64,000 nucleotides of DNA from NCBI RefSeq assembly GCF_026571515.1, contig NW_026858374.1, positions 1-64,000 of the forward strand. Direction: 5' to 3'. Under the pieces are notes generated by a model, which worked only from the letters and a program-made list of their open reading frames with translations, was not told where the DNA came from and did no database searches. Shown piece after piece: positions 1-64,000 of the stretch. The DNA comes from Ruditapes philippinarum. Lineage: Eukaryota. Made by a program: the position numbers and the translations under genes. The number at the start of each line of letters is the position of its first letter. The first letter of the stretch is position 1.

Positions 1-78
1 TTTTTTTTATTCCCCTTTATTGCATCCCGGGAAAAATAAATTTTTTTTTACCATTTTTTAAATTTGTTTTTACAACAG

Positions 79-301
79 ATATTGACACTGACCGCAATGA
101 GCTTCTACAGGGGTTGGTCAATCCTAGTGGTCAAAGGTTGAACGCATATCACCTCCAGCCGAAACATGATCCCTCTGACCCGTCAGAAGATTACTGTGCC
201 GTGTGCCACAATGGAGGAGACCTGTTATGCTGTGACAAGTGCCCAAAAGTTTTCCATTTACAGTGTCATGTACCGGCCATAAGCACCAACTTCTCATCAA
301 A
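79..301 (+). CDS. TRIM33: TIF1/TRIM33-like gene, internal exon encoding the N-terminal part of the PHD finger (upstream exons lie outside the window)
   Basis: Acceptor ...tacaacAG|79. Peptide [33 protein letters not shown] is the TIF1-family PHD signature. Donor |GTGAGT at 302; phase 2 matches the next exon (AA+T = Asn). Confidence 0.92.
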
Positions 302-936
302 GTGAGTACTTTTCTATAGTTCTGGTTGTGTTTTTAGTTGTTGAGATATTTTCTCTTGGGTAAATTTAGACTGTTTAGCACAAAATAAATTGGATGATTG
401 TATTTTTATGGAGAAACAATGATATTTAAGTAATAATTTTGTAAGATTTTGAAAGATGTTGCACAAATATTTTTGACCTGTGAAAAAGGTTCCGCTTCAT
501 GTGTGGCAGTAAGCTATATGTGTGACATGTATGCTACTACAGAAGAAAAGTTAAGATAAATTACATGTAGTATGTCAAAAGTGTATTTATTTGTCTATTA
601 TGGTTGCTATAGAATTGAAATATTTTGTCTTTTTTTTTCTCCATAAAATACCATTTCAATGAACAATGTAAGTGAAAATATACCACAAAAGAGTAGGGAT
701 CTTAGAAAATGGATTACATTGTAAATTTAGAATTTAACCAATATGTTTACCTTAACTGATTTGTTTTTGACAATCTTAGGATGAAAAATATTCAATTGTC
801 TTTTATTGAACACAAAGTTATTTTATAAGATTTAATTATTCATAGACATCTTAAGACCCATGTCTTCCCCCCTCCCCCATTTGGAAACATGTCTGTCTAT
901 TATAGAAAATGTACAGGTACTGCTTGTTCTTTTCAC

Positions 937-1110
937 TGGGGGTGGCTGTCCCTGAGTGGTGAAGGTTTTTGACATCACACCACTTTCCGCTCACCGCTGT
1001 GGGCTGGAATCCCTACGACTTTGGTCCTGAAAAACATCCACAGAAGGGCACCAACATATAATCTATACTGTGCTGTTGAGACGGAAAAAAACCAACCAAA
1101 GAAAGAAAAA
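937..1110 (+). mobile_element. Degenerate tRNA-derived SINE-like fragment
   Basis: tRNA-like head (ggctgtccctgagtggtgaagg...ctcaccgctgtgggctggaatccc) and a tail (tatactgtgctgttgagacg + A-rich) resembling the SINE copies at 31768 and 38832. Confidence 0.45.
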
Positions 1111-2962
1111 AAGAATTGAAATGATTGTTAACGTTTATCAAGGCATTGGGAAGCAGTTGTTCATTTAAGCATATACCAAGCTTATAATTTTGTAGTAATA
1201 TAAATATATCAGTATGTTCAATTTAAGGTCCTTTAATTGCACCTTTTCAGGGATCCTCATAAATTTGGTACTTAACAGGTACATTTATAATTACATGTAT
1301 TCATCTTGGCTTTTGTGCTTTATATGTAAACGTAAGGCTAGACTCTCAATCTGATAAGAATGCTTGAACATGTTCAAATAGCCTGTGCCCCTCGTCTATA
1401 AAAGATATCATATCTTGGACACAATAAATAAACATTCAACCTCGTATAAAAATAACACTTAAAATCAGATTGCTTTTTATTTCCCATTAATTGTGAAGGT
1501 AATTTTTGTCAGTAGTATTGCTTTTAATTGTCCCATTATATTAGTCATTTTTGAACCAGTTTTTACCTTCAAAAAGGACCCAGCATCATTTCCAAAAATG
1601 CTAAATATAGTATTTATTGAAGTGGAAATTACCAGCAGGTTAAGATAACCTGCAGTCTTTAATCCTTACTTTACCTAAATTTGTATAATGGATTAGTCCT
1701 CCCTTGACTTTGGAGCAGTCCATTGTTATTTAATGGGAAATATTCAATAATGCAATAAACTGCTGAAATTAATCATCAACCAGTGATCACTGTAGAGTCT
1801 AGTTGACACTAGCGGCGTAAACAAGTAATTGCTGCAAGCATTTATCTGTAAATTCCACACTTCAGTGCAAATGAACATACATACAATGATAAGTCATATT
1901 GTGTAGGTAAACATAAAACCTGACTGTCTTTGTAAGGAAATATTAATATTAATATCAATCTAAATGGGTATTCATTTGATCTTTAAATGTTCCATAATTG
2001 TCTTTTTACTACCAGTCTTATAATGTTATGATTTCCATTTAGCTTTGCAAGCAAATTGCATCAAGGGGAATTCTGAATATAAAATGCTTTTGGGGAGAAA
2101 GAAGGAAATGAAAATTAATCTTGAAATGAACAGATGAAATTATTAACATTTAAAAAAAAAACGTTGCTAATTTTCGTCATTTTCAACTTCAGACGAGGAA
2201 TCAAACAAAAGAGTTACACATTTGCCTTGTTACATCCACTAGCAGAAGCTAAATGGTAGCTATTATATATATGTTACAGTAACGTGTTTATTTTCCTAGA
2301 TGTATCGCTCGAGTCTTTATGTAACTAGCTAATTTGTTCATTACATTTCGTGGGCACATATTTTTTACCTTGGTATATTAATTTAGTTACTGATTGTTTT
2401 TTCTCTTCTTTTTTTATGTGTTTGTCTATGTGTATGGTAAACGTACTTTCTCGTATTATATAGTAAGTTTCATACATACAGGCTGCAATTCAAAGATTTT
2501 AAAAGTGATTTTAAGCTACATCGTAAACAGTAATTCAAAAAATATTCTTGGTTTTGGGTATTTTACCCACAAATAAGTCTTTCTGTACCCTCTGAAAGGG
2601 GAAAATATTCAACACTTTTAATTCCAAGTTTCTTTGACTAAAGGTTTAGTTATGTTCCTTAGTAAGAGAAAACGATCAGTAATTTATATTTCATGATCTT
2701 GTATCTTAGTTTCTCAGACAAAATTTTCCCACAAGGGCATCAAAACAATAGAATCAAATATCCGTTTACATAGGGAACTTGTGGCGTGTTGAGTGAAAGA
2801 AAAAAGCCATTGTAGAAACAAACATACCTGCTCAATATTATTTCATAAAAATTTATGAGACACAATCATTGCCGAACACTTCAACATCCATTTTGACACC
2901 TTGGTCTTTTGGTCAAGGCAGCAGATTTCAAATATCACTCTCCCTTAACCAATATTTGTTAG

Positions 2963-3090
2963 AATCGGGATTTTTCATGTGAGAAAGTTATCCTTGCGTG
3001 TGGAAGGGCAGTGGTTCTACTCAGGTGCCCTTTCATGCCTGAAATAACACATAGTGATACTACCAGCAGGTTAAGCTGGCGTCACAGTTT
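2963..3090 (+). mobile_element. SINE fragment (same family as 31768-31915)
   Basis: ggaagggcagtggttctactcaggtgccctttcatgcctgaaataa aligns by eye with gtcggtggttttactcaggtacccatttgtgcctaaaataa at 31772. Confidence 0.5.
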
Positions 3091-3809
3091 ATGTGTGAAT
3101 TATTACTGCTCCCACCCCCACAAAAACAAAATTACATATAGAGAAAAAAAACTTTAAAAAGTTCTATAGTACGTTTACTGTATATTTATCTTATGCCATT
3201 CCTTGACACCAGTTTAACAGAAAAAAGCTTTTTTTTTGGCTTTTTTCATTTTTTGCTGCACCCACTATTATTTATGTTGTTACAGTCCTTTTGCATTTTG
3301 ATCTTTTTATTGTACAAAACACCAAGAAGAATAGACTCTGAACAAAAAGGAAAACAGAAAAAAACAAGCTTTTATGATTGGGACTGGATAGATTGGGGGG
3401 GGGGGGGGGGGTTAAGGATGAAACCAAGCTTGAAACCTTTAAAGGAAAAAATATTCAGTACTATGCACAAAACTTTTGTAACTGTTGTAAAAACATATTT
3501 TTGCATGTAATATGTTTTTATGGAAGACTTTATGGTTCTCAGAGATAAGAAGCTAAACTGTATATAGTAACTTAGGCATTTGAAATAAAGCATATGTGTA
3601 GTAAAGAAGTGGTAATTTTCCTGCAGATGACTGCAGGGTGGCAAACCTGACTTAATATTATTGTTCAACATTATAAAAAAATAATATTTCGTATCCGTGC
3701 ACTGAAGAAACAGGGTGGGTTGGAGAGAATGAGATGTGTAATGCAATTTTCTATCTGAGGGCAAGCAATTTTATATTTATATATCCTATGACAGAAATTT
3801 ACTGTTTAA

Positions 3810-4425
3810 CCCATTACCAGATATATACGCCTTTCTACGCCTTTTTCACCCCCCCCCCCTTTTTGCTTTCTCAAATGGTGAAAAAATGCCTTATTAAGGC
3901 CCCCAAACACTTGTTTTTGTTTGAGAAATGTTGTTTAAAAAATTGACCACTTTTTCGGCGCGGCCCCCCATCCAAAAGATACATCAGGGGGCTGCCAGAA
4001 GGGGGCACGTTTGGGGGGTTTGAAGGGGGGCGGAGTCCCCCTCATCGCCAAGAAAATTTTGGACTTGTGGGAGGCTAAAAATGGCCCCAGGTCGATCATA
4101 AGGTAAGGTGTAACCAATGCTGAAAAGCCTTTGACTCTATCTCAATCCATTGAGATGTGGCAGCACTTTGAAATCAATTTTGATGGAAAAAATCAAAGCA
4201 AAATAGTGATTTTTGGCAATTTTGAGATGTCCCCTAGTTGCCATGGTAACAGGAAATTTCAGATTGAGCATGTTGTTACAAAATTGGCAATGGTACAGTC
4301 AACATTTGTGCCAAGTTTGATTAGCATTGAAGCAGTTTTGATAGTTTTATAGCAACTTGAACTTGTAACGGGAGACTTTTCAATGAAAACAGCCATTTTT
4401 CACAAAATGCTCATGGGGTAATGGG
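3810..4425. mobile_element. piggyBac-like MITE
   Basis: TTAA|CCCATTAC ... GTAATGGG|TTAA (TIR plus TTAA target duplication). A partial inverted copy lies at 31682-32083. Confidence 0.8.
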
Positions 4426-4469
4426 TTAAGGGCACACTCTTTGCTCTCTAAGAGCGTGCAGTTTGTTGT

Positions 4470-4990
4470 TGCAGGCAAGCAATTTGATATCTCAGTGCAA
4501 GAAATTTGCTGTCTCTGGGCAAGCAATTTGATATCTCAGTGCAAGCAATTTGCTGTCTCGGGGCAAGCAATTTGATATCTTATGACAAGCAATTTGATAT
4601 CTCATTGCAAACAATTTGATATCTCACGACAACCAATTTGCCTTCTACGGGCATGCAATTTGATATCTCATGGCAAGCAATTGATATCTTACTGCAAACA
4701 ATTTGCTGTCTCAGGGCTAGCAAATTGATATCTCACGGCAAGCAATTTGCTGTCTCAGGGCAAGCAATTTGATACCTCAAGACAACCAATTTGCCTTCTC
4801 CGGGCATGCAATTTGAGATCTCATGGCAAGCAATTTGCTGTCTCAGGGTAAGCAATTTAATATCTCACGGCAAGCAATTTTCTGTCTTAGGGCATGGTAT
4901 TTGATATCTCACGGCAAGCAATTGATATCTTACTGCAAACAATTTGCTGTCTCAGGGCTAACAAATTGATATCTCAGGGCAAGCAATTTC
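4470..4990. repeat. ~21-22-bp minisatellite with two interleaved variants
   Basis: Repeated gcaagcaatttgatatctca / gcaagcaatttgctgtctcagg, about 24 units. Confidence 0.9.
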
Positions 4991-5538
4991 CTATATAATG
5001 GCCATAATGTCTTTACAATGCCAATCTCTCACATGATTAGCTAAATTGTGTCCATCCTCAGGCCTCAACTGCAAAATTGGTAAAGACACTGTGACGAATT
5101 AACTAATTATAGCATAGATATTGTGGTTATTAAATTTTGCTGTTAATATATTTAAAGTAAAGATAAATATTTTGTTAGTTATTGGATAAACCTGAGAACC
5201 ATATTGTTGAAAGTTATGTAGATTCCTTATATTTTTATAACTAGAAAAATAGAGATGCTGAAAAAATATTCAGAATGATTTATTCAGTAAACTAGCTGTT
5301 TGTTCTCAGTTCTCCAAATGGATGCAAAATTTTTCACTATCTTCATGTCAACATGATCTGTAGTGGTTTAAAGTTTCAATACCATCTGCACTGTTCACTA
5401 TACAGTATTTATTTAGGAATTTTTCATAAAAATAATGAATGGTTTTGTCCAGATTGAAGGATGGACAAGTTCATTTAAGATATATAGTGTTGTTCGGATT
5501 AAATCAAGCTTGTTGTTAAAATTTCTAGATACGTATTT

Positions 5539-6762
5539 CAGGGTTCTCACTAGGACTTTAAAACATGGAGTCCATGGACTCCCAAACCTGAAAAAGTTGG
5601 AGTCCAAAGGCGCGTCGCAATAAATATTTTTACAGTGCTCAAAATAGCATTGCTGATATTTTGAATCTTCAAGAGACTTTCAAAGTTTATAGTTATTCAA
5701 AACAAACTCTGGACTACATAGTATAATTATTGTTTTGTTGTTAATATTTTTCATGAAATTATTTCATTATAATGCATCAACACATGGAAATCGGGTTTTT
5801 TTGGTGTTTTTTTTTTTCACTTTTACACCAAATCAAATTTTATTCTGGTTAAATAAGTCCACTCTAAAGACAAAAAGTTTATATTTGTAAAAAAAAAAAT
5901 ATAGGCAGCATTTAGCGGAATGAATAGGAAAATCGTGTACAGCTTCACACAGTGTGTAAGAGATTCATCCGATCGAGAATTATTTTAGCAAATATCTTCA
6001 AAATGGGGGCAAATTGAAGATCACTATTTAAATTTAATGCTGATTAAATAATAAAGGAACAATTCATTCACATGTTTGGCTTGGAAACTGAGAATTTTTG
6101 TGAAATTTTAGGGTTTCTGAAATTCCGGCAAATGTGAAATCGCCGATGTTCGGGATCAATTTTCGGATAGAATCTTAATATCAAAGAAAAGCTTATGTGT
6201 ATTTTGGTTAGTTGTCCTGGCATTTCGGCACAATATGTTAAATTATTAATACTCTTAGAACGTTTTTGCAAGAATGAATCTAAAGCAAAATTTTGCCTAG
6301 AAAATGCCGAAAATTTCGACAATAATTCAAAATTACACTCATTTGTAATTTGAGAATTTGCGGCGTAAATAGTCGATATTTTAATCCTTTTGTCGGTAAA
6401 ATTTGCTAATTTCCAATCAACTGTTGATCAAAGATATTAAATTATCACCTCATGTTATATCTGGTAATTACATGAACAGCCTGTGTATACATTAATTAAT
6501 CTGATCTCCATTGCGTGATAATGACCGAAAGTGTTATCGCTGATTGGCTAATCGCTTCACGGGTCGATGTGCATAGGACCGCCTACCTATAGACTGACAC
6601 GCGCTGACGTATTTGTGTATTTGTGGTTGTAAACAATCGGTAATGTTGATGCGTCCCCAGGCAAAATTTAGCGTACGTGGAATCCTTGCTCTGAAATATT
6701 TGCGTCCAGCTGTAATAAACATGCGTACCGGGTTGCCGAAATAAGCGTCCCCGAGAACCCTG
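5539..6762. mobile_element. Non-autonomous DNA transposon (hAT-like) with apparent 5-bp TSD
   Basis: TATTT|CAGGGTTCTC ... GAGAACCCTG|TATTT; subterminal repeats GGAGTCCA (left) and GCGTCC/GCGTAC (right). Confidence 0.75.
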
Positions 6763-9700
6763 TATTTTATTTTCAACTTTTAAGTGGTATCAAAACCATT
6801 GTGTGACTTTAACAACAAATTGAGCACAATTTTAGATAGGATCAAGGCATCTCTATTTGTGGGACAAATTTTGTATTATTACAGTTATGTATGTAGTTTA
6901 GTTATTGACTGAAAATTGCCTTTGCTTTTGAATCATTTCTAGAATTATCTTTTGTAAAATGTAATGTTGTTTTTTCCTACCTCCCTAGTGTTCACAGATT
7001 GATGTAAAATCATAATTTTTGTTAGGGCACTAATTTTGGTTTTTGATAAGTTAGTCGTCAATCCAAAAAATTATGATGCAGTGAAATTTCATTGCAGATC
7101 TGGTGTAACATTATTTTGCATTGCATTATTTGCAAATTGCTCTTACAAAAATAGACAATCTAAGAATTTTAGAACCCAAGAAAATAACATTTTTAACGCA
7201 ACCACAAAATTTCATGCATGCAAAATTAAGTGAATCCACAGTGTATTTTTGCCCTCTTTAGCCTACTTTATTTTTGCATGGGAGTTAAGCAATTACATGG
7301 TACATATACAAGTTATGATTACAAAAGACAAAATTAAAGTGCATTTCATTAATAAACCAAACATAACCTTAAAATGAAAATTGTGTTGACTTGTAAAGTG
7401 CCCCCTGTAAGTTATTTATTTCCTCCAGGTTATGAAATTGATAAGGGTTGGGTTAATTTTATGGGGATATTACTCAAATTTGAGCTGTATGATATTTGCT
7501 TTAAAATTTCAATTCTGCAAATTTATGCTAGCATAAAATCAAAATGAAATTCATTTATTGCTAAAAGTGAAATGCTTGTTTCTAAATAATTAATAACAGA
7601 ATGTCAAAAAATCCCAATAGTTGCATTCCGCAAATTAAGCTCTCAAGTACAGTAACAAATTGTACTTAACTAACCAATCATAAGTCTCTTAATTTGTTGG
7701 TATGAAAACCTGCCAAAAACCATTTCAGCTCAAGAGCTTTACAAATTTGTTGTCACTTAGTGTCACATAATTATAGATTAACAACTGATACATTTACTTG
7801 GCAGCAACTTGCAAAATAGAAAAACAAACAATATCACAGGTCTGACAGTTTTCAGATTAAGTATATAATCCAAGATAGCATGGCTTTTACCTTGCTACTT
7901 TTTGAAGATAAAATCAAGATAACAATTGTTTTGCTGTCATTGTAAAATAAACAATAAACATAATAAGTTTCATCACATCTTACACAGAGTAAATAAAAAA
8001 CTATAAGTAAAGTCATTAGATGAATAGAATAACAGTCTCAATTGCAACATAAGATTTGAACAATGACACCTTTCCAAGAAAAAAATGTATTATAATACTG
8101 GTTTGCAAAGGTATTGAAGCTGCTTGTTTGTTCTGTTCTAGATCTATGCTTTAAACTCTCAATTATATAAATCTTAAAACGAGGCTGTGCATTGTTACAT
8201 TATATGTCCTCTTAATGCTCTGTATCTTCTAAAATTTCTGTTAAAGTATTCTGCTGTTGCCTCACCTTTGATTCCTCTCCCCTGAATTAGAGAGAAATCA
8301 CATACTAAAATTACTGTTAGGTATTGATTTTAGCAATTACTGAACATCTAGGCTAAATTACCAAAGTGATAACAAAAGAACCCATGGCTGTGTGATGTGA
8401 CAATTCCCTAGTTGAAACTGTGGTTTCTTATTGATTTTACTAAGTTAACTTGCTGCAAGGTTTGCTGGAAACAGTGTATTATTGGGAAGCTAGTTTTCTC
8501 CAGTTACTGGCTGACATTGTTTTCTCTCCTGCAAGCAACAAGGTAACAGCAGTGTTTGGGGTCATGTCTGGAGGACTTTCTGTAATTACTGTCAAGGTAT
8601 TGATTATTGGGTTTTTACTGTCAGACTGTCAGGTCTCTCCTCGTGTCACATGGGGGAATATTCTAGCTTCTTTGAGAGAGAGAAAATGTGAATAATACTT
8701 GCCATGTCTGAATGATCTTCTAATCTGTTTCGGAATGATTTATTTACGTTACCTTGAGACCATGAATCTTATTCCCAGGCATTAAGGTTCTGTAGCAATG
8801 TTAGATTCAATGTCATTTGTTAGGTTATGCAGAAATGATTGAGGCTGCAGTAAATGTTCAATGTCATGTCATTTGTTAGGCAAATGTATATTTATATATC
8901 TGACAAATACAAGTAATTTCCATATATCTTTTGAGGTAATAAACTGGTTTCAGATAAAATAAAATGTTGCTTTTTGTGTCCTGGATTGATAGATAGAAGG
9001 GTATATTGTTATTGGCTTGTCTGTTTGTTTGTCATTAAATTTGAACTGTCACCATAACAGGAAAGTCGTTCCACGATCAACACCATTATTAAGTTCCTGT
9101 CACAAAAACTAAGTTCTATACACTTGGCATTTATTCAAACGAAGTGCTTGTATAAAAACATTTGATGATAGTTTGATTATTTGATAAATTATCATTTTCT
9201 GTTAGTTATGTTGATAATTTGATTTCTTGATAAGTGATGTCTTGAGGGAACTTGAAATTGATCCACTGTGATAAAAAATGAGGATTAAACTTGTATTTGT
9301 TAATGTATGGTCCATTGGAGTGACCTTATAACTTCATGGTCATATGTCTGAAACTTCATGTTCTTGTGTCTTAAACTTCATGTTCTATGTCTAAATCACT
9401 TCATTCTTATTTGAATGATTAATGTTTACTGTCAGGTCCTAGTTATGCTGTAATGAAATGTGATCATTTACCAATAATGTTAGCTGTCAGTTACCCTAGG
9501 ACAGCTTGATAGCTTATATCCCAGTAATGTACCATTTCATATGACATTATTGATAGGTCATTCAAGGCTGTCACCCATGGCTAGTAATTTAAGTGTTTAT
9601 TCACACACTTTTACCTGAAAATTAATTAAAGACGCTTCAATCAGAGTCATAATGTCTGACAGGAAAGTCAATTATTTGGATCTGATACTTTAAATTGATT

Positions 9701-10702
9701 TTTTTCACACGCTTGTGTAAATTAAAGGGTCCTCTTCCACCAAAAAGCGAAACTTTATGAGAATGATGTAAGCTAAATTGGGAAAACATTTGAACTTAAG
9801 GGAATGGAGAATGACTTAGATATCTTATATTGAAATTACCGTGAATTTTAACACATGTACCAGTTCAATGTGAAGTAATAGACCACATCATAATACAGCT
9901 GTGGTGTAGGACACCTGGGTGGGGACTTTGTTTAGGTTTTTTAATTTTGATAATAAAATATGTAGATTAGAGTATGCCTTTGTGATTTTGTTTTTTCTAT
10001 TATTAAGACTTGATTTTTTGCAATGTCTATGCTGGTATATAACATATATAGGATTGTAGAAGAACCTCTACTAGTGGTATATTTTCATTTTCATAGTTCA
10101 GTCGTTTGCATGACTATCTATTGTATCCCTGCTGTGTCAATTTTTTGCCTCAAGTCTCTGTTTTGGGGTGTTTTTAGTTGTTGTTTTTTTGGGGGTTTTT
10201 TTTTTTTATCATTATTGTTACCAAATTATGCAATTTTGCAGAATGTGAATGCATTCCCCCTTTCTTAGCAGAATGAATTAGTAGCATTACAATTAATTTG
10301 AATAAACTTTTGTCGAGATCAGATTCATAATTAAATGACACTGAATGTAATAAGAAATTTTCTACATCTTTGATTTGTTACTTTAATTTACATTTTGTGT
10401 TTTTGCTAAAAAGTTGATCTGACATACTGACTTTCTATTCTTTACAAATTTGCTTGAGTATTTATTGTTGTGAAAGCGTGAGTAATGATGACACATATTT
10501 TTAGAATTTTTATAGGGCTGTTTTTATTATTATTTTATATAAAGAAAATAGTTAAATTATAAGTTAACCAAATATACTTCATTAACCAGGTACATAAATA
10601 CATTTAAATTGACATTAATTTTAAGTGGAAATAAAGGAACTTGTCAAAATATTGTATTTATGAGAGATGTTCTATAAGAAATTTCTACATGTATTTTTTC
10701 AG

Positions 10703-10835
10703 TGAAGTATGGACATGTACATTGTGCTCGGCAGATGAAGAATTGAAGATCAAGTCTCCGATACCCAAAGAGTACGAGGTGACGAGCACTGGCAAGCGGA
10801 AAGCGCCCAACGGACTTGTTGACAAGGAGATTAAG
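10703..10835 (+). CDS. TRIM33: TIF1/TRIM33-like exon: end of PHD (WTCTLC) and PHD-bromo linker
   Basis: ttttttcAG|TGAAGTATGGACATGT gives EVWTCTLC...GKRKAPNGLVDKEIK; donor |GTATGA at 10836. Confidence 0.9.
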
Positions 10836-11325
10836 GTATGAATATGGCTCTTTAAGTTTTCATGCAGTCATTATTGCTTTAGATAAATTCTGCTAGCTTA
10901 CAGTGGATTACTGTATAAAGTGGATATTTCCGCATGTCATAAAGTTAGCTAATTTAAAATCCATACATTTCTTGTGAAGAAATATTAACGATTGTGCAAG
11001 GGTAGAATTTAATGATAGATTATATATATCATATGCTAGTGGAAATTTTTACGATTTTCGTCAGTACGCAATGGTCTTTTCAGATAAATGTTTTTGGAAG
11101 TCTTTGGAGAGTCTTTATATGGCTATTGCAATGTTGGTGAAATTCAAGAAAAATATATAGATGGAAAAAATCAGCATTACCCTGGTAGTTCCATGTTGTA
11201 GTATAGTTTACTCCAGACTTAATTCAATTGTTAGGTATAGATTTAGTAATAACATTTAACTCAGTCTTGGATCTCAATATATTTGAAAGAATGACTGCTT
11301 AGTATAGATTTCTATTCTTTCGTAG

Positions 11326-11400
11326 GTATGTGAGAGGATATTACTGGAGTTATTCTGTTTGGAGATCAGCACAGTGTTTCATGAGCCTGTTCCAAAATCG
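11326..11400 (+). CDS. TRIM33: TIF1/TRIM33-like 75-nt exon: start of bromodomain (VCERILLELFCLEISTVFHEPVPKS); not in the ORF track
   Basis: ttctttcgtAG|GTATGTGAG...AAATCG|GTAAGA; phase 0/0; the CERILLELFC...FxEPVP motif is typical of TIF1 bromodomains. Confidence 0.9.
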
Positions 11401-11842
11401 GTAAGAAAATGAAAAAGACTCTCTGAAAATTTATCAAATCTTCCTAAAAAGTTTTGTGATTGACTGATAGTTTAATGACTTTAATAGTTTGTGATTGAGA
11501 CATGTTCAAGTTATAAAATTCATATTTGAAAATAGTCATTCTCTATTTCCACTAAACTTAAAGGGAGTTAATTTGTTAAGATCACTAACTTCAATTTATA
11601 CATGTATATCCCTTGATGCTGTGGGTTCAAATCGCACCAGGGATATTGAATTTTTTCTTCGTGTGTGGCATGATGATAATGAAAATTATTCCTCTTACAG
11701 TTTCCCACTTATAAATTTATAGAAGTTAGCTTTAAACAATTTTTAAACAAAACCTTCAAAAAAGTCAAAAGAATTGATGTTAATTTTTACAAGAAATACA
11801 TCAAATATTAAACATTCTTAACATGTGTTCTTTTTCTTTCAG

Positions 11843-12220
11843 GTCCCTAATTACCACAAGATCATTAAAGATCCGATGGATTTTGGAGCCATCAAATGCA
11901 AGCTTCGTAGAGGGCATTTTGCCCATTACAATTCAGTAGAAGAATTTCTATCCGACATCAAGCTTGTGTTTCGAAACTGCTTTAAATACAACTCTGAAAA
12001 ATCTGATGTATATGCTGTAGGAAAATCTGTTCAGAACTATTTTGAATCACTTGTGAAACACTTTTTGCCGTGTTATGTAGACTACCTCAGCAGGCGAACA
12101 CCAAGTCCTGTCACAACAATGGAGTCAAATGGAACCGACGGACAGAGTCGCAATAAGAAACGCAGAAGTCCTGCACCGGACTCCACAAGGGATAACAATA
12201 GTCCGGTCCATTTTTCTTGA
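11843..12220 (+). CDS. TRIM33: TIF1/TRIM33-like terminal coding exon: rest of bromodomain plus basic tail (putative NLS KKRR)
   Basis: tttctttcAG|GTCCCT gives VPNYHKIIKDPMDF...DIKLVFRNCFKYN; stop TGA ends at 12220. Confidence 0.92.
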   Translation, partial: VPNYHKIIKDPMDFGAIKCKLRRGHFAHYNSVEEFLSDIKLVFRNCFKYNSEKSDVYAVGKSVQNYFESLVKHFLPCYVDYLSRRTPSPVTTMESNGTDGQSRNKKRRSPAPDSTRDNNSPVHFS

Positions 12221-12528
12221 GAATAGAAAAAAAATGACTTTAATTTTGATGAAAAATGAAATTTCGACATACATGTGCTTTTTATCCCCCTTTCTTAATA
12301 CACAAATATATTATTGACATTCCAACTTACTACTATGAATTTAATAAAGCTGCACTGGTAATAATGTGCATAATTTGTACTCAATTTGGTTTTTAAGAAA
12401 GAATGTGAATAAATTGAATATTTATCCATTTTTTGATCCAAACAATTTTTGTATGACTTGTATAAATGATTGTAAATAATGTCTGGTCAGCTATTGTGTT
12501 GCCACTGTTAGATTGGTTCAATATTTAA

Positions 12529-12715
12529 CCTTTAACCTGCTGAATTTGTGAAATGGACTCACCCAACTTTGAATTTTGAACAGTCCATTCAAAGTGTAAG
12601 GGATTTCAACATTAAATTGCAAAAATTTGAGATACCAGCAGACTGTCATGCTGACAGGCTGGGTCTATACTGATGACAAAGGCTAATCATTTTTTTGTTC
12701 TAGCAGGTTTTAGGG
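12529..12715. mobile_element. Short piggyBac-like MITE downstream of the TRIM33 stop (probable 3' UTR)
   Basis: TTAA|CCTTTAACCTGCT ... AGCAGGTTTTAGGG|TTAA; a related degenerate copy lies near 1660-1830. Confidence 0.65.
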
Positions 12716-12737
12716 TTAAGCATTGGAAATACTAACT

Positions 12738-15700
12738 TATCTAAAAATTGTGGTTGTGTGTAAAATGTGCTATATATTAAGTGACACTTTTGTACAAAAG
12801 CAAGGTGATATTAGTGTAATACTTAAGTGACTTGTGTGTGTTCTGCCAAGGTTGATATTGGTTCTTTCTGTAAACCCACAGCAGTATAACTTACTGCTAA
12901 ATAACTTTCTCAAAACAAAAAAAGATACCAAGTAAAAAAAAAAATACGCAGTTATTTTACCACCGGCGAATCTGAAATTTTCATTGACAAACTTAAAACT
13001 TTATACAGAGCACTGTGTCAGACATATGTACAATGTATAAAGTTTGTGGTCAAGTGACAGTTCTAAGGAAACAATTGTTTTATCAAATTTTTTTGTATTA
13101 TGGTTAAAGTGATATTAGCTATATGGTAAAGTGAAGTTTGTGTAATGCCAAATATTTATATTAACAGTGTAAAATGAAATTTTCAACAGCAGTATAAAAT
13201 CAATAGTTCACGTTGACTGAGCAACAGAAACTTCCAAAATATTTCTGAGATATGTTCAAAATAATGGAATGTAGTAAGAAAACAAACAAAATGTTATGTC
13301 TAATTTGATTGTTAGTGTAAGACTGGTATTTTTTTGTTAAGAAATAGTAGGTTACATATAATTCAATAGTTTGGGTATCTTGCCATTTTCAAGAAATATG
13401 TACATTTTAATGCCATTTGTATTGTCTGATTTATTTAAAAAGGATTTGTTTTTTCTATTAGAGTTCAAGAGTTTTTTTTTAGTTGTTTTGAAATTCCAGT
13501 TATGTTAGATTAAATGTGACCATACCATGAGGTTTTTGGCATCATTTAAGCTACCTGAAGCTATTAATATCGGCTTTTTGCTGGGGATTTTATACTCTAA
13601 ATAAAGCAAGACAAATCTGCTTGTAACTAAAATTGGACTTCATATACCCCACAGTTCATTTGCTACAACAGTTCTAGGATTAGGTTTTTACGTGTTAATT
13701 CTAGTTTTTAAGTATAAAATGATATTATAATCCACTATAATTCAAGTAGGTTTAGCATCATATATATGTTTGAAGTCGAATGTGGATAAAGTAATACTTA
13801 TACTACATGCGAGGTCAACACATTGATATGATGTTACTCTATATACATTGTCGTACACCTAACATATTTATGTAAGTGATTAAGATTGTTAAATGTACCT
13901 ACATTTAATTATTTTATTAGATCTTATTAGGCTATTAATTATTCATATTCGCTCTTAGTTTATACTGTTAATTACGAAAAGTTTTTTCAATGAATCATTT
14001 TGTTGAACCTTAAAGAAAATTGTATTGTTGTTCATAACTATTTGAGCAAATTTATTGTTATTCAGTTAATTTGTGAATGCAGTATTTTGGTATTAAGAAG
14101 ACACTTGACTTCCACAAGTCTCTTTGTATTGTACTAAAACTTAAAACAAAGTGTATTAATTTAGCTTAACAAAAACAATAAAAAATAATTTCTAAACACG
14201 ATCTACGATGTTGGTTTATTTTACATATTCTTCTTTTTACTTTAGGAGTTATATTAGACATTTGAGTATCAGTTGTAGAAAGTAAGGTTGTTTGTTATGG
14301 GTCTTGAACTTAATCTATCTGCTACATTGTGATCAGAATATCAGTACCTATATAAATATATAGTTGAGGCGTTGTTTTTGGATAGATTGTGGTGTGACTA
14401 CTCATAAAGATTGTGCTTGGCAACAGCCTTAGGAGCTTATTGAGTAATACAGTTGAGTTTTTTTAGTCCAGAAGTCATCGACTCTTTGAGGTGTCATTAG
14501 GTACAAATTGATCATATGGATTAAAACTCACTTTGGTGATAATTAATATTAAGTATATGACTGATTCTTATTACGTGCAAATCTTTTAGGAACCAGACCA
14601 CTCACTTATCTCATTGCATACTTTAGAGTCTTTACGTTAATACTAGTATATTACAGTGCTTCTACCTAAACATGAATGTCAGAAGACCTTTATATAGTAC
14701 AACCATCAATTACCACAATATATCAAATCTAATAGAGATAAAAATCACAACATTTTATTCAGAACAACCGTGGGATTACGGTGACATTTTCTGAAGTATA
14801 GTATAGATATATTCCATTATGGACCACAAGCTTGTAATAGTTTAGAAATGGCAAAGGTTTATTTCTATATATTGAAGATTAATAGCACATTACTGTTTAT
14901 ACACGGACGTGCAATCATGTCAATATCCTTTGTAAGTAATTCATTGATTAATGCAACACAATTTCTTTTTATTAGTGGGGTGGAGAATGAGAATGATAAA
15001 TTAAATGGGTAGCCACAGATTGTGTGTTACTGTACGAACGTATTTGCAAGTGTCAACTCGAGACAATGTATTGACTTGATATAATCTAAACTTATGTACT
15101 TAAAATTACCTCTTGATATCATAACGAGAATGGTGTTGACTCTGGTACAGAGGTCGAAATTAAAACACCCGACATAAGTAATGTAAAGTAACTCAAGCTT
15201 GCTTAATTTTAAAGGGAAGATAAAAGTTGTCTTTCTTGATATATTTTCATTTTAAGATACGCCATGGGGTTACTTCACATATGCCATGTCAATCTAGGAC
15301 CTGAATAGACAGACAAAACAATAGTAAGAATACGCAAACCGGATATTAGCGTAGACTACACAAAACAAATAATTAAACAACTGCTTAAAAGTGTTAAACC
15401 ATTTTTTAAAAAAGAATAAAGATAATTTATTTGTTTTTGATTATTGCTCTTTGGAAACAAAAAATATGAACGACATTTCGACATGAATAACCACAAATTA
15501 TACCATAGAAGGTATGCTTTTCGAATTTTGAAGGTGTTTGAGTGTAAACAAAAGTTATACGCAGAGGGCAATGATGTTTATTAGCCGTGAACAATAGCTG
15601 AAGCTTTGCATTGCTGATACAACCATGGTTAGCAATCTTGATGACAAGGAAAGTGCATTTTGTCATCGAGGCACACGGGCCTACGGACGTTTTAACTGAT

Positions 15701-18700
15701 ATCTATATATATGTATAACAAATTCATTTACCAAGGAGTCGGATTTTAAACCTCAGTTCATAGAAAACTTTGATGTTGCGTACTAAGTTACCATGTCCAG
15801 TCAAATACTCTTCCGGTATGGTGTACTAGCTGATAAAGTCCTGCGAGTATAACTGAATTAGTAAAACAATGAAACAGGCTCAACTCAGGGGTACATTGCC
15901 ATTCTTTTTGGACATTATCACATGGTACACATGTTTCTTATTCAAAAAGTATGAACTATGGAAAAAACACAAAGCGTCAAAAATAAACTTCAAGATTTTG
16001 ATAAAAAAAGAAGATATTTACGTTTACACTTTTATCAAAAATATCTTTAAACAAGGATCACTCTTTAACAATTATTTTTTTATATACATATGTATAAATC
16101 AAAAATTAAGGTCTTACAGCGAGAGTCAGGTAGTATTACGCTTAGATAATGCACGTGTATATCCAGTAACACCGGAATGTGAAAATAACGCACGATTCGT
16201 GCAAGAAGTAACGCAGAATTGTGCAATAAATGGCGGATACATGACAGGATTTCCAATGCAGTAAGTAACTGGCCAATATAAATTTTTTTAACCGAACTGA
16301 AAAAAATGAATAGCCGCATGCGGCTGCGAAGACATTATTCTTTATCCATCGTCAAGATTATGTACTTTCAAGATCATTCGTTAAAATAATGGCTTGAGTA
16401 CCGTTATAAGCGTGATTCTGCCTTTTGTCGACTTTTATAAGTACAACAATGCATAGATTTAATCTAAAAAGTGGGTGTTTGTAAAATGTGCTATATATAG
16501 ACACTTGTACAAAAGCAAGGTGATATTAGTGTAATACTTAAGTGACTTGTGTGTGTTCTGCAAAGGTTGATATTGGTTCTTTCTGTAAACCCACAGTAGT
16601 ATAATTTACTGCTTAATAACTGTCTCAAAACAAAAAAAAGAAGATTAAATATAAAAAAAATACGCAGTTATTTTACCACTGGCGAATCTGAAATTTTCAT
16701 TGACAAACTTAAAACTTTATACAGAGCACTGTGTCAGACATATGTACAATGTATAAAGTTTGTGGTCAAGTGACAGTTCTAAGGAAACAATTGTTTTATC
16801 AAATTTTTTTTGTATTATGGTTAAAGTGATATTAGCTATATGGTAAAGTGAAGTTTGTGTAATGCCAAATATTTATATTAACAGTGTAAAATGAAATTTT
16901 CAACAGCAGTATAAAATCAATAGTTCACGTTGACTGAGCAACAGAAACTTCCAAAATATTTCTGAGATATGTTCAAAATAATGGAATGTAGTAAGAAAAC
17001 AAACAAAATGTTATGTCTAATTTGATTGTTAGTGTAAGACTGGTATTTTTTTGTTAAGAAATAGTAGGTTACATATAATTCAATAGTTTGGGTATCTTGC
17101 CCATTTTTCAAGAAATATGTACATTTTAATGCCATTTGTATTGTCTGATTTATTTAAAAAGGATTTGTTTTTTTCTATTAGAGTTCAAGAGTTTTTTTTT
17201 AGTTGTTTTGAAATTCCAGTTATGTTAGATTAAATGTGACCATACCATGAGGTTTTTGGCATCATTTAAGCTACCTGAAGCTATTAATATCGGCTTTTTG
17301 CTGGGGATTTTTTATACTCTAAATAAAGGCAAGACAAATCTGCTTGTAACTAAAATGGACTTCATATACCCCCACAGTTCATTTGCTACAACAGTTCTAG
17401 GATTAGGTTTTAAGTGTTAACAGTTTTTTTAAATGTAAAATATCCACTTAACAAAAAGAGGTTTAGCACATATTAAAGTTTGAAAAGGAATGTGATAGTA
17501 ATACTTATATCATGCGGGTCAAACATTGATATATTACTCTATATAGTCGTACCCTCACAAATATATGTAAGTGATAAAATTGTTAAATGTACTACATTTT
17601 ATAGATATACTATTATTTCATTCGCTCTTATTTATACTTTATTAGATTTTTTCAGTTCAGTTGTTGAATTAAAGAAAATTGTATTGTTGTTCATGCAAAA
17701 TTGTTCAGTATGAATGCAGTATTTTGGTTATTAAGAAGACTTGACTTCACAAGTCTTTTGATTGTAAAAACAAAACAAAAGTGCTAATTTAGCAATAAAA
17801 TTTTTAAACATCAGATGTGTTTATTTTCATTTTCTCTTTAACTTTAGAGTTTAACATTGTACACAGTTGAAAAGTAAAGGGTTGTGAATGGGTTTGAAAT
17901 AAACAATTTTCAGAACTGTGATCAATTGTAGGCATAGTAAAGTAGCTGTTTTGGGAAGAGTTTGATATTCTAAATTGTGCCATTGGAACAAGCCTAGGCT
18001 TTGACATTGTTTGTTGTCAGAAGTATCGATTTTGAGGTCATTAGGTCAAAATGACAGTGGAAAATCCTTGGGTAACAATAACTTGTTATGGCTGTTTTAT
18101 AACTACATCTTAGGACAGCACATACTTTTATGCTTTAGAGTCTTTGTTACTAGTATATTACATGTCTCCTAAAACTGAATTGCAGCCTTAAGTCAACACA
18201 TACACATATTCAAAGTCAATATAAAAATCACAACATTTTATTCAGAACAACCGGGATACTACATTGAATTTTTAATTTCCATTAGTGTATAGTTAGAAAT
18301 GGCAAAGGTTATTTCTATATATTAAGATTAATAGCACATTACTGTTTATACACGGACGTGCATCATGTCAATATCCTTTGTAAGTAATTCATTGATAATG
18401 CAACACAATTTCTTTTTATTAGTGGGTGGAGAATGAGAATGAAAATTAAGTAGCCATGATTTGTTACCGAAAGTATTTGCAGTGTCAACTCGAGACAATG
18501 TATTGACTTGATATAATCTAAACTTATGTACTTAAAATTACCTCTTGATATCATAACGAGAATGGTGTTGACTCTGGTACAGGGTCGAAATTAAAACACC
18601 CGACATAAGTAATGTAAAGTAACTCAAGCTTGCTTAATTTTAAAGGGAAGATAAAAGTTGTCTTTCTTGATATATTTCATTTTAAGATACGCCATGGGGT

Positions 18701-21700
18701 TACTTCACATATGCCATGTCAATCTAGGACCTGAATAGACAGACAAAACAATAGTAAGAATACGCAAACCGGATATTAGCGTAGACTACACAAAACAAAT
18801 AATTAAACAACTGCTTAAAAGTGTTAAACCATTTTTTAAAAAGAATAAAGATAATTTATTTGTTTTTGATTATTGCTCTTTGGAAACAAAAAATATGAAC
18901 GACATTTCGACATGAATAACCACAAATTATACCATAGAAGGTATGCTTTTCGAATTTTGAAGGTGTTTGAGTGTAAACAAAAGTTATACGCAGAGGGCAA
19001 TGATGTTTATTAGCCGTGAACAATAGCTGAAGCTTTGCATTGCTGATACAACCATGGTTAGCAATCTTGATGACAAGGAAAGTGCATTTTGTCATCGAGG
19101 CACACGGGCCTACGGACGTTTTAACTGATATCTATATATATGTATAACAAATTCATTTACCAAGGAGTCGGATTTTAAACCTCAGTTCATAGAAAACTTT
19201 GATGTTGCGTACTAAGTTACCATGTCCAGTCAAATACTCTTCCGGTATGGTGTACTAGCTGATAAAGTCCTGCGAGTATAACTGAATTAGTAAAACAATG
19301 AAACAGGCTCAACTCAGGGGTACATTGCCATTCTTTTTGGACATTATCACATGGTACACATGTTTCTTATTCAAAAAGTATGAACTATGGAAAAACACAA
19401 GCGTCAAAAATAAACTTCAAGATTTTGATAAAAAAAGAAGATATTTACGTTTACACTTTTATCAAAATATCTTTAAACAAGGATCACTCTTTAACAATTA
19501 TTTTTTATATACATATGTATAAATCAAAATTAAGGTCTTACAGCGAGAGTCAGGTAGTATTACGCTTAGATAATGCACCGTGTATATCCAGTAACACCGG
19601 AATGTGAAAATAACGCACGATTCGTGCAAGAAGTAACGCAGAATTGTGCAATAAATGGCGGATACATGACAGGATTTCCAATGCAGTAAGTAAACTGGCC
19701 AATATAAATTTTTTTTAACCGAACTGAAAAAAATGAATAGCCGCATGCGGCTGCGAAGACATTATTCTTTATCCATCGTCAAGATTATGTACTTTCAAGA
19801 TCATTCGTTAAAATAATGGCTTGAGTACCGTTATAAGCGTGATTCTGCCTTTTGTCTACTTTTATAAGTACAACAATGCATAGATTTAATCTAAAAAGTG
19901 GGTGTTTGTAAAATGTGCTATATATAGACACTTGTACAAAAGCAAGGTGATATTAGTGTAATACTTAAGTGACTTGTGTGTGTTCTGCAAAGGTTGATAT
20001 TGGTTCTTTCTGTAAACCCACAGTAGTATAATTTACTGCTTAATAACTGTCTCAAAACAAAAAAAAGAAGATTAAATATAAAAAAATACGCAGTTATTTT
20101 ACCACCGGCGAATCTGAAATTTTCATTGACAAACTTAAAACTTTATACAGAGCACTGTGTCAGACATATGTACAATGTATAAAGTTTGTGGTCAAGTGAC
20201 AGTTCTAAGGAAACAATTGTTTTATCAAATTTTTTTTTGTATTATGGTTAAAGTGATATTAGCTATATGGTAAAGTGAAGTTTGTGTAATGCCAAATATT
20301 TATATTAACAGTGTAAAATGAAATTTTCAACAGCAGTATAAAATCAATAGTTCACGTTGACTGAGCAACAGAAACTTCCAAAATATTTCTGAGATATGTT
20401 CAAAATAATGGAATGTAGTAAGAAAACAAACAAAATGTTATGTCTAATTTGATTGTTAGTGTAAGACTGGTATTTTTTTGTTAAGAAATAGTAGGTTACA
20501 TATAATTCAATAGTTTGGGTATCTTGCCCATTTTTCAAGAAATATGTACATTTTAATGCCATTTGTATTGTCTGATTTATTTAAAAAGGATTTGTTTTTT
20601 TCTATTAGAGTTCAAGAGTTTTTTTTAGTTGTTTTGAAATTCCAGTTATGTTAGATTAAATGTGACCATACCATGAGGTTTTTGGCATCATTTAAGCTAC
20701 CTGAAGCTATTAATATCGGCTTTTTGCTGGGGATTTTTATACTCTAAATAAAGGCAAGACAAATCTGCTTGTAACTAAAATGGACTTCATATACCCCCAC
20801 AGTTCATTTGCTACAACAGTTCTAGGATTAGGTTTTAAGTGTTAACAGTTTTTTTAAATGTAAAATATCCACTTAACAAAAAGAGGTTTAGCACATATTA
20901 AAGTTTGAAAAGGAATGTGATAGTAATACTTATATCATGCGGGTCAAACATTGATATATTACTCTATATAGTCGTACCCTCACAAATATATGTAAGTGAT
21001 AAAATTGTTAAATGTACTACATTTTATAGATATACTATTATTTCATTCGCTCTTATTTATACTTTATTAGATTTTTTCAGTTCAGTTGTTGAATTAAAGA
21101 AAATTGTATTGTTGTTCATGCAAAATTGTTCAGTATGAATGCAGTATTTTGGTTATTAAGAAGACTTGACTTCACAAGTCTTTTGATTGTAAAAACAAAA
21201 CAAAAGTGCTAATTTAGCAATAAAATTTTTAAACATCAGATGTGTTTATTTTCATTTTCTCTTTAACTTTAGAGTTTAACATTGTACACAGTTGAAAAGT
21301 AAAGGGTTGTGAATGGGTTTGAAATAAACAATTTTCAGAACTGTGATCAATTGTAGGCATAGTAAAGTAGCTGTTTTGGGAAGAGTTTGATATTCTAAAT
21401 TGTGCCATTGGAACAAGCCTAGGCTTTGACATTGTTTGTTGTCAGAAGTATCGATTTTGAGGTCATTAGGTCAAAATGACAGTGGAAAATCCTTGGGTAA
21501 CAATAACTTGTTATGGCTGTTTTATAACTACATCTTAGGACAGCACATACTTTTATGCTTTAGAGTCTTTGTTACTAGTATATTACATGTCTCCTAAAAC
21601 TGAATTGCAGCCTTAAGTCAACACATACACATATTCAAAGTCAATATAAAAATCACAACATTTTATTCAGAACAACCGGGATACTACATTGAATTTTTAA

Positions 21701-24700
21701 TTTCCATTAGTGTATAGTTAGAAATGGCAAAGGTTATTTCTATATATTAAGATTAATAGCACATTACTGTTTATACACGGACGTGCATCATGTCAATATC
21801 CTTTGTAAGTAATTCATTGATAATGCAACACAATTTCTTTTTATTAGTGGGTGGAGAATGAGAATGAAAATTAAGTAGCCATGATTTGTTACCGAAAGTA
21901 TTTGCAGTGTCAACTCGAGACAATGTATTGACTTGATATAATCTAAACTTATGTACTTAAAATTACCTCTTGATATCATAACGAGAATGGTGTTGACTCT
22001 GGTACAGGGTCGAAATTAAAACACCCGACATAAGTAATGTAAAGTAACTCAAGCTTGCTTAATTTTAAAGGGAAGATAAAAGTTGTCTTTCTTGATATAT
22101 TTCATTTTAAGATACGCCATGGGGTTACTTCACATATGCCATGTCAATCTAGGACCTGAATAGACAGACAAAACAATAGTAAGAATACGCAAACCGGATA
22201 TTAGCGTAGACTACACAAAACAAATAATTAAACAACTGCTTAAAAGTGTTAAACCATTTTTTTAAAAAGAATAAAGATAATTTATTTGTTTTTTGATTAT
22301 TGCTCTTTGGAAACAAAAAATATGAACGACATTTCGACATGAATAACCACAAATTATACCATAGAAGGTATGCTTTTCGAATTTTGAAGGTGTTTGAGTG
22401 TAAACAAAAGTTATACGCAGAGGGCAATGATGTTTATTAGCCGTGAACAATAGCTGAAGCTTTGCATTGCTGATACAACCATGGTTAGCAATCTTGATGA
22501 CAAAGGAAAGTGCATTTTGTCATCGAGGCACACGGGCCTACGGACGTTTTAACTGATATCTATATATATGTATAACAAATTCATTTACCAAGGAGTCGGA
22601 TTTAAACCTCAGTTCATAGAAAACTTTGATGTTGCGTACTAAGTTACCATGTCCAGTCAAATACTCTTCCGGTATGGTGTACTAGCTGATAAAGTCCTGC
22701 GAGTATAACTGAATTAGTAAAACAATGAAACAGGCTCAACTCAGGGGTACATTGCCATTCTTTTTGGACATTATCACATGGTACACATGTTTCTTATTCA
22801 AAAAGTATGAACTATGGAAAAACACAAGCGTCAAAAATAAACTTCAAGATTTTGATAAAAAAAGAAGATATTTACGTTTACACTTTTATCAAAATATCTT
22901 TAAACAAGGATCACTCTTTAACAATTATTTTTTATATACATATGTATAAATCAAAATTAAGGTCTTACAGCGAGAGTCAGGTAGTATTACGCTTAGATAA
23001 TGCACCGTGTATATCCAGTAACACCGGAATGTGAAAATAACGCACGATTCGTGCAAGAAGTAACGCAGAATTGTGCAATAAATGGCGGATACATGACAGG
23101 ATTTCCAATGCAGTAAGTAAACTGGCCAATATAAATTTTTTTTAACCGAACTGAAAAAATGAATAGCCGCATGCGGCTGCGAAGACATTATTCTTTATCC
23201 ATCGTCAAGATTATGTACTTTCAAGATCATTCGTTAAAATAATGGCTTGAGTACCGTTATAAGCGTGATTCTGCCTTTTGTCGACTTTTATAAGTACAAC
23301 AATGCATAGATTTAATCTAAAAAGTGGGTGTTTGTAAAATGTGCTATATATAGACACTTGTACAAAAGCAAGGTGATATTAGTGTAATACTTAAGTGACT
23401 TGTGTGTGTTCTGCAAAGGTTGATATTGGTTCTTTCTGTAAACCCACAGTAGTATAATTTACTGCTTAATAACTGTCTCAAAACAAAAAAAAGAAGATTA
23501 AATATAAAAAAATACGCAGTTATTTTACCACCGGCGAATCTGAAATTTTCATTGACAAACTTAAAACTTTATACAGAGCACTGTGTCAGACATATGTACA
23601 ATGTATAAAGTTTGTGGTCAAGTGACAGTTCTAAGGAAACAATTGTTTTATCAAATTTTTTTTGTATTATGGTTAAAGTGATATTAGCTATATGGTAAAG
23701 TGAAGTTTGTGTAATGCCAAATATTTATATTAACAGTGTAAAATGAAATTTTCAACAGCAGTATAAAATCAATAGTTCACGTTGACTGAGCAACAGAAAC
23801 TTCCAAAATATTTCTGAGATATGTTCAAAATAATGGAATGTAGTAAGAAAACAAACAAAATGTTATGTCTAATTTGATTGTTAGTGTAAGACTGGTATTT
23901 TTTTGTTAAGAAATAGTAGATTACATATAATTCAATAGTTTGGGTATCTTGCCCATTTTTCAAGAAATATGTACATTTTAATGCCATTTGTATTGTCTGA
24001 TTTATTTAAAAAGGATTTGTTTTTTTCTATTAGAGTTCAAGAGTTTTTTTTTAGTTGTTTTGAAATTCCAGTTATGTTAGATTAAATGTGACCATACCAT
24101 GAGGTTTTTGGCATCATTTAAGCTACCTGAAGCTATTAATATCGGCTTTTTGCTGGGGATTTTTATACTCTAAATAAAGGCAAGACAAATCTGCTTGTAA
24201 CTAAAATGGACTTCATATACCCCCACAGTTCATTTGCTACAACAGTTCTAGGATTAGGTTTTAAGTGTTAACAGTTTTTTTAAATGTAAAATATCCACTT
24301 AACAAAAAGAGGTTTAGCACATATTAAAGTTTGAAAAGGAATGTGATAGTAATACTTATATCATGCGGGTCAAACATTGATATATTACTCTATATAGTCG
24401 TACCCTCACAAATATATGTAAGTGATAAAATTGTTAAATGTACTACATTTTATAGATATACTATTATTTCATTCGCTCTTATTTATACTTTATTAGATTT
24501 TTTCAGTTCAGTTGTTGAATTAAAGAAAATTGTATTGTTGTTCATGCAAAATTGTTCAGTATGAATGCAGTATTTTGGTTATTAAGAAGACTTGACTTCA
24601 CAAGTCTTTTGATTGTAAAAACAAAACAAAAGTGCTAATTTAGCAATAAAATTTTTAAACATCAGATGTGTTTATTTTCATTTTCTCTTTAACTTTAGAG

Positions 24701-26733
24701 TTTAACATTGTACACAGTTGAAAAGTAAAGGGTTGTGAATGGGTTTGAAATAAACAATTTTCAGAACTGTGATCAATTGTAGGCATAGTAAAGTAGCTGT
24801 TTTGGGAAGAGTTTGATATTCTAAATTGTGCCATTGGAACAAGCCTAGGCTTTGACATTGTTTGTTGTCAGAAGTATCGATTTTGAGGTCATTAGGTCAA
24901 AAATGACAGTGGAAAAATCCTTGGGTAACAATAACTTGTTATGGCTGTTTTATAACTACATCTTAGGACAGCACATACTTTTATGCTTTAGAGTCTTTGT
25001 TACTAGTATATTACATGTCTCCTAAAACTGAATTGCAGCCTTAAGTCAACACATACACATATTCAAAGTCAATATAAAAATCACAACATTTATTCAGAAC
25101 AACCGGGATACTACATTGAATTTTTAATTTCCATTAGTGTATAGTTAGAAATGGCAAAGGTTATTTCTATATATTAAGATTAATAGCACATTACTGTTTA
25201 TACACGGACGTGCATCATGTCAATATCCTTTGTAAGTAATTCATTGATAATGCAACACAATTTCTTTTTATTAGGGGTGGAGAATGAGAATGAAAATTAA
25301 GTAGCCATGATTTGTTACCGAAAGTATTTGCAGTGTCAACTCGAGACAATGTATTGACTTGATATAATCTAAACTTATGTACTTAAAATTACCTCTTGAT
25401 ATCATAACGAGAATGGTGTTGACTCTGGTACAGGGTCGAAATTAAAACACCCGACATAAGTAATGTAAAGTAACTCAAGCTTGCTTAATTTTAAAGGGAA
25501 GATAAAAGTTGTCTTTCTTGATATATTTCATTTTAAGATACGCCATGGGGTTACTTCACATATGCCATGTCAATCTAGGACCTGAATAGACAGACAAAAC
25601 AATAGTAAGAATACGCAAACCGGATATTAGCGTAGACTACACAAAACAAATAATTAAACAACTGCTTAAAAGTGTTAAACCATTTTTTAAAAAGAATAAA
25701 GATAATTTATTTGTTTTTGATTATTGCTCTTTGGAAACAAAAAAATATGAACGACATTTCGACATGAATAACCACAAATTATACCATAGAAGGTATGCTT
25801 TTCGAATTTTGAAGGTGTTTGAGTGTAAACAAAAGTTATACGCAGAGGGCAATGATGTTTATTAGCCGTGAACAATAGCTGAAGCTTTGCATTGCTGATA
25901 CAACCATGGTTAGCAATCTTGATGACAAGGAAAGTGCATTTTGTCATCGAGGCACACGGGCCTACGGACGTTTTAACTGATATCTATATATATGTATAAC
26001 AAATTCATTTACCAAGGAGTCGGATTTTAAACCTCAGTTCATAGAAAACTTTGATGTTGCGTACTAAGTTACCATGTCCAGTCAAATACTCTTCCGGTAT
26101 GGTGTACTAGCTGATAAAGTCCTGCGAGTATAACTGAATTAGTAAAACAATGAAACAGGCTCAACTCAGGGGTACATTGCCATTCTTTTTGGACATTATC
26201 ACATGGTACACATGTTTCTTATTCAAAAAGTATGAACTATGGAAAAACACAAGCGTCAAAAATAAACTTCAAGATTTTGATAAAAAAAGAAGATATTTAC
26301 GTTTACACTTTTATCAAAATATCTTTAAACAAGGATCACTCTTTAACAATTATTTTTTATATACATATGTATAAATCAAAATTAAGGTCTTACAGCGAGA
26401 GTCAGGTAGTATTACGCTTAGATAATGCACCGTGTATATCCAGTAACACCGGAATGTGAAAATAACGCACGATTCGTGCAAGAAGTAACGCAGAATTGTG
26501 CAATAAATGGCGGATACATGACAGGATTTCCAATGCGGTAAGTAAACTGGCCAATATAATTTTTTTTTAACCGAACTGAAAAAAAGGAATAGCCGCATGC
26601 GGCTGCGAAGACATTATTCTTTATCCATCGTCAAGATTATGTACTTTTCAAGATCATTCGTTAAAATAATGGCTTGAGTACCGTTATAAGCGTGATTCTG
26701 CCTTTTGTCGACTTTTATAAGTACAACAATGCA
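12738..26733. repeat. Tandem array of four ~3.43-kb units (about 12738-16453, 16454-19880, 19881-23305, 23306-26733)
   Basis: Identical ORF-track peptides recur with a ~3425-bp period. The junction gtacaacaatgca|tagatttaatctaaaaagtggg occurs three times; the last copy exits at aacaatgca|aattatacc. Copy 1 is ~290 bp longer. Confidence 0.95.
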
Positions 26734-27109
26734 AATTATACCGTATTATTTCGATTTTTGGTAGGCAAAGGACATTCACTTAAATTCTGGTGACATAGAA
26801 AATTGAAAAAAAGCTGATAACATGTGTTTCAAGCTGTTTCTATTAGGTAACGCAGATGTACGAGAATAGTGCTTCGCGGTAACACCTGAAAATGTGATTT
26901 TGGTACTGAATTGTTACACAGGTTTAACGCCATTAATCAGCCAGTATAAACACTTTTTATTGGTAAATTGTTGAAAACCCTAACCAAAATTTCAAAGCAA
27001 ACAGAATAAAACGGAAGCGGTAGACATAATAATAATAATGGTTAAGGATTTAACCAGTGGATAAGCTATCCATTGGTTAATTTTAACCAATGTTTTAAAC
27101 AACCCGGTC

Positions 27110-27932
27110 CTGTTGTCCGTATTACACCTTTATATGGACAGCTATCCATTGATCCATTGATGTGTAATTCAGTTTTAGTTCTACCTTACCTAACAATGAA
27201 ATATGAAACATATAAAAACCACTCTAGCTTTTACCGAAGCAATTCATCATGTTGTGTAAAAACTACGAGTTTATGCTCATTAAATGACGGGGCCTGTTTA
27301 TTTTCTTTACCAGTCTTGCAGAAAATGTAAAGACACACCTTATATATTTAAACAGCTTATCTTAATCAAATGCAAATGTAAATAAGTAAATATATATCGC
27401 AAAATAAAATGTGCTCTTGGCTACAAGGACAATTTGCACACACGCAAACTATGCCATATTTGATATCAAAATACACAACAATGCGTCACCGTTCAGAACT
27501 GTTCAGTAATTAGGAGAGATGTGTAAGCGGTCGGTAAAGTCGCAGTTCCGAGGGTAGCAGGTTCGAGTCCCGGGCAGACCGCACATTTTTCTCACCCTGT
27601 GACAAATGAAAATAAGATGGGTTTTTTTTTATCAGAATATTTGAAAAAGTCTAGTTACAAGAAAACAAATCAATATCAGTTGTATTTCTATAAACCTCAA
27701 AAAAATCTGATTTATTTATTATCTACAACTTGTTTCTTACGTTTTATGTCATTATCTCTGCCCTGACATTATGTCTGGTGACATATCGAAATATATGTAT
27801 CATTCCCAGTACAAAAACGGCCGTTTGATGTCTGTGTCGGGTTTGAGCATAACCGAAAATGTGATTTTAATCCGCTTCCACATGTGACGTCACACGAAGA
27901 CCAATCAGACCAACGGGCCCAGTTCCAGTCAA
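27110..27932 (-). pseudogene. Pseudogene paralog of the TM-TSP1-gC1q genes (closest to the 39829-41590 copy)
   Basis: TSP1 exon 27741-27932 (192 nt, DWNWARWSDWSSCDVTCGSG...ICHQT*CQGR) has an in-frame TAA. The C1q exon remnant at 27110-27335 (TFSARL...SFNEH...KVELKLN...MDSCPYKG) has a lost acceptor, a frameshift and large deletions. Intron sequence matches 40420-40560. No TM exon recognised. Confidence 0.88.
27500..27604 (+). mobile_element. tRNA-like repeat fragment inside the pseudogene intron
   Basis: B-box-like GGTTCGAGTCCC, ending ...caccctgtgaca; no complete cloverleaf. Confidence 0.4.
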
Positions 27933-28769
27933 CAACTAGTGGAAACTAAAAATGATTTTCAAACTATTTCCATGAACTTCAAAAGTGACTAAAGTATGTC
28001 ACTTGCACAGAGGAGCAGACTGCATCGTTGCCGCGATTTTTAGGAGTAAAACAGGTTCTGTAGTAAGAAAATCGCTTCGCATTTCTTTAATAATGCATAC
28101 ATGTAATACATAGTACATACAAGAGATAGTCCGTGCTAATCTCATTTGATTACTTTATCCCATGATCATTTCACAATTGCTAAAATTTCAAATATTTCTT
28201 AAAACATTCTCAAAAACTGCTGTAGAAAAAATGATTAGATCACTCTCCACGTGTCAATATTTTGAGAATTAATCAAAGTTTAAGACATGCCCTCATGCGT
28301 TAAGATCATCATCCATTATATCTGAAATGTATTTTACTTGACATATTTTATACCGCAAAGTAATAGATATTCATTTCCATTTATGCCCCTTTTTCAAGAT
28401 TTTTTTTTGTTTTACAAGATCGAATTGTTTTAAACTGTTCATAATGACCAAAATATAACGAATATAAATAATTTGAAGTAAAATAAGGTATCGACATGCC
28501 TGATTCCGAGTTATCTTTAGTTGAAAATGACTTAAAAAAGCAAAAATGCTCACTTTCAGGAGCAAATTATTAACAAATGAGCATGGCAACCCAATTATGG
28601 TTTTCTTAACACTTCCTACTGCCATAGCTTAGTTTGTAAAAATATGACACATGTTTGAAGTTGAAACGTATGAACAAAAAATGCCAAAAATATGTTTCTA
28701 CACTGTATATACGTTGCAAATTGAATTAATAATAGTTAACATTTTTAGACAATTTTTTTAAATATGTGT

Positions 28770-28955
28770 CAAACAGAAGGGCCACTAGATTTCAGAAGGA
28801 AATCAGGACCTAGACCTAGACAAAGATGGGTGAAGAGGCAGGTATAGAAAATTCAGCGAACAAGATTCACAGCAACTGCACTACATAGCGCATCATAGAG
28901 GTATAACTGACAAATCTGCAACATGGCCGCCTCAGACTGGGCAGACCAAAGTAAA
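28770..28955 (+). mobile_element. Possible 3' remnant of an RTE-like LINE
   Basis: Translates as DFRRKSGPRPRQRW, resembling the GxRxRGRPRxRW C-terminal motif of RTE ORFs; otherwise degenerate. Confidence 0.35.
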
Positions 28956-28985
28956 GAATATCAAAAATTTAAGCCATGTCAAACC

Positions 28986-29327
28986 TATGGTACGATGGTG
29001 AAAACGCGATGGTACGATGGCTGGCGAAAAAACAATGGCACGATGATGAAAACACGATGGCGCGATGATGCGATGGTACGATGGTGAAAACGCGATGGTA
29101 CGATGGTGAAATAGCGATGGTACATGGTGAAAACGCGATGTGACATCGCGTTTTCATCATCGTGCTATCGCGCCATCGCGATTTCACCATCGTACCATCG
29201 CGTTTTCATCATCATACCATTGTGTTTTGATCATCGTACTATCGTGCCATCGCATTTTCACCATCGTACCATCATGCATCGCGGGTACAGACTTCAAAAT
29301 CACGATTGTCCAAACGGAGCACCGTAA
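28986..29327. mobile_element. Palindromic foldback/MITE remnant built of CGATGGTGAAAACG-type repeats
   Basis: Arms invert about aacgcgatg-tga-catcgcgtt (~29131-29151); right terminus ACGGAGCACCGTA. Confidence 0.8.
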
Positions 29328-31681
29328 TAAAACATTAACTTGCAGCAAACTTAAACCAAATATTTAAATGGACAAGCAGTAAAAGTATTCGGAAGGCAGT
29401 CTAAGACACAAAAATATGGTAAAACTTATTTTTCAACAAAACAAACTGTCTGAGACAGACAAGTTGTATAAACATAGTTTGAATGTAATTTTTGGACAAA
29501 CAATTTACCAAAAATGAATCAATGAAATCCAAAGTCCCGAACACTACTGTTAACAAATGCTTTCAATGTTTACCAAATATATCTCCAAAAGGCACTGAAA
29601 GTTCATCGACCTAAAGTTTTTTTATTTTTAGTGGAAAGTTTGGCTTGCTGCTTAGAAAAGGGTAGCACCGCCAATTCTGAAAGAATGAGGAGTAAACAAT
29701 GTTGGGTCTATGTGAACAGTTTGAAGTTCAATCACACGTTACTGTATTGACTTTTTAAAAAAAGACTACATGTATTTCAATACCAGAAAAACCGGTAAGG
29801 TTATCGAGCATTACATGGTTGCAATGATAACATCAAACAATAACACCATCCGTTTAATACGGAATACCGTTAGGGCCATCGTGGTTATACGTTAAAATAC
29901 TGAGGGCGACAATGCGAGAGTGCGACAGTGCGATGACGACAATGCGACAGTGCGATGACGAGAATGCGACAGTGCGATGGCGAGAGTGCGACAGTGAGAT
30001 GACGAGAGAGCGACAATGCGAGAGTACGATGACGACTACGGAATACCGTTAGGGCCATCGTGGTTACACGTTGAAATACAGAGGGCGACAATGCGAGAGT
30101 GCGACAGTGCGATGACGACAATGCGACAGTGCGATGACAACAATGCGACAGTGCGATGGCGACAGTGTGACAGTGCGATGACGAGAGCGCGACAATGCGA
30201 GAGTGCGATAGTGCGATGGCGAGAGTGCGACAATGCGATGGTGAGAGTGCGACAATGCGGTGGCGAGAGTGCGACAATTCGATGACGAGAGTGCGATAAC
30301 GCGATAGTACGATGACGACAGAGCGATAGTCTTATCGCACTGTCGCCATCGCACTGTCGCATTGTCGTCATCGCATTGTCGCATTGTCGTACTGTCGTCA
30401 TCGCATTGTCGCACTCTCGCCATCGCACTGTCGCACTGTCGTCATCGCGTTATCGCATTGTCGACTCTCGCCTTCTGGTGGACGGTTCTAAACTGCTGGC
30501 GAATAAGCTGACGGTATAGAATATGGGATAATTTTACTTCTGTCAATATTTTTTTTTCTTGCTCTTTCTTTTTCTTTTTATTATTTGTTTTTTTTCTGTA
30601 TACTAATAATGTCTAAATGAAATCTTAAATTAATAATAAGAATCATTTTGTATATAAATACTGAAAGAGTTATACATAGACGGAAAATGTAATAAATTGT
30701 GTGAAACATTAATATACAATGTAATAGAAATATTTCAGATGAAAATGATCTTATGTTGACATTTAAAAGATGAAAAAAATAAATAAAATCATTGTTTATT
30801 ACTTGTATAAAAAAAACAAACGAAATATATTCATAGATCGTCATCAGTGGTTTTATTGTTTTGTAAGATGTATAATTAATTATATAACTAACATTGTAAA
30901 TAATGATACATGTAATTAGAAATTTACGTCAACACATAATTTTTTCTATATATCTAACATAAGTGGTCAACAATTTTCACTTTAAGATTAACTTAACAGC
31001 AGATCCTACTACAATGTATAAGTTTAATTGGTCAGCATATTGTACTATAGCCAACTGACTCCGCTGGTGGACATAGTAAGACAATGTGTTTCAATGTTGA
31101 AAAACACATCTATCCATTATATTTAATCCGGAAAAAATCTTACTGTTTAGTTGTTTTTGTTGTTGTTATTTTTTGTTGTTATTTAAGGGAAACATTCAAA
31201 ATTCGAATTACCAACTACCTGCCGGTAGGTAGTGGAGGATTAAGAATAACCAACTACCAGCTAGTAGGTAGTAGGTTATTTGAATATCCAACTACCAACT
31301 ACCTATCAAATTGACGCTTCTTTAGATTTTTATCAATATCTAAGATCGAGCCATTTTTGTTGCTTGGTGAACATAGCGCTTTTATATTTCTTAGAGATAG
31401 TAAATAAATATGATTAAATAAAAATAAAGAAATATAAAAGATATACTAGATTTCTGTGTCCACTTGTTTTATATATAGCCAAAGTGATTTAGCTCAACCT
31501 TAAGAAACTGCTTATGAACAGAGGAAAATGATGTTTACAGTGAAGTTTTAATTTATTTTGCAATGTTAGTAAAAATTGGTTTATGGTTTATGCCATATTT
31601 TCTTCTTATACTATATGGTCAGCAGACTTAACATACGGTGCTTTAGGTACACATGTATACTAGAATCTGCTGACCAGTTAA

Positions 31682-32083
31682 CCCATTCCCGCATAAGCAT
31701 TCTGTGAAAAATGGCTGTTTTCATTGAAAACCCCCCTGTTACACAAGCTCAAATTGCTATGAAACTATAATGTCGGTGGTTTTACTCAGGTACCCATTTG
31801 TGCCTAAAATAATGCACGAAAGGGCACCTAAGGTCTTCATCCACCGGTAAAGCTGGAACGTCGCCATATGACCTATACTGTGTCGGTGCGACGTAAGACC
31901 CAATCAATCAATCAACTATGAAACTAGAAAAAATGCTTTAATACTGATCAAACTTGGCACAAATGTTTACTAAGCCATATCATTTGTATCTTAATTTCCT
32001 GTTACCAGGACAACTAGGGGACATTTCAAAATCACTATAATGTTGTGTTAATTTTTCCATCAAAGCTGCAAATTCCCGATGGG
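31682..32083. mobile_element. Partial inverted copy of the 3810-4425 piggyBac-like MITE, within the foldback spacer
   Basis: TTAA|CCCATTCCCgcataagcattctgtgaaaaatggctgttttcattgaaaa is the reverse complement of 4378-4429; homology continues to the equivalent of ~4145. Confidence 0.75.
31768..31915 (+). mobile_element. 5'-truncated SINE with 11-bp TSD
   Basis: Flanked by direct repeat CTATGAAACTA (31757-31767, 31916-31926); (ATCA)n tail; a near-identical body lies at 38832-38945. Confidence 0.85.
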
Positions 32084-33867
32084 ATTTTTTTCATCTTTTA
32101 AATGTCAATATAAGATCATTTTCATAATATCATATTTTAATGAAATATTTCTATTACATTGTATCTATCACACAATTTATTACATTTTCCGTCTATGTAT
32201 AACTCTTTCAGTATTTATATACAAAATGATTCTTATTATTAATTTATGATTTCATTTAAACATTATTAGTATACAGAAGAAACAACAAATAAATAATAAA
32301 AAGAAAAAGAAAAAAACAAGAAAAAAATATTGACAAAAGTAAAATTATCTCATATTCTATACCGTCAGCTTATTCGCCAGCAGTTAAGAACCGTCCACCA
32401 GAAGGCGAGAGCCGACAATGCGATAACGCGATGACGACAGTGCAACAGTGCGATGGCGAGAGTGCGACAATGCGATGACGACAGTACGACAATGCGACAG
32501 TGCGATGACGACAATGCGACAGTGCGATGGCGACAGTGCGATAAGACTATCGCTCTGTCGTCATCGTACTATCGCATTATCGCACTCTCGTCATCGCATT
32601 GTCGCACTCTCGCCATCGCATTGTCGCACTCTCGCCATCGCACCCTCGCATTGTCGCACTCTCGTCATCGCACTGTCGCACTCTCGCAATCGCACTCTCG
32701 CATTGTCGCCATCGCACTGTCGCATTGTCGTCATCGCACTGTTGCACTCTCGCATTGTCGCCCTCCGTATTTTAACGTATAACCACGATGGCCCTAACGG
32801 TATTCCGTACTATCTAGCGTATTACCGTTTCAGTTAGGGTCAATATGGCGACATGGGTACAAACATTCTCCTTTTCGGTAACCCAGACCCTTACTAGCCT
32901 CACCGACTATATTACTTTTTTCAGCTGATCAATTTGGCAACATCTATAGCAATTATGTCGAATTCATTTAAGCGAAAAAGTAGTAAAAAAGTTAAAAATA
33001 AAATACCTTAATTTTTTTTTTTTTGGGGGGGGGGGGGGTGCTATTATTGACATACACAATTTTTTAAGCGGGTTGTTGGTGGCGGTTGCGTTGTATTGGT
33101 TGAACTAAAAATCATGTTTGAAATAAAAACAAACAAAAATGACGATTGATTACTAGTATTGCTTTTATTTCAAGCACTTTATAAAATTTCTTGTATTGAA
33201 TAGTTTGTTTAAGCACTTGAATTCAGCAGTTGAATGTAAATCATAAGATAAATGCTATTTGAAAGTCCATTACGTCTGGTAAATAAATGTGGTTAGATAT
33301 GTTGGGGTATAATATTACATAAATTTCACATTAACTGAACCTTTAAATTTCACACACACTTCCTTCTACAATGGCAATGTATTCTGTGGTTATGCAAGCA
33401 AGATGAAAACCATTAAACAGCTTATAATAATTCACCTTTGATAGTGAAACTTGTTTTGATATACATCATAATTATGGCATGAAAACAAACACGCACGTAC
33501 ACATTGTCTAGCGATTTATATACAAGAAATAGCATATTAATATTAGGGCTTTTCATTCAGTTTCATGCATTATTTTTATGTAAATAATGCAGTGAATTGA
33601 CAAATGCAGGCATTTAATGCAATCTTTATCTTAAATGAAAAACAAGTAAAAGTCAGAAATGATAAGTGATGGGGATGTTCTATGTATCCTTAATTCTGTT
33701 ATAAAGACAATGAATATACAAAATGACGTATCTAAGTTATAAGTTAATTTCATTAATTAGTCTGGCAACAAATTATTCTAAAATAAACTCATCTAAATTA
33801 TTTTCAATTAATGAACAAGAGTTGACAGTTTTTATTTGCACACCGTAAAACTAAATGATATCTTATT

Positions 33868-35308
33868 TTAGTTTTTGACGAGTAAAAAGCCTGTAAATGT
33901 AGTTCCATCTGGCTGAATGTGAATTGGCACACTCCCTGAATTTTGGACCCATACTTCACTTCCGGCATGGACAAATACCACAACAGAATCACCGCCTGCA
34001 GTTTTTATTCCACTTTTAAACGGACACTTACTGGTGTCCATTTGAAACTCAGCGGTATTGTTAGAACCACTCGCACCATATTCTCCTCTAAAGCATATTA
34101 TGTCGTCCATGATTGTGTTGTCTATTTGGTTTAATTTAGTGTTTTTGAATGCAAAATAATTGGTACTACCATAGATACGAAGCTTCGTAGTTATACCATA
34201 AAGAGTTGTCGCACTGACAGATTTGTTATTCACTCTAAGTTCTACTTCCCCATATGCGTCGGTAATTTGTATGAAATACATAAAGAGATAGACACCACTC
34301 TCTGGGGCTTTGAATATACCCGATCTATTGTCGTACCCATTCATATTATTGGTGGTAATCTCGTTAAAGACTACACGTTTATATTGTTTGACTGCCCGAG
34401 TCTTATTCGCAAGTCTTGCTGAAAAACTCACATGATGACCTGAAAGGCAAACATATTATTTATACGTATATCAAACAAAGAAAAAAACTATAAGCACACT
34501 TAACAATTCTTTTTTTACTTTGAACAGCAATCGTTTTTGATATTCACGACTATCAAAATAATCATACATTGACTGTATGTTAAGTGTTTTTCTATCTTTT
34601 TGTCACTGACGAAAAATTGCCTTTTATTCTTAAGTCAAGCGAGTATTTCTGTGCGAAAAAGCATCTGCAAATTGAATACTTACGAACTCTATCACTTCTT
34701 AGATCCAGACATTTAGGCAATTGACAGACCGAAATATCAATAAAACTCCCAGCACAAAAAATGCCGCTTGGTGTTGGAGTCGGGTTTGTGCATGTCCGAA
34801 ACCGTGACTGTGAACCATTCCCGCACATGACGTCACATGAAGACCATTCTGACCACGCAGCCCAATTACCATCAACTAAAATATTTAAATTGTATTTTTT
34901 CATTACTGTAAGGTGTTCAACACGTTTTATTAAAAGGGCTTTCTAAAACCCTGCCCACTTTCCTTTGAATGAACGTTGTAACAATATTATCTCAGCAGAG
35001 GTCGTTTTTTTGAAAGTATCTAAAAATATTTCTTTGTTCACCGCAAACAAAATCTGAAGATACTGTAAAGTATACTAACCTTGATTGACAGGAATATTTA
35101 TCGCAAATATGATGATAACGACAACAACTGCGACATATAGTATTATCATCATCACAAGCATAGTGATCAACAAACATTTCATCCGGTTTAGTGTATTATC
35201 GGATTGGCTAATTTTGTCTTTGATGATTTCTGCCTTTATTTCCTTTGTTCCTACCCCTTTCGTATCCAATCTTGTGTTCTCATAGATCACACTTTTGTCA
35301 CTCTGCAT
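33868..35308 (-). CDS. Type II membrane TSP1-gC1q protein, paralog A (330 aa; exons 35308-35080, 34875-34684, 34439-33868)
   Basis: Exon 1: MQSDKSVIYENT plus hydrophobic TM. Exon 2: TSP1 VDGNWAAWSEWSSCDVMCGNGSQSRFRTC. Exon 3: gC1q (VSFSARL, VVFNEI, GYDNRSGIFKAP.SGVYLF, GSEVWV, TTFTGFLL). All introns GT-AG, phase 1; the joined length of 993 nt is in frame. Confidence 0.92.
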
Positions 35309-35430
35309 TTTAACAAATTTACAAACACTATATTTAAATATCAAAACGGTCTAATCTACTTGCTAGACTAAATAAAATCATAGATACATTGGCTCTTATA
35401 CAGGACAAATATTAATTTAGAGTTAAGTTT

Positions 35431-35445
35431 AAAACTTCCGTGTTT
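35431..35445 (-). promoter_or_regulatory. Conserved ETS-like site (CGGAAGT) ~125 nt upstream of the paralog A ATG
   Basis: aaaacttccgtgttt; the same motif occurs at the same offset in paralogs B and C. Confidence 0.5.
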
Positions 35446-36479
35446 AAGATTTTTCACCAAACAAATACTTGTATGATGCACATATGTAAAATGATGTACT
35501 TTTGTAGTTTAATATGTGTATCCATGAGATCAGATCTAAAGAAAAGACTCTAAGAGTAATATAAGTAAATGCAACAAATAAGATGGCGTGCTTGGCTACG
35601 GCTTCAGTTTTTAACTTCAAACATGTTGGTTAATCTTTATTGATTTGTTATGCTGTTTAGATTCATATTTTCAGTATCGCTTTTTGCCCTACTCATTATG
35701 CACAAGCACGAAATGTTACTTCCGATTCTTAGTAAATTATTGTAATTTAAAAACAGTCTCAATGTATAGTGAAAAACTCAATGAGGATTTACGGCAATTC
35801 AAACAATAGACAGAACAAAACATTACGTTCCAGGCCATTAATAAAATAATCAGAGATAAATGTCTTCCAAACCAATTGGTTAAAAGTTTTAAACTATGGC
35901 CATAACTTGATCATGATAGTATGTCCATTCTTATTAATAAACATTGACAATAACATTTACCTCTGATTACGGAGAATAGCATGGGATAACAATTATTTAA
36001 TCTGAAACAAAAGATTATAAACTTCTTTTCTTTTCATTGTCTCACAGTAATTCGTCAAATACAGAACTAGTTAGGACATTCTTCAGCTTTCGATACCATA
36101 TTAGATATCCCCAGCAAACTTTAAGCATTTTTCTAAGATAAATAAGCAATTATCATAGTATAGTATTGCAAGCAGTATAAAAGTGAACTACCGGTTAGAA
36201 CACCAGCAACATTCTGGAGGGCCGTGGCCATTCAATTATGCCATTGTGGAAGACATGAATAAACCTTTAATATTAAATTTCTTAGTTTAACATTTTAATG
36301 TGTTAAATTTCCATGCATTTTAAGGAAATTATGTTTATACATCAGATAATCAAAGTATTCACTCAGGATGAATAAGTCTAACTAATGTTTCAACTTTTCT
36401 CTATTTTATGTAAATTTGTTGGGAAAATTCAAAGTTCTTTAAAAGTTATCTCAGAGAACAGTTTTTAGGGATACCCAGA

Positions 36480-37000
36480 CAAACAAACCTAAACTAAAGA
36501 GGAGATAACTCTTGAAATAAATATGCTAGAATTATGAACATCGTTATACATGATGTGAGTGGTGACAAAGAACAATTATCTTCAGTCTAAAGTAGATACC
36601 ATTTATAGTAACAAAGAAGAAAAGAATTTCTAGAAAAAATCTTAAGTTCAAGGGGGACATAATTCTGGAAATAGTAAAGCTAGAAGTCGCACACATCATT
36701 TGAGTAATAATAAGGAACATATACTTGTCTGAAGCAGATACATTAAGTGACAAAGAGGTTATAGAAAGCAAACAACATTTATTTCATGAAAGTCTAAGTT
36801 CAATGATGATAATTCTGATAATATTGGTGCTAGAATTATGAACCCTGTAACATATGATGTGAGTGATGATAAGAAACACATATTTAAAGTTTGAAGTAGA
36901 TCCACCCAGAAATAAAGAAGTTATTAAAAACATGAAAATTCTAAGTTCATCGTGGTAAATCAATACATTTTGATGCTAGAATTGTGAACCTCGACGTGAA
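36480..37000. repeat. Degenerate ~150-bp satellite remnant
   Basis: atgctagaattatgaac-like motif recurs at ~36522, 36827 and 36973, with a weaker copy near 36680. Confidence 0.5.
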
Positions 37001-38069
37001 TAATTGGTTAATCAGTAGGGGACTAAGAAAAAGTTCAAACACTTAGCTATAGAAAATAAATGACGGAGCACATGTGATTACTAATATTGTAAACGGACCT
37101 GGACTTCTCTCGGGTATTGTGGTTAATTTGGTACACTTTGCGCGTTACGTTGTTGATTTTCTTTTTGTTTCTGGAATAAGTTTAAACATATTTTTACTTT
37201 ATTTACTTTACAAAATAAATGTATCAACAATGTATTACCCTAAAATTCGATAGTAAGACTGTCTCGATAATGTGCCACCAACTGAATTAAAAAACAAAAT
37301 ACATCAATGTCACGAAATTGTAAAGTTTCAATTTGAAAGCTAAAATCAACTAAATCATATACCGGCAAATTAATGATTTTAAGCTGTTTTGCTTATAATA
37401 GACATTAACTTGATCGCTATTGTTATCGTTTTTAACTTGTTTAAATAAAATGCGTTATTACACAACAGCTGTTTGTAGCACAAATAAAAAATCACGGTCC
37501 ATGCCCGAGAAAAAAGTAACCAATGAACGATCACCTGATTGCTATCCCTTTCTCTGTCGACACAACTTCTCTCTTCCCCTCGGTACGTGTATGTCGTTGA
37601 GAAGACACGGGGCATCGACAGAAGATTTGAAGACTGGGGACGGCGAAAAAAGATCGGAACTTATGCTGCGGACCAGCTGCCGATGTGCTGACTAAAGACG
37701 AGGGGAGTGGCCCTACAAAGTAGGCGCTTTGGTCGACGAGGATGGTGTGCTAAGATGCGTGAGCCCTCAGCACGGTTAGACAGCTTGAACGGCAGGCCGT
37801 TTGCTGGCACCAACAGCCCTTTTCAGGGCTACCCTTTCGTATTGTCACAGGTTACTGTATATTAAGGTTCTCATTGACCGCCGTACAGTGACCTACTTTT
37901 GGCTCAAAATTCATATCTTTGGCTAATACTCCGTGGAAATTGCACGGAGGTAAATTATCCCCACTTTGTGCTCCTAAATTAACTCTTTAATGGTATGACT
38001 GGTGACATGTCCGGGGTCTGTACTCGACAGCGAAAGCTGCATTTTGTGCTCGAAAGGGCGGATGAACCT

Positions 38070-38312
38070 NNNNNNNNNNNNNNNNNNNNNNNNNNNNNNN
38101 NNNNNNNNNNNNNNNNNNNNNNNNNNNNNNNNNNNNNNNNNNNNNNNNNNNNNNNNNNNNNNNNNNNNNNNNNNNNNNNNNNNNNNNNNNNNNNNNNNNN
38201 NNNNNNNNNNNNNNNNNNNNNNNNNNNNNNNNNNNNNNNNNNNNNNNNNNNNNNNNNNNNNNNNNNNNNNNNNNNNNNNNNNNNNNNNNNNNNNNNNNNN
38301 NNNNNNNNNNNN
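38070..38312. other. Assembly gap (243 N)
   Basis: Run of N. Confidence 1.
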
Positions 38313-38831
38313 AACCCCAGAAAAAGTGATCTATTCAATGGACATGCTCGGGAGTACGGGTATCTAATACCCGTTAACGCACTGAGCATGCTTAAGTATA
38401 TTACTCTGACACATTTTCAACAGAAAGGTCCCCAAATTATGATACAACCTTATTTATCTTATGTAAGGTGTTGTGATATTGTTTACCATTCGTGACAACC
38501 ACAATGTATGTTATGAATATTATAAAAAAATAAATAAAATTGTGAAAATGACAATCATTTTATGTTGAATGAAATCATTGCTTTTACTTTCCAACTTCCT
38601 TCCATGTTATTCATTTGTGGCAATCATTTATATTTACGAACGTTACCATGTTGAAATTGGGAAGAAAAGCGGTAAACTATCGTTCGTGTGTATGTTTGTC
38701 TCATGTACGAATATCTACTTTTTATTTACTTTCCATAGAAAATGACATTGTTTTGTCAGTTAAAAAAGGACAAATGAAAGAAAACAGTTTAAAAAAGTTA
38801 AAAACGACAAATAACCGACAAACAACCGTTT

Positions 38832-38945
38832 ATGGAAGGGCACCTAAGGTCTTCCTCCACCAGTAAAGCTGGAACGTCGCCATATGACATTTACTGTGTC
38901 GGTGTGACGTAAAACCCAATCAAGTAAATAAACAAACAAAACAAG
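38832..38945 (+). mobile_element. SINE 3' fragment
   Basis: agggcacctaaggtcttcctccaccagtaaagctggaacgtcgccatatgac matches 31820-31900; (AAAC)n tail. Confidence 0.8.
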
Positions 38946-39249
38946 TTTAATGTTATTATTTGCAAGAATGCTCCTAGGCCTGACATTAATGTAACAAGGT
39001 GTCAAAACTGTCACTATCGGTTTATTGTATAAAATAAATTTTAGAGTGGTTTAATGTTGCTTTCTGCACATTTATTTTGTGAAGAATTGAATTCTTAATT
39101 TACAGGTGAATCATGTAGTATTGACAGATTAAACGTTATAACTTACTTTATAGAATTACTTGCAGGTTAAGATACATATTGTTTGTTCATACAAAATGAC
39201 TTAAATAGACCATGGTCATGAAATATATAAACAATGATAAGAATATACA

Positions 39250-39325
39250 CAATTGAGACCACCCCGCAATTAAGACCATTTTGGTCCAGTACCGTTTGTG
39301 GTCTTAATAAAGGGTTTTTACTGTA
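39250..39325. mobile_element. Tc1/pogo-like MITE end fragment (second copy 50873-50946)
   Basis: gaccaccccgcaattaagacc...ggtcttaa...gggtttttACTG|TA is shared by the two copies. Confidence 0.55.
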
Positions 39326-39828
39326 AAAGATTTTTTTCACACAAAAGTACAATTATTTAAGAAATATATTATCACATAAAAAAAGACAGTGAAAAGGTAC
39401 ACATGTATACATTTTAGAAAGTTAAGGGAAGTACTGATCACACTTTCACAATTGATTATCAACAAACATACAAATATTTATCAAAATTTAGGTATTACAG
39501 CCATATTTATGCAGTATTACACTTAGATAATGGGTAAACTGTTGAAAACTAATCACAATTGAAAACAGAGCATTTCAAAACAAAGACAAAAAATGAGTTC
39601 AAGCGTTAGAAATAATTATAAAAATAACATTAACCTTCCATGCTGATATATGAACCAATCTTAAATGTCAGTTCATCAACATTAGACGACGTCGTCACGT
39701 ATTAGATATCTTATCATGCATTTTTATCCAGATTTTCTTAAATCTATATATAACCTATAGGTATTTTGAATAACCGTTTCTATGCTCTTTATATGTTTGA
39801 TTGTTACTTTTTGTTCTGTATTTATTCC

Positions 39829-41590
39829 CTAATCTTCCTTCAGTAAAATACCAGTGAAAGCGCCTGAAGTAAATGAATGAAAGTAACTATATCGCCATCC
39901 CGCATTCTGAATCCAAACTTGACTCCCTGCATGCATATATGTAATAATTGAATCACCACCTTTTGCTCGTACCCCTCCTTTGTATGGACAACTGTCCATA
40001 AATTGTTGTAATCCAACAATGGAAGAACCGGTTAAAAGATGCTTACTTTCTCTTAAGCAACTTATTTTCTCTACGGTTGCATTATCTGGCCTGTTTATGT
40101 TTGTACTTTGGAATACGACAGAATTATTGTTACTAAAGACAGAAATATCTACATACATACTGGAAAGTGTTGTCTTACTGATGGATTTGTTATTCAGTTG
40201 TAGTTCTATCTTACCAAATTCACCGTCAATTTCAATGAAATATATAAACAGATAAACACCACTCACTGGAGCTTTGAAAATGCCTGAACTAATATCGTAC
40301 CCATTCATGTTATTGTACGTAATCTCGTCAAACACGACGGGTTCATGCTCATTAAATGACGGGGGTCTGTATACTTTATTAGTCAGTCTTGCAGAAAAAG
40401 TACTCCTATAACCTGAAAGACACACCTTAAATATTTTAATAGCTTTTCTTAATTCAATTGAAATGAAGACAGGAAGTCAATTTATACTGCAAAATAAAAT
40501 AGCTCTCGGTTACAAGGACATTTTGCATACTTATTTAAGCAAATTATGGCTGTATTTTATATCAAAGTACGCAATGTTCCTTCTATATATTGGCGAAACA
40601 ATGATTTTAAAAGTCCATTTACACGAAACCAGTATCTGGTGTGTCCGCATCGTATATAGATTTACTATGAAGTGTTTCTAAATATTTTTTTCTCCCAAAT
40701 AAACAGATCACATTAACTTCTACAATTTGAATCTTACTTTTCATGTCATTAACCCTGCCATGACATTTTGGCAGCTGACACGTCGCAATATCTGTATCAT
40801 ATCCAGTACAAAAACGTCCGTTTGATGTGGGTGTCGGTTTTGTGCATGTCCGGAAACGTGATTTTGATCCACTTCCGCATGTGACGTCACATGAAGACCA
40901 GTCAGACCACTGGGCCCAGTTCCCGTCAACTGAAAAGTGCGAATAATTTTCAAGCTGCGTCCTTGTACCACAATAGTTATCTTCGATATTATGGCCTAAT
41001 AATCTAAATTCCTCAAAGTCTAACAGAACAATATCAAAGTAAACTATACTTTCGTTGCAATGGATATAGGTGTCACCCCGGTATAGAATAAGGTCCGGTC
41101 CGTTGTAGTATAGAAAATCTTTGATAAGACAGTTAAACCTGATAATAGTAACACATATTTAAAGTTCTTAAAAAGTTGAAGGGTTGACATTATTCACATG
41201 TGTGTTAATTGACTAAATTAGCACTGACGTTTACGTTATCGTAAGCGGATATCTTTGTCAGATATATAGTATCAAAAACTGTAAAATTATTTGGCAGACA
41301 TCTTTAGGCAAACAAAAAATGATGTCATGTGAGTTAGTTTAGAGGTTAATGTACTTACCTTGGTTTATGGGTGCATATATCACAAATGTGGTAATTATAC
41401 CAATAACTGCAGCGTACATTAAAATCATCATCACAAGTGCTGTGTACATTAAACATTTTATCCGAGATAACCTATTGTCAGAAAGGCAATTTTCGTCTTC
41501 TACACTCGCCCTTTTAGCATCAGTTCCTATCCTTACAGTACCGGTATTTAACACAGTGTTTTCGTAGACCACAATCTCCTCGCGTTGCAT
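39829..41590 (-). CDS. Type II membrane TSP1-gC1q protein, paralog B (335 aa; exons 41590-41359, 40929-40738, 40412-39829)
   Basis: MQREEIVVYENT plus TM; TSP1 VDGNWAQWSDWSSCDVTCGSGSKSRFRTC (frame not shown in the ORF track); gC1q STFSARL...GYDISSGIFKAPVSGVYLF...AFTGILL. GT-AG phase-1 introns; 1008 nt in frame. Confidence 0.92.
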
Positions 41591-41711
41591 TATAAACACT
41601 TTGTGAGCAATGGAGAACTAGATTTTAAGTTGACGGTTAGAGTCCAAACTTTACTTGTATCGAATAGAATATTATAATACTAGTATACCGTTTCAAATGA
41701 ATGAAAATCTA

Positions 41712-41725
41712 AAAACTTCCTTGTT
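41712..41725 (-). promoter_or_regulatory. Conserved ETS-like site (AGGAAGT) ~122 nt upstream of the paralog B ATG
   Basis: aaaacttccttgtt in an otherwise diverged upstream region. Confidence 0.5.
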
Positions 41726-44053
41726 AGGTGAATTTACCTACACATGAACAGCAGTTATTAATCGAGTAATGCACACGCATTATAATAGTACAGTTGAATA
41801 GCGATGATTCAATGTTAGGAGTTCAAGTTTTCCACCGTGGCAACGCTTCCTGAAGGCACTGTAGACACGTGCCTACACTTTTTCGCTGAAATGATAGATA
41901 TAATGAATATAAAATGCAATAAGGATAATGGCGTCCAGATATGTAGAAAATGATCAATAGTCATATTCGAAAACAAGTCCGTAATTGAGTTTTATCTTAT
42001 TTTATAACGAAAGCGATGCCTTTTGGATGAAGCATTGACATCTTGTCTGTCATACCATTTTCCCTTGAGGTATTCATAATTTTATTTTTTGTATGTTAGC
42101 TCGTGGGTTCTCTAACGTTGAACAAAACACATAGTAGTGACGAAACCAAACAAGGTCATAAAGTCGATTTCAAATAAACGTGAAACATACTCTGTGTTAA
42201 TACATCTCGGTAACGATTTAAGTATGTATTGTAACTACATTGTATATACACAAGTAAAATCTTCGTATACACAGCAAAATCTTTATTAGCACAGTGGTAA
42301 AGCGTTTGCCTTTTGAACTAGCGATGCGATTCATTCTTTTTTTCTCCCTTTTTTAAAATTACTTCACGCAAAATTGTTCATTCAAACTGAATATATATTT
42401 GAGAGTGAATAGTTCTTCCGGATTCTTTTGTTGACTTTGCGATCAGAATGACGAGCTGTTTTATTTGCGTAGAAACCGTACTTATTGAATTACTGGAGGT
42501 ATGAAATAGAGAAAAACAGAATCCCTTAAGAAAGCCAACACGGCAAAATTGAAAATGTTGCAGGTTGGGTGTGATTAAGTCTGTTCATGGGCGGTAGTGA
42601 TACATGTAATTGCAAGCTGCCTTCAACGACACGTTAGTGCCACATTGAAGTTTACTTTGTCTACTTTACGTTAACAATCAGTTTTATGTATTTTGTTTCA
42701 CCATAAACATTAAATCGAGAATTTCATTTATAAATATTGGGTCATTATATCTTATTGATAAAATACATCAAACGCTGTTTGTGTGACAACAGATATTTTA
42801 TCACAAGTTATTATTTTACTGTGTGTTCCTTTGACTCCTAGGTGTCTTACCGATTGTCCTATGACTATGTATCAAGGTGTTTTGCGACTGCTTTTAGTTA
42901 ATGACCCTCTTTCTTTTTGATCATTGTTTTCATTTTCTTTCTAATTACATTTTTAGACAATCTTAATAATCACTTTAAAAGATATAAGCCTTTTTGTCGC
43001 TATGCGAATGAATTTTGATGTTTACTAAAACTTTTGCATACATTTGTTTTTATTGCATAGTTCTAGATTCATATATCGTTACTCCAACGATATACATGTT
43101 CCGCAAATGGCTCCTTTTTGCAAAAATGTCACTAACAATAGTTTTGCGCTAAGTTAGTTATAAGTAGAAACATATTTATATTGATAGAACATCTTTTAAT
43201 GTTATCAAAATGCTGCAATAATAATGTATTCTCTTCCTGCTGAACATGCCTAAAATACCTCAGAATGCAGCTATGCCAATGTAGAATTTCAAAAAAATCG
43301 GGGAAGCATGCCCTCGGACTCCCCAATTACACTAGTGCCTACACATTGGTTAAATTATTATCTAGATAATTAATGAAAGTTTTAAGAGCAGTGTAAAATG
43401 TTTATTTGGAGGAAGTTTACAGATCACAAGTATCCGAGAAATTTAACTAGAAAGTTTGTTTCTGATACTCCTTTAGATTATTTTAGATAGATGTTAATCA
43501 AGATTCAAGTAATATTTTACATATAATGTGGGATTAATGACAGATTTTTCAGTATTAACGACTAAATTTCTACTGCAGTAAATTTATGCATATTTTGACC
43601 ACTTAATGGTAATTTACGTGGTTTGTAAGTGCCATTGATAACGTGTAAATTGCTTCCTTTTGGTTACTTCACAATATTACACATTCAAATACATTTTCAA
43701 AATTTTCATGAAAAGTAGCATGAATCTGGAGGCGTGCTGCTTTAAGTGCATCATTTCAATCTGCAATTAATAAAGTCAAAACTAAGTCAGACACACATTA
43801 TTAGAAAACATTTATAGTAAAAAATAGTGATAATAATAAAAAATGTAAGAATATAATGATCGTATCTTGTATATATAATACACATGAACCGTACCAAAAT
43901 TGATTTAATAAATAGTTTTGAACATATTTCTAAATATTGACAACTTTGTTTTCCTTTTCCTTCTAAAAGTCAGTGGTATGGAATTAAATATGGTAAGTAA
44001 ATATCGGACATTTTACACTTTTCAGAAATATCATTTATATTATTATACTAATT

Positions 44054-45567
44054 TTAGAGCGGCAAATGAGATGAAATTGTGTCTTGTATCTTTGAACTTT
44101 CGACCAGTAAAACTCCTGTGAATGTAGTACCATCTGGCTGAATGTGGATGGGCAGTCTCCCTGAATTTTGGACCCAGACTTCACTTCCTGCATTGACAAA
44201 TATCACAACAGAATTACCACCTGCCGTTTTTATTTCACTTTCAAAAGGACATGTTTTGATATCTATTTCTATTTTATCAATTTTGTTAAAACCAGCTGCA
44301 CTATAACGTCCTCTGAAACATCTTATTTCGTCCATAACTGAGTTTTCTGTTTGGTTTAAATTTATGTTTTTGAATACAAAAGAATTGTCTCTACCAGTTA
44401 TGTAAATCTCCGTAAATATACCATAAAGAGTTGTCGCACTGACAGATTTGTTATTCATTCTCAGTTCTACTTCCCCATATGCGTCGGTAATTTGTATGAA
44501 ATACATAAAAAGATAAACGCCACTCACTGGGGCTTTGAATATACCCGATCTATTGTCGTATCCACTCATGTAATTAGTCGTAACCTCGTTAAACACTACA
44601 CGTTTATCTTGGTTTACTGCCGGCGCCCTGTTCGAAAGTCTTGTGGAAAAACTTACATGATGTCCTGAAAGATACGCATCAGATATTTATATCGCAAACA
44701 GAAAAAGAAGCAAACTCAAAGTTTTTAGTTCACTTTATGTTATCCGCAAACAAGTAAAGTATTGATATTAATAGTCATGACCTATAAAATTATGACATGT
44801 TTTAAGGTAAAATGTGTTAAGGACAGTCATTGAAATAACGATCCCTTTATTCAGTAGTCAATACATCTTAAAGTTTGAGATAAACATCTCCTCAAAAAGG
44901 CAAAAACAACTTACGAATAATGTCACTGCTGTCAACCAAACATTCAGGCAATTGGCAGGCTGAAATATCTGTAACTTTTCCAGCACAATGAATACCGTTT
45001 GCTGTTGGTGTCGGTTTTGTGCATGTCCGAGACCTGGACTGTGAACCATACCCACACGTGACGTCACAAGAAGACCACTGCAACCAAGCAGACCAGTTCC
45101 CGTCAACTAAAATATTCAAGTTGTATGTTTTACACACACATATATATATTTGTAATATTTGTAAGTAGGTCAAACTCTATTAAATGGCTTTCTACCCCTC
45201 CCCCACACACCTTTCACGTGGTAATTAATATATACGCTGTATGTATATACTTAGTAAAGAATGTAATGAAAATCTTTATACATATTTTTTATCACCAATG
45301 CGAACAAAATAAGCTGAAGTTATTGTAAGTATACTAACCTTGATTGACAGGAATATTTATCGAAAATATGATGATAAAGACAAAAACTGCGACATAAAGT
45401 ATTATCATCATCACAAGCATAGTGATCACCAAATATGTCATCCGATTTAAGACATTATCGGAATGGCTCGTTTTGTCTTTGATGACTTCCATTTTTGTTT
45501 CGTTTGTTCCTATCCCTTTTGTATTTAATCTTGTGTTCTCATACATCACATTTTTGTCACTCTGCAT
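44054..45567 (-). CDS. Type II membrane TSP1-gC1q protein, paralog C (343 aa; exons 45567-45339, 45106-44915, 44664-44054)
   Basis: MQSDKNVMYENT plus TM; TSP1 VDGNWSAWLQWSSCDVTCGYGSQSRSRTC; gC1q VSFSTRL...TTFTGVLL with a ~13-aa C-terminal extension relative to A. GT-AG phase-1 introns; 1032 nt in frame. Confidence 0.92.
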
Positions 45568-45691
45568 TTTAGCAAATTTACTATCAAAGCCTGTTACTTT
45601 ATTTTAAAATTTATATCTTTATAGACTTGGTAAAATTAGAGATAAATTGGCTGATGAACAAGTCACAGTTTAATACGCAGAATAAAGTTTT

Positions 45692-45706
45692 AAAACTTCC
45701 GTGTTT
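45692..45706 (-). promoter_or_regulatory. Conserved ETS-like site (CGGAAGT) ~125 nt upstream of the paralog C ATG
   Basis: aaaacttccgtgttt, identical to the paralog A site. Confidence 0.5.
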
Positions 45707-47639
45707 TAGACTTTACCTAACTCATGCTTGACTGCGTGAATGTTGGTGTTAACTCTAAGAATGTATACGAATTGTTACCCAAAACTGTGATGTTTATCAA
45801 AAACCTATGCATAAATAATGAAGACTACAAAATAGTGTAATGCATATGTAACATTTTGTACTATTACCGGTATTAAGTCTAAAATGCGTAGCTGTGGGCA
45901 TTGCATTTTCTGAGGAAAAAAATCCTTCTTTAAGTCAATGTAATAGAATGTGGCTCGGCTATGAGGTTGCATGACTTGTATAGAGATACCCTAAGCAATT
46001 CTACGTATGAATCATATCCTAGATCATATTAGATTTGTTTAGGACCACCTGAGGATAATTTCTGTGGGAAATGTTCTATGATAGTAATTATAGCCTTTTC
46101 CGAAAAGAGTTTACAATGAACGTGTCTGTTATATTTAACACACATGCCATGAGTTATACGTTAACAGAATGACATCTTCCGGAGCACAATATTTAAGTAT
46201 TGTTTTTAATGGGGTTTTAACTGTATAATATAATGACATTTTGTATGTTACTGAATCAGGGTCACTTCGCTGTGAAAAATGATGAAATATTTTAAAGTCA
46301 TTAGCAATAAACCTTTCCTTAGGAGTAAGCACTAGCAGTTTCTGTGCACAAGAATGTGTCAAGCACTGGTGAACTGCTTGACAACTTATCGTGGAACGTT
46401 GCAGTGTCTGAATAGCCCCCGTTACCTCCCATATAAGATTATAAAGGGTAAAATTAGATTGTTTCTATACTTTTATTGTTTATTTCCGAAAGAAATTTAT
46501 GACCATTAGAATGTACCTCTTACTTAACACGCATGAAAACCCTGTTTCAACAGGATTCGTAAAGATTTAGTTCAGGCGCCATTCGGTCATAGTGGTATAT
46601 ACAAAAATATTTCTTACATATATGTCTATTTTAGAATTATTCGTTTTCAAAATTCAACTACAGTTTTTTATCGAATGTATAGATTTAAACTTTTTAAATG
46701 GAAACATATAAAACACACACCCACACAAAAACAATCAACGTCTGGGACTCATATTTATCCGATATATGTCGACTATTTGAAATATACTAAGCTCATTTGT
46801 GATGTCAAAGCTCAACGTTTGTGATAACAAATTTCAGAGATAATTGGATTATAAATTTCTTTCTTCATGCTTTTCGAATTCCAAGACCAAAGATTGAATT
46901 ATAACATTCACGCTTTATCCAATTCCGTCGAATCAGAAGATAAGAATATCCGATAATGACATAAAAATCGCCTTACAACAGTCATTCATTGTGCAGTTTG
47001 AATTTCAAGATCAAACACCACACTTAGAGCACTTCGGAATAAAGAAAAGTTTTATTTCGTTTGTTATAATTTATGGCCGCATTTAAGAATCATAGATCAT
47101 TATGTGTGAGTGCTAAGACTAGTTATATATTTTTTGTCAAGTGATTTAACATACATTTTTCAAGTATTCGTAATTTCCACCATATTATATCCCTTTTTTA
47201 CAAATGAAAAATTTTACAATAAAATTTAGATATTAAATCCGTGATGTTAAGCAACCATTTTGTACTCTCATACATATATTCATAATTATGTTGAATTATA
47301 AACAAGAGTTTTTCTACACTTGTTGATATATCAAATACTGGACAGTAGAAATGTTTTCAGTAAAGTATTTATTTTATTACTATTATTTCCTTCATCGTTG
47401 TCATAATCCATAAAATTCAATCTTACAATTAATAAGAATTTCTTCACAAAGCTTTTGTCATGCTTATCATAATCAATTCATGCATAAGTAATGAAGACTA
47501 CAAAAAATTAATATCGCAGTATCGCTGAGCAAAAGAATTAAATCAGGAAGAGATATTAATATAAAATCAAAGCTCGCTAAAATGCATACATGGTGACACG
47601 AACATAACAGTGTGGCTCTGCATGCACTATCAAATGCAC

Positions 47640-47880
47640 GCACACGACACAAGAATAACAAGTTGGTAGTCCAGTTCAAACGTCCTAATATGCACGTATG
47701 GTGACGTAAGCATAACAATTTTGCAGTTCAACCACCTAACATGCACACATTGTGACGTAAGCATAACAAGTTTAAGAGGGCCAACATTCACGCATTGAAG
47801 CGTAAGCATAACAATTTGGCAGTTCAAGAACCCTACATCACACAGTGTGGCGTATGCATAACAAATTAACAGTTCGAGAT
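47640..47880. repeat. ~52-55-bp degenerate minisatellite, 4-5 copies, just 3' of the channel gene
   Basis: Recurring gacgtaagcataacaa(t/g)tt...agttca. Confidence 0.75.
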
Positions 47881-48021
47881 GGCTTACATGTTCTAATACA
47901 TGAACATACCCACATTGTTACAGCATTTAATGACGTCTTCATGTGTCACGGTTGATTTTAAGCCGCTTTTACATTTACCAGCGTTAATATGTAACGCAAT
48001 GTCACAATTCAATCAAATCAT

Positions 48022-49546
48022 TTAATTATTAAAAGCGCTATCTTTATTTTTTGATAGGAGCGAAAGGAAAACAGCGTTGATGATAATAGTGCATAATAAG
48101 AAAAACGCCATTGCAATTAAATCAATGCCTGAACTGATGTGTTGCCACGTTATTTCAGGTTCATTTATGCTCGCTTTATTCTCGGCTGGAATGCTACATT
48201 CATCCTTAATGTCCACTGGTTTAACTTTGTTGTTTATATCTATCTTCTCTCCGAACTTACAAGGGAAACATAATAATATTCTGAATGTACTTCGTAGACA
48301 AGCTGGTACTTGGCTTGTCTTAAAATAAATACTCAGATTCAGTAAGGTTACCACGGTCATGAGCGTGCTCAAGATCAAAAGAATCATCAAATAGTAGCTT
48401 AGAATCGGCACCGGTTCTGACGTCTTGGGAAGATTATCTCCAACAAGGGTCATGAAGACAGCTAGAGCTAGTAACACTGTAACGGAATACCCAACTCTCT
48501 CACCTGATTCAGCTGGTAGTATGAACACTAGAATATTTATTATAGACATAAAGACTATAGGAAGAACAACATTAACAATAAGGAACTCGGGCTTGCGTTT
48601 GATTGTGAATATGAAATGTAATGTATCGGATGTGTAATGTTCGCCGGCTGTTCTTTGTACCCTGGTATTTTCCAAATCCCATTCGCCATTTTCTGTGAAG
48701 AAATCAAGCAGCACTTCATCAGCGGTAGGGTGTAAGTATACTTCTGTACCAACGTAGCTCCATACGTTAAACGATAAAATACATATCTGTAACAATAGAT
48801 GCAGTATTGTTATATAATAAATTACATTTGATCTGATTAATTAGAAAGAGCTGAAATCAATAGATTGGTACGATTGACAAATGAAAGCGAAATTTTAAGT
48901 AGTTTAACGCATAATGTTATTTTACCTATTTGAATAAAGAATGCTCTTTCTTATATGTTTTATATGTTATGTGTTGTAGAAATTGTTATGCACCATTTAT
49001 TTTACAGATGCTTCTATGGGAAATCCTAAAACTAAAATGGATATAACTAACCTGAGTATCAAACGGGTAAAATGTGACGTCAGCATTGCAAGAGGTGTCA
49101 AAAACAGCTCCTGGTACAAATGTTGTATGCCCGGAGTTATATATCCTAATTGTCATCCAGTCATCTCCAAGGTCAGACAGCTTTGTGTACGGATTTGTGA
49201 GAACCAGTTTTGGATACCATACGTCGGATAACCTAAATAATGCTGAGTATGCCATTCCATAGTCTTTTGGATCCCAGGTAATGATTTGATCGTTCCATCC
49301 TAGTATAAGAAGACCATACACTGAAAACTTTGCTGCGACTTCGTTAAATTCTTGAATTGTTAATAAATAAAAAGAGACGGTGACGACTACCGGATGACTC
49401 TGATCTGACACTGGGCGTTGTCGGGCGTCATACCCGTCCAGTACATCGCGCATCAGGTCAACTGAATTGTTGTATGAAACACAATATGATATTCTTACTG
49501 ATGATAAACACAGTAGTATAATGACAGCAACATGAACATATCTCAT
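48022..49546 (-). CDS. Divergent nicotinic acetylcholine receptor-like Cys-loop channel subunit, non-alpha type (419 aa; exons 49546-49052, 48786-48022)
   Basis: Signal peptide; GYDARQRPV; WND..I.WDP.DY; VWYPKL; Cys-loop C-NADVTFYPFDTQ|I-C (13 residues, split by a phase-0 GT-AG intron); ENGEW; M1-M3 with PAESGERVGYSVTVLLALAVF; M4. Confidence 0.95.
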
Positions 49547-51989
49547 CCTGTCCGAATAAGAAGCCTTTTAAAACTGACAGTACAAATATTGTTAAAATAT
49601 TTATAATACCAACTAAAATATGTTTGTATCCGTGCTTCTTTGTTGAAGTTCTAATGCCTTTTATTCAATATTATGTTGAAAATATAATTATTTGTCAAAC
49701 AATTTGGACAAAATCCATGAAATGTTTATCATAACAAGTACACACTACCGTTAATAATTTCTCAAAGAAGTGCATTACGTTGATATGTGGCAACCTCTAA
49801 CTTTCAAAATATCTATTGGGATTTAAAATTTAAAGGTTACGGACAAAATGTCTTACTATTGTAGTTTTATCGGTTTTCAAAAACGCTTCTATTGAAGTGA
49901 AAGGAGTTATTTTGTAATCGGATTGTTGTTCAAAAACTGTTCATTGTATGAAAAAAAAGAATTTATAGATAAATATTAGTAAATACAGGTAATTTAAGAC
50001 GCATAGAAATGAATGGTTTAATTTGAGTACATCTTCGCACAGCAATAGAAAGCATATTGATTTATAGCCTAATTAAAAAGAAGTAAATACACTAATGAGA
50101 ATAATGGACATTTTTTTCAGCGTGAGATATTTTTTGAACTTTTAGTAGATGTAGTTAACAAAATATATATGACAAAATATAGAAGGTAAGAAAAGCTATT
50201 ATCAAACGGGATAATTGAAACTCTACAGTATTAAAAGAAAGGCTTGTACATTTTCATAAAATATCTGCTTTTCGTATGGTCATCCACACCGCCAAGAAAC
50301 AAACAAACAAACATGTAAATACTACTGTATGCTGGACAAAAAAAATACTTTAAAAAAATCAAATAGTAGGCACTGGGAAAGATTCGATCGCCACTGTCTA
50401 TCGAGTGTTGATTCAGGTTTCAAAATAAAGTTCGCCAGTTAAATAAATCGATCAGTAATGTTAATACTGCCAGCGGAGATAATTGTTTAAACAGTTATTA
50501 TTACATTAAGGCGTAGACTTATCGGAATTGTTTCTCTTTAATGCGGCTTTTAAAGAATAACTAGAGAAATATTTTATAAAAATAAATTTCTATTTTGCCA
50601 TGCAAGTAGGAACTCGTGCAATATTGTACGTATATACAAGCAAAATTAGGTTCAATATGTGCCAAGGCAATAGGTGAATTACGTACATAAAACATATGAA
50701 AATTTAATCTTTAATATTACATATATTCAGACTTATGGTCTTATTAGGATAAAATATTATAACATCAGTTTATAGTAATATTTGAAGGTTATAATAAAAT
50801 TGTTTAAACATGTTCATACGTAAAAATGTAAATAAAGTGGTCATGAAATATATACCTTGATAATTATATCCATAACTAAGACCATCCGCAATTAATACCC
50901 CTTAAGTCCAGTCCCTTTGTTGGTCTTAACAGTGGGTTTTCACTGTATATATAAAACGTGTTTGCAAGTAAATGTCCTGATGAACGGCAGCAAGCTAGAA
51001 TATTGCTTGTTGCTTGCATGCAGCAGGTGCAGCAGATGCACGGCTATTCAGCATGAGTAATCGCTGGTGTATGATACACGATTTCAGCGCAGTATGAGCG
51101 AGGCGATAGCGCCGTGAAAGCGCTAAGAACGAAGTAGAAGCGCGGTCCGAACGCAGACAATCGCTGTAAGAACGCAGTACAAGGCCGTGGAAGCTCCGTA
51201 GCAACGCAGTGATTGCCGTGAGGACGTCGTGAAGTCTCCATGTCATCAAAAATTTCAGATTTGTCTTGCGAGCTCGTGATGCTTCCTAAATCAATAAACG
51301 CCGTGCAAACGCAGAAGAAGCGCAGTCTAGTGTGACAGGGTCTTTACAAATATTAGTTCTACTGAAACACAGACGAAACGCCTTTGTTTTTTGTTGTTGT
51401 TTTTTATTGTTTTTTACGGTGGGGCTTTGTTGTTGTTGTTCTTCTTCTTGTTGTTATCAAAGTATACTGGCACATGAAGTCATATTTTCAATAAGACGTA
51501 GATACAATACGGTTTTAATTATGATAAAAAACAATATTGATAAACAAGTATTTTATTTCAAAACCATGCAATTCTGCCTGTAAAGTATTTAAACAAAACA
51601 GGAATTCCTGCATTATTTTCTCCTCATTGAGCATTTATCACCAAAGCGAATATTAATCAATAAATGACTTATTCTCATGGTCAATACAAGTTAATGTTGC
51701 ATATCGGGGAGTTAAATTGTACATGTCAAATGACTCATCATTAAATTGTTGTATTTGCTATTAATTGAGACGTTAAACAAATTGAAAATTTGACTCTCAT
51801 CTTTGTGTTTTCAAGTGATAGATTTGTGAGCGATTTGTTTTTAAATAAATCTTATTATCTAATGAGAACGTAAATCTGATAGTATATAAGTTGTATTCAA
51901 GTGAAGAAAAAGCACAACTATTGTTAAGAGCAAGAGTAGCCCGTTATTTGTATATCTTTTTAGATATAGTATTGGTAAGTTTTATATCT

Positions 51990-53296
51990 TTCTAGAAAGG
52001 GTGGTCGCTTTTATTGCCTTAATGTTGATTTCCGCAAAACATTTGATAAAATTAAGCATTCTAAGCTGTTTGAAGCTCTAGAAAGAAAATGTTTACATGG
52101 TAATTTCTTAATAAATATTACAATCTATGTATCTTGTGTCAAATTATCAAATAGAACATCAGGTTACTTCCCTTGTAATATTGGTACCAGACAAGGGGAC
52201 AAAACAAGTTATACAATTTTGTCATTATCTATTGAAGTATTATCCCTCATGTTGAGACAAAATTGTCATACCGATATTTTTTATAACAAATGAAATCCCT
52301 GACATACTATGTCTTTTGTTTGCAATTGTGCCGAAACTTCTTCAAAGTTACAACAGCAAATAAATATTGTTGAACAATTATATAATAATACTGGTATGGA
52401 TGTTAATCTTGATAAGACTGAAATTGTTGTTTTCCGAAATGGTGGTCCCCTTAGAAGGTATGAAAAATGGTTTTATGGAGACTACGCTATAAATACCGCT
52501 TCACATTATAAGTACATGGGATTATTATTTACTCCAAAATTATCTTGGAATAAGGCACATGAAAAATGAGCTTGTCAAGCTCAAAGAGCACTTAATGTTA
52601 TACACCATTTTCAGAAACCATTTTAAGGATTTTTGCAAGAAGGTTCAAACCAAGTTTTATGTTACGGTTCCGAAGTATGGGGATATCAATATAGTTCCAA
52701 AATTGAATCTATACATCAATTTTGTAGAAAACTTTTATATGTACGTCATACTACAAATACATGTATGGTGTTAGGAGAATGTGGACGTCTACTTATATGC
52801 ATTACGTATAACACAAATTGTATATGTTACTGGTTTAAGTTACTACAAATGCCTCACGGATACCCAAAATAATGCTACTTAATGTTATATGCTCTTGACA
52901 ATGCAGAAATTGCTGGGCAACAAATGTTAAATTTCTTTTATTCAAATACTGATTTGGATATGCATGGATATCACAAACTGTTTGTAATTGTTAAGAAACA
53001 GATTGATAGATTGTTCTACTCAGAACTAGAGATAGGCAGACATTTAAATATTTCATACAATGATCGTTTATGTACTTTTTGCTTAGAAAGGAACATTAGA
53101 TGTATAGACTGTGAATATCATGCATTTTTCCATTGTTATAGATATACCGATATTAGAAATTTATATCTATTTAGCTGGTATAATTCTGGAACAAGTGTGG
53201 AAAACTTCTATAATTTATTATCAACTTGTAATGATGAAACTCTTCGAAAATTATCTACATATATTTATCATCTTATGGAATGCATTAAAAGTAAAT
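51990..53296 (+). mobile_element. Decayed non-LTR retrotransposon (CR1/L2-group-like) ORF2: RT plus C-terminal Cys/His region
   Basis: Fragments VDFRKTFDKI, GTRQGD, GMDVNLDKTEIVVFRNGG, YKYMG, YGSEVWG, VLGECGR and LEIGR...RLCTFC...EYHAFFHC lie in shifting frames with stops. Confidence 0.88.
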
Positions 53297-54235
53297 AGAC
53301 AATGTCATAAATACTGCTGTTATATTGAAGTTTATAGACAATGTCATAAATACTGCTATTATATTGATGTTGAATAGACAATGTCATAGGTATTACTATT
53401 ATATTGAAGTTAGTAGAAAATATCATAAATAGAGGATGTTGAGTGAGTGTTACTTCAGTACTGAATTCATTGCACGAGTTGAATAGAATTATATTATGCG
53501 AGCCTCTGGCAAGCATAATATTATTTTGTTCAACGAGTTCGGTGAATTCAGTAATGAACTTACATGAATTTAATTATCTATTTATTGCATACCCAAAATG
53601 AAGACCGTTTAAAGTGGAAAGTGTCGTTTACGTTGACGCGCCTGTGGTGTAATGCTAACATTTAGCTATGTTTGTATAACGGTAATGACGTCACGTCGAA
53701 ATATATGCACGGCCGTGCGGTGCGGTGCCATTTTTGCAGAGTCGCAAAGTGGGCACGGGTGTGTGATAAATACTGCTATTATATTGTTAGTAGACAATGT
53801 CATAATACTGTTATTATATTGCAGTTAATGGACAATGTCATAGATACTGCTATTTTATTGAAGTTAATGGACAATGTCATAGATTCTGCTATTTTATTGA
53901 AGTTATTAAACAATGTCATAAATACTTCTATTTTATTGAAGTTATTAGACAATGTCATGAATACTGCTGTTATATTGAAGTTAGTTGATAATGTCATAAA
54001 TACTGCTTTTATATTAAAGTTAATAAAGACAGTGCCATGGATGCTTTTATAATGTTGAAGTTAATAGGCAATTTCATAAATACTGCTATTATATTGATGT
54101 AAAAAGACAATGTCATAAATACTGCTATTGTTTTAAAATTAAAAGACAATGTCATAAATACTGCTATTATATTGCCCTAAAAAGACAATGTCATAAATAC
54201 TGCTATTGTAATGAAGTTAATAGAGAATGTCATAA
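53294..54235. repeat. ~39-41-bp minisatellite beginning at the LINE stop, split by an insertion
   Basis: Unit agacaatgtcataaatactgctattatattgaagttaat; ~3.5 copies at 53294-53430 and ~12 at 53765-54235. Confidence 0.9.
53428..53768. mobile_element. Hairpin-containing MITE/Helentron-like insertion inside the minisatellite
   Basis: Imperfect ~120-nt palindrome tactgaattca..cgagttgaatag...atattatgc/gcataatat...ttcaacgagttc..tgaattcagta; the minisatellite resumes in register after it. Confidence 0.7.
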
Positions 54236-54337
54236 TTGTACAAAAATCGCCCTTACAAAACTGTGCGCAGTAAACTTCGTGATTTCAACATTAGCGGAAA
54301 ATTGTATAATTTGTTGAATAATTTAATTTCTAGTTAA

Positions 54338-56622
54338 ACTAGAACTGCCACTGTCGTGTCGTGAATACCCCCGCATACCACTTTGTTAGAATCAACAGTG
54401 GCCATCTAGAGCTCAAAGACAACCTCCTTGCAAATCCTGAGGTTACTAAGCCAGTGCATTGCTAAATTATCTACGAGGGTTGTCCAAAAAATTCGTGCAC
54501 TGCAGTTGTTGTCGTGTGAGTTATTGATAGAAAAACATGAATTATATATCACTTGAAGGGGAGATATATCTTAAATTAGAAAACAAAAGGAAAAAAACAT
54601 GTAACCGGCATGTCCTGAAAACCAATCGTCATACAGTTACCTTGATAACGTAATACCGGCGCACGACAAAAAATTGGGTTAGTTCATTACTTTGATGCAT
54701 CACGGTATTCTTTAAACACTACATATTAACGTTAAAATTCAGAGAAAAGTGTGTGTACGTATCCCTAAAGTCACTAGAAAATATAGAGTCATTTCCCCTT
54801 TTATAACAGTCGTAAACAAACATTTGTGAGTGGTCGCCAATACTGTAATTACTTGAAAATGTCAGTCGCTAAACGTCTGGAAATACGGACGATTATTAAA
54901 TTTGGTACAAATATTGGTAAAACACCAACAGATACCTACAAAGAACTTAAAAGGGCAAGCGGGACAGGTTCAGTGTCACGAAGGCTGGTTTTTAAATGGC
55001 ACAAACGCTCTGTGGAAGAGAAAGAGAGTCGGTAGACGATGACAACCGGTCAGGCAGACGTCCGTCCGTAATTCCGGCGCATGTGACGAGGGTTATCCAA
55101 TATATTCCTGCACTGGTGGAATATGTTACATGTACGTTGCTTAAGAACAATAAAAACTACACAATACTTTGCATCAATCATTCCTCTATTGACAGTAAAA
55201 CAACATAAAAAGCAAATACCACTTTACAAGCAACAAACAATTAATTCAATGAACTAACCCAATTTTTTGTCGTGCGCCAGTATTACGTTACTAAGGTAAT
55301 CCAATGACCATTCTTTTACACGACACGCCGGTTACTTGACTTTTTCTTTTATTTTCTTATTTGATTTCTTTTTCAAGTGATATATGATTTATTTGTTTTT
55401 ATTAATAACTCTCTCGACAATAATTGCAGTGCACGAATTTTTTGACCACCCTCGTATTCTACATGTTTCAAATGTAAAAATGTCAAATTCAGTACACTAC
55501 AGACAATCATTCTTAAGCCTTTGAGCAGACAAGCTTATTATAGTAAAATCCCTGTGACCTTGATCTTGGACACAGTCACCTAAAAGTCAACAGGAGTCAT
55601 CTACTAGTCATAAACAATCTAAGCACCAAATATGAAGACTGTTGACCAAAGCATTCTTAAGAAATTGAGCGGACAAGCTTCAAGCTTTTTCTAGTCAAGG
55701 TCCCTGTGACCTTGACCTTTGACCAAGTGACTTCAAAATCAATAGAGGTCATCTAATGGTCAAGATCAACCTCCATGCCAAATATGAAGACTGTGAGTCA
55801 AAGGATTCTTAAGTTATTGGGCGGACAAACTTGTTTAAGTCAAAGTCTCTGTCACCTTGACCTTTGACCTAGTGACATCAAAATCAATGGGGGTCATCTA
55901 CTTACCATGACTATCCTCCATGCCAAATATGAAGACTATGGGTCAAAGGAATCTTAAGTTATTGGGCGGACACGTTTTTTTAGTCAAGGCCCCTTTGACC
56001 TTTACCTTTAATCCAGTGACCTAAAAAAAAATGGTGTCATCAATTAATCATGGCAGACCTCCATGCCAAATATGAAGACTGCAGGTCAAAGGAATGAATC
56101 TTAGGTTATTGGGCGGACAAGTTTTTTGAAGTCAAGGCCACTTTTACCTTGACCTTTGACCTGGTGACTTCAAAATCTAAATGAATAATCTACGTATCAT
56201 AACCAATCTAAATACTAAATATCAAGACTGTAGGTCAAAGGAATCTTAAGTTATTGGGCGGACAAGCTTTTTGAAGTCAACGCCCCTGTGACCTTGACCT
56301 TTGACCCGTTGACATAAAAATCTAAAGGTGTCATCTACTTATCATAACCAATGTAAATATCAAATATCAAGACTCTGGGTCAAAGAAATCTTAAGTTATT
56401 GGGCGGACAGCTTTATGAAGTCAATGCCCTTGTGGCTTTGACCTTTAATCCAGTGACCCCAAAATCAATAGGGATCATTTACTATTCATGACCAATCTAA
56501 ATGCCAAATATGCCAAGTTATTGGACAAGGAAAAACCGCCGGACGGCCGGACGGGAGACGGCCGAAAGTACAAGCTGATTCTAGTATTACCTCATTACAA
56601 CTTCGTTGTGCGGGATAATAAT
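54338..56622 (+). mobile_element. Helentron/HINE-like non-autonomous element carrying ~7 copies of a ~145-150-bp satellite (55500-56520)
   Basis: Starts aaactagaa with a subterminal ccccgca; tandem units with gtgaccttgacctttgacc / aaatatgaagactg; then a GGAC-type microsatellite, hairpin acaac-ttc-gttgt and the complementary tgcggga at the 3' end. Confidence 0.75.
54474..55454 (+). mobile_element. Internally deleted Tc1/mariner element with long (~225-bp) TIRs and a transposase N-terminal remnant (54859-55075)
   Basis: TA|CGAGGGTTGTCCAAAAAATTCGTGCACTGCA ... TGCAGTGCACGAATTTTTTGACCACCCTCG|TA. Peptide RLEIRTIIKFGTNIGKTPTDTYKEL...VSRRLVFKWHKR[frameshift]GRESVDDDNRSGR is a mariner HTH region. Confidence 0.92.
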
Positions 56623-59600
56623 TGTAGAAATTCTTACTTTCCCGCCATTTGAATAATCATAAAATCTTCCACAGCTGCATGCTTCTTTTTAAAGAAATAA
56701 ACATGTTATATCAGGGGTCTATTGCAAATCATAGTAGCCGAGGAATTCAGGTGTTTCCCTGCTCCTCCCAGTAGTTAGATAATATTTCGGTACTCAATGT
56801 TATCGGCAAGGACAAAAACTAGGGTTGATCGGTATTTGTCTATAATCACGTGAGTTAAAATCGATAGATAAATCTTTTAATGTAGTTTCTACTTGTATTT
56901 AATGAGATAAGATAGACGACAAAAGGACCTGACGTTTTTATTAATATACACATAGAATTTGATGATTCTTTAGGAATACTGCGTATTTGCGCCGTTTTTT
57001 GTTGTTGCTTTTTTGTTTTGGTTTGTTTAATTGTTTGTTTGATTTATTTTTTGTATTTTCTTCGTACAGAAAATATGATAATAACCAAAACATGAATGCA
57101 ACATAGAAAATGCAATAAGGAGATGAATATTCAGTATAAGGAGATAGAAGAAATTTAAAAAAGTAAGTAACTTTGTTTTACCTGCTCATTTGGGATAATC
57201 TGCATTATCTATTTGTATTTGTCAAGCTTTGCAATTGTTTAAACTTTCTTGTTTGTTTAAGAAATATATTTAAATAAAACAGCTGCAAAAAGATAATTTA
57301 TATATATATTTGTATCTTTTGATAGGCGTGTAATCTTTATATCACGTCTCTAGAAACATTCTACTTTATGGTTTGAATTAAAGGTTGAAGACTTTCTGTC
57401 AAAACAAAAACAACAACAATAATCTTTATTTGTAAATAAACTCTCAAAAAAGTCACATACAAGCGTTCATGATACATGTATATACATAAGTAAATTACTA
57501 ATTAAGATGGCGTGAGTGCACGTATTGTTTTTATTCTATTATTACATGTAATAGTAAACATTCAATATAATTTCACTGAATGTGGATAATCACAACATAC
57601 AGGATCTTTAATAAACAAAAACGTCGTTTGCTTATTTTAGAGAAATAATAGTAAGAAATAATTAATTAATGTATATAATAAATAATACTTCCGATAAATA
57701 CGAATGTTGAAACATATTCATCAACTGAAAAATATGTTAATTTGATAAAATACTTGGCCGACGAAAAAACAAATTTCAATGGAAGACTTCACAAGTATAT
57801 TGGAATTGTCTTCAAATATTAAACTAAATTATTTACAATTATGAGACAGCTTTTATCCTTAAAGGATTTGTAAATACATATCTAAAATTGTGTAGGCCAT
57901 GTACAAAACCTATAAGAAAGGAAAAAAAACTTGTCACATAATTGCACATTACTACGGTCAATAATCAATTAAAAGACAATGTCAAAGATACTTATTCGAG
58001 ATACGAATTAGGGTAAATGCTGGATCGAAAGGTTCCTGAATAATTCAAATCAATTCTTGTGCCTTTTTACTAAAAATTCCCACTCGACCGATAAAGATTA
58101 CGTTTTATTAAGCGTGATAAAAAATCTTACAGATAAGCTCATTTAATATATAATACATGATCTGAATCGGTAACACCAAGGCGGCGAACCCGAAATAGCT
58201 GCTGTAAATTATGGCGTTTTATGATGAGCTTACGTTATTATTATCAAAACTGTTTTGAAGCAATACAATATAACACTAACTCTAAGTGTTCCTGTGTCTT
58301 TCAATTTGCTTGGTCGCTTTAGAATTTTTAAAACAGTATCATATATTGTGCATTATAATTCCTAATTTAGTCATAAGGACGATAGACAATTGTCAAACTA
58401 GGGCCAGTCATTCGGCATACATACAAGTATTTTTATGTAAGAGTCGTGCATTTTATCATCCTGTCATACATTTCATATTAATTAAATGTCTTTAAGTTTT
58501 ATCTGTTTAAGTACCGCTAGGAAACGAAAAGTTATTTATATCGACATATTTGCAACACGAAGCATTTAAAACATGGGTGTTATGTACATATTGAGCAATA
58601 GTTGGCATTAGCTTTTAGGATTTTTATTTCGTTCCAGCATGAAGTATCTAAGTTTAGAAATATGAATTAATAGATATGTTTTTATAAACTTCAGTTAAGA
58701 AGAAATGTATTGGGATATTGCACAGGTTTAAGTGCGTAAATGGTATATTCTTTTAATTATAAATATTTATGTGCAAAAACAAAACTAAAAGGAACATTGC
58801 CATATTTTCTTAAATAAATATGTTAATGAGACTACTCTTTTTATCTTTTTACTAAATGAAACAGCTTGTCGATATGAACAGGGCAAATGCTACCACAAAT
58901 TATCATGTATAATGCTTCCGCAAAAATCAATGTTGAAATCTATTTACAAAATTTTATGATATAAGATTTTATCTAAATAATATCTGAACGTAATAAATTT
59001 ATCTAAGGACCACTCAACATGTGTCGCGTTTCCGAATAAAAAAGCACGCACTGACATCAAATGCGAACATACATGTTATATGAGATTTTTTTTTTACAAT
59101 TTGTTTTATTTACATATGCTCTATACAAGTCATTTCTTGAGATATTTCATGCCGATAATTCATATAGTCTACGGATAAAGTCGTTTTAGAATTTACGCGT
59201 TATAAAAAGAGGCATTATATAACGACGTTGCCGTTTTTGACGGGTTTATAATGACAGGTTGCAAAATTACGATAATCATGTTAAATGTTTGACAATCTTT
59301 ATCAATTTTTTTGCACTTGTCTATAAGTTATATTCACGTTCTATACATCTTTTAGGATTGCGTAAAAAAAGATATTATGCAAGAGAAAATGCCAAAATTC
59401 TTTTCTATATAGTTTGCAAAATAATATTTTAAGATATTTTTTTACAAACATGTTTGAAAAATAAATTTACTATCATGCCATTGTGCTACTTTCAATTTAG
59501 TTACATGGGCTTTATTTTTGCAAGTAACAACACGATCTGTATAACATGATATCTAAGAACAACGTTAAAATGACTTTAAATGTCAGATGTACAGAGGTCA

Positions 59601-60664
59601 TGCGAGGCTAGAAAAATCATACATCAGATTCCCAGAAATTCCCAGAAATATTGGGTGTTTTATTCGTTCAGTCTTTAGTATTTCTGATGGAAGGTATAAT
59701 GATTGCATTGTGTAGGTAAAGTTTGGAAGTAATATAGATTTTATGACGGAGTCGTCAATAAATTATCAGTTTTCTTATCTTCCATAAATAAATTATTTTT
59801 TTTACAGTTGTCGATTGAATTGTTCGCATTTCTTTCTATTGCTGGAAAATACGACCAAAGTCTTCACTTGTTCGTTCCATGTTATGTAAGTTAATTTTAT
59901 ATTCGCATATTTATTCTCTTATCTAACGAATTCTATCTTATAGTTGAAAAAGCAGAATGTTTTGCGAAAGTCAATAGTTTTAGTTATGCATTTTGTTCGT
60001 CGGTTATTTTTTTCTTCTTTAAATTAAAAGTTTCACTTTTGATTTTTATTCAAATTCCGTTTATGGCAATATTCTCTGGAATCGACCTCTGCAAAATGAT
60101 AAAAAACAATAAAGACTTGAGGTAAGGTAGGAACAAATAAGTCGTGTACTTTTCAAAATTCCAATTTATATAAAAATATGTCAAGAGATGCGATTATGAT
60201 TTGCCGAAAACAATAATTATTGAATTTAGTTAAAGCACATATAGTATTCTTTGAATCTGACAAAAAATAGAAATATCATGTTTAATCAAAGTTCGCAAAT
60301 GGCACTACTTGGTTTAAAATATTTTGTTCCAAGTTCTTTGAAGTGATGACATACAATAAGAAAGTGAAGTTCATTCTAAACTTGTCACATAGTGCATGAT
60401 TTACATATTTGCTCTCTATGAGTGTTATCACATCTACCAGTAGATAAAGCAATTCTGTATTTGCTTTCTTGGACAAAAACTAAATATTTATCTACTTTAA
60501 ACATGTTTGAATATGTTGCATGCATGTAATCTTGGTGAATAACAAGTATAAAATAAAAGATAAAAACAAAATAAAAGAAAAATGTGCTAGCGTGTCAAGA
60601 ACCACTAGTCAGTGACAAAAGCATGGTCTGAAACGGTAATTTCTGGCGTTTTATGTTGAGCTTA

Positions 60665-60675
60665 CATTATTATTA

Positions 60676-60727
<52 letters not shown>
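60665..60727. repeat. (ATT)n microsatellite
   Basis: About 20 ATT units. Confidence 0.95.
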
Positions 60728-61664
60728 CAAAATTGAATAGAAGCAATGGAATATAACACTTGCTTTTAGCATTTCTTGTGTTTTCAATTTGCTTGTTCAC
60801 TTTAGAAATAACGTTTAAAACAGTTTCTTAGTTCGTATATTAACATTCGTAATACTATAAACCAATTTTAAACTAGGACCAGTCATTCGACATTCATACC
60901 GCTATGTTTATGTCAGAGTCGTAAATTTTATCATCCTGTCATGTATTTCATAAGTGATTGATATTTTTTTAATGTTTTCTGTTTAAGAATCGTTAAAAAT
61001 AAAAAAGTCATTGGTACCCATTGCACTACAATGCATTTAAAACATGAGTGTTGTGTACATATTGAGCAATAGTTGGCATTAGTGTTAAGGATTTTTTATT
61101 TCGTTTCAACATAGAGAGTATAAATTAAGAAATATGAATAGATATGTTATAATAAACTTCAGATAAGAAAAATTGTTTTGGGATTTTGTAGAGATATAAA
61201 TGGTATATATTTTTTCAATTATACATGTTTATGTAAAAACACCCAGGAAAGAAAGAACATTGCCATGTAATCGTAAATAAATATGTTAATGATACTATTT
61301 ATTTTTTATCAAATAAAGCAACTTTTCGATATGAACAGGGTGAATACTACAACAAATTATCTTGTATAGAAGAAAAAGGTAAACACTTCGGCACAAATCA
61401 ATGTTAAAATCTATTTACAAAATTTATGTTATAAGGTTATCTTAAAGATATCTACACGTTATAAATTTATCTAAGGACCACGCAACATGTTTCACGTTTC
61501 CGAACATCAAATGTGATTATACATCTTATCTGAGATTTTTTTTTCTGTACGATTTTATTTTCATATGCTCTATACAAGCCAAGACTTGTAAACAAAATCT
61601 TGAAATATTTTATTGCCGATAATCCATGTAGTCTACGGATAAAGTCGTTTTAGAATTTATGCAT

Positions 61665-62100
61665 TAGTGCACTCCCTAATTTTTGAGTTATTTCCCTTTG
61701 TTAATTTTCATACTTTAGTTTTGTCCGGGCCATTTCTCCTAATGTATAAAAGCCATGGACTTGAAACTTCATAGCATGATACATCTCATTAAGAAGGAAT
61801 GCAGTGCACAAGATCCGGTACTCTGCATCTCTTATTTTTTGAGCTATTGACCTTTTTTAATTTTCATACTTCAATTTTGTCCTGGCCATTTCTCATAAAT
61901 TATAAAAGCTATTGACTTGAAACTTCATAGGATGATAGATCTTATTGATAAGACGTGAAGTGCACAGAAACTGCTGCTCTGCATTTTTTATTTTTTGAGT
62001 TATTGCCCTTTGTTAATTTTCATATTTCATTTTTGGCCTGGCCATTTCTCCTAAACTATATTGTTCACAGGGCGACACATCCGACTCGCGGAGTTTTAGG
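61665..62100. mobile_element. Truncated satellite-bearing (~157-bp unit) HINE-like element in the second duplicate copy
   Basis: About 2.5 units of gagttatt.ccctttgttaattttcata...ggccatttctc...gacttgaaacttcatag; absent from copy 1. Confidence 0.7.
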
Positions 62101-64000
62101 GTTTTTTTTGCAATCTGTTTACACAATCTGTGAAATATGGAAACTAAAGTACAACGTTTAAATGACTTCAAATGTCAGTGATATGGAGGTCATTCGGGGC
62201 TTGAAAAGTCATACATCAGATTCCCAGAAATATTCTGTATCTTATTCGTTAAGTTGTCAGTATTTCTGCCGGAAAGTATAATGAGTGCATTAAGTAGGAA
62301 AAGTTTGGAAGTAATAGAGACTTTATGACAGTGGGTCGGTCATAAATAGTAAGTGTTCTTTTCTTTTGTGAATTAATTGAGTTCTTAAAGATTTCAATTT
62401 CGATTTCGAACATATATTGATTGCATACTTTTCTATTGATGAAAAAAGACGGCTAAAACCTACACTTTCCGCTATATTTTATGTTATTAAATGTTATATT
62501 TGTATATTCATTTCTTAATCTAACGTTTCTGTCATCTGCAAATTAAGTTGAAGAACAAATTGGTTTCTGACAGTTGCAATAGTTTTCCATTTTGTTCGCC
62601 ACATTCATCGATAGGCTGTACACGTGAGCATTTTTGGTACTGTTTGATTCTGTTATTCACATAGTTTCGTTTTAGTTTTAACATTTTATTTGTTCAAGTA
62701 ATATATTGGATCTACGCGAACTGCTGAATTCTTCGTAAAATAGTGGGAGTCTTCTTTTTAAGCACGTTAATTAGTTTCTGTGCTGTAAAGCGTTTTTTTA
62801 AAAATAAATACTTCTTTCTTAAATCTTTTTTATTATTATTTCCCAAATTGTTCTTTGGTCAATGTCATGATATTTAAAGTCATCTTGAAAAGAATATATT
62901 CATTACCTTCTTAAAGAGAAATTTTCAGTCTCCATTTACATGGACCACGATGTTTGGAATATTTACTTAAAGACTGGTATCTAAGTGCACATTGTATATT
63001 ATTTATACATGTCTAATATCTAAGCTGAAGATAAGATGTGACGATTTATTTCAATAAGCCAAACATTGAATGTGCCAAAAGATCATTCGCTCACACTTTT
63101 TTTGGATCGCAGTGGATCTCTTGCAATGCGTGACTCTGTTATCTATTTAAAGCATCAACGTTGACATGTTTATTTACCTTAAATAAAGTTAAGTTACCCG
63201 AAATGCTTAAGATATAAATATCAACGCGATATTAGAACTTTTATATCAAGTTTATTTTATACTTGTGAAATAACTAAAAATAATTTTCTAACCATTTTAG
63301 TTAAATAATCATATGCATTTATTCTCTTCAGAACAAAACTAAAATAAAACGCAAGTTAACCCACGTTATGTGGCTTGTTACTCATCATACACCAAGGGGT
63401 ATTTTTAAGTTTATAATTGTCTTAATTTTGAAAGGTTTGCAAGGATCATCGAGGATTGAAAATCCACCAGACGAAGAGCGGCTGTCAGTCACATGAAAAT
63501 CATTAAATATCTGCTCAGGTTCCCAAACACAGTATAAGAAGTCTCTTAGCTCCTGTATTTTCAATTCCCGGCAGCAGGTCGACGGCGGAGGTAATTCAGT
63601 CTGTAGTTGATATCTTGAGTTTGCAGGACATAATTCACATTATTTTCCCTAAAGAGCAAGATAATGATGTACCAGAGGTAGAAGAGGACCTATATTTGGG
63701 TAAAGTTAAGCCAAAGTCCACTGAGATAGTCTAAGCAACAGAAGATAACATTGAAGATCTATTTACCTTCCCTGAGTCATGACAAACATCACCAATTGCA
63801 GGAAGTAATGGTATGACACACGAACAAACCGATGAAAGGAAACTTCTAGTGACAGAAAATTGAAGATTGATTGGCAAAGATCTGACAATTTGCTGACATC
63901 AAAGTGTATGGAGCTAGCTAACGAGATTTATACCGGACCAGAAGTCTATGAACCTGGCATATATAATGCCATGATTGCCAACAATAAGGAAACCTCTCGA

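Follow-up and report, generated by a model that had tools for sequence, protein, structure and literature searches.

A clam gene cluster predicted to encode type II membrane proteins with one TSP1 repeat and an insertion-bearing gC1q domain

Related C1q-domain and TNF-type proteins

Research on the C1q-domain (C1qDC) proteins of bivalves has treated them almost exclusively as soluble, lectin-like opsonins. Over 1200-1500 C1qDC genes have been counted in Ruditapes philippinarum, and a minor class of membrane-bound members has been mentioned for bivalves (PMC6835236, PMC8905726). The genes described here lie on contig C6861 of this clam, in a window (the whole stretch of DNA analysed) of 64,000 nt. 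With the described bivalve classes sghC1q and sC1q-like type II (PMC6835236, PMC8905726) they share a single-exon C-terminal gC1q domain, tandem duplicates and surface-loop variation, but they differ in a predicted type II anchor, a conserved tail, a TSP1 stalk and a Cys-bracketed insertion of ~60 aa. Compared with the secreted classes (sghC1q, sC1q-like type I and II), their hydrophobic segment is internal and long rather than an N-terminal signal peptide. Neither a collagen match in Pfam nor a helical stalk beyond the membrane anchor in the AF2 models was found.

A secreted molluscan TSP1xN-C1q family (P0160-P0162) also has TSP1 followed by a C-terminal C1q domain, on phase-1 module exons with a split Val codon before D-G-x-W. 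Its members appear in RefSeq as 'thrombospondin-2-like' (Dreissena polymorpha), 'ADAMTS adt-2-like' (R. philippinarum) and 'hemicentin-1-like', occupy at least 7 loci in this genome and form a 69-member Atlas cluster; they are 30-34% identical to gene C of the window over 36-47% of its length. In these proteins a signal peptide and a Cys-rich N-terminal region precede 2-3 TSP1 repeats and an uninterrupted C1q domain matching profile positions 1-127, whereas the window genes have one TSP1 repeat and a C1q domain split by an insertion. Our literature search found no paper characterising the TM-TSP1-gC1q architecture. The TSP1 and C1q combination as such is not unique to these genes, and "undescribed" in an earlier note on this DNA must be read alongside existing RefSeq models of the genes as uncharacterized proteins.

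Ligands of the TNF superfamily such as ectodysplasin-A combine a type II anchor, a stalk and a trimeric jelly-roll head. The window proteins resemble them in a predicted N-in type II orientation, a C-terminal head of the C1q/TNF superfold and a short tail that could signal in reverse; in contrast, their head scores as C1q, their stalk is TSP1 instead of collagen, and a conserved furin site is absent. To our knowledge, type II topology has so far been known for the sister TNF fold and not for C1q. Membership of the TNF ligand superfamily was rejected because Pfam gave no match to the TNF homology domain (PF00229), even at E up to 1, and the head is C1q.

Gene organisation, transcripts and shared modules

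Six-frame translation and splice-site inspection of the window revealed three intact three-exon genes (A, B and C) and one decayed copy, all on the minus strand (Table 1). All introns of the intact genes are GT-AG and phase 1, and the coding sequences measure 993 nt (A), 1008 nt (B) and 1032 nt (C). The RefSeq models XP_060599399 (330 aa), LOC132753006 (335 aa) and XP_060599401 (343 aa), all named "uncharacterized protein", agree with the predicted lengths and with the residues at both exon junctions. The plan proposed earlier, with three intact genes and one pseudogene, one exon per module, phase-1 joins and a TSP1 exon of 192 nt in each of A, B and C, is thus borne out by the six-frame reading, splice sites, Pfam and RefSeq models. 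In the pseudogene, the TSP1 reading with the stop and the lost Cys covers 27742-27930, the C1q remnants themselves span 27108-27328, and no exon 1 was found by blastn or tblastn with gene B. The assembly gap lies 2.7 kb upstream of the gene A ATG and 1.5 kb downstream of the gene B stop; no family exon was found by homology search between 35308 and 39829, no reading frame spans the gap, and the scaffold join matters only for the adjacency of genes A and B. The neighbouring exons belong to a Cys-loop channel and to a bromodomain-like repeat, neither of them an immune gene, a setting that speaks against the immune-receptor role discussed below.

Table 1. Coordinates of the cluster features, counted from the first nucleotide of the window
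Feature	Position	Strand	Basis
Pseudogene (beta type, B/E-like), whole	about 27108-27933	-	tblastn/blastn against gene B
Pseudogene, remnants of intron 2 and C1q exon: frameshifts, stops, large internal deletion	27108..27478	-	blastn, tblastn vs gene B; three-frame reading
Pseudogene, TSP1 exon: in-frame stop, one Cys lost	27739..27933	-	tblastn, 70% identity to gene B exon 2
Gene A (LOC132753005), whole	33868-35308	-	six-frame reading, splice sites
Gene A exon 3: gC1q with insertion, stop	33868..34439	-	Pfam C1q E 1e-15
Gene A exon 2: 192-nt TSP1 cassette	34684..34875	-	Pfam TSP_1 E 5e-13
Gene A exon 1: tail and predicted signal-anchor	35080..35308	-	matches P0006
Assembly gap, 243 N, in A-B intergenic spacer	38070..38312	.	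outside every gene model
Gene B (LOC132753006), whole	39829-41590	-	six-frame reading, splice sites
Gene B exon 3: gC1q with insertion, stop	39829..40412	-	Pfam C1q E 1e-13; AF2 model
Gene B exon 2: 192-nt TSP1 cassette	40738..40929	-	Pfam TSP_1 E 7e-14
Gene B exon 1: tail and predicted signal-anchor	41359..41590	-	matches P0158
Gene C (LOC132753007), whole	44054-45567	-	six-frame reading, splice sites
Gene C exon 3: gC1q, ~60-aa insertion, 13-aa C-terminal extension, stop	44054..44664	-	Pfam C1q E 7e-16 (two stretches); AF2, Foldseek
Gene C exon 2: 192-nt phase 1-1 TSP1 cassette	44915..45106	-	Pfam TSP_1 E 4e-14; six Cys, WxxWxxW, CxxTCxxG kept
Gene C exon 1: ATG, 42-aa predicted cytoplasmic tail with V-x-Y-E-N-T, signal-anchor; phase 1 end	45339..45567	-	identical to P0001 residues 1-76

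Only two genes, D and E, are present on a second contig that probably represents the other haplotype. The cluster looks like a duplicated two-gene alpha-beta unit (C-B, then A-pseudogene), with a single unit, D-E, in the other assembled copy; positional counterparts between the two copies are deeply diverged, and gene number differs. The family comprises just 5 intact genes on two contigs; this small size, without the expansion usual in recognition families of bivalves, also counts against the receptor function. Since the family is lineage-restricted as well, the earlier term "system" was too strong.

The genes are real, expressed and spliced as predicted. While the genomic copies span 1.4-1.8 kb with stop-filled introns, two short public cDNA-type contigs lack such breaks and read uninterrupted over exons 1-2-3, encoding P0002 (278 aa on a 1052-nt contig) and P0157 (322 aa on a 1287-nt contig). 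P0002 is 92-97% identical to gene A in all three exons, and exon 3 of P0157 is near-identical to that of gene B; one transcript is a mosaic. The genes are under purifying selection; every dN/dS value is below 1, a further point against the receptor function.

Examined exon by exon, the TSP1 modules match TSP_1 (PF00090) at 49.6-53 bits against a threshold of 21.6 (E 5e-13 to 4e-14). Residues C13, C17, C28, C40, C50 and C55 and W4, W7 and W10 are invariant in the five genes, and C-x-x-(S/T)-C-x-x-G is present; AF2 models this repeat poorly (pLDDT about 42), owing to a shallow alignment in the region. For exon 3 of A, B and C the match to C1q (PF00386) reaches 51.8-59 bits against a cut-off of 23.7 (E 1e-13 to 7e-16), and the RefSeq proteins score 49.6-57.1 bits, with the match split by the insertion. 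The gC1q core is modelled at pLDDT 95-98 with the strand order A, A', B', B, C, D, E / F, G, H, and Foldseek aligns it at E 1e-10 to the gC1q domains of Caprin-2, C1QL, CTRP5 and collagen VIII with target-normalised TM-scores of 0.82-0.87, the alignments taking up about 190 columns for targets of about 131 residues. The C1q signature of PROSITE reads F-x5-[ND]-x4-[FYWL]-x6-F-x5-G-x-Y-x-F-x4-[CV]; the five genes match it through G-x-Y-x-F and then have Q/E instead of C/V. Together with PDB profile hits, these data uphold the proposed identity of both domains.

The extra length of the head, about 58 residues in the PDB profile matches to adiponectin and C1q, corresponds to the ~60-aa insertion between two bracketing cysteines. 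Its modelled confidence is low to moderate (pLDDT 52-77 in gene C, 47-59 in gene B), and in close alpha pairs its rate of evolution is about three times that of the core (dN/dS 0.46-0.67 vs 0.18-0.24). In an exhaustive profile search of 1.84 billion representative proteins, only 6 clusters spanned the insertion, all other matches falling in two stretches, and proteins with it form a monophyletic clade in the tree (support 96/92). As judged from these comparisons, the insertion marks a tiny, lineage-restricted clade.

One member of this clade, P0010 (296 aa, from a public run assembly), shares with the clam genes the YENT tail, the single anchor and the Cys-bracketed gC1q insertion. Unlike them it has no TSP1 repeat, its anchor part joining gC1q directly. 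Its identity to the clam genes is 33-39%, and no closer copy of it was found in the R. philippinarum genome. P0010 thus indicates that TSP1 is a phase 1-1 cassette that can be present or absent. The secreted clam TSP1xN-C1q family also contains a phase 1-1 TSP1 cassette that begins at the same split Val codon, and this, the uniform phase 1 of the introns and the TSP1-less homologue bear out the exon shuffling suggested earlier. Either an ancestral tail-anchor-gC1q gene would have gained the TSP1 exon as a cassette, or the lineage of P0010 would have lost it.

Predicted topology and candidate functions

Exon 1 has no Pfam domain. Its product starts with 39-45 hydrophilic residues and continues with a hydrophobic segment of 26-30 uncharged residues, with 3-4 K/R in the 15 residues before this segment and 0-1 after it, and AF2 predicts a helix at 36-71 (pLDDT 88-96, around 90). 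Two tail motifs are invariant, V-x-Y-E-N-T-x-L and S-D-N-x-L-x-R; Y-E-N-T is unchanged in the five genes and recurs in P0157 and P0010. These features fit the type II topology put forward earlier, and the genes are predicted to encode type II membrane-anchored proteins with the N terminus inside. Y-x-N is the Grb2-type SH2 docking motif when its tyrosine is phosphorylated. The motif comprises only three residues, and its conservation points to constraint, not to SH2 binding.

The explanation that we favour, and hold with roughly even confidence, is that the locus would represent a small lineage-restricted subfamily of bivalve C1q-domain type II proteins serving as trimeric surface recognition receptors with an apex insertion and tyrosine-tail signalling. 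A gC1q trimer would be kept near the membrane by the TSP1 repeat. The insertion, assigned to the E-F loop by strand counting rather than geometry, would sit at the membrane-distal apex as a variable ligand-contact surface, and ligand binding would be reported inwards through phosphorylation of the YxN tyrosine. The ligands would most plausibly be microbial or altered-self, as for other bivalve C1qDC proteins; the immune-receptor role is one that we only infer. An extended form of this proposal, which we consider unlikely, is an individually variable recognition of pathogens or self/non-self, in which the apex insertion would be hypervariable, and diverged haplotypes with gene-number differences and exon mosaicism would provide a germline-polymorphic receptor of a kind undescribed for the C1q fold.

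Tentatively, the proteins may instead be cell-cell recognition or adhesion molecules of neural, developmental or gamete type without an immune role, the variable insertion binding to an endogenous partner on a different cell. In vertebrates, gC1q proteins of the C1QL and cerebellin types organise synapses, and C1QL heads bind the TSR-bearing receptor BAI3, which makes TSP1 and gC1q known partners. In structure, the gC1q core comes nearest to heads of the Caprin-2, C1QL and cerebellin types, the small family under purifying selection is unlike the expanded secreted C1qDC arrays, and a conserved cytoplasmic tyrosine motif would suit any juxtacrine signalling. However, the likeness to C1QL is no better than that to complement C1q or adiponectin, and copy-number variation, diverged counterparts and a mosaic transcript are more usual for genes facing outside diversity.

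Less probable still is a TNF- or ectodysplasin-like membrane pro-ligand, whose ectodomain would be cut off to act as a soluble trimeric cytokine or opsonin. The predicted topology and the jelly-roll trimer fold class are those of TNF-family ligands, and gene A has R-S-D-R in its TSP1-gC1q linker; yet R-x-x-R is missing in genes C, B, D and E, and comparison of the family genes found no conserved dibasic or furin-type site. The anchor lies only about 7 residues before the first Trp of TSP1, a distance that is short for a sheddase, conserved cytoplasmic motifs would be needless in a tail that merely anchors, and Pfam assigns C1q, not TNF. The sheddable form suggested earlier is accordingly not favoured. 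We regard as highly improbable a long cleaved signal peptide, or a misattached exon 1, on an ordinary secreted C1qDC protein with one TSP1 repeat, given that the long hydrophobic run follows the hydrophilic stretch, that invariant motifs under purifying selection (tail dN/dS 0.22-0.58) are not expected of a signal-peptide n-region, that the predicted junction between exons 1 and 2 is present in two independent cDNA-type contigs, and that TSP1-less P0010 has the same tail motif and anchor.

The existence of one tail-anchor-gC1q scaffold in two forms, one bearing a phase 1-1 TSP1 exon and one lacking it, offers a clean case of cassette evolution. The divergence in copy number and sequence between the assembled copies may reflect variation among individuals and agrees with mounting evidence that immune genes of bivalves show presence/absence variation. 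If the favoured receptor model is true, a membrane-anchored C1q protein with a conserved tyrosine motif would couple the C1q recognition fold directly to cell signalling.

Gene cluster, gene models and transcript support

Contig C6861 is 72129 nt long in the 1.41-Gb assembly of Ruditapes philippinarum (Manila clam), and its positions 1-64000 are covered by the window. Six-frame reading and splice-site inspection identified three intact genes here, A, B and C, together with a pseudogene whose exon 1 is not detectable in the window. All six introns of the intact genes are GT-AG and in phase 1, exon 2 measures 192 nt in each gene, and the coding lengths summed over exons equal 330 (A), 335 (B) and 343 (C) codons. 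Pfam scans performed exon by exon found a TSP_1 repeat in exon 2 (E from 5e-13 to 4e-14), a C1q domain in exon 3 (E from 1e-13 to 7e-16) and no domain in exon 1. The three genes, the pseudogene and their modular phase-1 exon plan, as proposed in the earlier note, were therefore borne out in every particular. Full-length analyses were conducted on the database proteins P0001, P0006, P0158 and P0159, and all others exon by exon.

The intact genes are present in RefSeq as "uncharacterized protein" models, LOC132753005 (P0006, gene A), LOC132753006 (P0158, gene B) and LOC132753007 (P0001, gene C), which agree with the predicted lengths and with the predicted residues at both exon junctions. Two proteins encoded by contigs of public run assemblies, P0002 (278 aa from 1052 nt; 92-97% identity to gene A) and P0157 (322 aa from 1287 nt; most similar to gene B in exon 3), read uninterrupted from the anchor via TSP1 to gC1q. 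Since the genomic genes span 1.4-1.8 kb and their introns are full of stops, these contigs can only be spliced transcripts. They support, independently of RefSeq, the exon joining that had been predicted.

An assembly gap of 243 N separates genes A and B. As no family exon was found by tblastn in the interval between them and no frame crosses the gap, interruption of a gene was ruled out, and the placement of A next to B is all that depends on the scaffold join. The interval between the pseudogene and gene A holds a long inverted repeat with arms of up to 450 nt, 84-93% complementary and 1.5-2.6 kb apart, with 44-52-nt minisatellite units making up part of them. This foldback-like element accounts for many spurious ORFs in the interval. 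Elsewhere in the window, satellite-like tandem arrays were noted.

Features of the window, of the second contig C1422 and of the secreted TSP1-C1q loci
Feature	Location	Strand	Remark
Gene A	35308-35080, 34875-34684, 34439-33868	-	three exons
Gene B	41590-41359, 40929-40738, 40412-39829	-	three exons
Gene C	45567-45339, 45106-44915, 44664-44054	-	three exons
Pseudogene	about 27108-27933	-	fourth copy; in-frame stop in TSP1 exon; C1q exon frameshifted, partly deleted
Assembly gap	38070-38312		non-coding, between gene A start codon (35308) and gene B stop (39829)
Inverted repeat	29855-30709 / 32163-32812		
Cys-loop channel exons	48022-49546	-	two ORF-sized exons
3.4-kb unit array	11794-26197		four copies, ending near 14165, 17981, 21406 and 24832
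Bromodomain-like ORF	11825-12220	+	edge of 3.4-kb array
Satellite-like arrays	55521-56512; 53762-54235; 4474-4989		145/292-nt units x3-7; 39-nt x12; 22-nt x23
Gene D	C1422:6367-8841		intact family member
Gene E	C1422:11084-16071		intact family member
Secreted TSP1-C1q loci	C13416:25897-28862; also C9315, C14812, C2439, C9484, C215, C10724		

Predicted membrane anchor and gC1q head

Exon 1 encodes 39-45 hydrophilic residues followed by 26-30 uncharged residues. Three to four K/R occur in the 15 residues preceding the hydrophobic run and none or one after it, and the run itself was modelled by AF2 as a single long helix (pLDDT 88-96). Purifying selection acts on the tail (dN/dS 0.22-0.58), and its motifs V-x-Y-E-N-T-x-L and S-D-N-x-L-x-R are invariant even in paralogues just 45-47% identical over exon 1. 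Based on the tail length, K/R placement, modelled helix, purifying selection and invariant motifs, this segment is predicted to be an uncleaved type II signal-anchor, which fits far better than a signal peptide.

The head was modelled as a confident gC1q jelly-roll (AF2 pLDDT 95-98), with Foldseek matches to Caprin-2, C1QL, CTRP5, collagen VIII/X NC1, adiponectin and C1q heads at E of about 1e-10 and TM-scores, normalised to the target, of 0.82-0.87. The structural alignment spans about 190 columns where the targets have about 131 residues, and the Pfam and PDB profile matches to the head are each split in two. These extra columns and split matches reveal that about 60 residues are inserted, at roughly positions 222-286 of P0001; by strand order the insertion falls past strand E and ahead of strand F, and it is flanked by two invariant cysteines. 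Given the up-down alternation of the jelly-roll, the inserted loop would be located at the membrane-distal apex. Its fold is uncertain, with pLDDT of 52-77 in gene C and 47-59 in gene B, where a second AF2 model brought no improvement; modelling of the TSP1 part was poor in the C and B runs alike.

Proteins with the insertion form a monophyletic clade (96/92) composed of an alpha group (A, C, P0003 and gene D of the second contig) and a beta group (B, P0157 and gene E of that contig). Between close alpha paralogues, the insertion is 49-66% identical compared to 83-86% for the core, and dN/dS equals 0.46-0.67 and 0.18-0.24, respectively. Positive selection overall was rejected, as every dN/dS was below 1. 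A conserved furin site was likewise rejected on sequence comparison of the family genes.

Distribution, probable second haplotype and a separate secreted family

When 1.84 billion representative proteins were searched exhaustively with a HMMER profile, 2694 C1q proteins fell within the limit of E 1e-3, but only six clusters matched in a single stretch across the insertion. Three of them correspond to versions of gene A, gene B or near relatives in the alpha group, and the others are P0009, P0010 and P0011. Within the R. philippinarum genome, the inserted gC1q was found only in A, B, C, the pseudogene and the two genes on C1422. The most informative clade member is P0010, a 296-aa homologue with a Y-E-N-T tail, a single anchor and an inserted gC1q, from which TSP1 is absent. 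This architecture identifies tail-anchor-gC1q as the family scaffold and TSP1 as a phase 1-1 cassette found in some members and missing from others. Queried with P0010, word-based protein searches matched only the query, and no usable match came from the ESM Atlas feature search.

Over its first 33 kb, C1422 runs colinear with window positions 57-46943 in inverted orientation. The non-coding DNA on the flanks shows 89-96% identity, and the contigs overlap end to end; C1422 most likely represents the other haplotype. It has just two intact family genes, D (alpha, at the position of C) and E (beta, at the position of B; RefSeq LOC132728473), and gene D was absent among the RefSeq proteins returned by searches. 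The arrangement in the window haplotype resembles a duplication of an alpha-beta unit, with C-B followed by A-pseudogene. The positional counterparts C-D and B-E (dS 0.18-0.35, protein identity about 72-80%) are far more diverged than their flanks. P0157 is a mosaic relative to gene B, being 97% identical in exon 3, 83% in exon 2 and only 68% in exon 1, with a TSP1-gC1q linker five residues shorter, which points to exon-level mosaicism or to an unsampled paralogue from another individual. Old allelic lineages, gene conversion or unsampled paralogues are possible sources of the counterpart divergence and the mosaic.

A unit of about 3.4 kb occurs in four tandem copies in the window and, at about 91% identity, in a single copy on C1422 (20768-23256), a further copy-number difference between the assembled versions of the locus. 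An ORF at the edge of this array scores as a bromodomain (E 2e-16). At 2.5 kb upstream of gene C lie two exons from a Cys-loop ligand-gated ion channel, recognised by Neur_chan_LBD (E 2e-28) and Neur_chan_memb (E 2e-18); tblastn detected no counterpart of them in C1422:1-40000.

The combination of TSP1 and C1q is not unique to the window architecture. A separate, secreted molluscan family is composed of a signal peptide, a Cys-rich region without a Pfam domain, two to three TSP1 repeats and a plain C1q. Its members include P0162 of R. philippinarum, P0161 of Dreissena polymorpha and P0160 from another source; it has at least seven loci in the R. philippinarum genome and corresponds to a 69-member molluscan ESM Atlas cluster. 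RefSeq names P0162 'ADAMTS adt-2-like' and the D. polymorpha relatives 'thrombospondin-2-like'. P0162 has two of the TSP1 repeats alongside the Cys-rich region and the plain C1q, each module being encoded by a single phase-1 exon. The TSP1 and C1q exons of this family are likewise phase-1 cassettes, and the TSP1 exon begins at the split Val codon seen in the window genes. No other C1q protein among the best 150 C1q matches has TSP1.

The papers searched mention membrane-bound C1qDC proteins only as a minor class (PMC6835236; PMC8905726), and the available part of the Mercenaria genome paper supplement yielded no TSP1-C1q entry. Literature searches (LOC identifiers; C1qDC with thrombospondin; type II transmembrane C1qDC) found no described account of this architecture. 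The earlier note proposed the family as a candidate undescribed system; the family's genes, however, are already in RefSeq, and TSP1 with C1q is known from the secreted family.

Overall reading of the family

We are highly confident that the genes form an expressed family of type II anchored gC1q proteins with one TSP1 repeat each and a variable loop inserted in the head. With slightly less than even confidence, the proteins may be surface recognition receptors that signal via the YxN tyrosine, a role for which the main rival is non-immune cell-cell recognition. Shedding as a TNF-like ligand is less probable, given the short juxtamembrane stalk and the lack of any conserved cleavage site. The family holds up as real but is narrower in scope than the earlier note held: a C1qDC variant, already modelled in RefSeq, with a tiny distribution.

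Follow-up and report, generated by a model that had tools for sequence, protein, structure and literature searches.

Bivalves carry hundreds of C1q-domain genes, whose products (C1qDC proteins) are treated as secreted opsonins that require a separate receptor. They have a C-terminal C1q domain (PF00386) and occur in tandem clusters with birth and death of copies. In the available excerpts of the bivalve C1qDC literature, they appear chiefly as secreted opsonins; PMC6835236 briefly mentions membrane-bound forms, and PMC8905726 includes a transmembrane class. The same excerpts hold no mention of a TSP1-C1q membrane form or of a tyrosine motif. In a 2023 C1qDC review (PMC10672478), the words transmembrane, tyrosine, thrombospondin, Syk and cytoplasmic are all absent, and our literature search found no description of a tyrosine-tailed clam C1q receptor family.

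The window analyzed here, a stretch of 64,000 nucleotides from Ruditapes philippinarum, contains three genes, A, B and C, which share the C-terminal C1q domain, the clustering and the copy turnover of bivalve C1qDC genes but encode predicted membrane proteins. If true, a C1qDC subfamily with a membrane segment and a conserved tyrosine tail of its own would couple recognition of the C1q type straight to kinase signalling within the cells of farmed clams, and the conserved motif supplies specific residues for mutation.

Exon structure and predicted topology

All three genes encode, in order, a tail, a membrane segment, a thrombospondin type 1 (TSP1) domain and a C1q domain. The TSP1 exon, located between the membrane-segment exon and the C1q exon, was absent from the original prediction. 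The features are:

35080..35308, minus strand: gene A exon 1, encoding an N-terminal tail of 44 residues and the membrane segment (residues 45-72, approximately), with a phase-1 donor
35273..35284, minus strand: gene A YENT, residues 9-12, within SVIYENT
34684..34875, minus strand: gene A exon 2, TSP1 domain (Pfam PF00090, E 2.1e-12), GT-AG ends
33868..34439, minus strand: gene A exon 3, C1q domain matched by PF00386 in two stretches (E 1.4e-15); its internal insert contains a Cys pair that is conserved in the alignment
41359..41590, minus strand: gene B exon 1, tail and membrane segment
41555..41566, minus strand: gene B YENT, residues 9-12, within IVVYENT, three of four codons silently different from A and C
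40738..40929, minus strand: gene B exon 2, TSP1 domain (PF00090, E 7.2e-13)
39829..40412, minus strand: gene B exon 3, C1q domain with insert (PF00386, E 1.7e-13)
45339..45567, minus strand: gene C exon 1, tail and membrane segment, Tyr replacing the juxtamembrane Cys
45532..45543, minus strand: gene C YENT, residues 9-12, within NVMYENT
44915..45106, minus strand: gene C exon 2, TSP1 domain (PF00090, E 1.2e-13)
44054..44664, minus strand: gene C exon 3, C1q domain with insert (PF00386, E 8.3e-16)
27149..27939, minus strand: broken, B-like fourth copy found by tblastn, with a stop-containing TSP1 exon (27721-27939) and, at 27149-27328, the decayed remains of a C1q exon

No tail exon was found for the broken copy. 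The spliced models of genes A and C are identical to the database proteins P0008 and P0004, respectively. The PF00386 scores of 51-59 bits in the three genes, against a cut-off of 23.7, place them among the C1qDC proteins, and the best stretch spans profile positions 2-76 owing to the internal insert.

Each protein has one Kyte-Doolittle peak (2.5-3.4), which begins at residues 50-53 after a hydrophilic tail. The charge flanking the membrane segment is +1, +2 and 0 before it in the three proteins, and -1 after it. Since the disulphide-rich TSP1 and C1q domains and most of the glycosylation sequons follow this single hydrophobic segment, a type II topology with a cytoplasmic N-terminus is predicted. 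The internal Met43 of A and C was considered as the start of a signal peptide and rejected, as this position is Ile in B and mostly Leu across the family. An AlphaFold model of A built from nine sequences had a mean pLDDT of 44.7, too poor for use.

In raw RNA reads from four runs, of which 4-12% each was read, mean depth over the bins covering the three tail exons did not exceed about 1.4, and repeats lying between the genes dominated. No exon junction was listed from these partly read runs. The one protein assembled from reads that matches gene A, P0005, spans both junctions and begins inside the membrane segment.

Conservation of the tail motif

The three tails carry SVIYENT, IVVYENT and NVMYENT, as originally predicted, with YENT at residues 9-12 in every case, and Tyr9 is the sole tyrosine N-terminal of the membrane segment. 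The motif is thus real, though the tails do not show the contrast within the window that had been argued for it. The tails, claimed to be otherwise divergent, are 47% (A/B, 20/43), 42% (B/C, 18/43) and 73% (A/C, 32/44) identical, and the B tail, described as barely alignable, matches that of A at 47% compared with 42% (81/193) for their C1q domains. In simulations of 44 columns, four consecutive identities arose by chance in 50% of cases at 40% identity and in 65% at 45%. Given this frequency and the fact that A and C are recent duplicates, the three window tails alone do not exceed chance.

The wider family and another clam genus, together with purely silent codon change, rescued the claim. 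A genome search with the membrane segment only, blind to the motif, returned 23 copies, and all 18 open tails among them contained YEN[T/L] together with a second, downstream Tyr motif. Both motifs were also present in 8/8 tail exons reached by walking upstream of C1q matches, which overlap with the motif-blind census. Absence of the motif from homologues in other species had been named beforehand as refuting the claim; YENT was found in six of six named Mercenaria mercenaria homologues. Both motifs occur in Mercenaria P0017, one of these six, retrieved with a C1q-only query, and in P0026-P0030. Of the 11 database tails, 10 were retrieved with a profile that includes the motif.

Among 24 non-redundant tails, Y is present in 24, E in 23, N in 23 (including all three window genes) and T in 19, against an average identity of 22% at the remaining tail positions. 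Parsimony required 0, 1 and 1 changes for the Y, E and N columns, compared with a median of 10 changes across 60 columns of the tail. Over 22 exons of the clam's own genome, the Y, E and N codons underwent no amino-acid and six silent changes, whereas the 36 other tail columns underwent 208 and 71 (Fisher p = 3e-4), a test favoured by the anchoring of the tail alignment on the motif. The intact own-genome exon L068, which lacks YEN like its relative P0025, was excluded from this test; with it, the count is 22/23. L054 has TTG in place of the first ATG, and the motif stays in frame with another ATG located three codons ahead of the Tyr. From these alignments, YEN conservation in the two clam genera is above chance at the level of the family.

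What is conserved is a core of Y-E-N-(T) rather than V-x-Y-E-N-T, and V at -2, present in only 7 of the 24 tails, was rejected as a part of it. Juxtamembrane KCL does occur in A and B (C reads TYL), and the Cys was rejected as a conserved palmitoylation site, being present in 10 of the 24.

The more distant C1q matches L112-L134 had no tail exon in the roughly 10 kb searched upstream and served as outgroups only. P0018 is a secreted TSP1-C1q relative without a tail exon. A word-index search with the C1q domain of gene C returned only three proteins. In the ESM Atlas, the neighbours of P0017 were C1q clusters at 0.81 or lower and, weakly, a TNF cluster (0.77); P0008 gave no usable neighbour there. 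Automatic annotation calls family genes coadhesin-like, hemicentin-like or semaphorin-like, among other names, and this may explain why the family was overlooked.

A second tyrosine motif and its absence from the window clade

Most relatives carry a second, hemITAM-like motif, an acidic Y-E-x-L located 21-31 residues downstream of YEN. Y-x-x-L/I/V was found in 19 of the 24 non-redundant tails, with the Tyr-Tyr spacing of 21-31 residues in all 19; at least two acidic residues lie within -5 to -1 in 17 of these, and the strict triacidic -4 to -2 arrangement is present in 5. The tails of A, B and C lack Y-x-x-L, and none of the three has the triacidic arrangement that defines a hemITAM (PMC3576117). 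The hemITAM-like motif is missing from all five own-genome members of the window clade (A, B, C, L053 and L054). P0031, the sister of this clade by C1q domain (support 99/94), has both motifs. The ancestral tail likely had two tyrosines, YEN[T/L] and acidic Y-E-x-L, and the window clade probably lost the second, a loss read from a single sister sequence in a tree where long branches were flagged. Within the clade, YENT is constant despite the silent codon differences between A/C and B, and the more distant one-motif tail P0032 retains YEN. The window and a second copy of this locus do not have the same number of gene copies.

The ITIM consensus is V/I/S/L-x-Y-x-x-I/V/L (PMC12669754). With Thr at +3, the motif of A, B and C is not a canonical ITIM, as originally stated; elsewhere in the genome, I-x-Y-E-N-L, which is a full ITIM, occurs in 6 of the 18 open tails. 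An ITAM comprises two Y-x-x-L/I sites 6-8 residues apart, and neither the single Tyr of A, B and C nor the wider spacing in the relatives corresponds to one.

Signalling models and comparison with known receptors

Judging from sequence, the clam TSP1-C1q membrane proteins are likely receptors on the cell surface that would pass signals into the cell. For A, B and C, we favour, with moderate confidence, type II C1q receptors whose phosphorylated YEN would dock a Grb2-type SH2 adaptor and relay ligand binding into the cell. The C1q head would bind a putative ligand. C1q domains form trimers, and the tails may cluster through them. A Src- or Syk-type kinase is predicted to phosphorylate the YENT tyrosine, and pYENT to dock the adaptor. 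As the window clade has probably lost the second tyrosine, A, B and C would be adaptor-only members, co-stimulating or damping, and the two-tyrosine relatives probably recruit a tandem-SH2 enzyme, for example Syk, as well. Grb2 SH2 sites are defined by Asn at +2 (PMC4263166), as exemplified by CD22 pYENV (PMC5302901), and both papers document the pY-x-N consensus that had been cited for the motif. The genome contains SH2 exons matching Syk (E 1e-18) and SHP2/SHP1, and another that matches either Grb2 or SHP2.

That the tyrosines instead recruit an SH2 phosphatase (SHP2, SHP1 or SHIP), giving inhibitory or modulatory receptors in which two-tyrosine tails bridge the tandem SH2 domains of SHP2, seems to us rather unlikely. 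The Tyr-Tyr spacing suits it, as do the six full ITIMs and the large hydrophobic residue at +5 in 17/19 proximal and 18/24 distal motifs; the SHP2 N-SH2 domain prefers hydrophobic -2, +1, +3 and +5 (PMC8007070), and two linked sites activate SHP2 (PMC10231330). Of these positions, A, B and C fit only -2 (Val) and +5 (Leu), and the second motif of the relatives only +3 and +5. Glu at +1 (23/24 distal, 18/19 proximal motifs) and, in A, B and C, Thr at +3 are contrary to the consensus, the window genes have a single tyrosine, and the invariant Asn at +2 is left unexplained.

It is improbable that A, B and C are non- or weakly signalling decoys, or shed TNF-like type II ligands, with YENT a remnant after the loss of Y-x-x-L. 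The missing second motif in all five clade members, the variable copy number with one broken copy and the low RNA read depth agree with such a remnant, but not the constancy of YENT across silently changed codons or its YEN core in P0032, and the stalk shows no conserved basic cleavage site. Y-x-x-hydrophobic sorting signals are common in short type II receptor tails, and the YENL and Y-E-x-L of relatives match that pattern; still, an unphosphorylated endocytosis signal by which the C1q head internalises bound particles is also improbable, because Thr occupies +3 in 19/24 tails and Glu +1 and Asn +2 are nearly fixed although sorting signals need neither. Recent common ancestry as the sole source of the four shared residues, which would suffice for the three window genes alone, is very unlikely and largely refuted by family-wide and cross-genus conservation over the 22% background and silent-only codon change.

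A broader scheme we regard as possible yet tentative. One mobile exon, encoding the two-tyrosine tail and anchor, would have joined several unrelated C1q lineages in venerid clams, forming innate immune receptors that converge on the logic of the vertebrate Dectin-1 cluster, their heads being C1q instead of lectin. Some members would be activating (YEN plus a hemITAM-like motif), others would bear an ITIM or dock an adaptor only, and together they would make up a paired-receptor system with A, B and C as the adaptor-only arm.

The hemITAM lectins (Dectin-1, CLEC-2, CLEC9A/DNGR-1, and oyster CgCLec-HTM and CgCLec-TM1) share with the clam family a short N-terminal tail, clustered genes and, for the second motif, Y-x-x-L/I/V after acidic residues (19/19 clam second motifs); Syk-coupled lectins are reported in oyster (PMC13027682). 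The original analogy to single-tyrosine C-type lectins suits this second motif, missing in A, B and C, better than YENT. Their ectodomain is a C-type lectin, whereas the clam proteins have TSP1 and C1q or a coiled coil and C1q, and the clam family has the additional upstream YEN, with A, B and C lacking Y-x-x-L.

TNF-superfamily type II membrane ligands, which show reverse signalling and a C-terminal C1q/TNF-fold domain, share topology and fold with the clam proteins; unlike them, the latter match Pfam C1q rather than TNF and have a TSP1 stalk and tyrosine motifs. The immunoglobulin tail tyrosine (ITT) of IgG/IgE receptors and the YENV of CD22 resemble A, B and C in having one Y-x-N site in a short tail, with YxN as the conserved core (PMC4263166, PMC5302901). 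These are vertebrate type I immunoglobulin proteins without homology to the clam family, and Grb2 binding, predicted for the clam, is shown there. The CD22 site damps signalling and the ITT boosts it, so the sign of the clam YEN signal is unreadable from sequence.

Locus and gene structure

The window (C6861:1-64000) is part of a 1.41 Gb animal genome. It contains the following features:

3-12217, plus strand: exons for a PHD finger and a bromodomain, presumably from a gene like TRIM24/33, of which they form the 3' end
12739-26733: a 3.4 kb unit in about four tandem copies, 87-95% identical
27.1-27.9 kb: broken fourth gene copy
33.9-45.6 kb, minus strand: genes A, B and C, three exons apiece, all introns GT-AG and phase 1
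33868-34439, 39829-40412, 44054-44664: C1q domains with a ~50-residue internal insert holding a Cys pair
36066-39353, 42231-42641, 43464-43874: intergenic interspersed repeats drawing most RNA reads
48025-49567, minus strand: Cys-loop ligand-gated ion channel gene, two exons
51979-53295, plus strand: LINE-like element with broken reverse-transcriptase fragments

In A, B and C, a hydrophilic tail of 44-45 residues and the single hydrophobic segment after it come from exon 1, the TSP1 domain from exon 2 and the C1q domain from exon 3. From this one segment, followed by domains of extracellular type, we infer a topology with a cytoplasmic tail. Gene models A (330 aa) and C (343 aa) are identical to database proteins P0008 and P0004, labelled Ruditapes philippinarum and uncharacterised by the source; these records may stem from the same DNA as the window and are no independent proof of expression. 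The Cys pair of the C1q insert (C256 and C279 in A) was retained in 9/9 aligned sequences and may close an additional loop on the binding face by a disulphide bond.

The locus has a second copy on contig C1422 (L053-L055, G000:C1422:1-30000), with flanks 88-97% identical to the window. This copy carries two tailed genes (L053, L054) versus three and a remnant in the window, and is either the other haplotype or a segmental duplicate, differing in copy number. The 3.4 kb unit occurs there once; its array in the window may be genuine or may have been expanded in assembly. The channel gene had no match in C1422:1-30000. In L054 (1072-1098), the first codon is TTG where B reads ATG, and an ATG three codons ahead of the Tyr would give the protein start MVFYENT.

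The YEN motif in the window and in the family

As first noted, YENT occupies residues 9-12 in all three window proteins. Contrary to the original prediction, the tails are not otherwise divergent: that of B is 47% identical to that of A, which is not below the 42% of the C1q domain. In simulations, 50-65% of 44-column tails at 40-45% identity contained a four-match run. Judged by the window alone, the motif would count as ordinary paralogy.

Searching the genome with exon 1 of A yielded 22 matches, some of them weak (24-36% identity); the weak ones turned out to be the first exons of genes that continue with anything from one TSP1 exon to many and close with the C1q exon. To avoid motif selection, the census was repeated with a 39-residue membrane-segment query and by walking upstream from C1q matches. 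The membrane-segment query gave 23 matches, 18 of them open from Met to membrane. All 18 contained YEN[T/L] and a second, downstream motif, reading Y-E-[T/P]-[L/I] in 17 and YGPL in one; the other five are broken: in one, both motifs survive but not in frame, and two retain the second alone. The upstream walk reached eight tail exons, overlapping with the 18, all with both motifs. Beyond this genome, eight proteins matched a C1q-only query, among them Mercenaria P0017 with both motifs and tail-less TSP1-C1q forms, of which one, P0018, has a signal-peptide-like start. When 1.84 billion representatives were searched with a profile, 18 matched; these are biased towards the motif that the profile contains, and the named ones came from Ruditapes and Mercenaria only. 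The motif is kept in this other species: 6/6 Mercenaria proteins carry YENT plus Y-E-x-L/I.

The stalk ranges across the family from 0 to about 16 TSP1 repeats, and in one member (L062-L063, G000:C3475:47306-61225) about 16 TSP1 exons separate the tail from C1q. The subclade L192, L194, L196, L197, L200 and L204 reads I-x-Y-E-N-L, which combines a YxN site with the full ITIM consensus upstream of the hemITAM-like motif.

Conservation was determined for 24 tails less than 80% identical. Tyr was retained in all 24, Glu and Asn in 23 each and Thr in 19, with a mean pairwise identity of 22% at the remaining positions. On a 33-exon tree, the Tyr, Glu and Asn columns needed 0, 1 and 1 changes, compared with a median of 10 over the tail columns. 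Over 22 exons of this genome, their codons showed 0 amino-acid and 6 silent changes, with 208 and 71 elsewhere (p = 3e-4), in an alignment anchored by the motif, with parsimony estimates of silent changes, some rows that may be alleles, and L068, which is without YEN, left out while its relative P0025 was retained. We conclude from these comparisons that the YEN motif is real and under selection. Of the V-x-Y-E-N-T initially proposed, Y-E-N-(T) holds across the family; Val at -2 is not conserved (7/24 tails). The juxtamembrane Cys, present in only 10/24 tails, was rejected as a conserved feature.

The second motif and expression

The second Tyr was found in 19/24 tails, 21-31 residues past the first, as Y-E-x-L/I/V with a hydrophobic +5 residue in 17/19. 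Two or more acidic residues precede it in 17/19 and a strict triad in 5/19. This motif is missing from A, B, C, L053, L054 and P0032, whose tails are shorter. In a C1q tree of 59 rows (midpoint-rooted, long branches flagged), the sister of the window clade (A, B, C, L053, L054) is P0031, with support of 99/94; P0031 shares the inserted C1q domain and carries both tail motifs. Two-motif tails stand on three other lineages of this tree, with tail-less or unassigned C1q genes between them. The simplest readings are that the second motif was lost in the window clade and that the phase-1 tail exon was grafted repeatedly.

RNA data came from four raw runs of two studies, 4-12% of each being read. 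Mean depth reached about 2.5 over C1q exons; in the bins that cover first exons it did not exceed about 1.4, with B at 0 to 0.12; no exon junctions of A, B or C were listed among these reads. P0005, a protein from an assembled-read contig, runs through membrane segment, TSP1 and C1q of an allele resembling A, with its start placed at an internal Met. P0031, likewise from an assembled-read contig, holds tail and C1q in a single frame.

Candidate partners and likeness to known receptors

The genome gave 51 SH2 matches, among them a Syk/ZAP-70-like exon, an SHP2-like exon, and another whose scores with SHP2 and Grb2 are nearly the same. Two adjoining, similar half-SH2 exons with a common insert (L170:6156-6875, G000:C688) score with Grb2 and SHP2 and are possibly duplicated alternative exons. 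Three similar SH2 exons lie inside 4 kb (L136-L138, G000:C5835:52997-56873); by eye, we take them to be Csk-like.

According to PMC4263166 and PMC5302901, the signature of a Grb2 SH2 site is a Tyr followed by Asn at +2. The YEN motif would dock a Grb2-type SH2 protein, the reading that we favour, at slightly better than even odds. Docking of a phosphatase by the tail tyrosines appears unlikely; the spacing and +5 agree with it, but +1 and +3 disagree (portions of PMC8007070 and PMC10231330). There is a small chance that the window proteins act as a decoy or shed ligand. A trafficking role for the motif has a similarly small chance, since a plain sorting signal would not call for a fixed Glu and Asn, and ancestry alone is a very improbable explanation of the shared motif.

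PMC6835236 and PMC8905726 mention that some bivalve C1qDC proteins are bound to the membrane. In the portions of the literature searched, neither membrane proteins of TSP1-C1q type nor tyrosine motifs in the tails of C1qDC proteins were described; a figure or supplement of PMC8905726, or the primary papers on C1q classes and on hemITAM lectins in oyster, may already show the architecture. The family is apparently an undescribed receptor-like C1q subfamily of venerid clams. Its component parts are all of known kinds, and its function is predicted. The two-tyrosine tail is its more striking feature, of which the window genes retain one half only. The second motif resembles, without fully matching, the hemITAM of CLEC-2, Dectin-1 and CLEC9A as described in parts of PMC3576117 and PMC12669754.

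What the first reader, a model, noticed from the sequence alone, without database searches (positions are those of the whole stretch)
33990..44425. ~55-aa variable, Cys-bracketed insertion inside the gC1q domain
Seen: the gC1q exons encode ~190-200 aa, versus the usual ~135. The extra sequence lies between ...KSVSATTL and ...AGGDSVV and keeps two Cys (CFR/CLR...CPF/CPY) plus F.F.N..(L/I)N, while most other residues differ among A, B and C. The pseudogene has deleted most of this insert. Inference: a disulfide-stapled accessory subdomain acting as a diversifying ligand-specificity loop on a conserved scaffold.
Basis: partly seen in the sequence, partly recalled or inferred. Interest (0 to 1): 0.7.

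Follow-up and report, generated by a model that had tools for sequence, protein, structure and literature searches.

The report
Clam C1q receptor with repeat cap
Three neighbouring Manila clam genes encode predicted membrane-anchored C1q proteins with a real, transcribed 60-residue extra piece in the head, made of two short repeats and two cysteines, which likely folds into a cap at the tip of the trimer; the piece changes much faster than the rest of the head in one of the two gene lineages, and likely serves to recognise varying targets.

Summary
The insert is real. Three intact minus-strand genes (cytoplasmic tail with an invariant YENT motif, one predicted membrane span, TSP1, gC1q) carry about 60-64 residues (net about +55) between strands E and F of an otherwise canonical gC1q fold. 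Spliced RNA contigs keep it. Two genes equal Ruditapes philippinarum RefSeq proteins. The insert marks a small family: 6 of the best 150 clusters at 50% identity, and one locus in this genome.

New here: the insert is a two-fold repeat (hydrophobic-x-hydrophobic-x-G-x-x-N-x-hydrophobic; 0 of 2000 shuffles). It alternates in and out like beta-roll rungs and weakly resembles DUF3060, below the cut-off.

Selection support is partial. dN/dS is 0.62 in the insert against 0.19 in the core for A-type genes (p=0.002), but it is not above 1, and site models are not significant. A post-hoc set of out-facing positions gives 1.7 (p=0.04). The B lineage shows no such excess (0.23 against 0.54). The pseudogene's loss of the insert is one of several deletions.

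Best reading: a trimeric type II membrane recognition protein with a folded, variable beta-rung cap. A new variant of bivalve C1qDC; fold, disulfide and ligand untested.

The parts
35080..35308 (-). Gene A exon 1: cytoplasmic tail (YENT at ~35273-35284) and one predicted type II membrane span
   Evidence: model equals RefSeq protein P0006; spliced joint
34684..34875 (-). Gene A exon 2: TSP1 domain, symmetric phase 1-1 exon of 192 nt
33868..34439 (-). Gene A exon 3: gC1q domain with insert
34009..34200 (-). Insert of gene A (residues 80-143 of the domain, between strands E and F); Cys115 at 34093-34095, Cys138 at 34024-34026
34144..34188 (-). Repeat unit 1 of the A insert (residues 84-98, predicted strand-turn-strand)
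34042..34101 (-). Cys strand and repeat unit 2 of the A insert (residues 113-132)
41359..41590 (-). Gene B exon 1 (tail with YENT, membrane span)
40738..40929 (-). Gene B exon 2 (TSP1); RNA contigs of a B-like allele join at a slightly different 3' end
39829..40412 (-). Gene B exon 3 (gC1q); insert at 39973-40164
45339..45567 (-). Gene C exon 1 (tail with YENT, membrane span)
   Evidence: model equals RefSeq protein P0004
44915..45106 (-). Gene C exon 2 (TSP1)
44054..44664 (-). Gene C exon 3 (gC1q); insert at 44234-44425
27727..27939 (-). B-like pseudogene, TSP1 exon remnant with a stop
27109..27378 (-). B-like pseudogene, C1q exon remnant with four deletions, one of about 175 nt across most of the insert (junction ~27150-27156)

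Best explanation
These genes encode predicted type II membrane C1q proteins, likely cell-surface recognition receptors, whose head carries a transcribed insert of two short repeats that is predicted to fold as two beta-rungs, likely pinned by one disulfide, and would form a variable cap at the tip of the trimer. Shown: gene structure; splicing with the insert kept; a canonical gC1q core; the position of the insert between strands E and F; the two-fold G-x-x-N repeat with in/out alternation; invariant Cys; faster amino-acid change in the A-type insert, concentrated at alternate positions; an invariant cytoplasmic YENT. Inferred: the head trimerises like other gC1q domains. The three E-F inserts meet at the apex and stack or intertwine into a small beta-roll with an Asn ladder. 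Its out-facing residues replace the usual apex surface as the binding site for a changing ligand (microbial, parasite or allogeneic surface). YENT relays binding inward as a phosphotyrosine site (the Y-x-N SH2-binding label is recalled, not tested). TSP1 is a later, shuffled spacer exon, since a distant relative has the membrane span and the insert but no TSP1.
For: Core: 122 residues align to Caprin-2 gC1q at rmsd 1.6, Z 18.6, leaving about 60 unaligned; strand order places the insert between E and F. Repeat: profile self-match 14.3, 0 of 2000 column shuffles; 4 of 10 single inserts have at most 8 of 500 shuffles as good. In/out alternation in both units. The P0003 model draws strand-turn-strand twice in the insert (87-94, 97-100, 117-124, 127-130) at low confidence. 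DUF3060 matches 3 of 10 inserts, best E 2e-4, 21.5 bits against a cut-off of 23.1. Among A, C and the second-contig gene, 17 of 19 out-facing positions vary against 5 of 18 in-facing and 27 of 129 core columns; omega is 1.7, 0.29 and 0.18. Insert DNA identity (0.72-0.79) is about as low as intron identity (0.74-0.81), while the core keeps 0.86-0.91. A fourth A-type variant (P0002) differs at 40 of 64 insert against 28 of 123 core residues; RNA contigs of 2 of 4 runs match A up to the insert edge and then read like P0002 (loose ends at 34189). YENT is invariant in 7 of 7 tails. Precedent: the EMILIN1 apex insertion binds integrin (PMC3342094, passages).
Against: No confident model of the insert: pLDDT is below 50 over residues 81-145 in A and 38-58 in P0003. 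The repeat is weak in the clam genes alone (102 of 2000 shuffles) and not detectable in A, B or C singly (119, 410 and 212 of 500). The DUF3060 model also rings on a non-coding 27-bp minisatellite in this genome, so that hit shows a simple motif only. Omega over the whole insert is not above 1; M1a against M2a gives p=0.26 and 0.54. The omega of 1.7 (p=0.04, uncorrected) rests on classes I set after seeing the site table and on three sequences; it falls to 1.06 with all five and is 0.36 in the B pair. The tail, membrane span and TSP1 exons also change many residues. No ligand, tissue or induction data.
Confidence: 0.5

Rival explanations
1. The insert is a largely flexible, disulfide-pinned apex loop (EMILIN1-like) under relaxed constraint; its variability is drift, not selection for new ligands.
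For: Low pLDDT in both models; whole-insert omega 0.62 is not distinguishable from 1 in the A type (p=0.12), and no significant site model; the E-F loop tolerates unrelated insertions (His-rich repeat in P0054; EMILIN1).
Against: Strict alternation and invariant G, N, F and C across sequences only 37-50% identical; in-facing positions under purifying selection (omega 0.29-0.64) and the B-lineage insert at 0.23; length held at 60-67 aa.
Confidence: 0.25
2. The insert is a folded beta-roll used for assembly or adhesion (stacking trimers head to head, or binding matrix or a partner cell), not for discriminating foreign ligands.
For: G-x-x-N rungs with Asn ladders are typical of stacking beta-solenoids and adhesin heads (recalled); TSP1 is an adhesion module; the B-lineage insert is conserved while its C-terminal core loops vary.
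Against: Out-facing residues differ three ways among A, C and the second-contig gene at 8 of 19 positions, which is hard for a fixed self-stacking interface unless it encodes self/non-self specificity.
Confidence: 0.15
3. The proteins are TNF-like membrane ligands, possibly shed, and the insert tunes binding to an endogenous receptor.
For: Type II topology with a C-terminal C1q/TNF-fold head is the TNF layout; most clam TNFs have one membrane span (PMC8905726, passages).
Against: The head is C1q by Pfam and fold rank; I saw no conserved basic cleavage motif in the stalk sequences; fast change and copy-number difference fit foreign ligands better.
Confidence: 0.08
4. The insert is a cryptic intron or an assembly artefact.
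For: None found.
Against: Spliced RNA contigs keep it; it is present in spliced transcript proteins P0001, P0157 and P0010.
Confidence: 0.01

Closest known systems
Bivalve C1q-domain-containing (C1qDC) proteins (PF00386; classes sghC1q, sC1q-like type I and II, smultiC1q; PMC6835236, passages)
   Same: gC1q core, tandem duplication, fast turnover, presumed recognition role.
   Different: Membrane-anchored with a tyrosine-motif tail and TSP1 instead of a signal peptide and coiled coil; a 60-aa E-F insert lacking in the other C1q domains measured.
EMILIN1 gC1q (PMC3342094, passages)
   Same: An insertion near strand F places an extra segment at the trimer apex, and that segment is the ligand (integrin) site.
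   Different: EMILIN1 adds 9 residues, loses strand F and is disordered. Here about 55 residues are added, strand F is kept in both models, and the insert has a Cys pair and a two-fold repeat.
DUF3060 (PF11259) and other G-x-x-N beta-roll repeats
   Same: The motif hydrophobic-x-hydrophobic-x-G-x-x-N-x-hydrophobic, preceded by a Cys strand; weak HMM match in 3 of 10 inserts.
   Different: Below the curated cut-off, only two units, embedded in an animal gC1q; homology is not shown. That DUF3060 is a beta-helix is recalled, not tested here.
Type II C-type lectin receptors with cytoplasmic Tyr motifs (e.g. Dectin-1; recalled)
   Same: Topology: short tail with conserved Tyr, one membrane span, C-terminal recognition head, clustered variable genes.
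   Different: Different head fold; no shared ancestry claimed.

Membership tests
C1qDC / gC1q (PF00386) | Pfam C1q match above gathering score | tested here: met
   51-58 bits against cut-off 23.7 for A, B and C
C1qDC / gC1q (PF00386) | Jelly-roll fold matching solved gC1q domains | tested here: met
   Family member P0003 model: Foldseek E 7e-9 to collagen VIII NC1; VIA Z 18.6, rmsd 1.6 over 122 residues. The model of A has the same strand order but was not searched.
C1qDC / gC1q (PF00386) | Homotrimer formation | not tested
EMILIN1-type apex-loop gC1q | Strand F replaced by a short disordered loop | tested here: not met
   Strand F is present in both models (147-156 in A, 144-155 in P0003); the insert is about 60 aa
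DUF3060 / beta-roll repeat | HMM score above curated cut-off | tested here: not met
   Best 21.5 bits against 23.1; 3 of 10 inserts match at E up to 10
DUF3060 / beta-roll repeat | Tandem G-x-x-N units with in/out alternation | tested here: met
   Two units, 0 of 2000 column shuffles; alternation table
DUF3060 / beta-roll repeat | Parallel beta-helical fold | tested here: inconclusive
   Strand-turn-strand twice at pLDDT 38-58; the insert was not folded or searched alone
TNF-family membrane ligand | TNF (PF00229) head | tested here: not met
   Only C1q matches in Pfam; C1q entries take the top ranks in both fold searches
Positively selected immune receptor | Sites with omega above 1 by site-model test | tested here: inconclusive
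   M2a not significant; post-hoc class omega 1.7, p=0.04, in the A type only

The most novel reading that the evidence does not exclude
A new class of animal recognition receptor in which three copies of a two-rung repeat intertwine on top of a C1q trimer into an adhesin-like triple beta-roll. Its out-facing residues would be under diversifying selection and vary in kind and copy number between clam haplotypes: a membrane-bound, tyrosine-signalling C1q with a swappable specificity cap, used for pathogen or self/non-self recognition.
Probability: 0.25. Interest if true: 0.78.

Novelty: new variant of a known kind. Interest (0 to 1): 0.52.

Why it matters
Bivalves carry hundreds to over a thousand C1q genes, mostly soluble, and how their binding is diversified or signalled is open. 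This single-locus family offers a membrane-anchored form with a conserved tyrosine tail and a separable, variable cap on a constant trimer. That makes a clean swap experiment possible. If the cap folds as predicted, it would be an elaboration of the C1q/TNF fold not found in my searches of solved structures or papers, and a candidate polymorphic immune locus in a farmed clam.

Tried and rejected

Insert against solved-structure sequences: 2 hits at E 1.2 and 1.9, not significant. PHROGs and NCBIfam: only single-member weak hits. ESM Atlas: the whole domain returns ordinary 126-134-aa C1q clusters, and the insert alone gives no usable hit. Phage and plasmid tblastn: no match. Metagenome scan: 3 loci, matching only residues 20-52, not followed. 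The insert alignment was too variable for pattern scans of genome and viral contigs.

Origin from the 27-bp minisatellite whose translation mimics the repeat: no DNA similarity (best E 0.054); not supported, though too old an event would not show. Pseudogene deletion as evidence of a removable module: rejected, it is one of four deletions. Single-position differences in RNA contigs on A: 10 of 13 insert rows against 4 of 11 core rows change the residue; the list is cut, rows share codons, and the core rows may come from a paralog, so I do not lean on it. Earlier findings of the scan: none relevant.

Papers. No description of this architecture or insert was found in nine full-text searches. Passages read: PMC13504780, PMC6835236, PMC8905726, PMC3342094, PMC13348615. 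A term search in PMC10672478 gave 0 hits for insert, transmembrane, thrombospondin, TSP, apex and loop. All others were seen as search listings only. Gerdol et al. 2015 (cited in those papers) was not read, and no supplements or figures were seen. The Mercenaria paper classes some C1qDC as transmembrane, and its Fig. 5 and supplements may show this layout.
Full report
Locus and genes. The window is the start of contig C6861 of a 1.41-Gb genome. Three minus-strand genes have three exons each: tail plus one hydrophobic span, TSP1, and gC1q. My models of A and C equal two NCBI proteins named for Ruditapes philippinarum, LOC132753005 and LOC132753007; B gives an open 335-aa frame. All introns are GT-AG and phase 1, so the 192-nt TSP1 exon is symmetric. 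A distant transcript protein, P0010, has tail, span and C1q with insert but no TSP1, which fits a later gain, or a loss, of that exon. A B-like pseudogene lies at 27109-27939. A further broken tail-plus-TSP1 copy is on contig C3778.

The observation. Pfam C1q covers profile positions 2-76 and then breaks. Adiponectin aligns to residues 25-65 and 150-190 of A. The spacing between the C- and H-strand motifs is 137-144 aa in 13 family proteins and 70-99 aa in 85 of 108 domains measured; 10 others fall outside both. In clam loci it is 140-142 against 76-91, with 15 of 34 loci unmeasured. RNA contigs of 4 of 4 runs join both introns of A, with no joint in the insert; B and C-like transcripts are also spliced with the insert region covered. 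Only one of those runs is on record as RNA, but the exact intron joints make all of them transcripts. The insert is therefore coding.

How widespread. A profile search of 1.84 billion cluster representatives gave 2695 hits; of the best 150, only 6 match across the insert. Word-based searches added no further family. In the genome, full-length matches are the three window genes and two on contig C1422; only the best 150 candidates were scored. C1422 is collinear with the window on both sides at about 88-96% identity in the long blocks. It is most likely the other haplotype; a segmental duplicate is not excluded. It has one A/C-type and one B-type gene, where the window has C, B, A and a B pseudogene. 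Its genes are only 76-78% and 68% identical in protein to the window's. The source species of P0003, P0009, P0010 and P0011 is not given.

What the insert is. Both models place it between strands E and F and keep strand F. The core of the P0003 model matches solved gC1q domains (122 residues, rmsd 1.6, Z 18.6). By established knowledge of the fold (recalled), this loop lies at the apex of the trimer; EMILIN1's insertion at strand F is described at the apex and binds integrin (PMC3342094, passages). Aligned with distant members, the insert shows two copies of hydrophobic-x-hydrophobic-x-G-x-x-N-x-hydrophobic-x-hydrophobic, 34 columns apart. A variable loop and a short Cys strand lie between them, and the second Cys follows. 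The repeat beats 2000 of 2000 column shuffles over ten sequences. It is weak in the five clam genes alone (102 of 2000) and invisible in A, B or C singly. Hydrophobicity alternates in both units. DUF3060 matches 3 of 10 inserts, best E 2e-4, below its cut-off. The same model rings on a 27-bp minisatellite elsewhere in this genome, so the hit is motif-level. The better model draws strand-turn-strand twice, at pLDDT 38-58. Two rungs are too few to be stable alone (inference), which would explain poor monomer models if three chains complete the fold.

Selection. For A, C and the C1422 A-type gene, omega is 0.19 in the core and 0.62 in the insert (p=0.002); 0.62 does not differ from 1 (p=0.12). 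For the B pair it is 0.54 and 0.23 (p=0.09), and the insert is below 1 (p=0.0004). For all five it is 0.30 and 0.49 (p=0.053) (my own codon model; pairwise counts). Site models are not significant (p=0.26, 0.54), though 7 of 8 sites flagged in the A type lie in the two repeat units. Splitting the insert by the in/out pattern, 17 of 19 out-facing positions vary among the three A-type genes against 5 of 18 in-facing; omega is 1.7 against 0.29, p=0.04 for differing from 1. I set these classes, the test is uncorrected, and it does not hold for B (0.36) or for all five (1.06). Insert DNA has diverged about as far as introns. P0002 is a further A-type variant that differs at 40 of 64 insert and 28 of 123 core residues; contigs in 2 of 4 runs follow A to the insert edge and then read like it. 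Tail, span and TSP1 also change many residues, so the contrast is partly a very conserved core.

The tail. YENT is invariant in 7 of 7 tails, including P0010, which is otherwise about 27% identical there. I read it as a phosphotyrosine docking site (recalled consensus), which favours a receptor over a shed ligand.

Mechanism. Most likely (0.5): a trimeric type II membrane C1q whose three inserts build a disulfide-pinned beta-rung cap; its outer residues set ligand choice in the A-type lineage, and the tail signals. Shown: structure of the genes, expression, position, repeat, conservation pattern, rate contrast. Inferred: trimer, cap fold, disulfide, ligand, signalling. Rivals are a relaxed flexible loop (0.25), an assembly or adhesion roll (0.15) and a TNF-like ligand (0.08).

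Novelty. It is a member of the bivalve C1qDC expansion by Pfam and fold, but not of the EMILIN type or of DUF3060. Nine full-text searches found no description of this layout or insert; subscription papers, figures and supplements were not seen. Verdict: a real, expressed, apparently undescribed variant of a much-expanded family, with a testable structural idea and partial evidence for diversification. Interest 0.52.

Noticed in passing
window 15186-26197: A unit of about 3.4 kb is tandemly repeated about four times in the window; parts of each copy map to the same single stretch of contig C1422.
   Followed up: no
G000 contig C1422:6367-16071 (L031, L032): Probable other haplotype with two genes instead of three plus a pseudogene; its A-type gene has a C-like upstream flank and an A-like downstream flank, as after unequal crossing-over.
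   Followed up: partly
P0054: An unrelated C1q protein has a His-rich tandem repeat of about 40 aa in the same E-F loop.
   Followed up: no
L052/L055 (G000 C11783:263800-265600): A 27-bp minisatellite of about 64 copies whose translation scores over the DUF3060 cut-off: a false-positive source for that family.
   Followed up: partly
L062 (G000 C3778:~31780-32320): Dispersed broken copy of the tail, membrane and TSP1 exons with stops; no C1q exon in the stretch fetched.
   Followed up: partly
window 48022-49567, minus strand: Two-exon gene that looks like a Cys-loop (nicotinic-type) ligand-gated ion channel subunit, just upstream of gene C (label recalled from sequence, not scanned).
   Followed up: no
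window 11822-12220, plus strand: Last exon of a gene that looks like a bromodomain protein, convergent with the cluster (label recalled, not scanned).
   Followed up: no
window 39832-39900 (gene B) against L032: In the B lineage the most divergent part is the C-terminal loop between strands G and H, not the insert.
   Followed up: partly
P0010 tail: A second tyrosine motif preceded by acidic residues, resembling a hemITAM (recalled label), beside YENT.
   Followed up: no
window 42500-42700 and 43520-43750: Short interspersed repeats present in thousands of RNA contigs.
   Followed up: no
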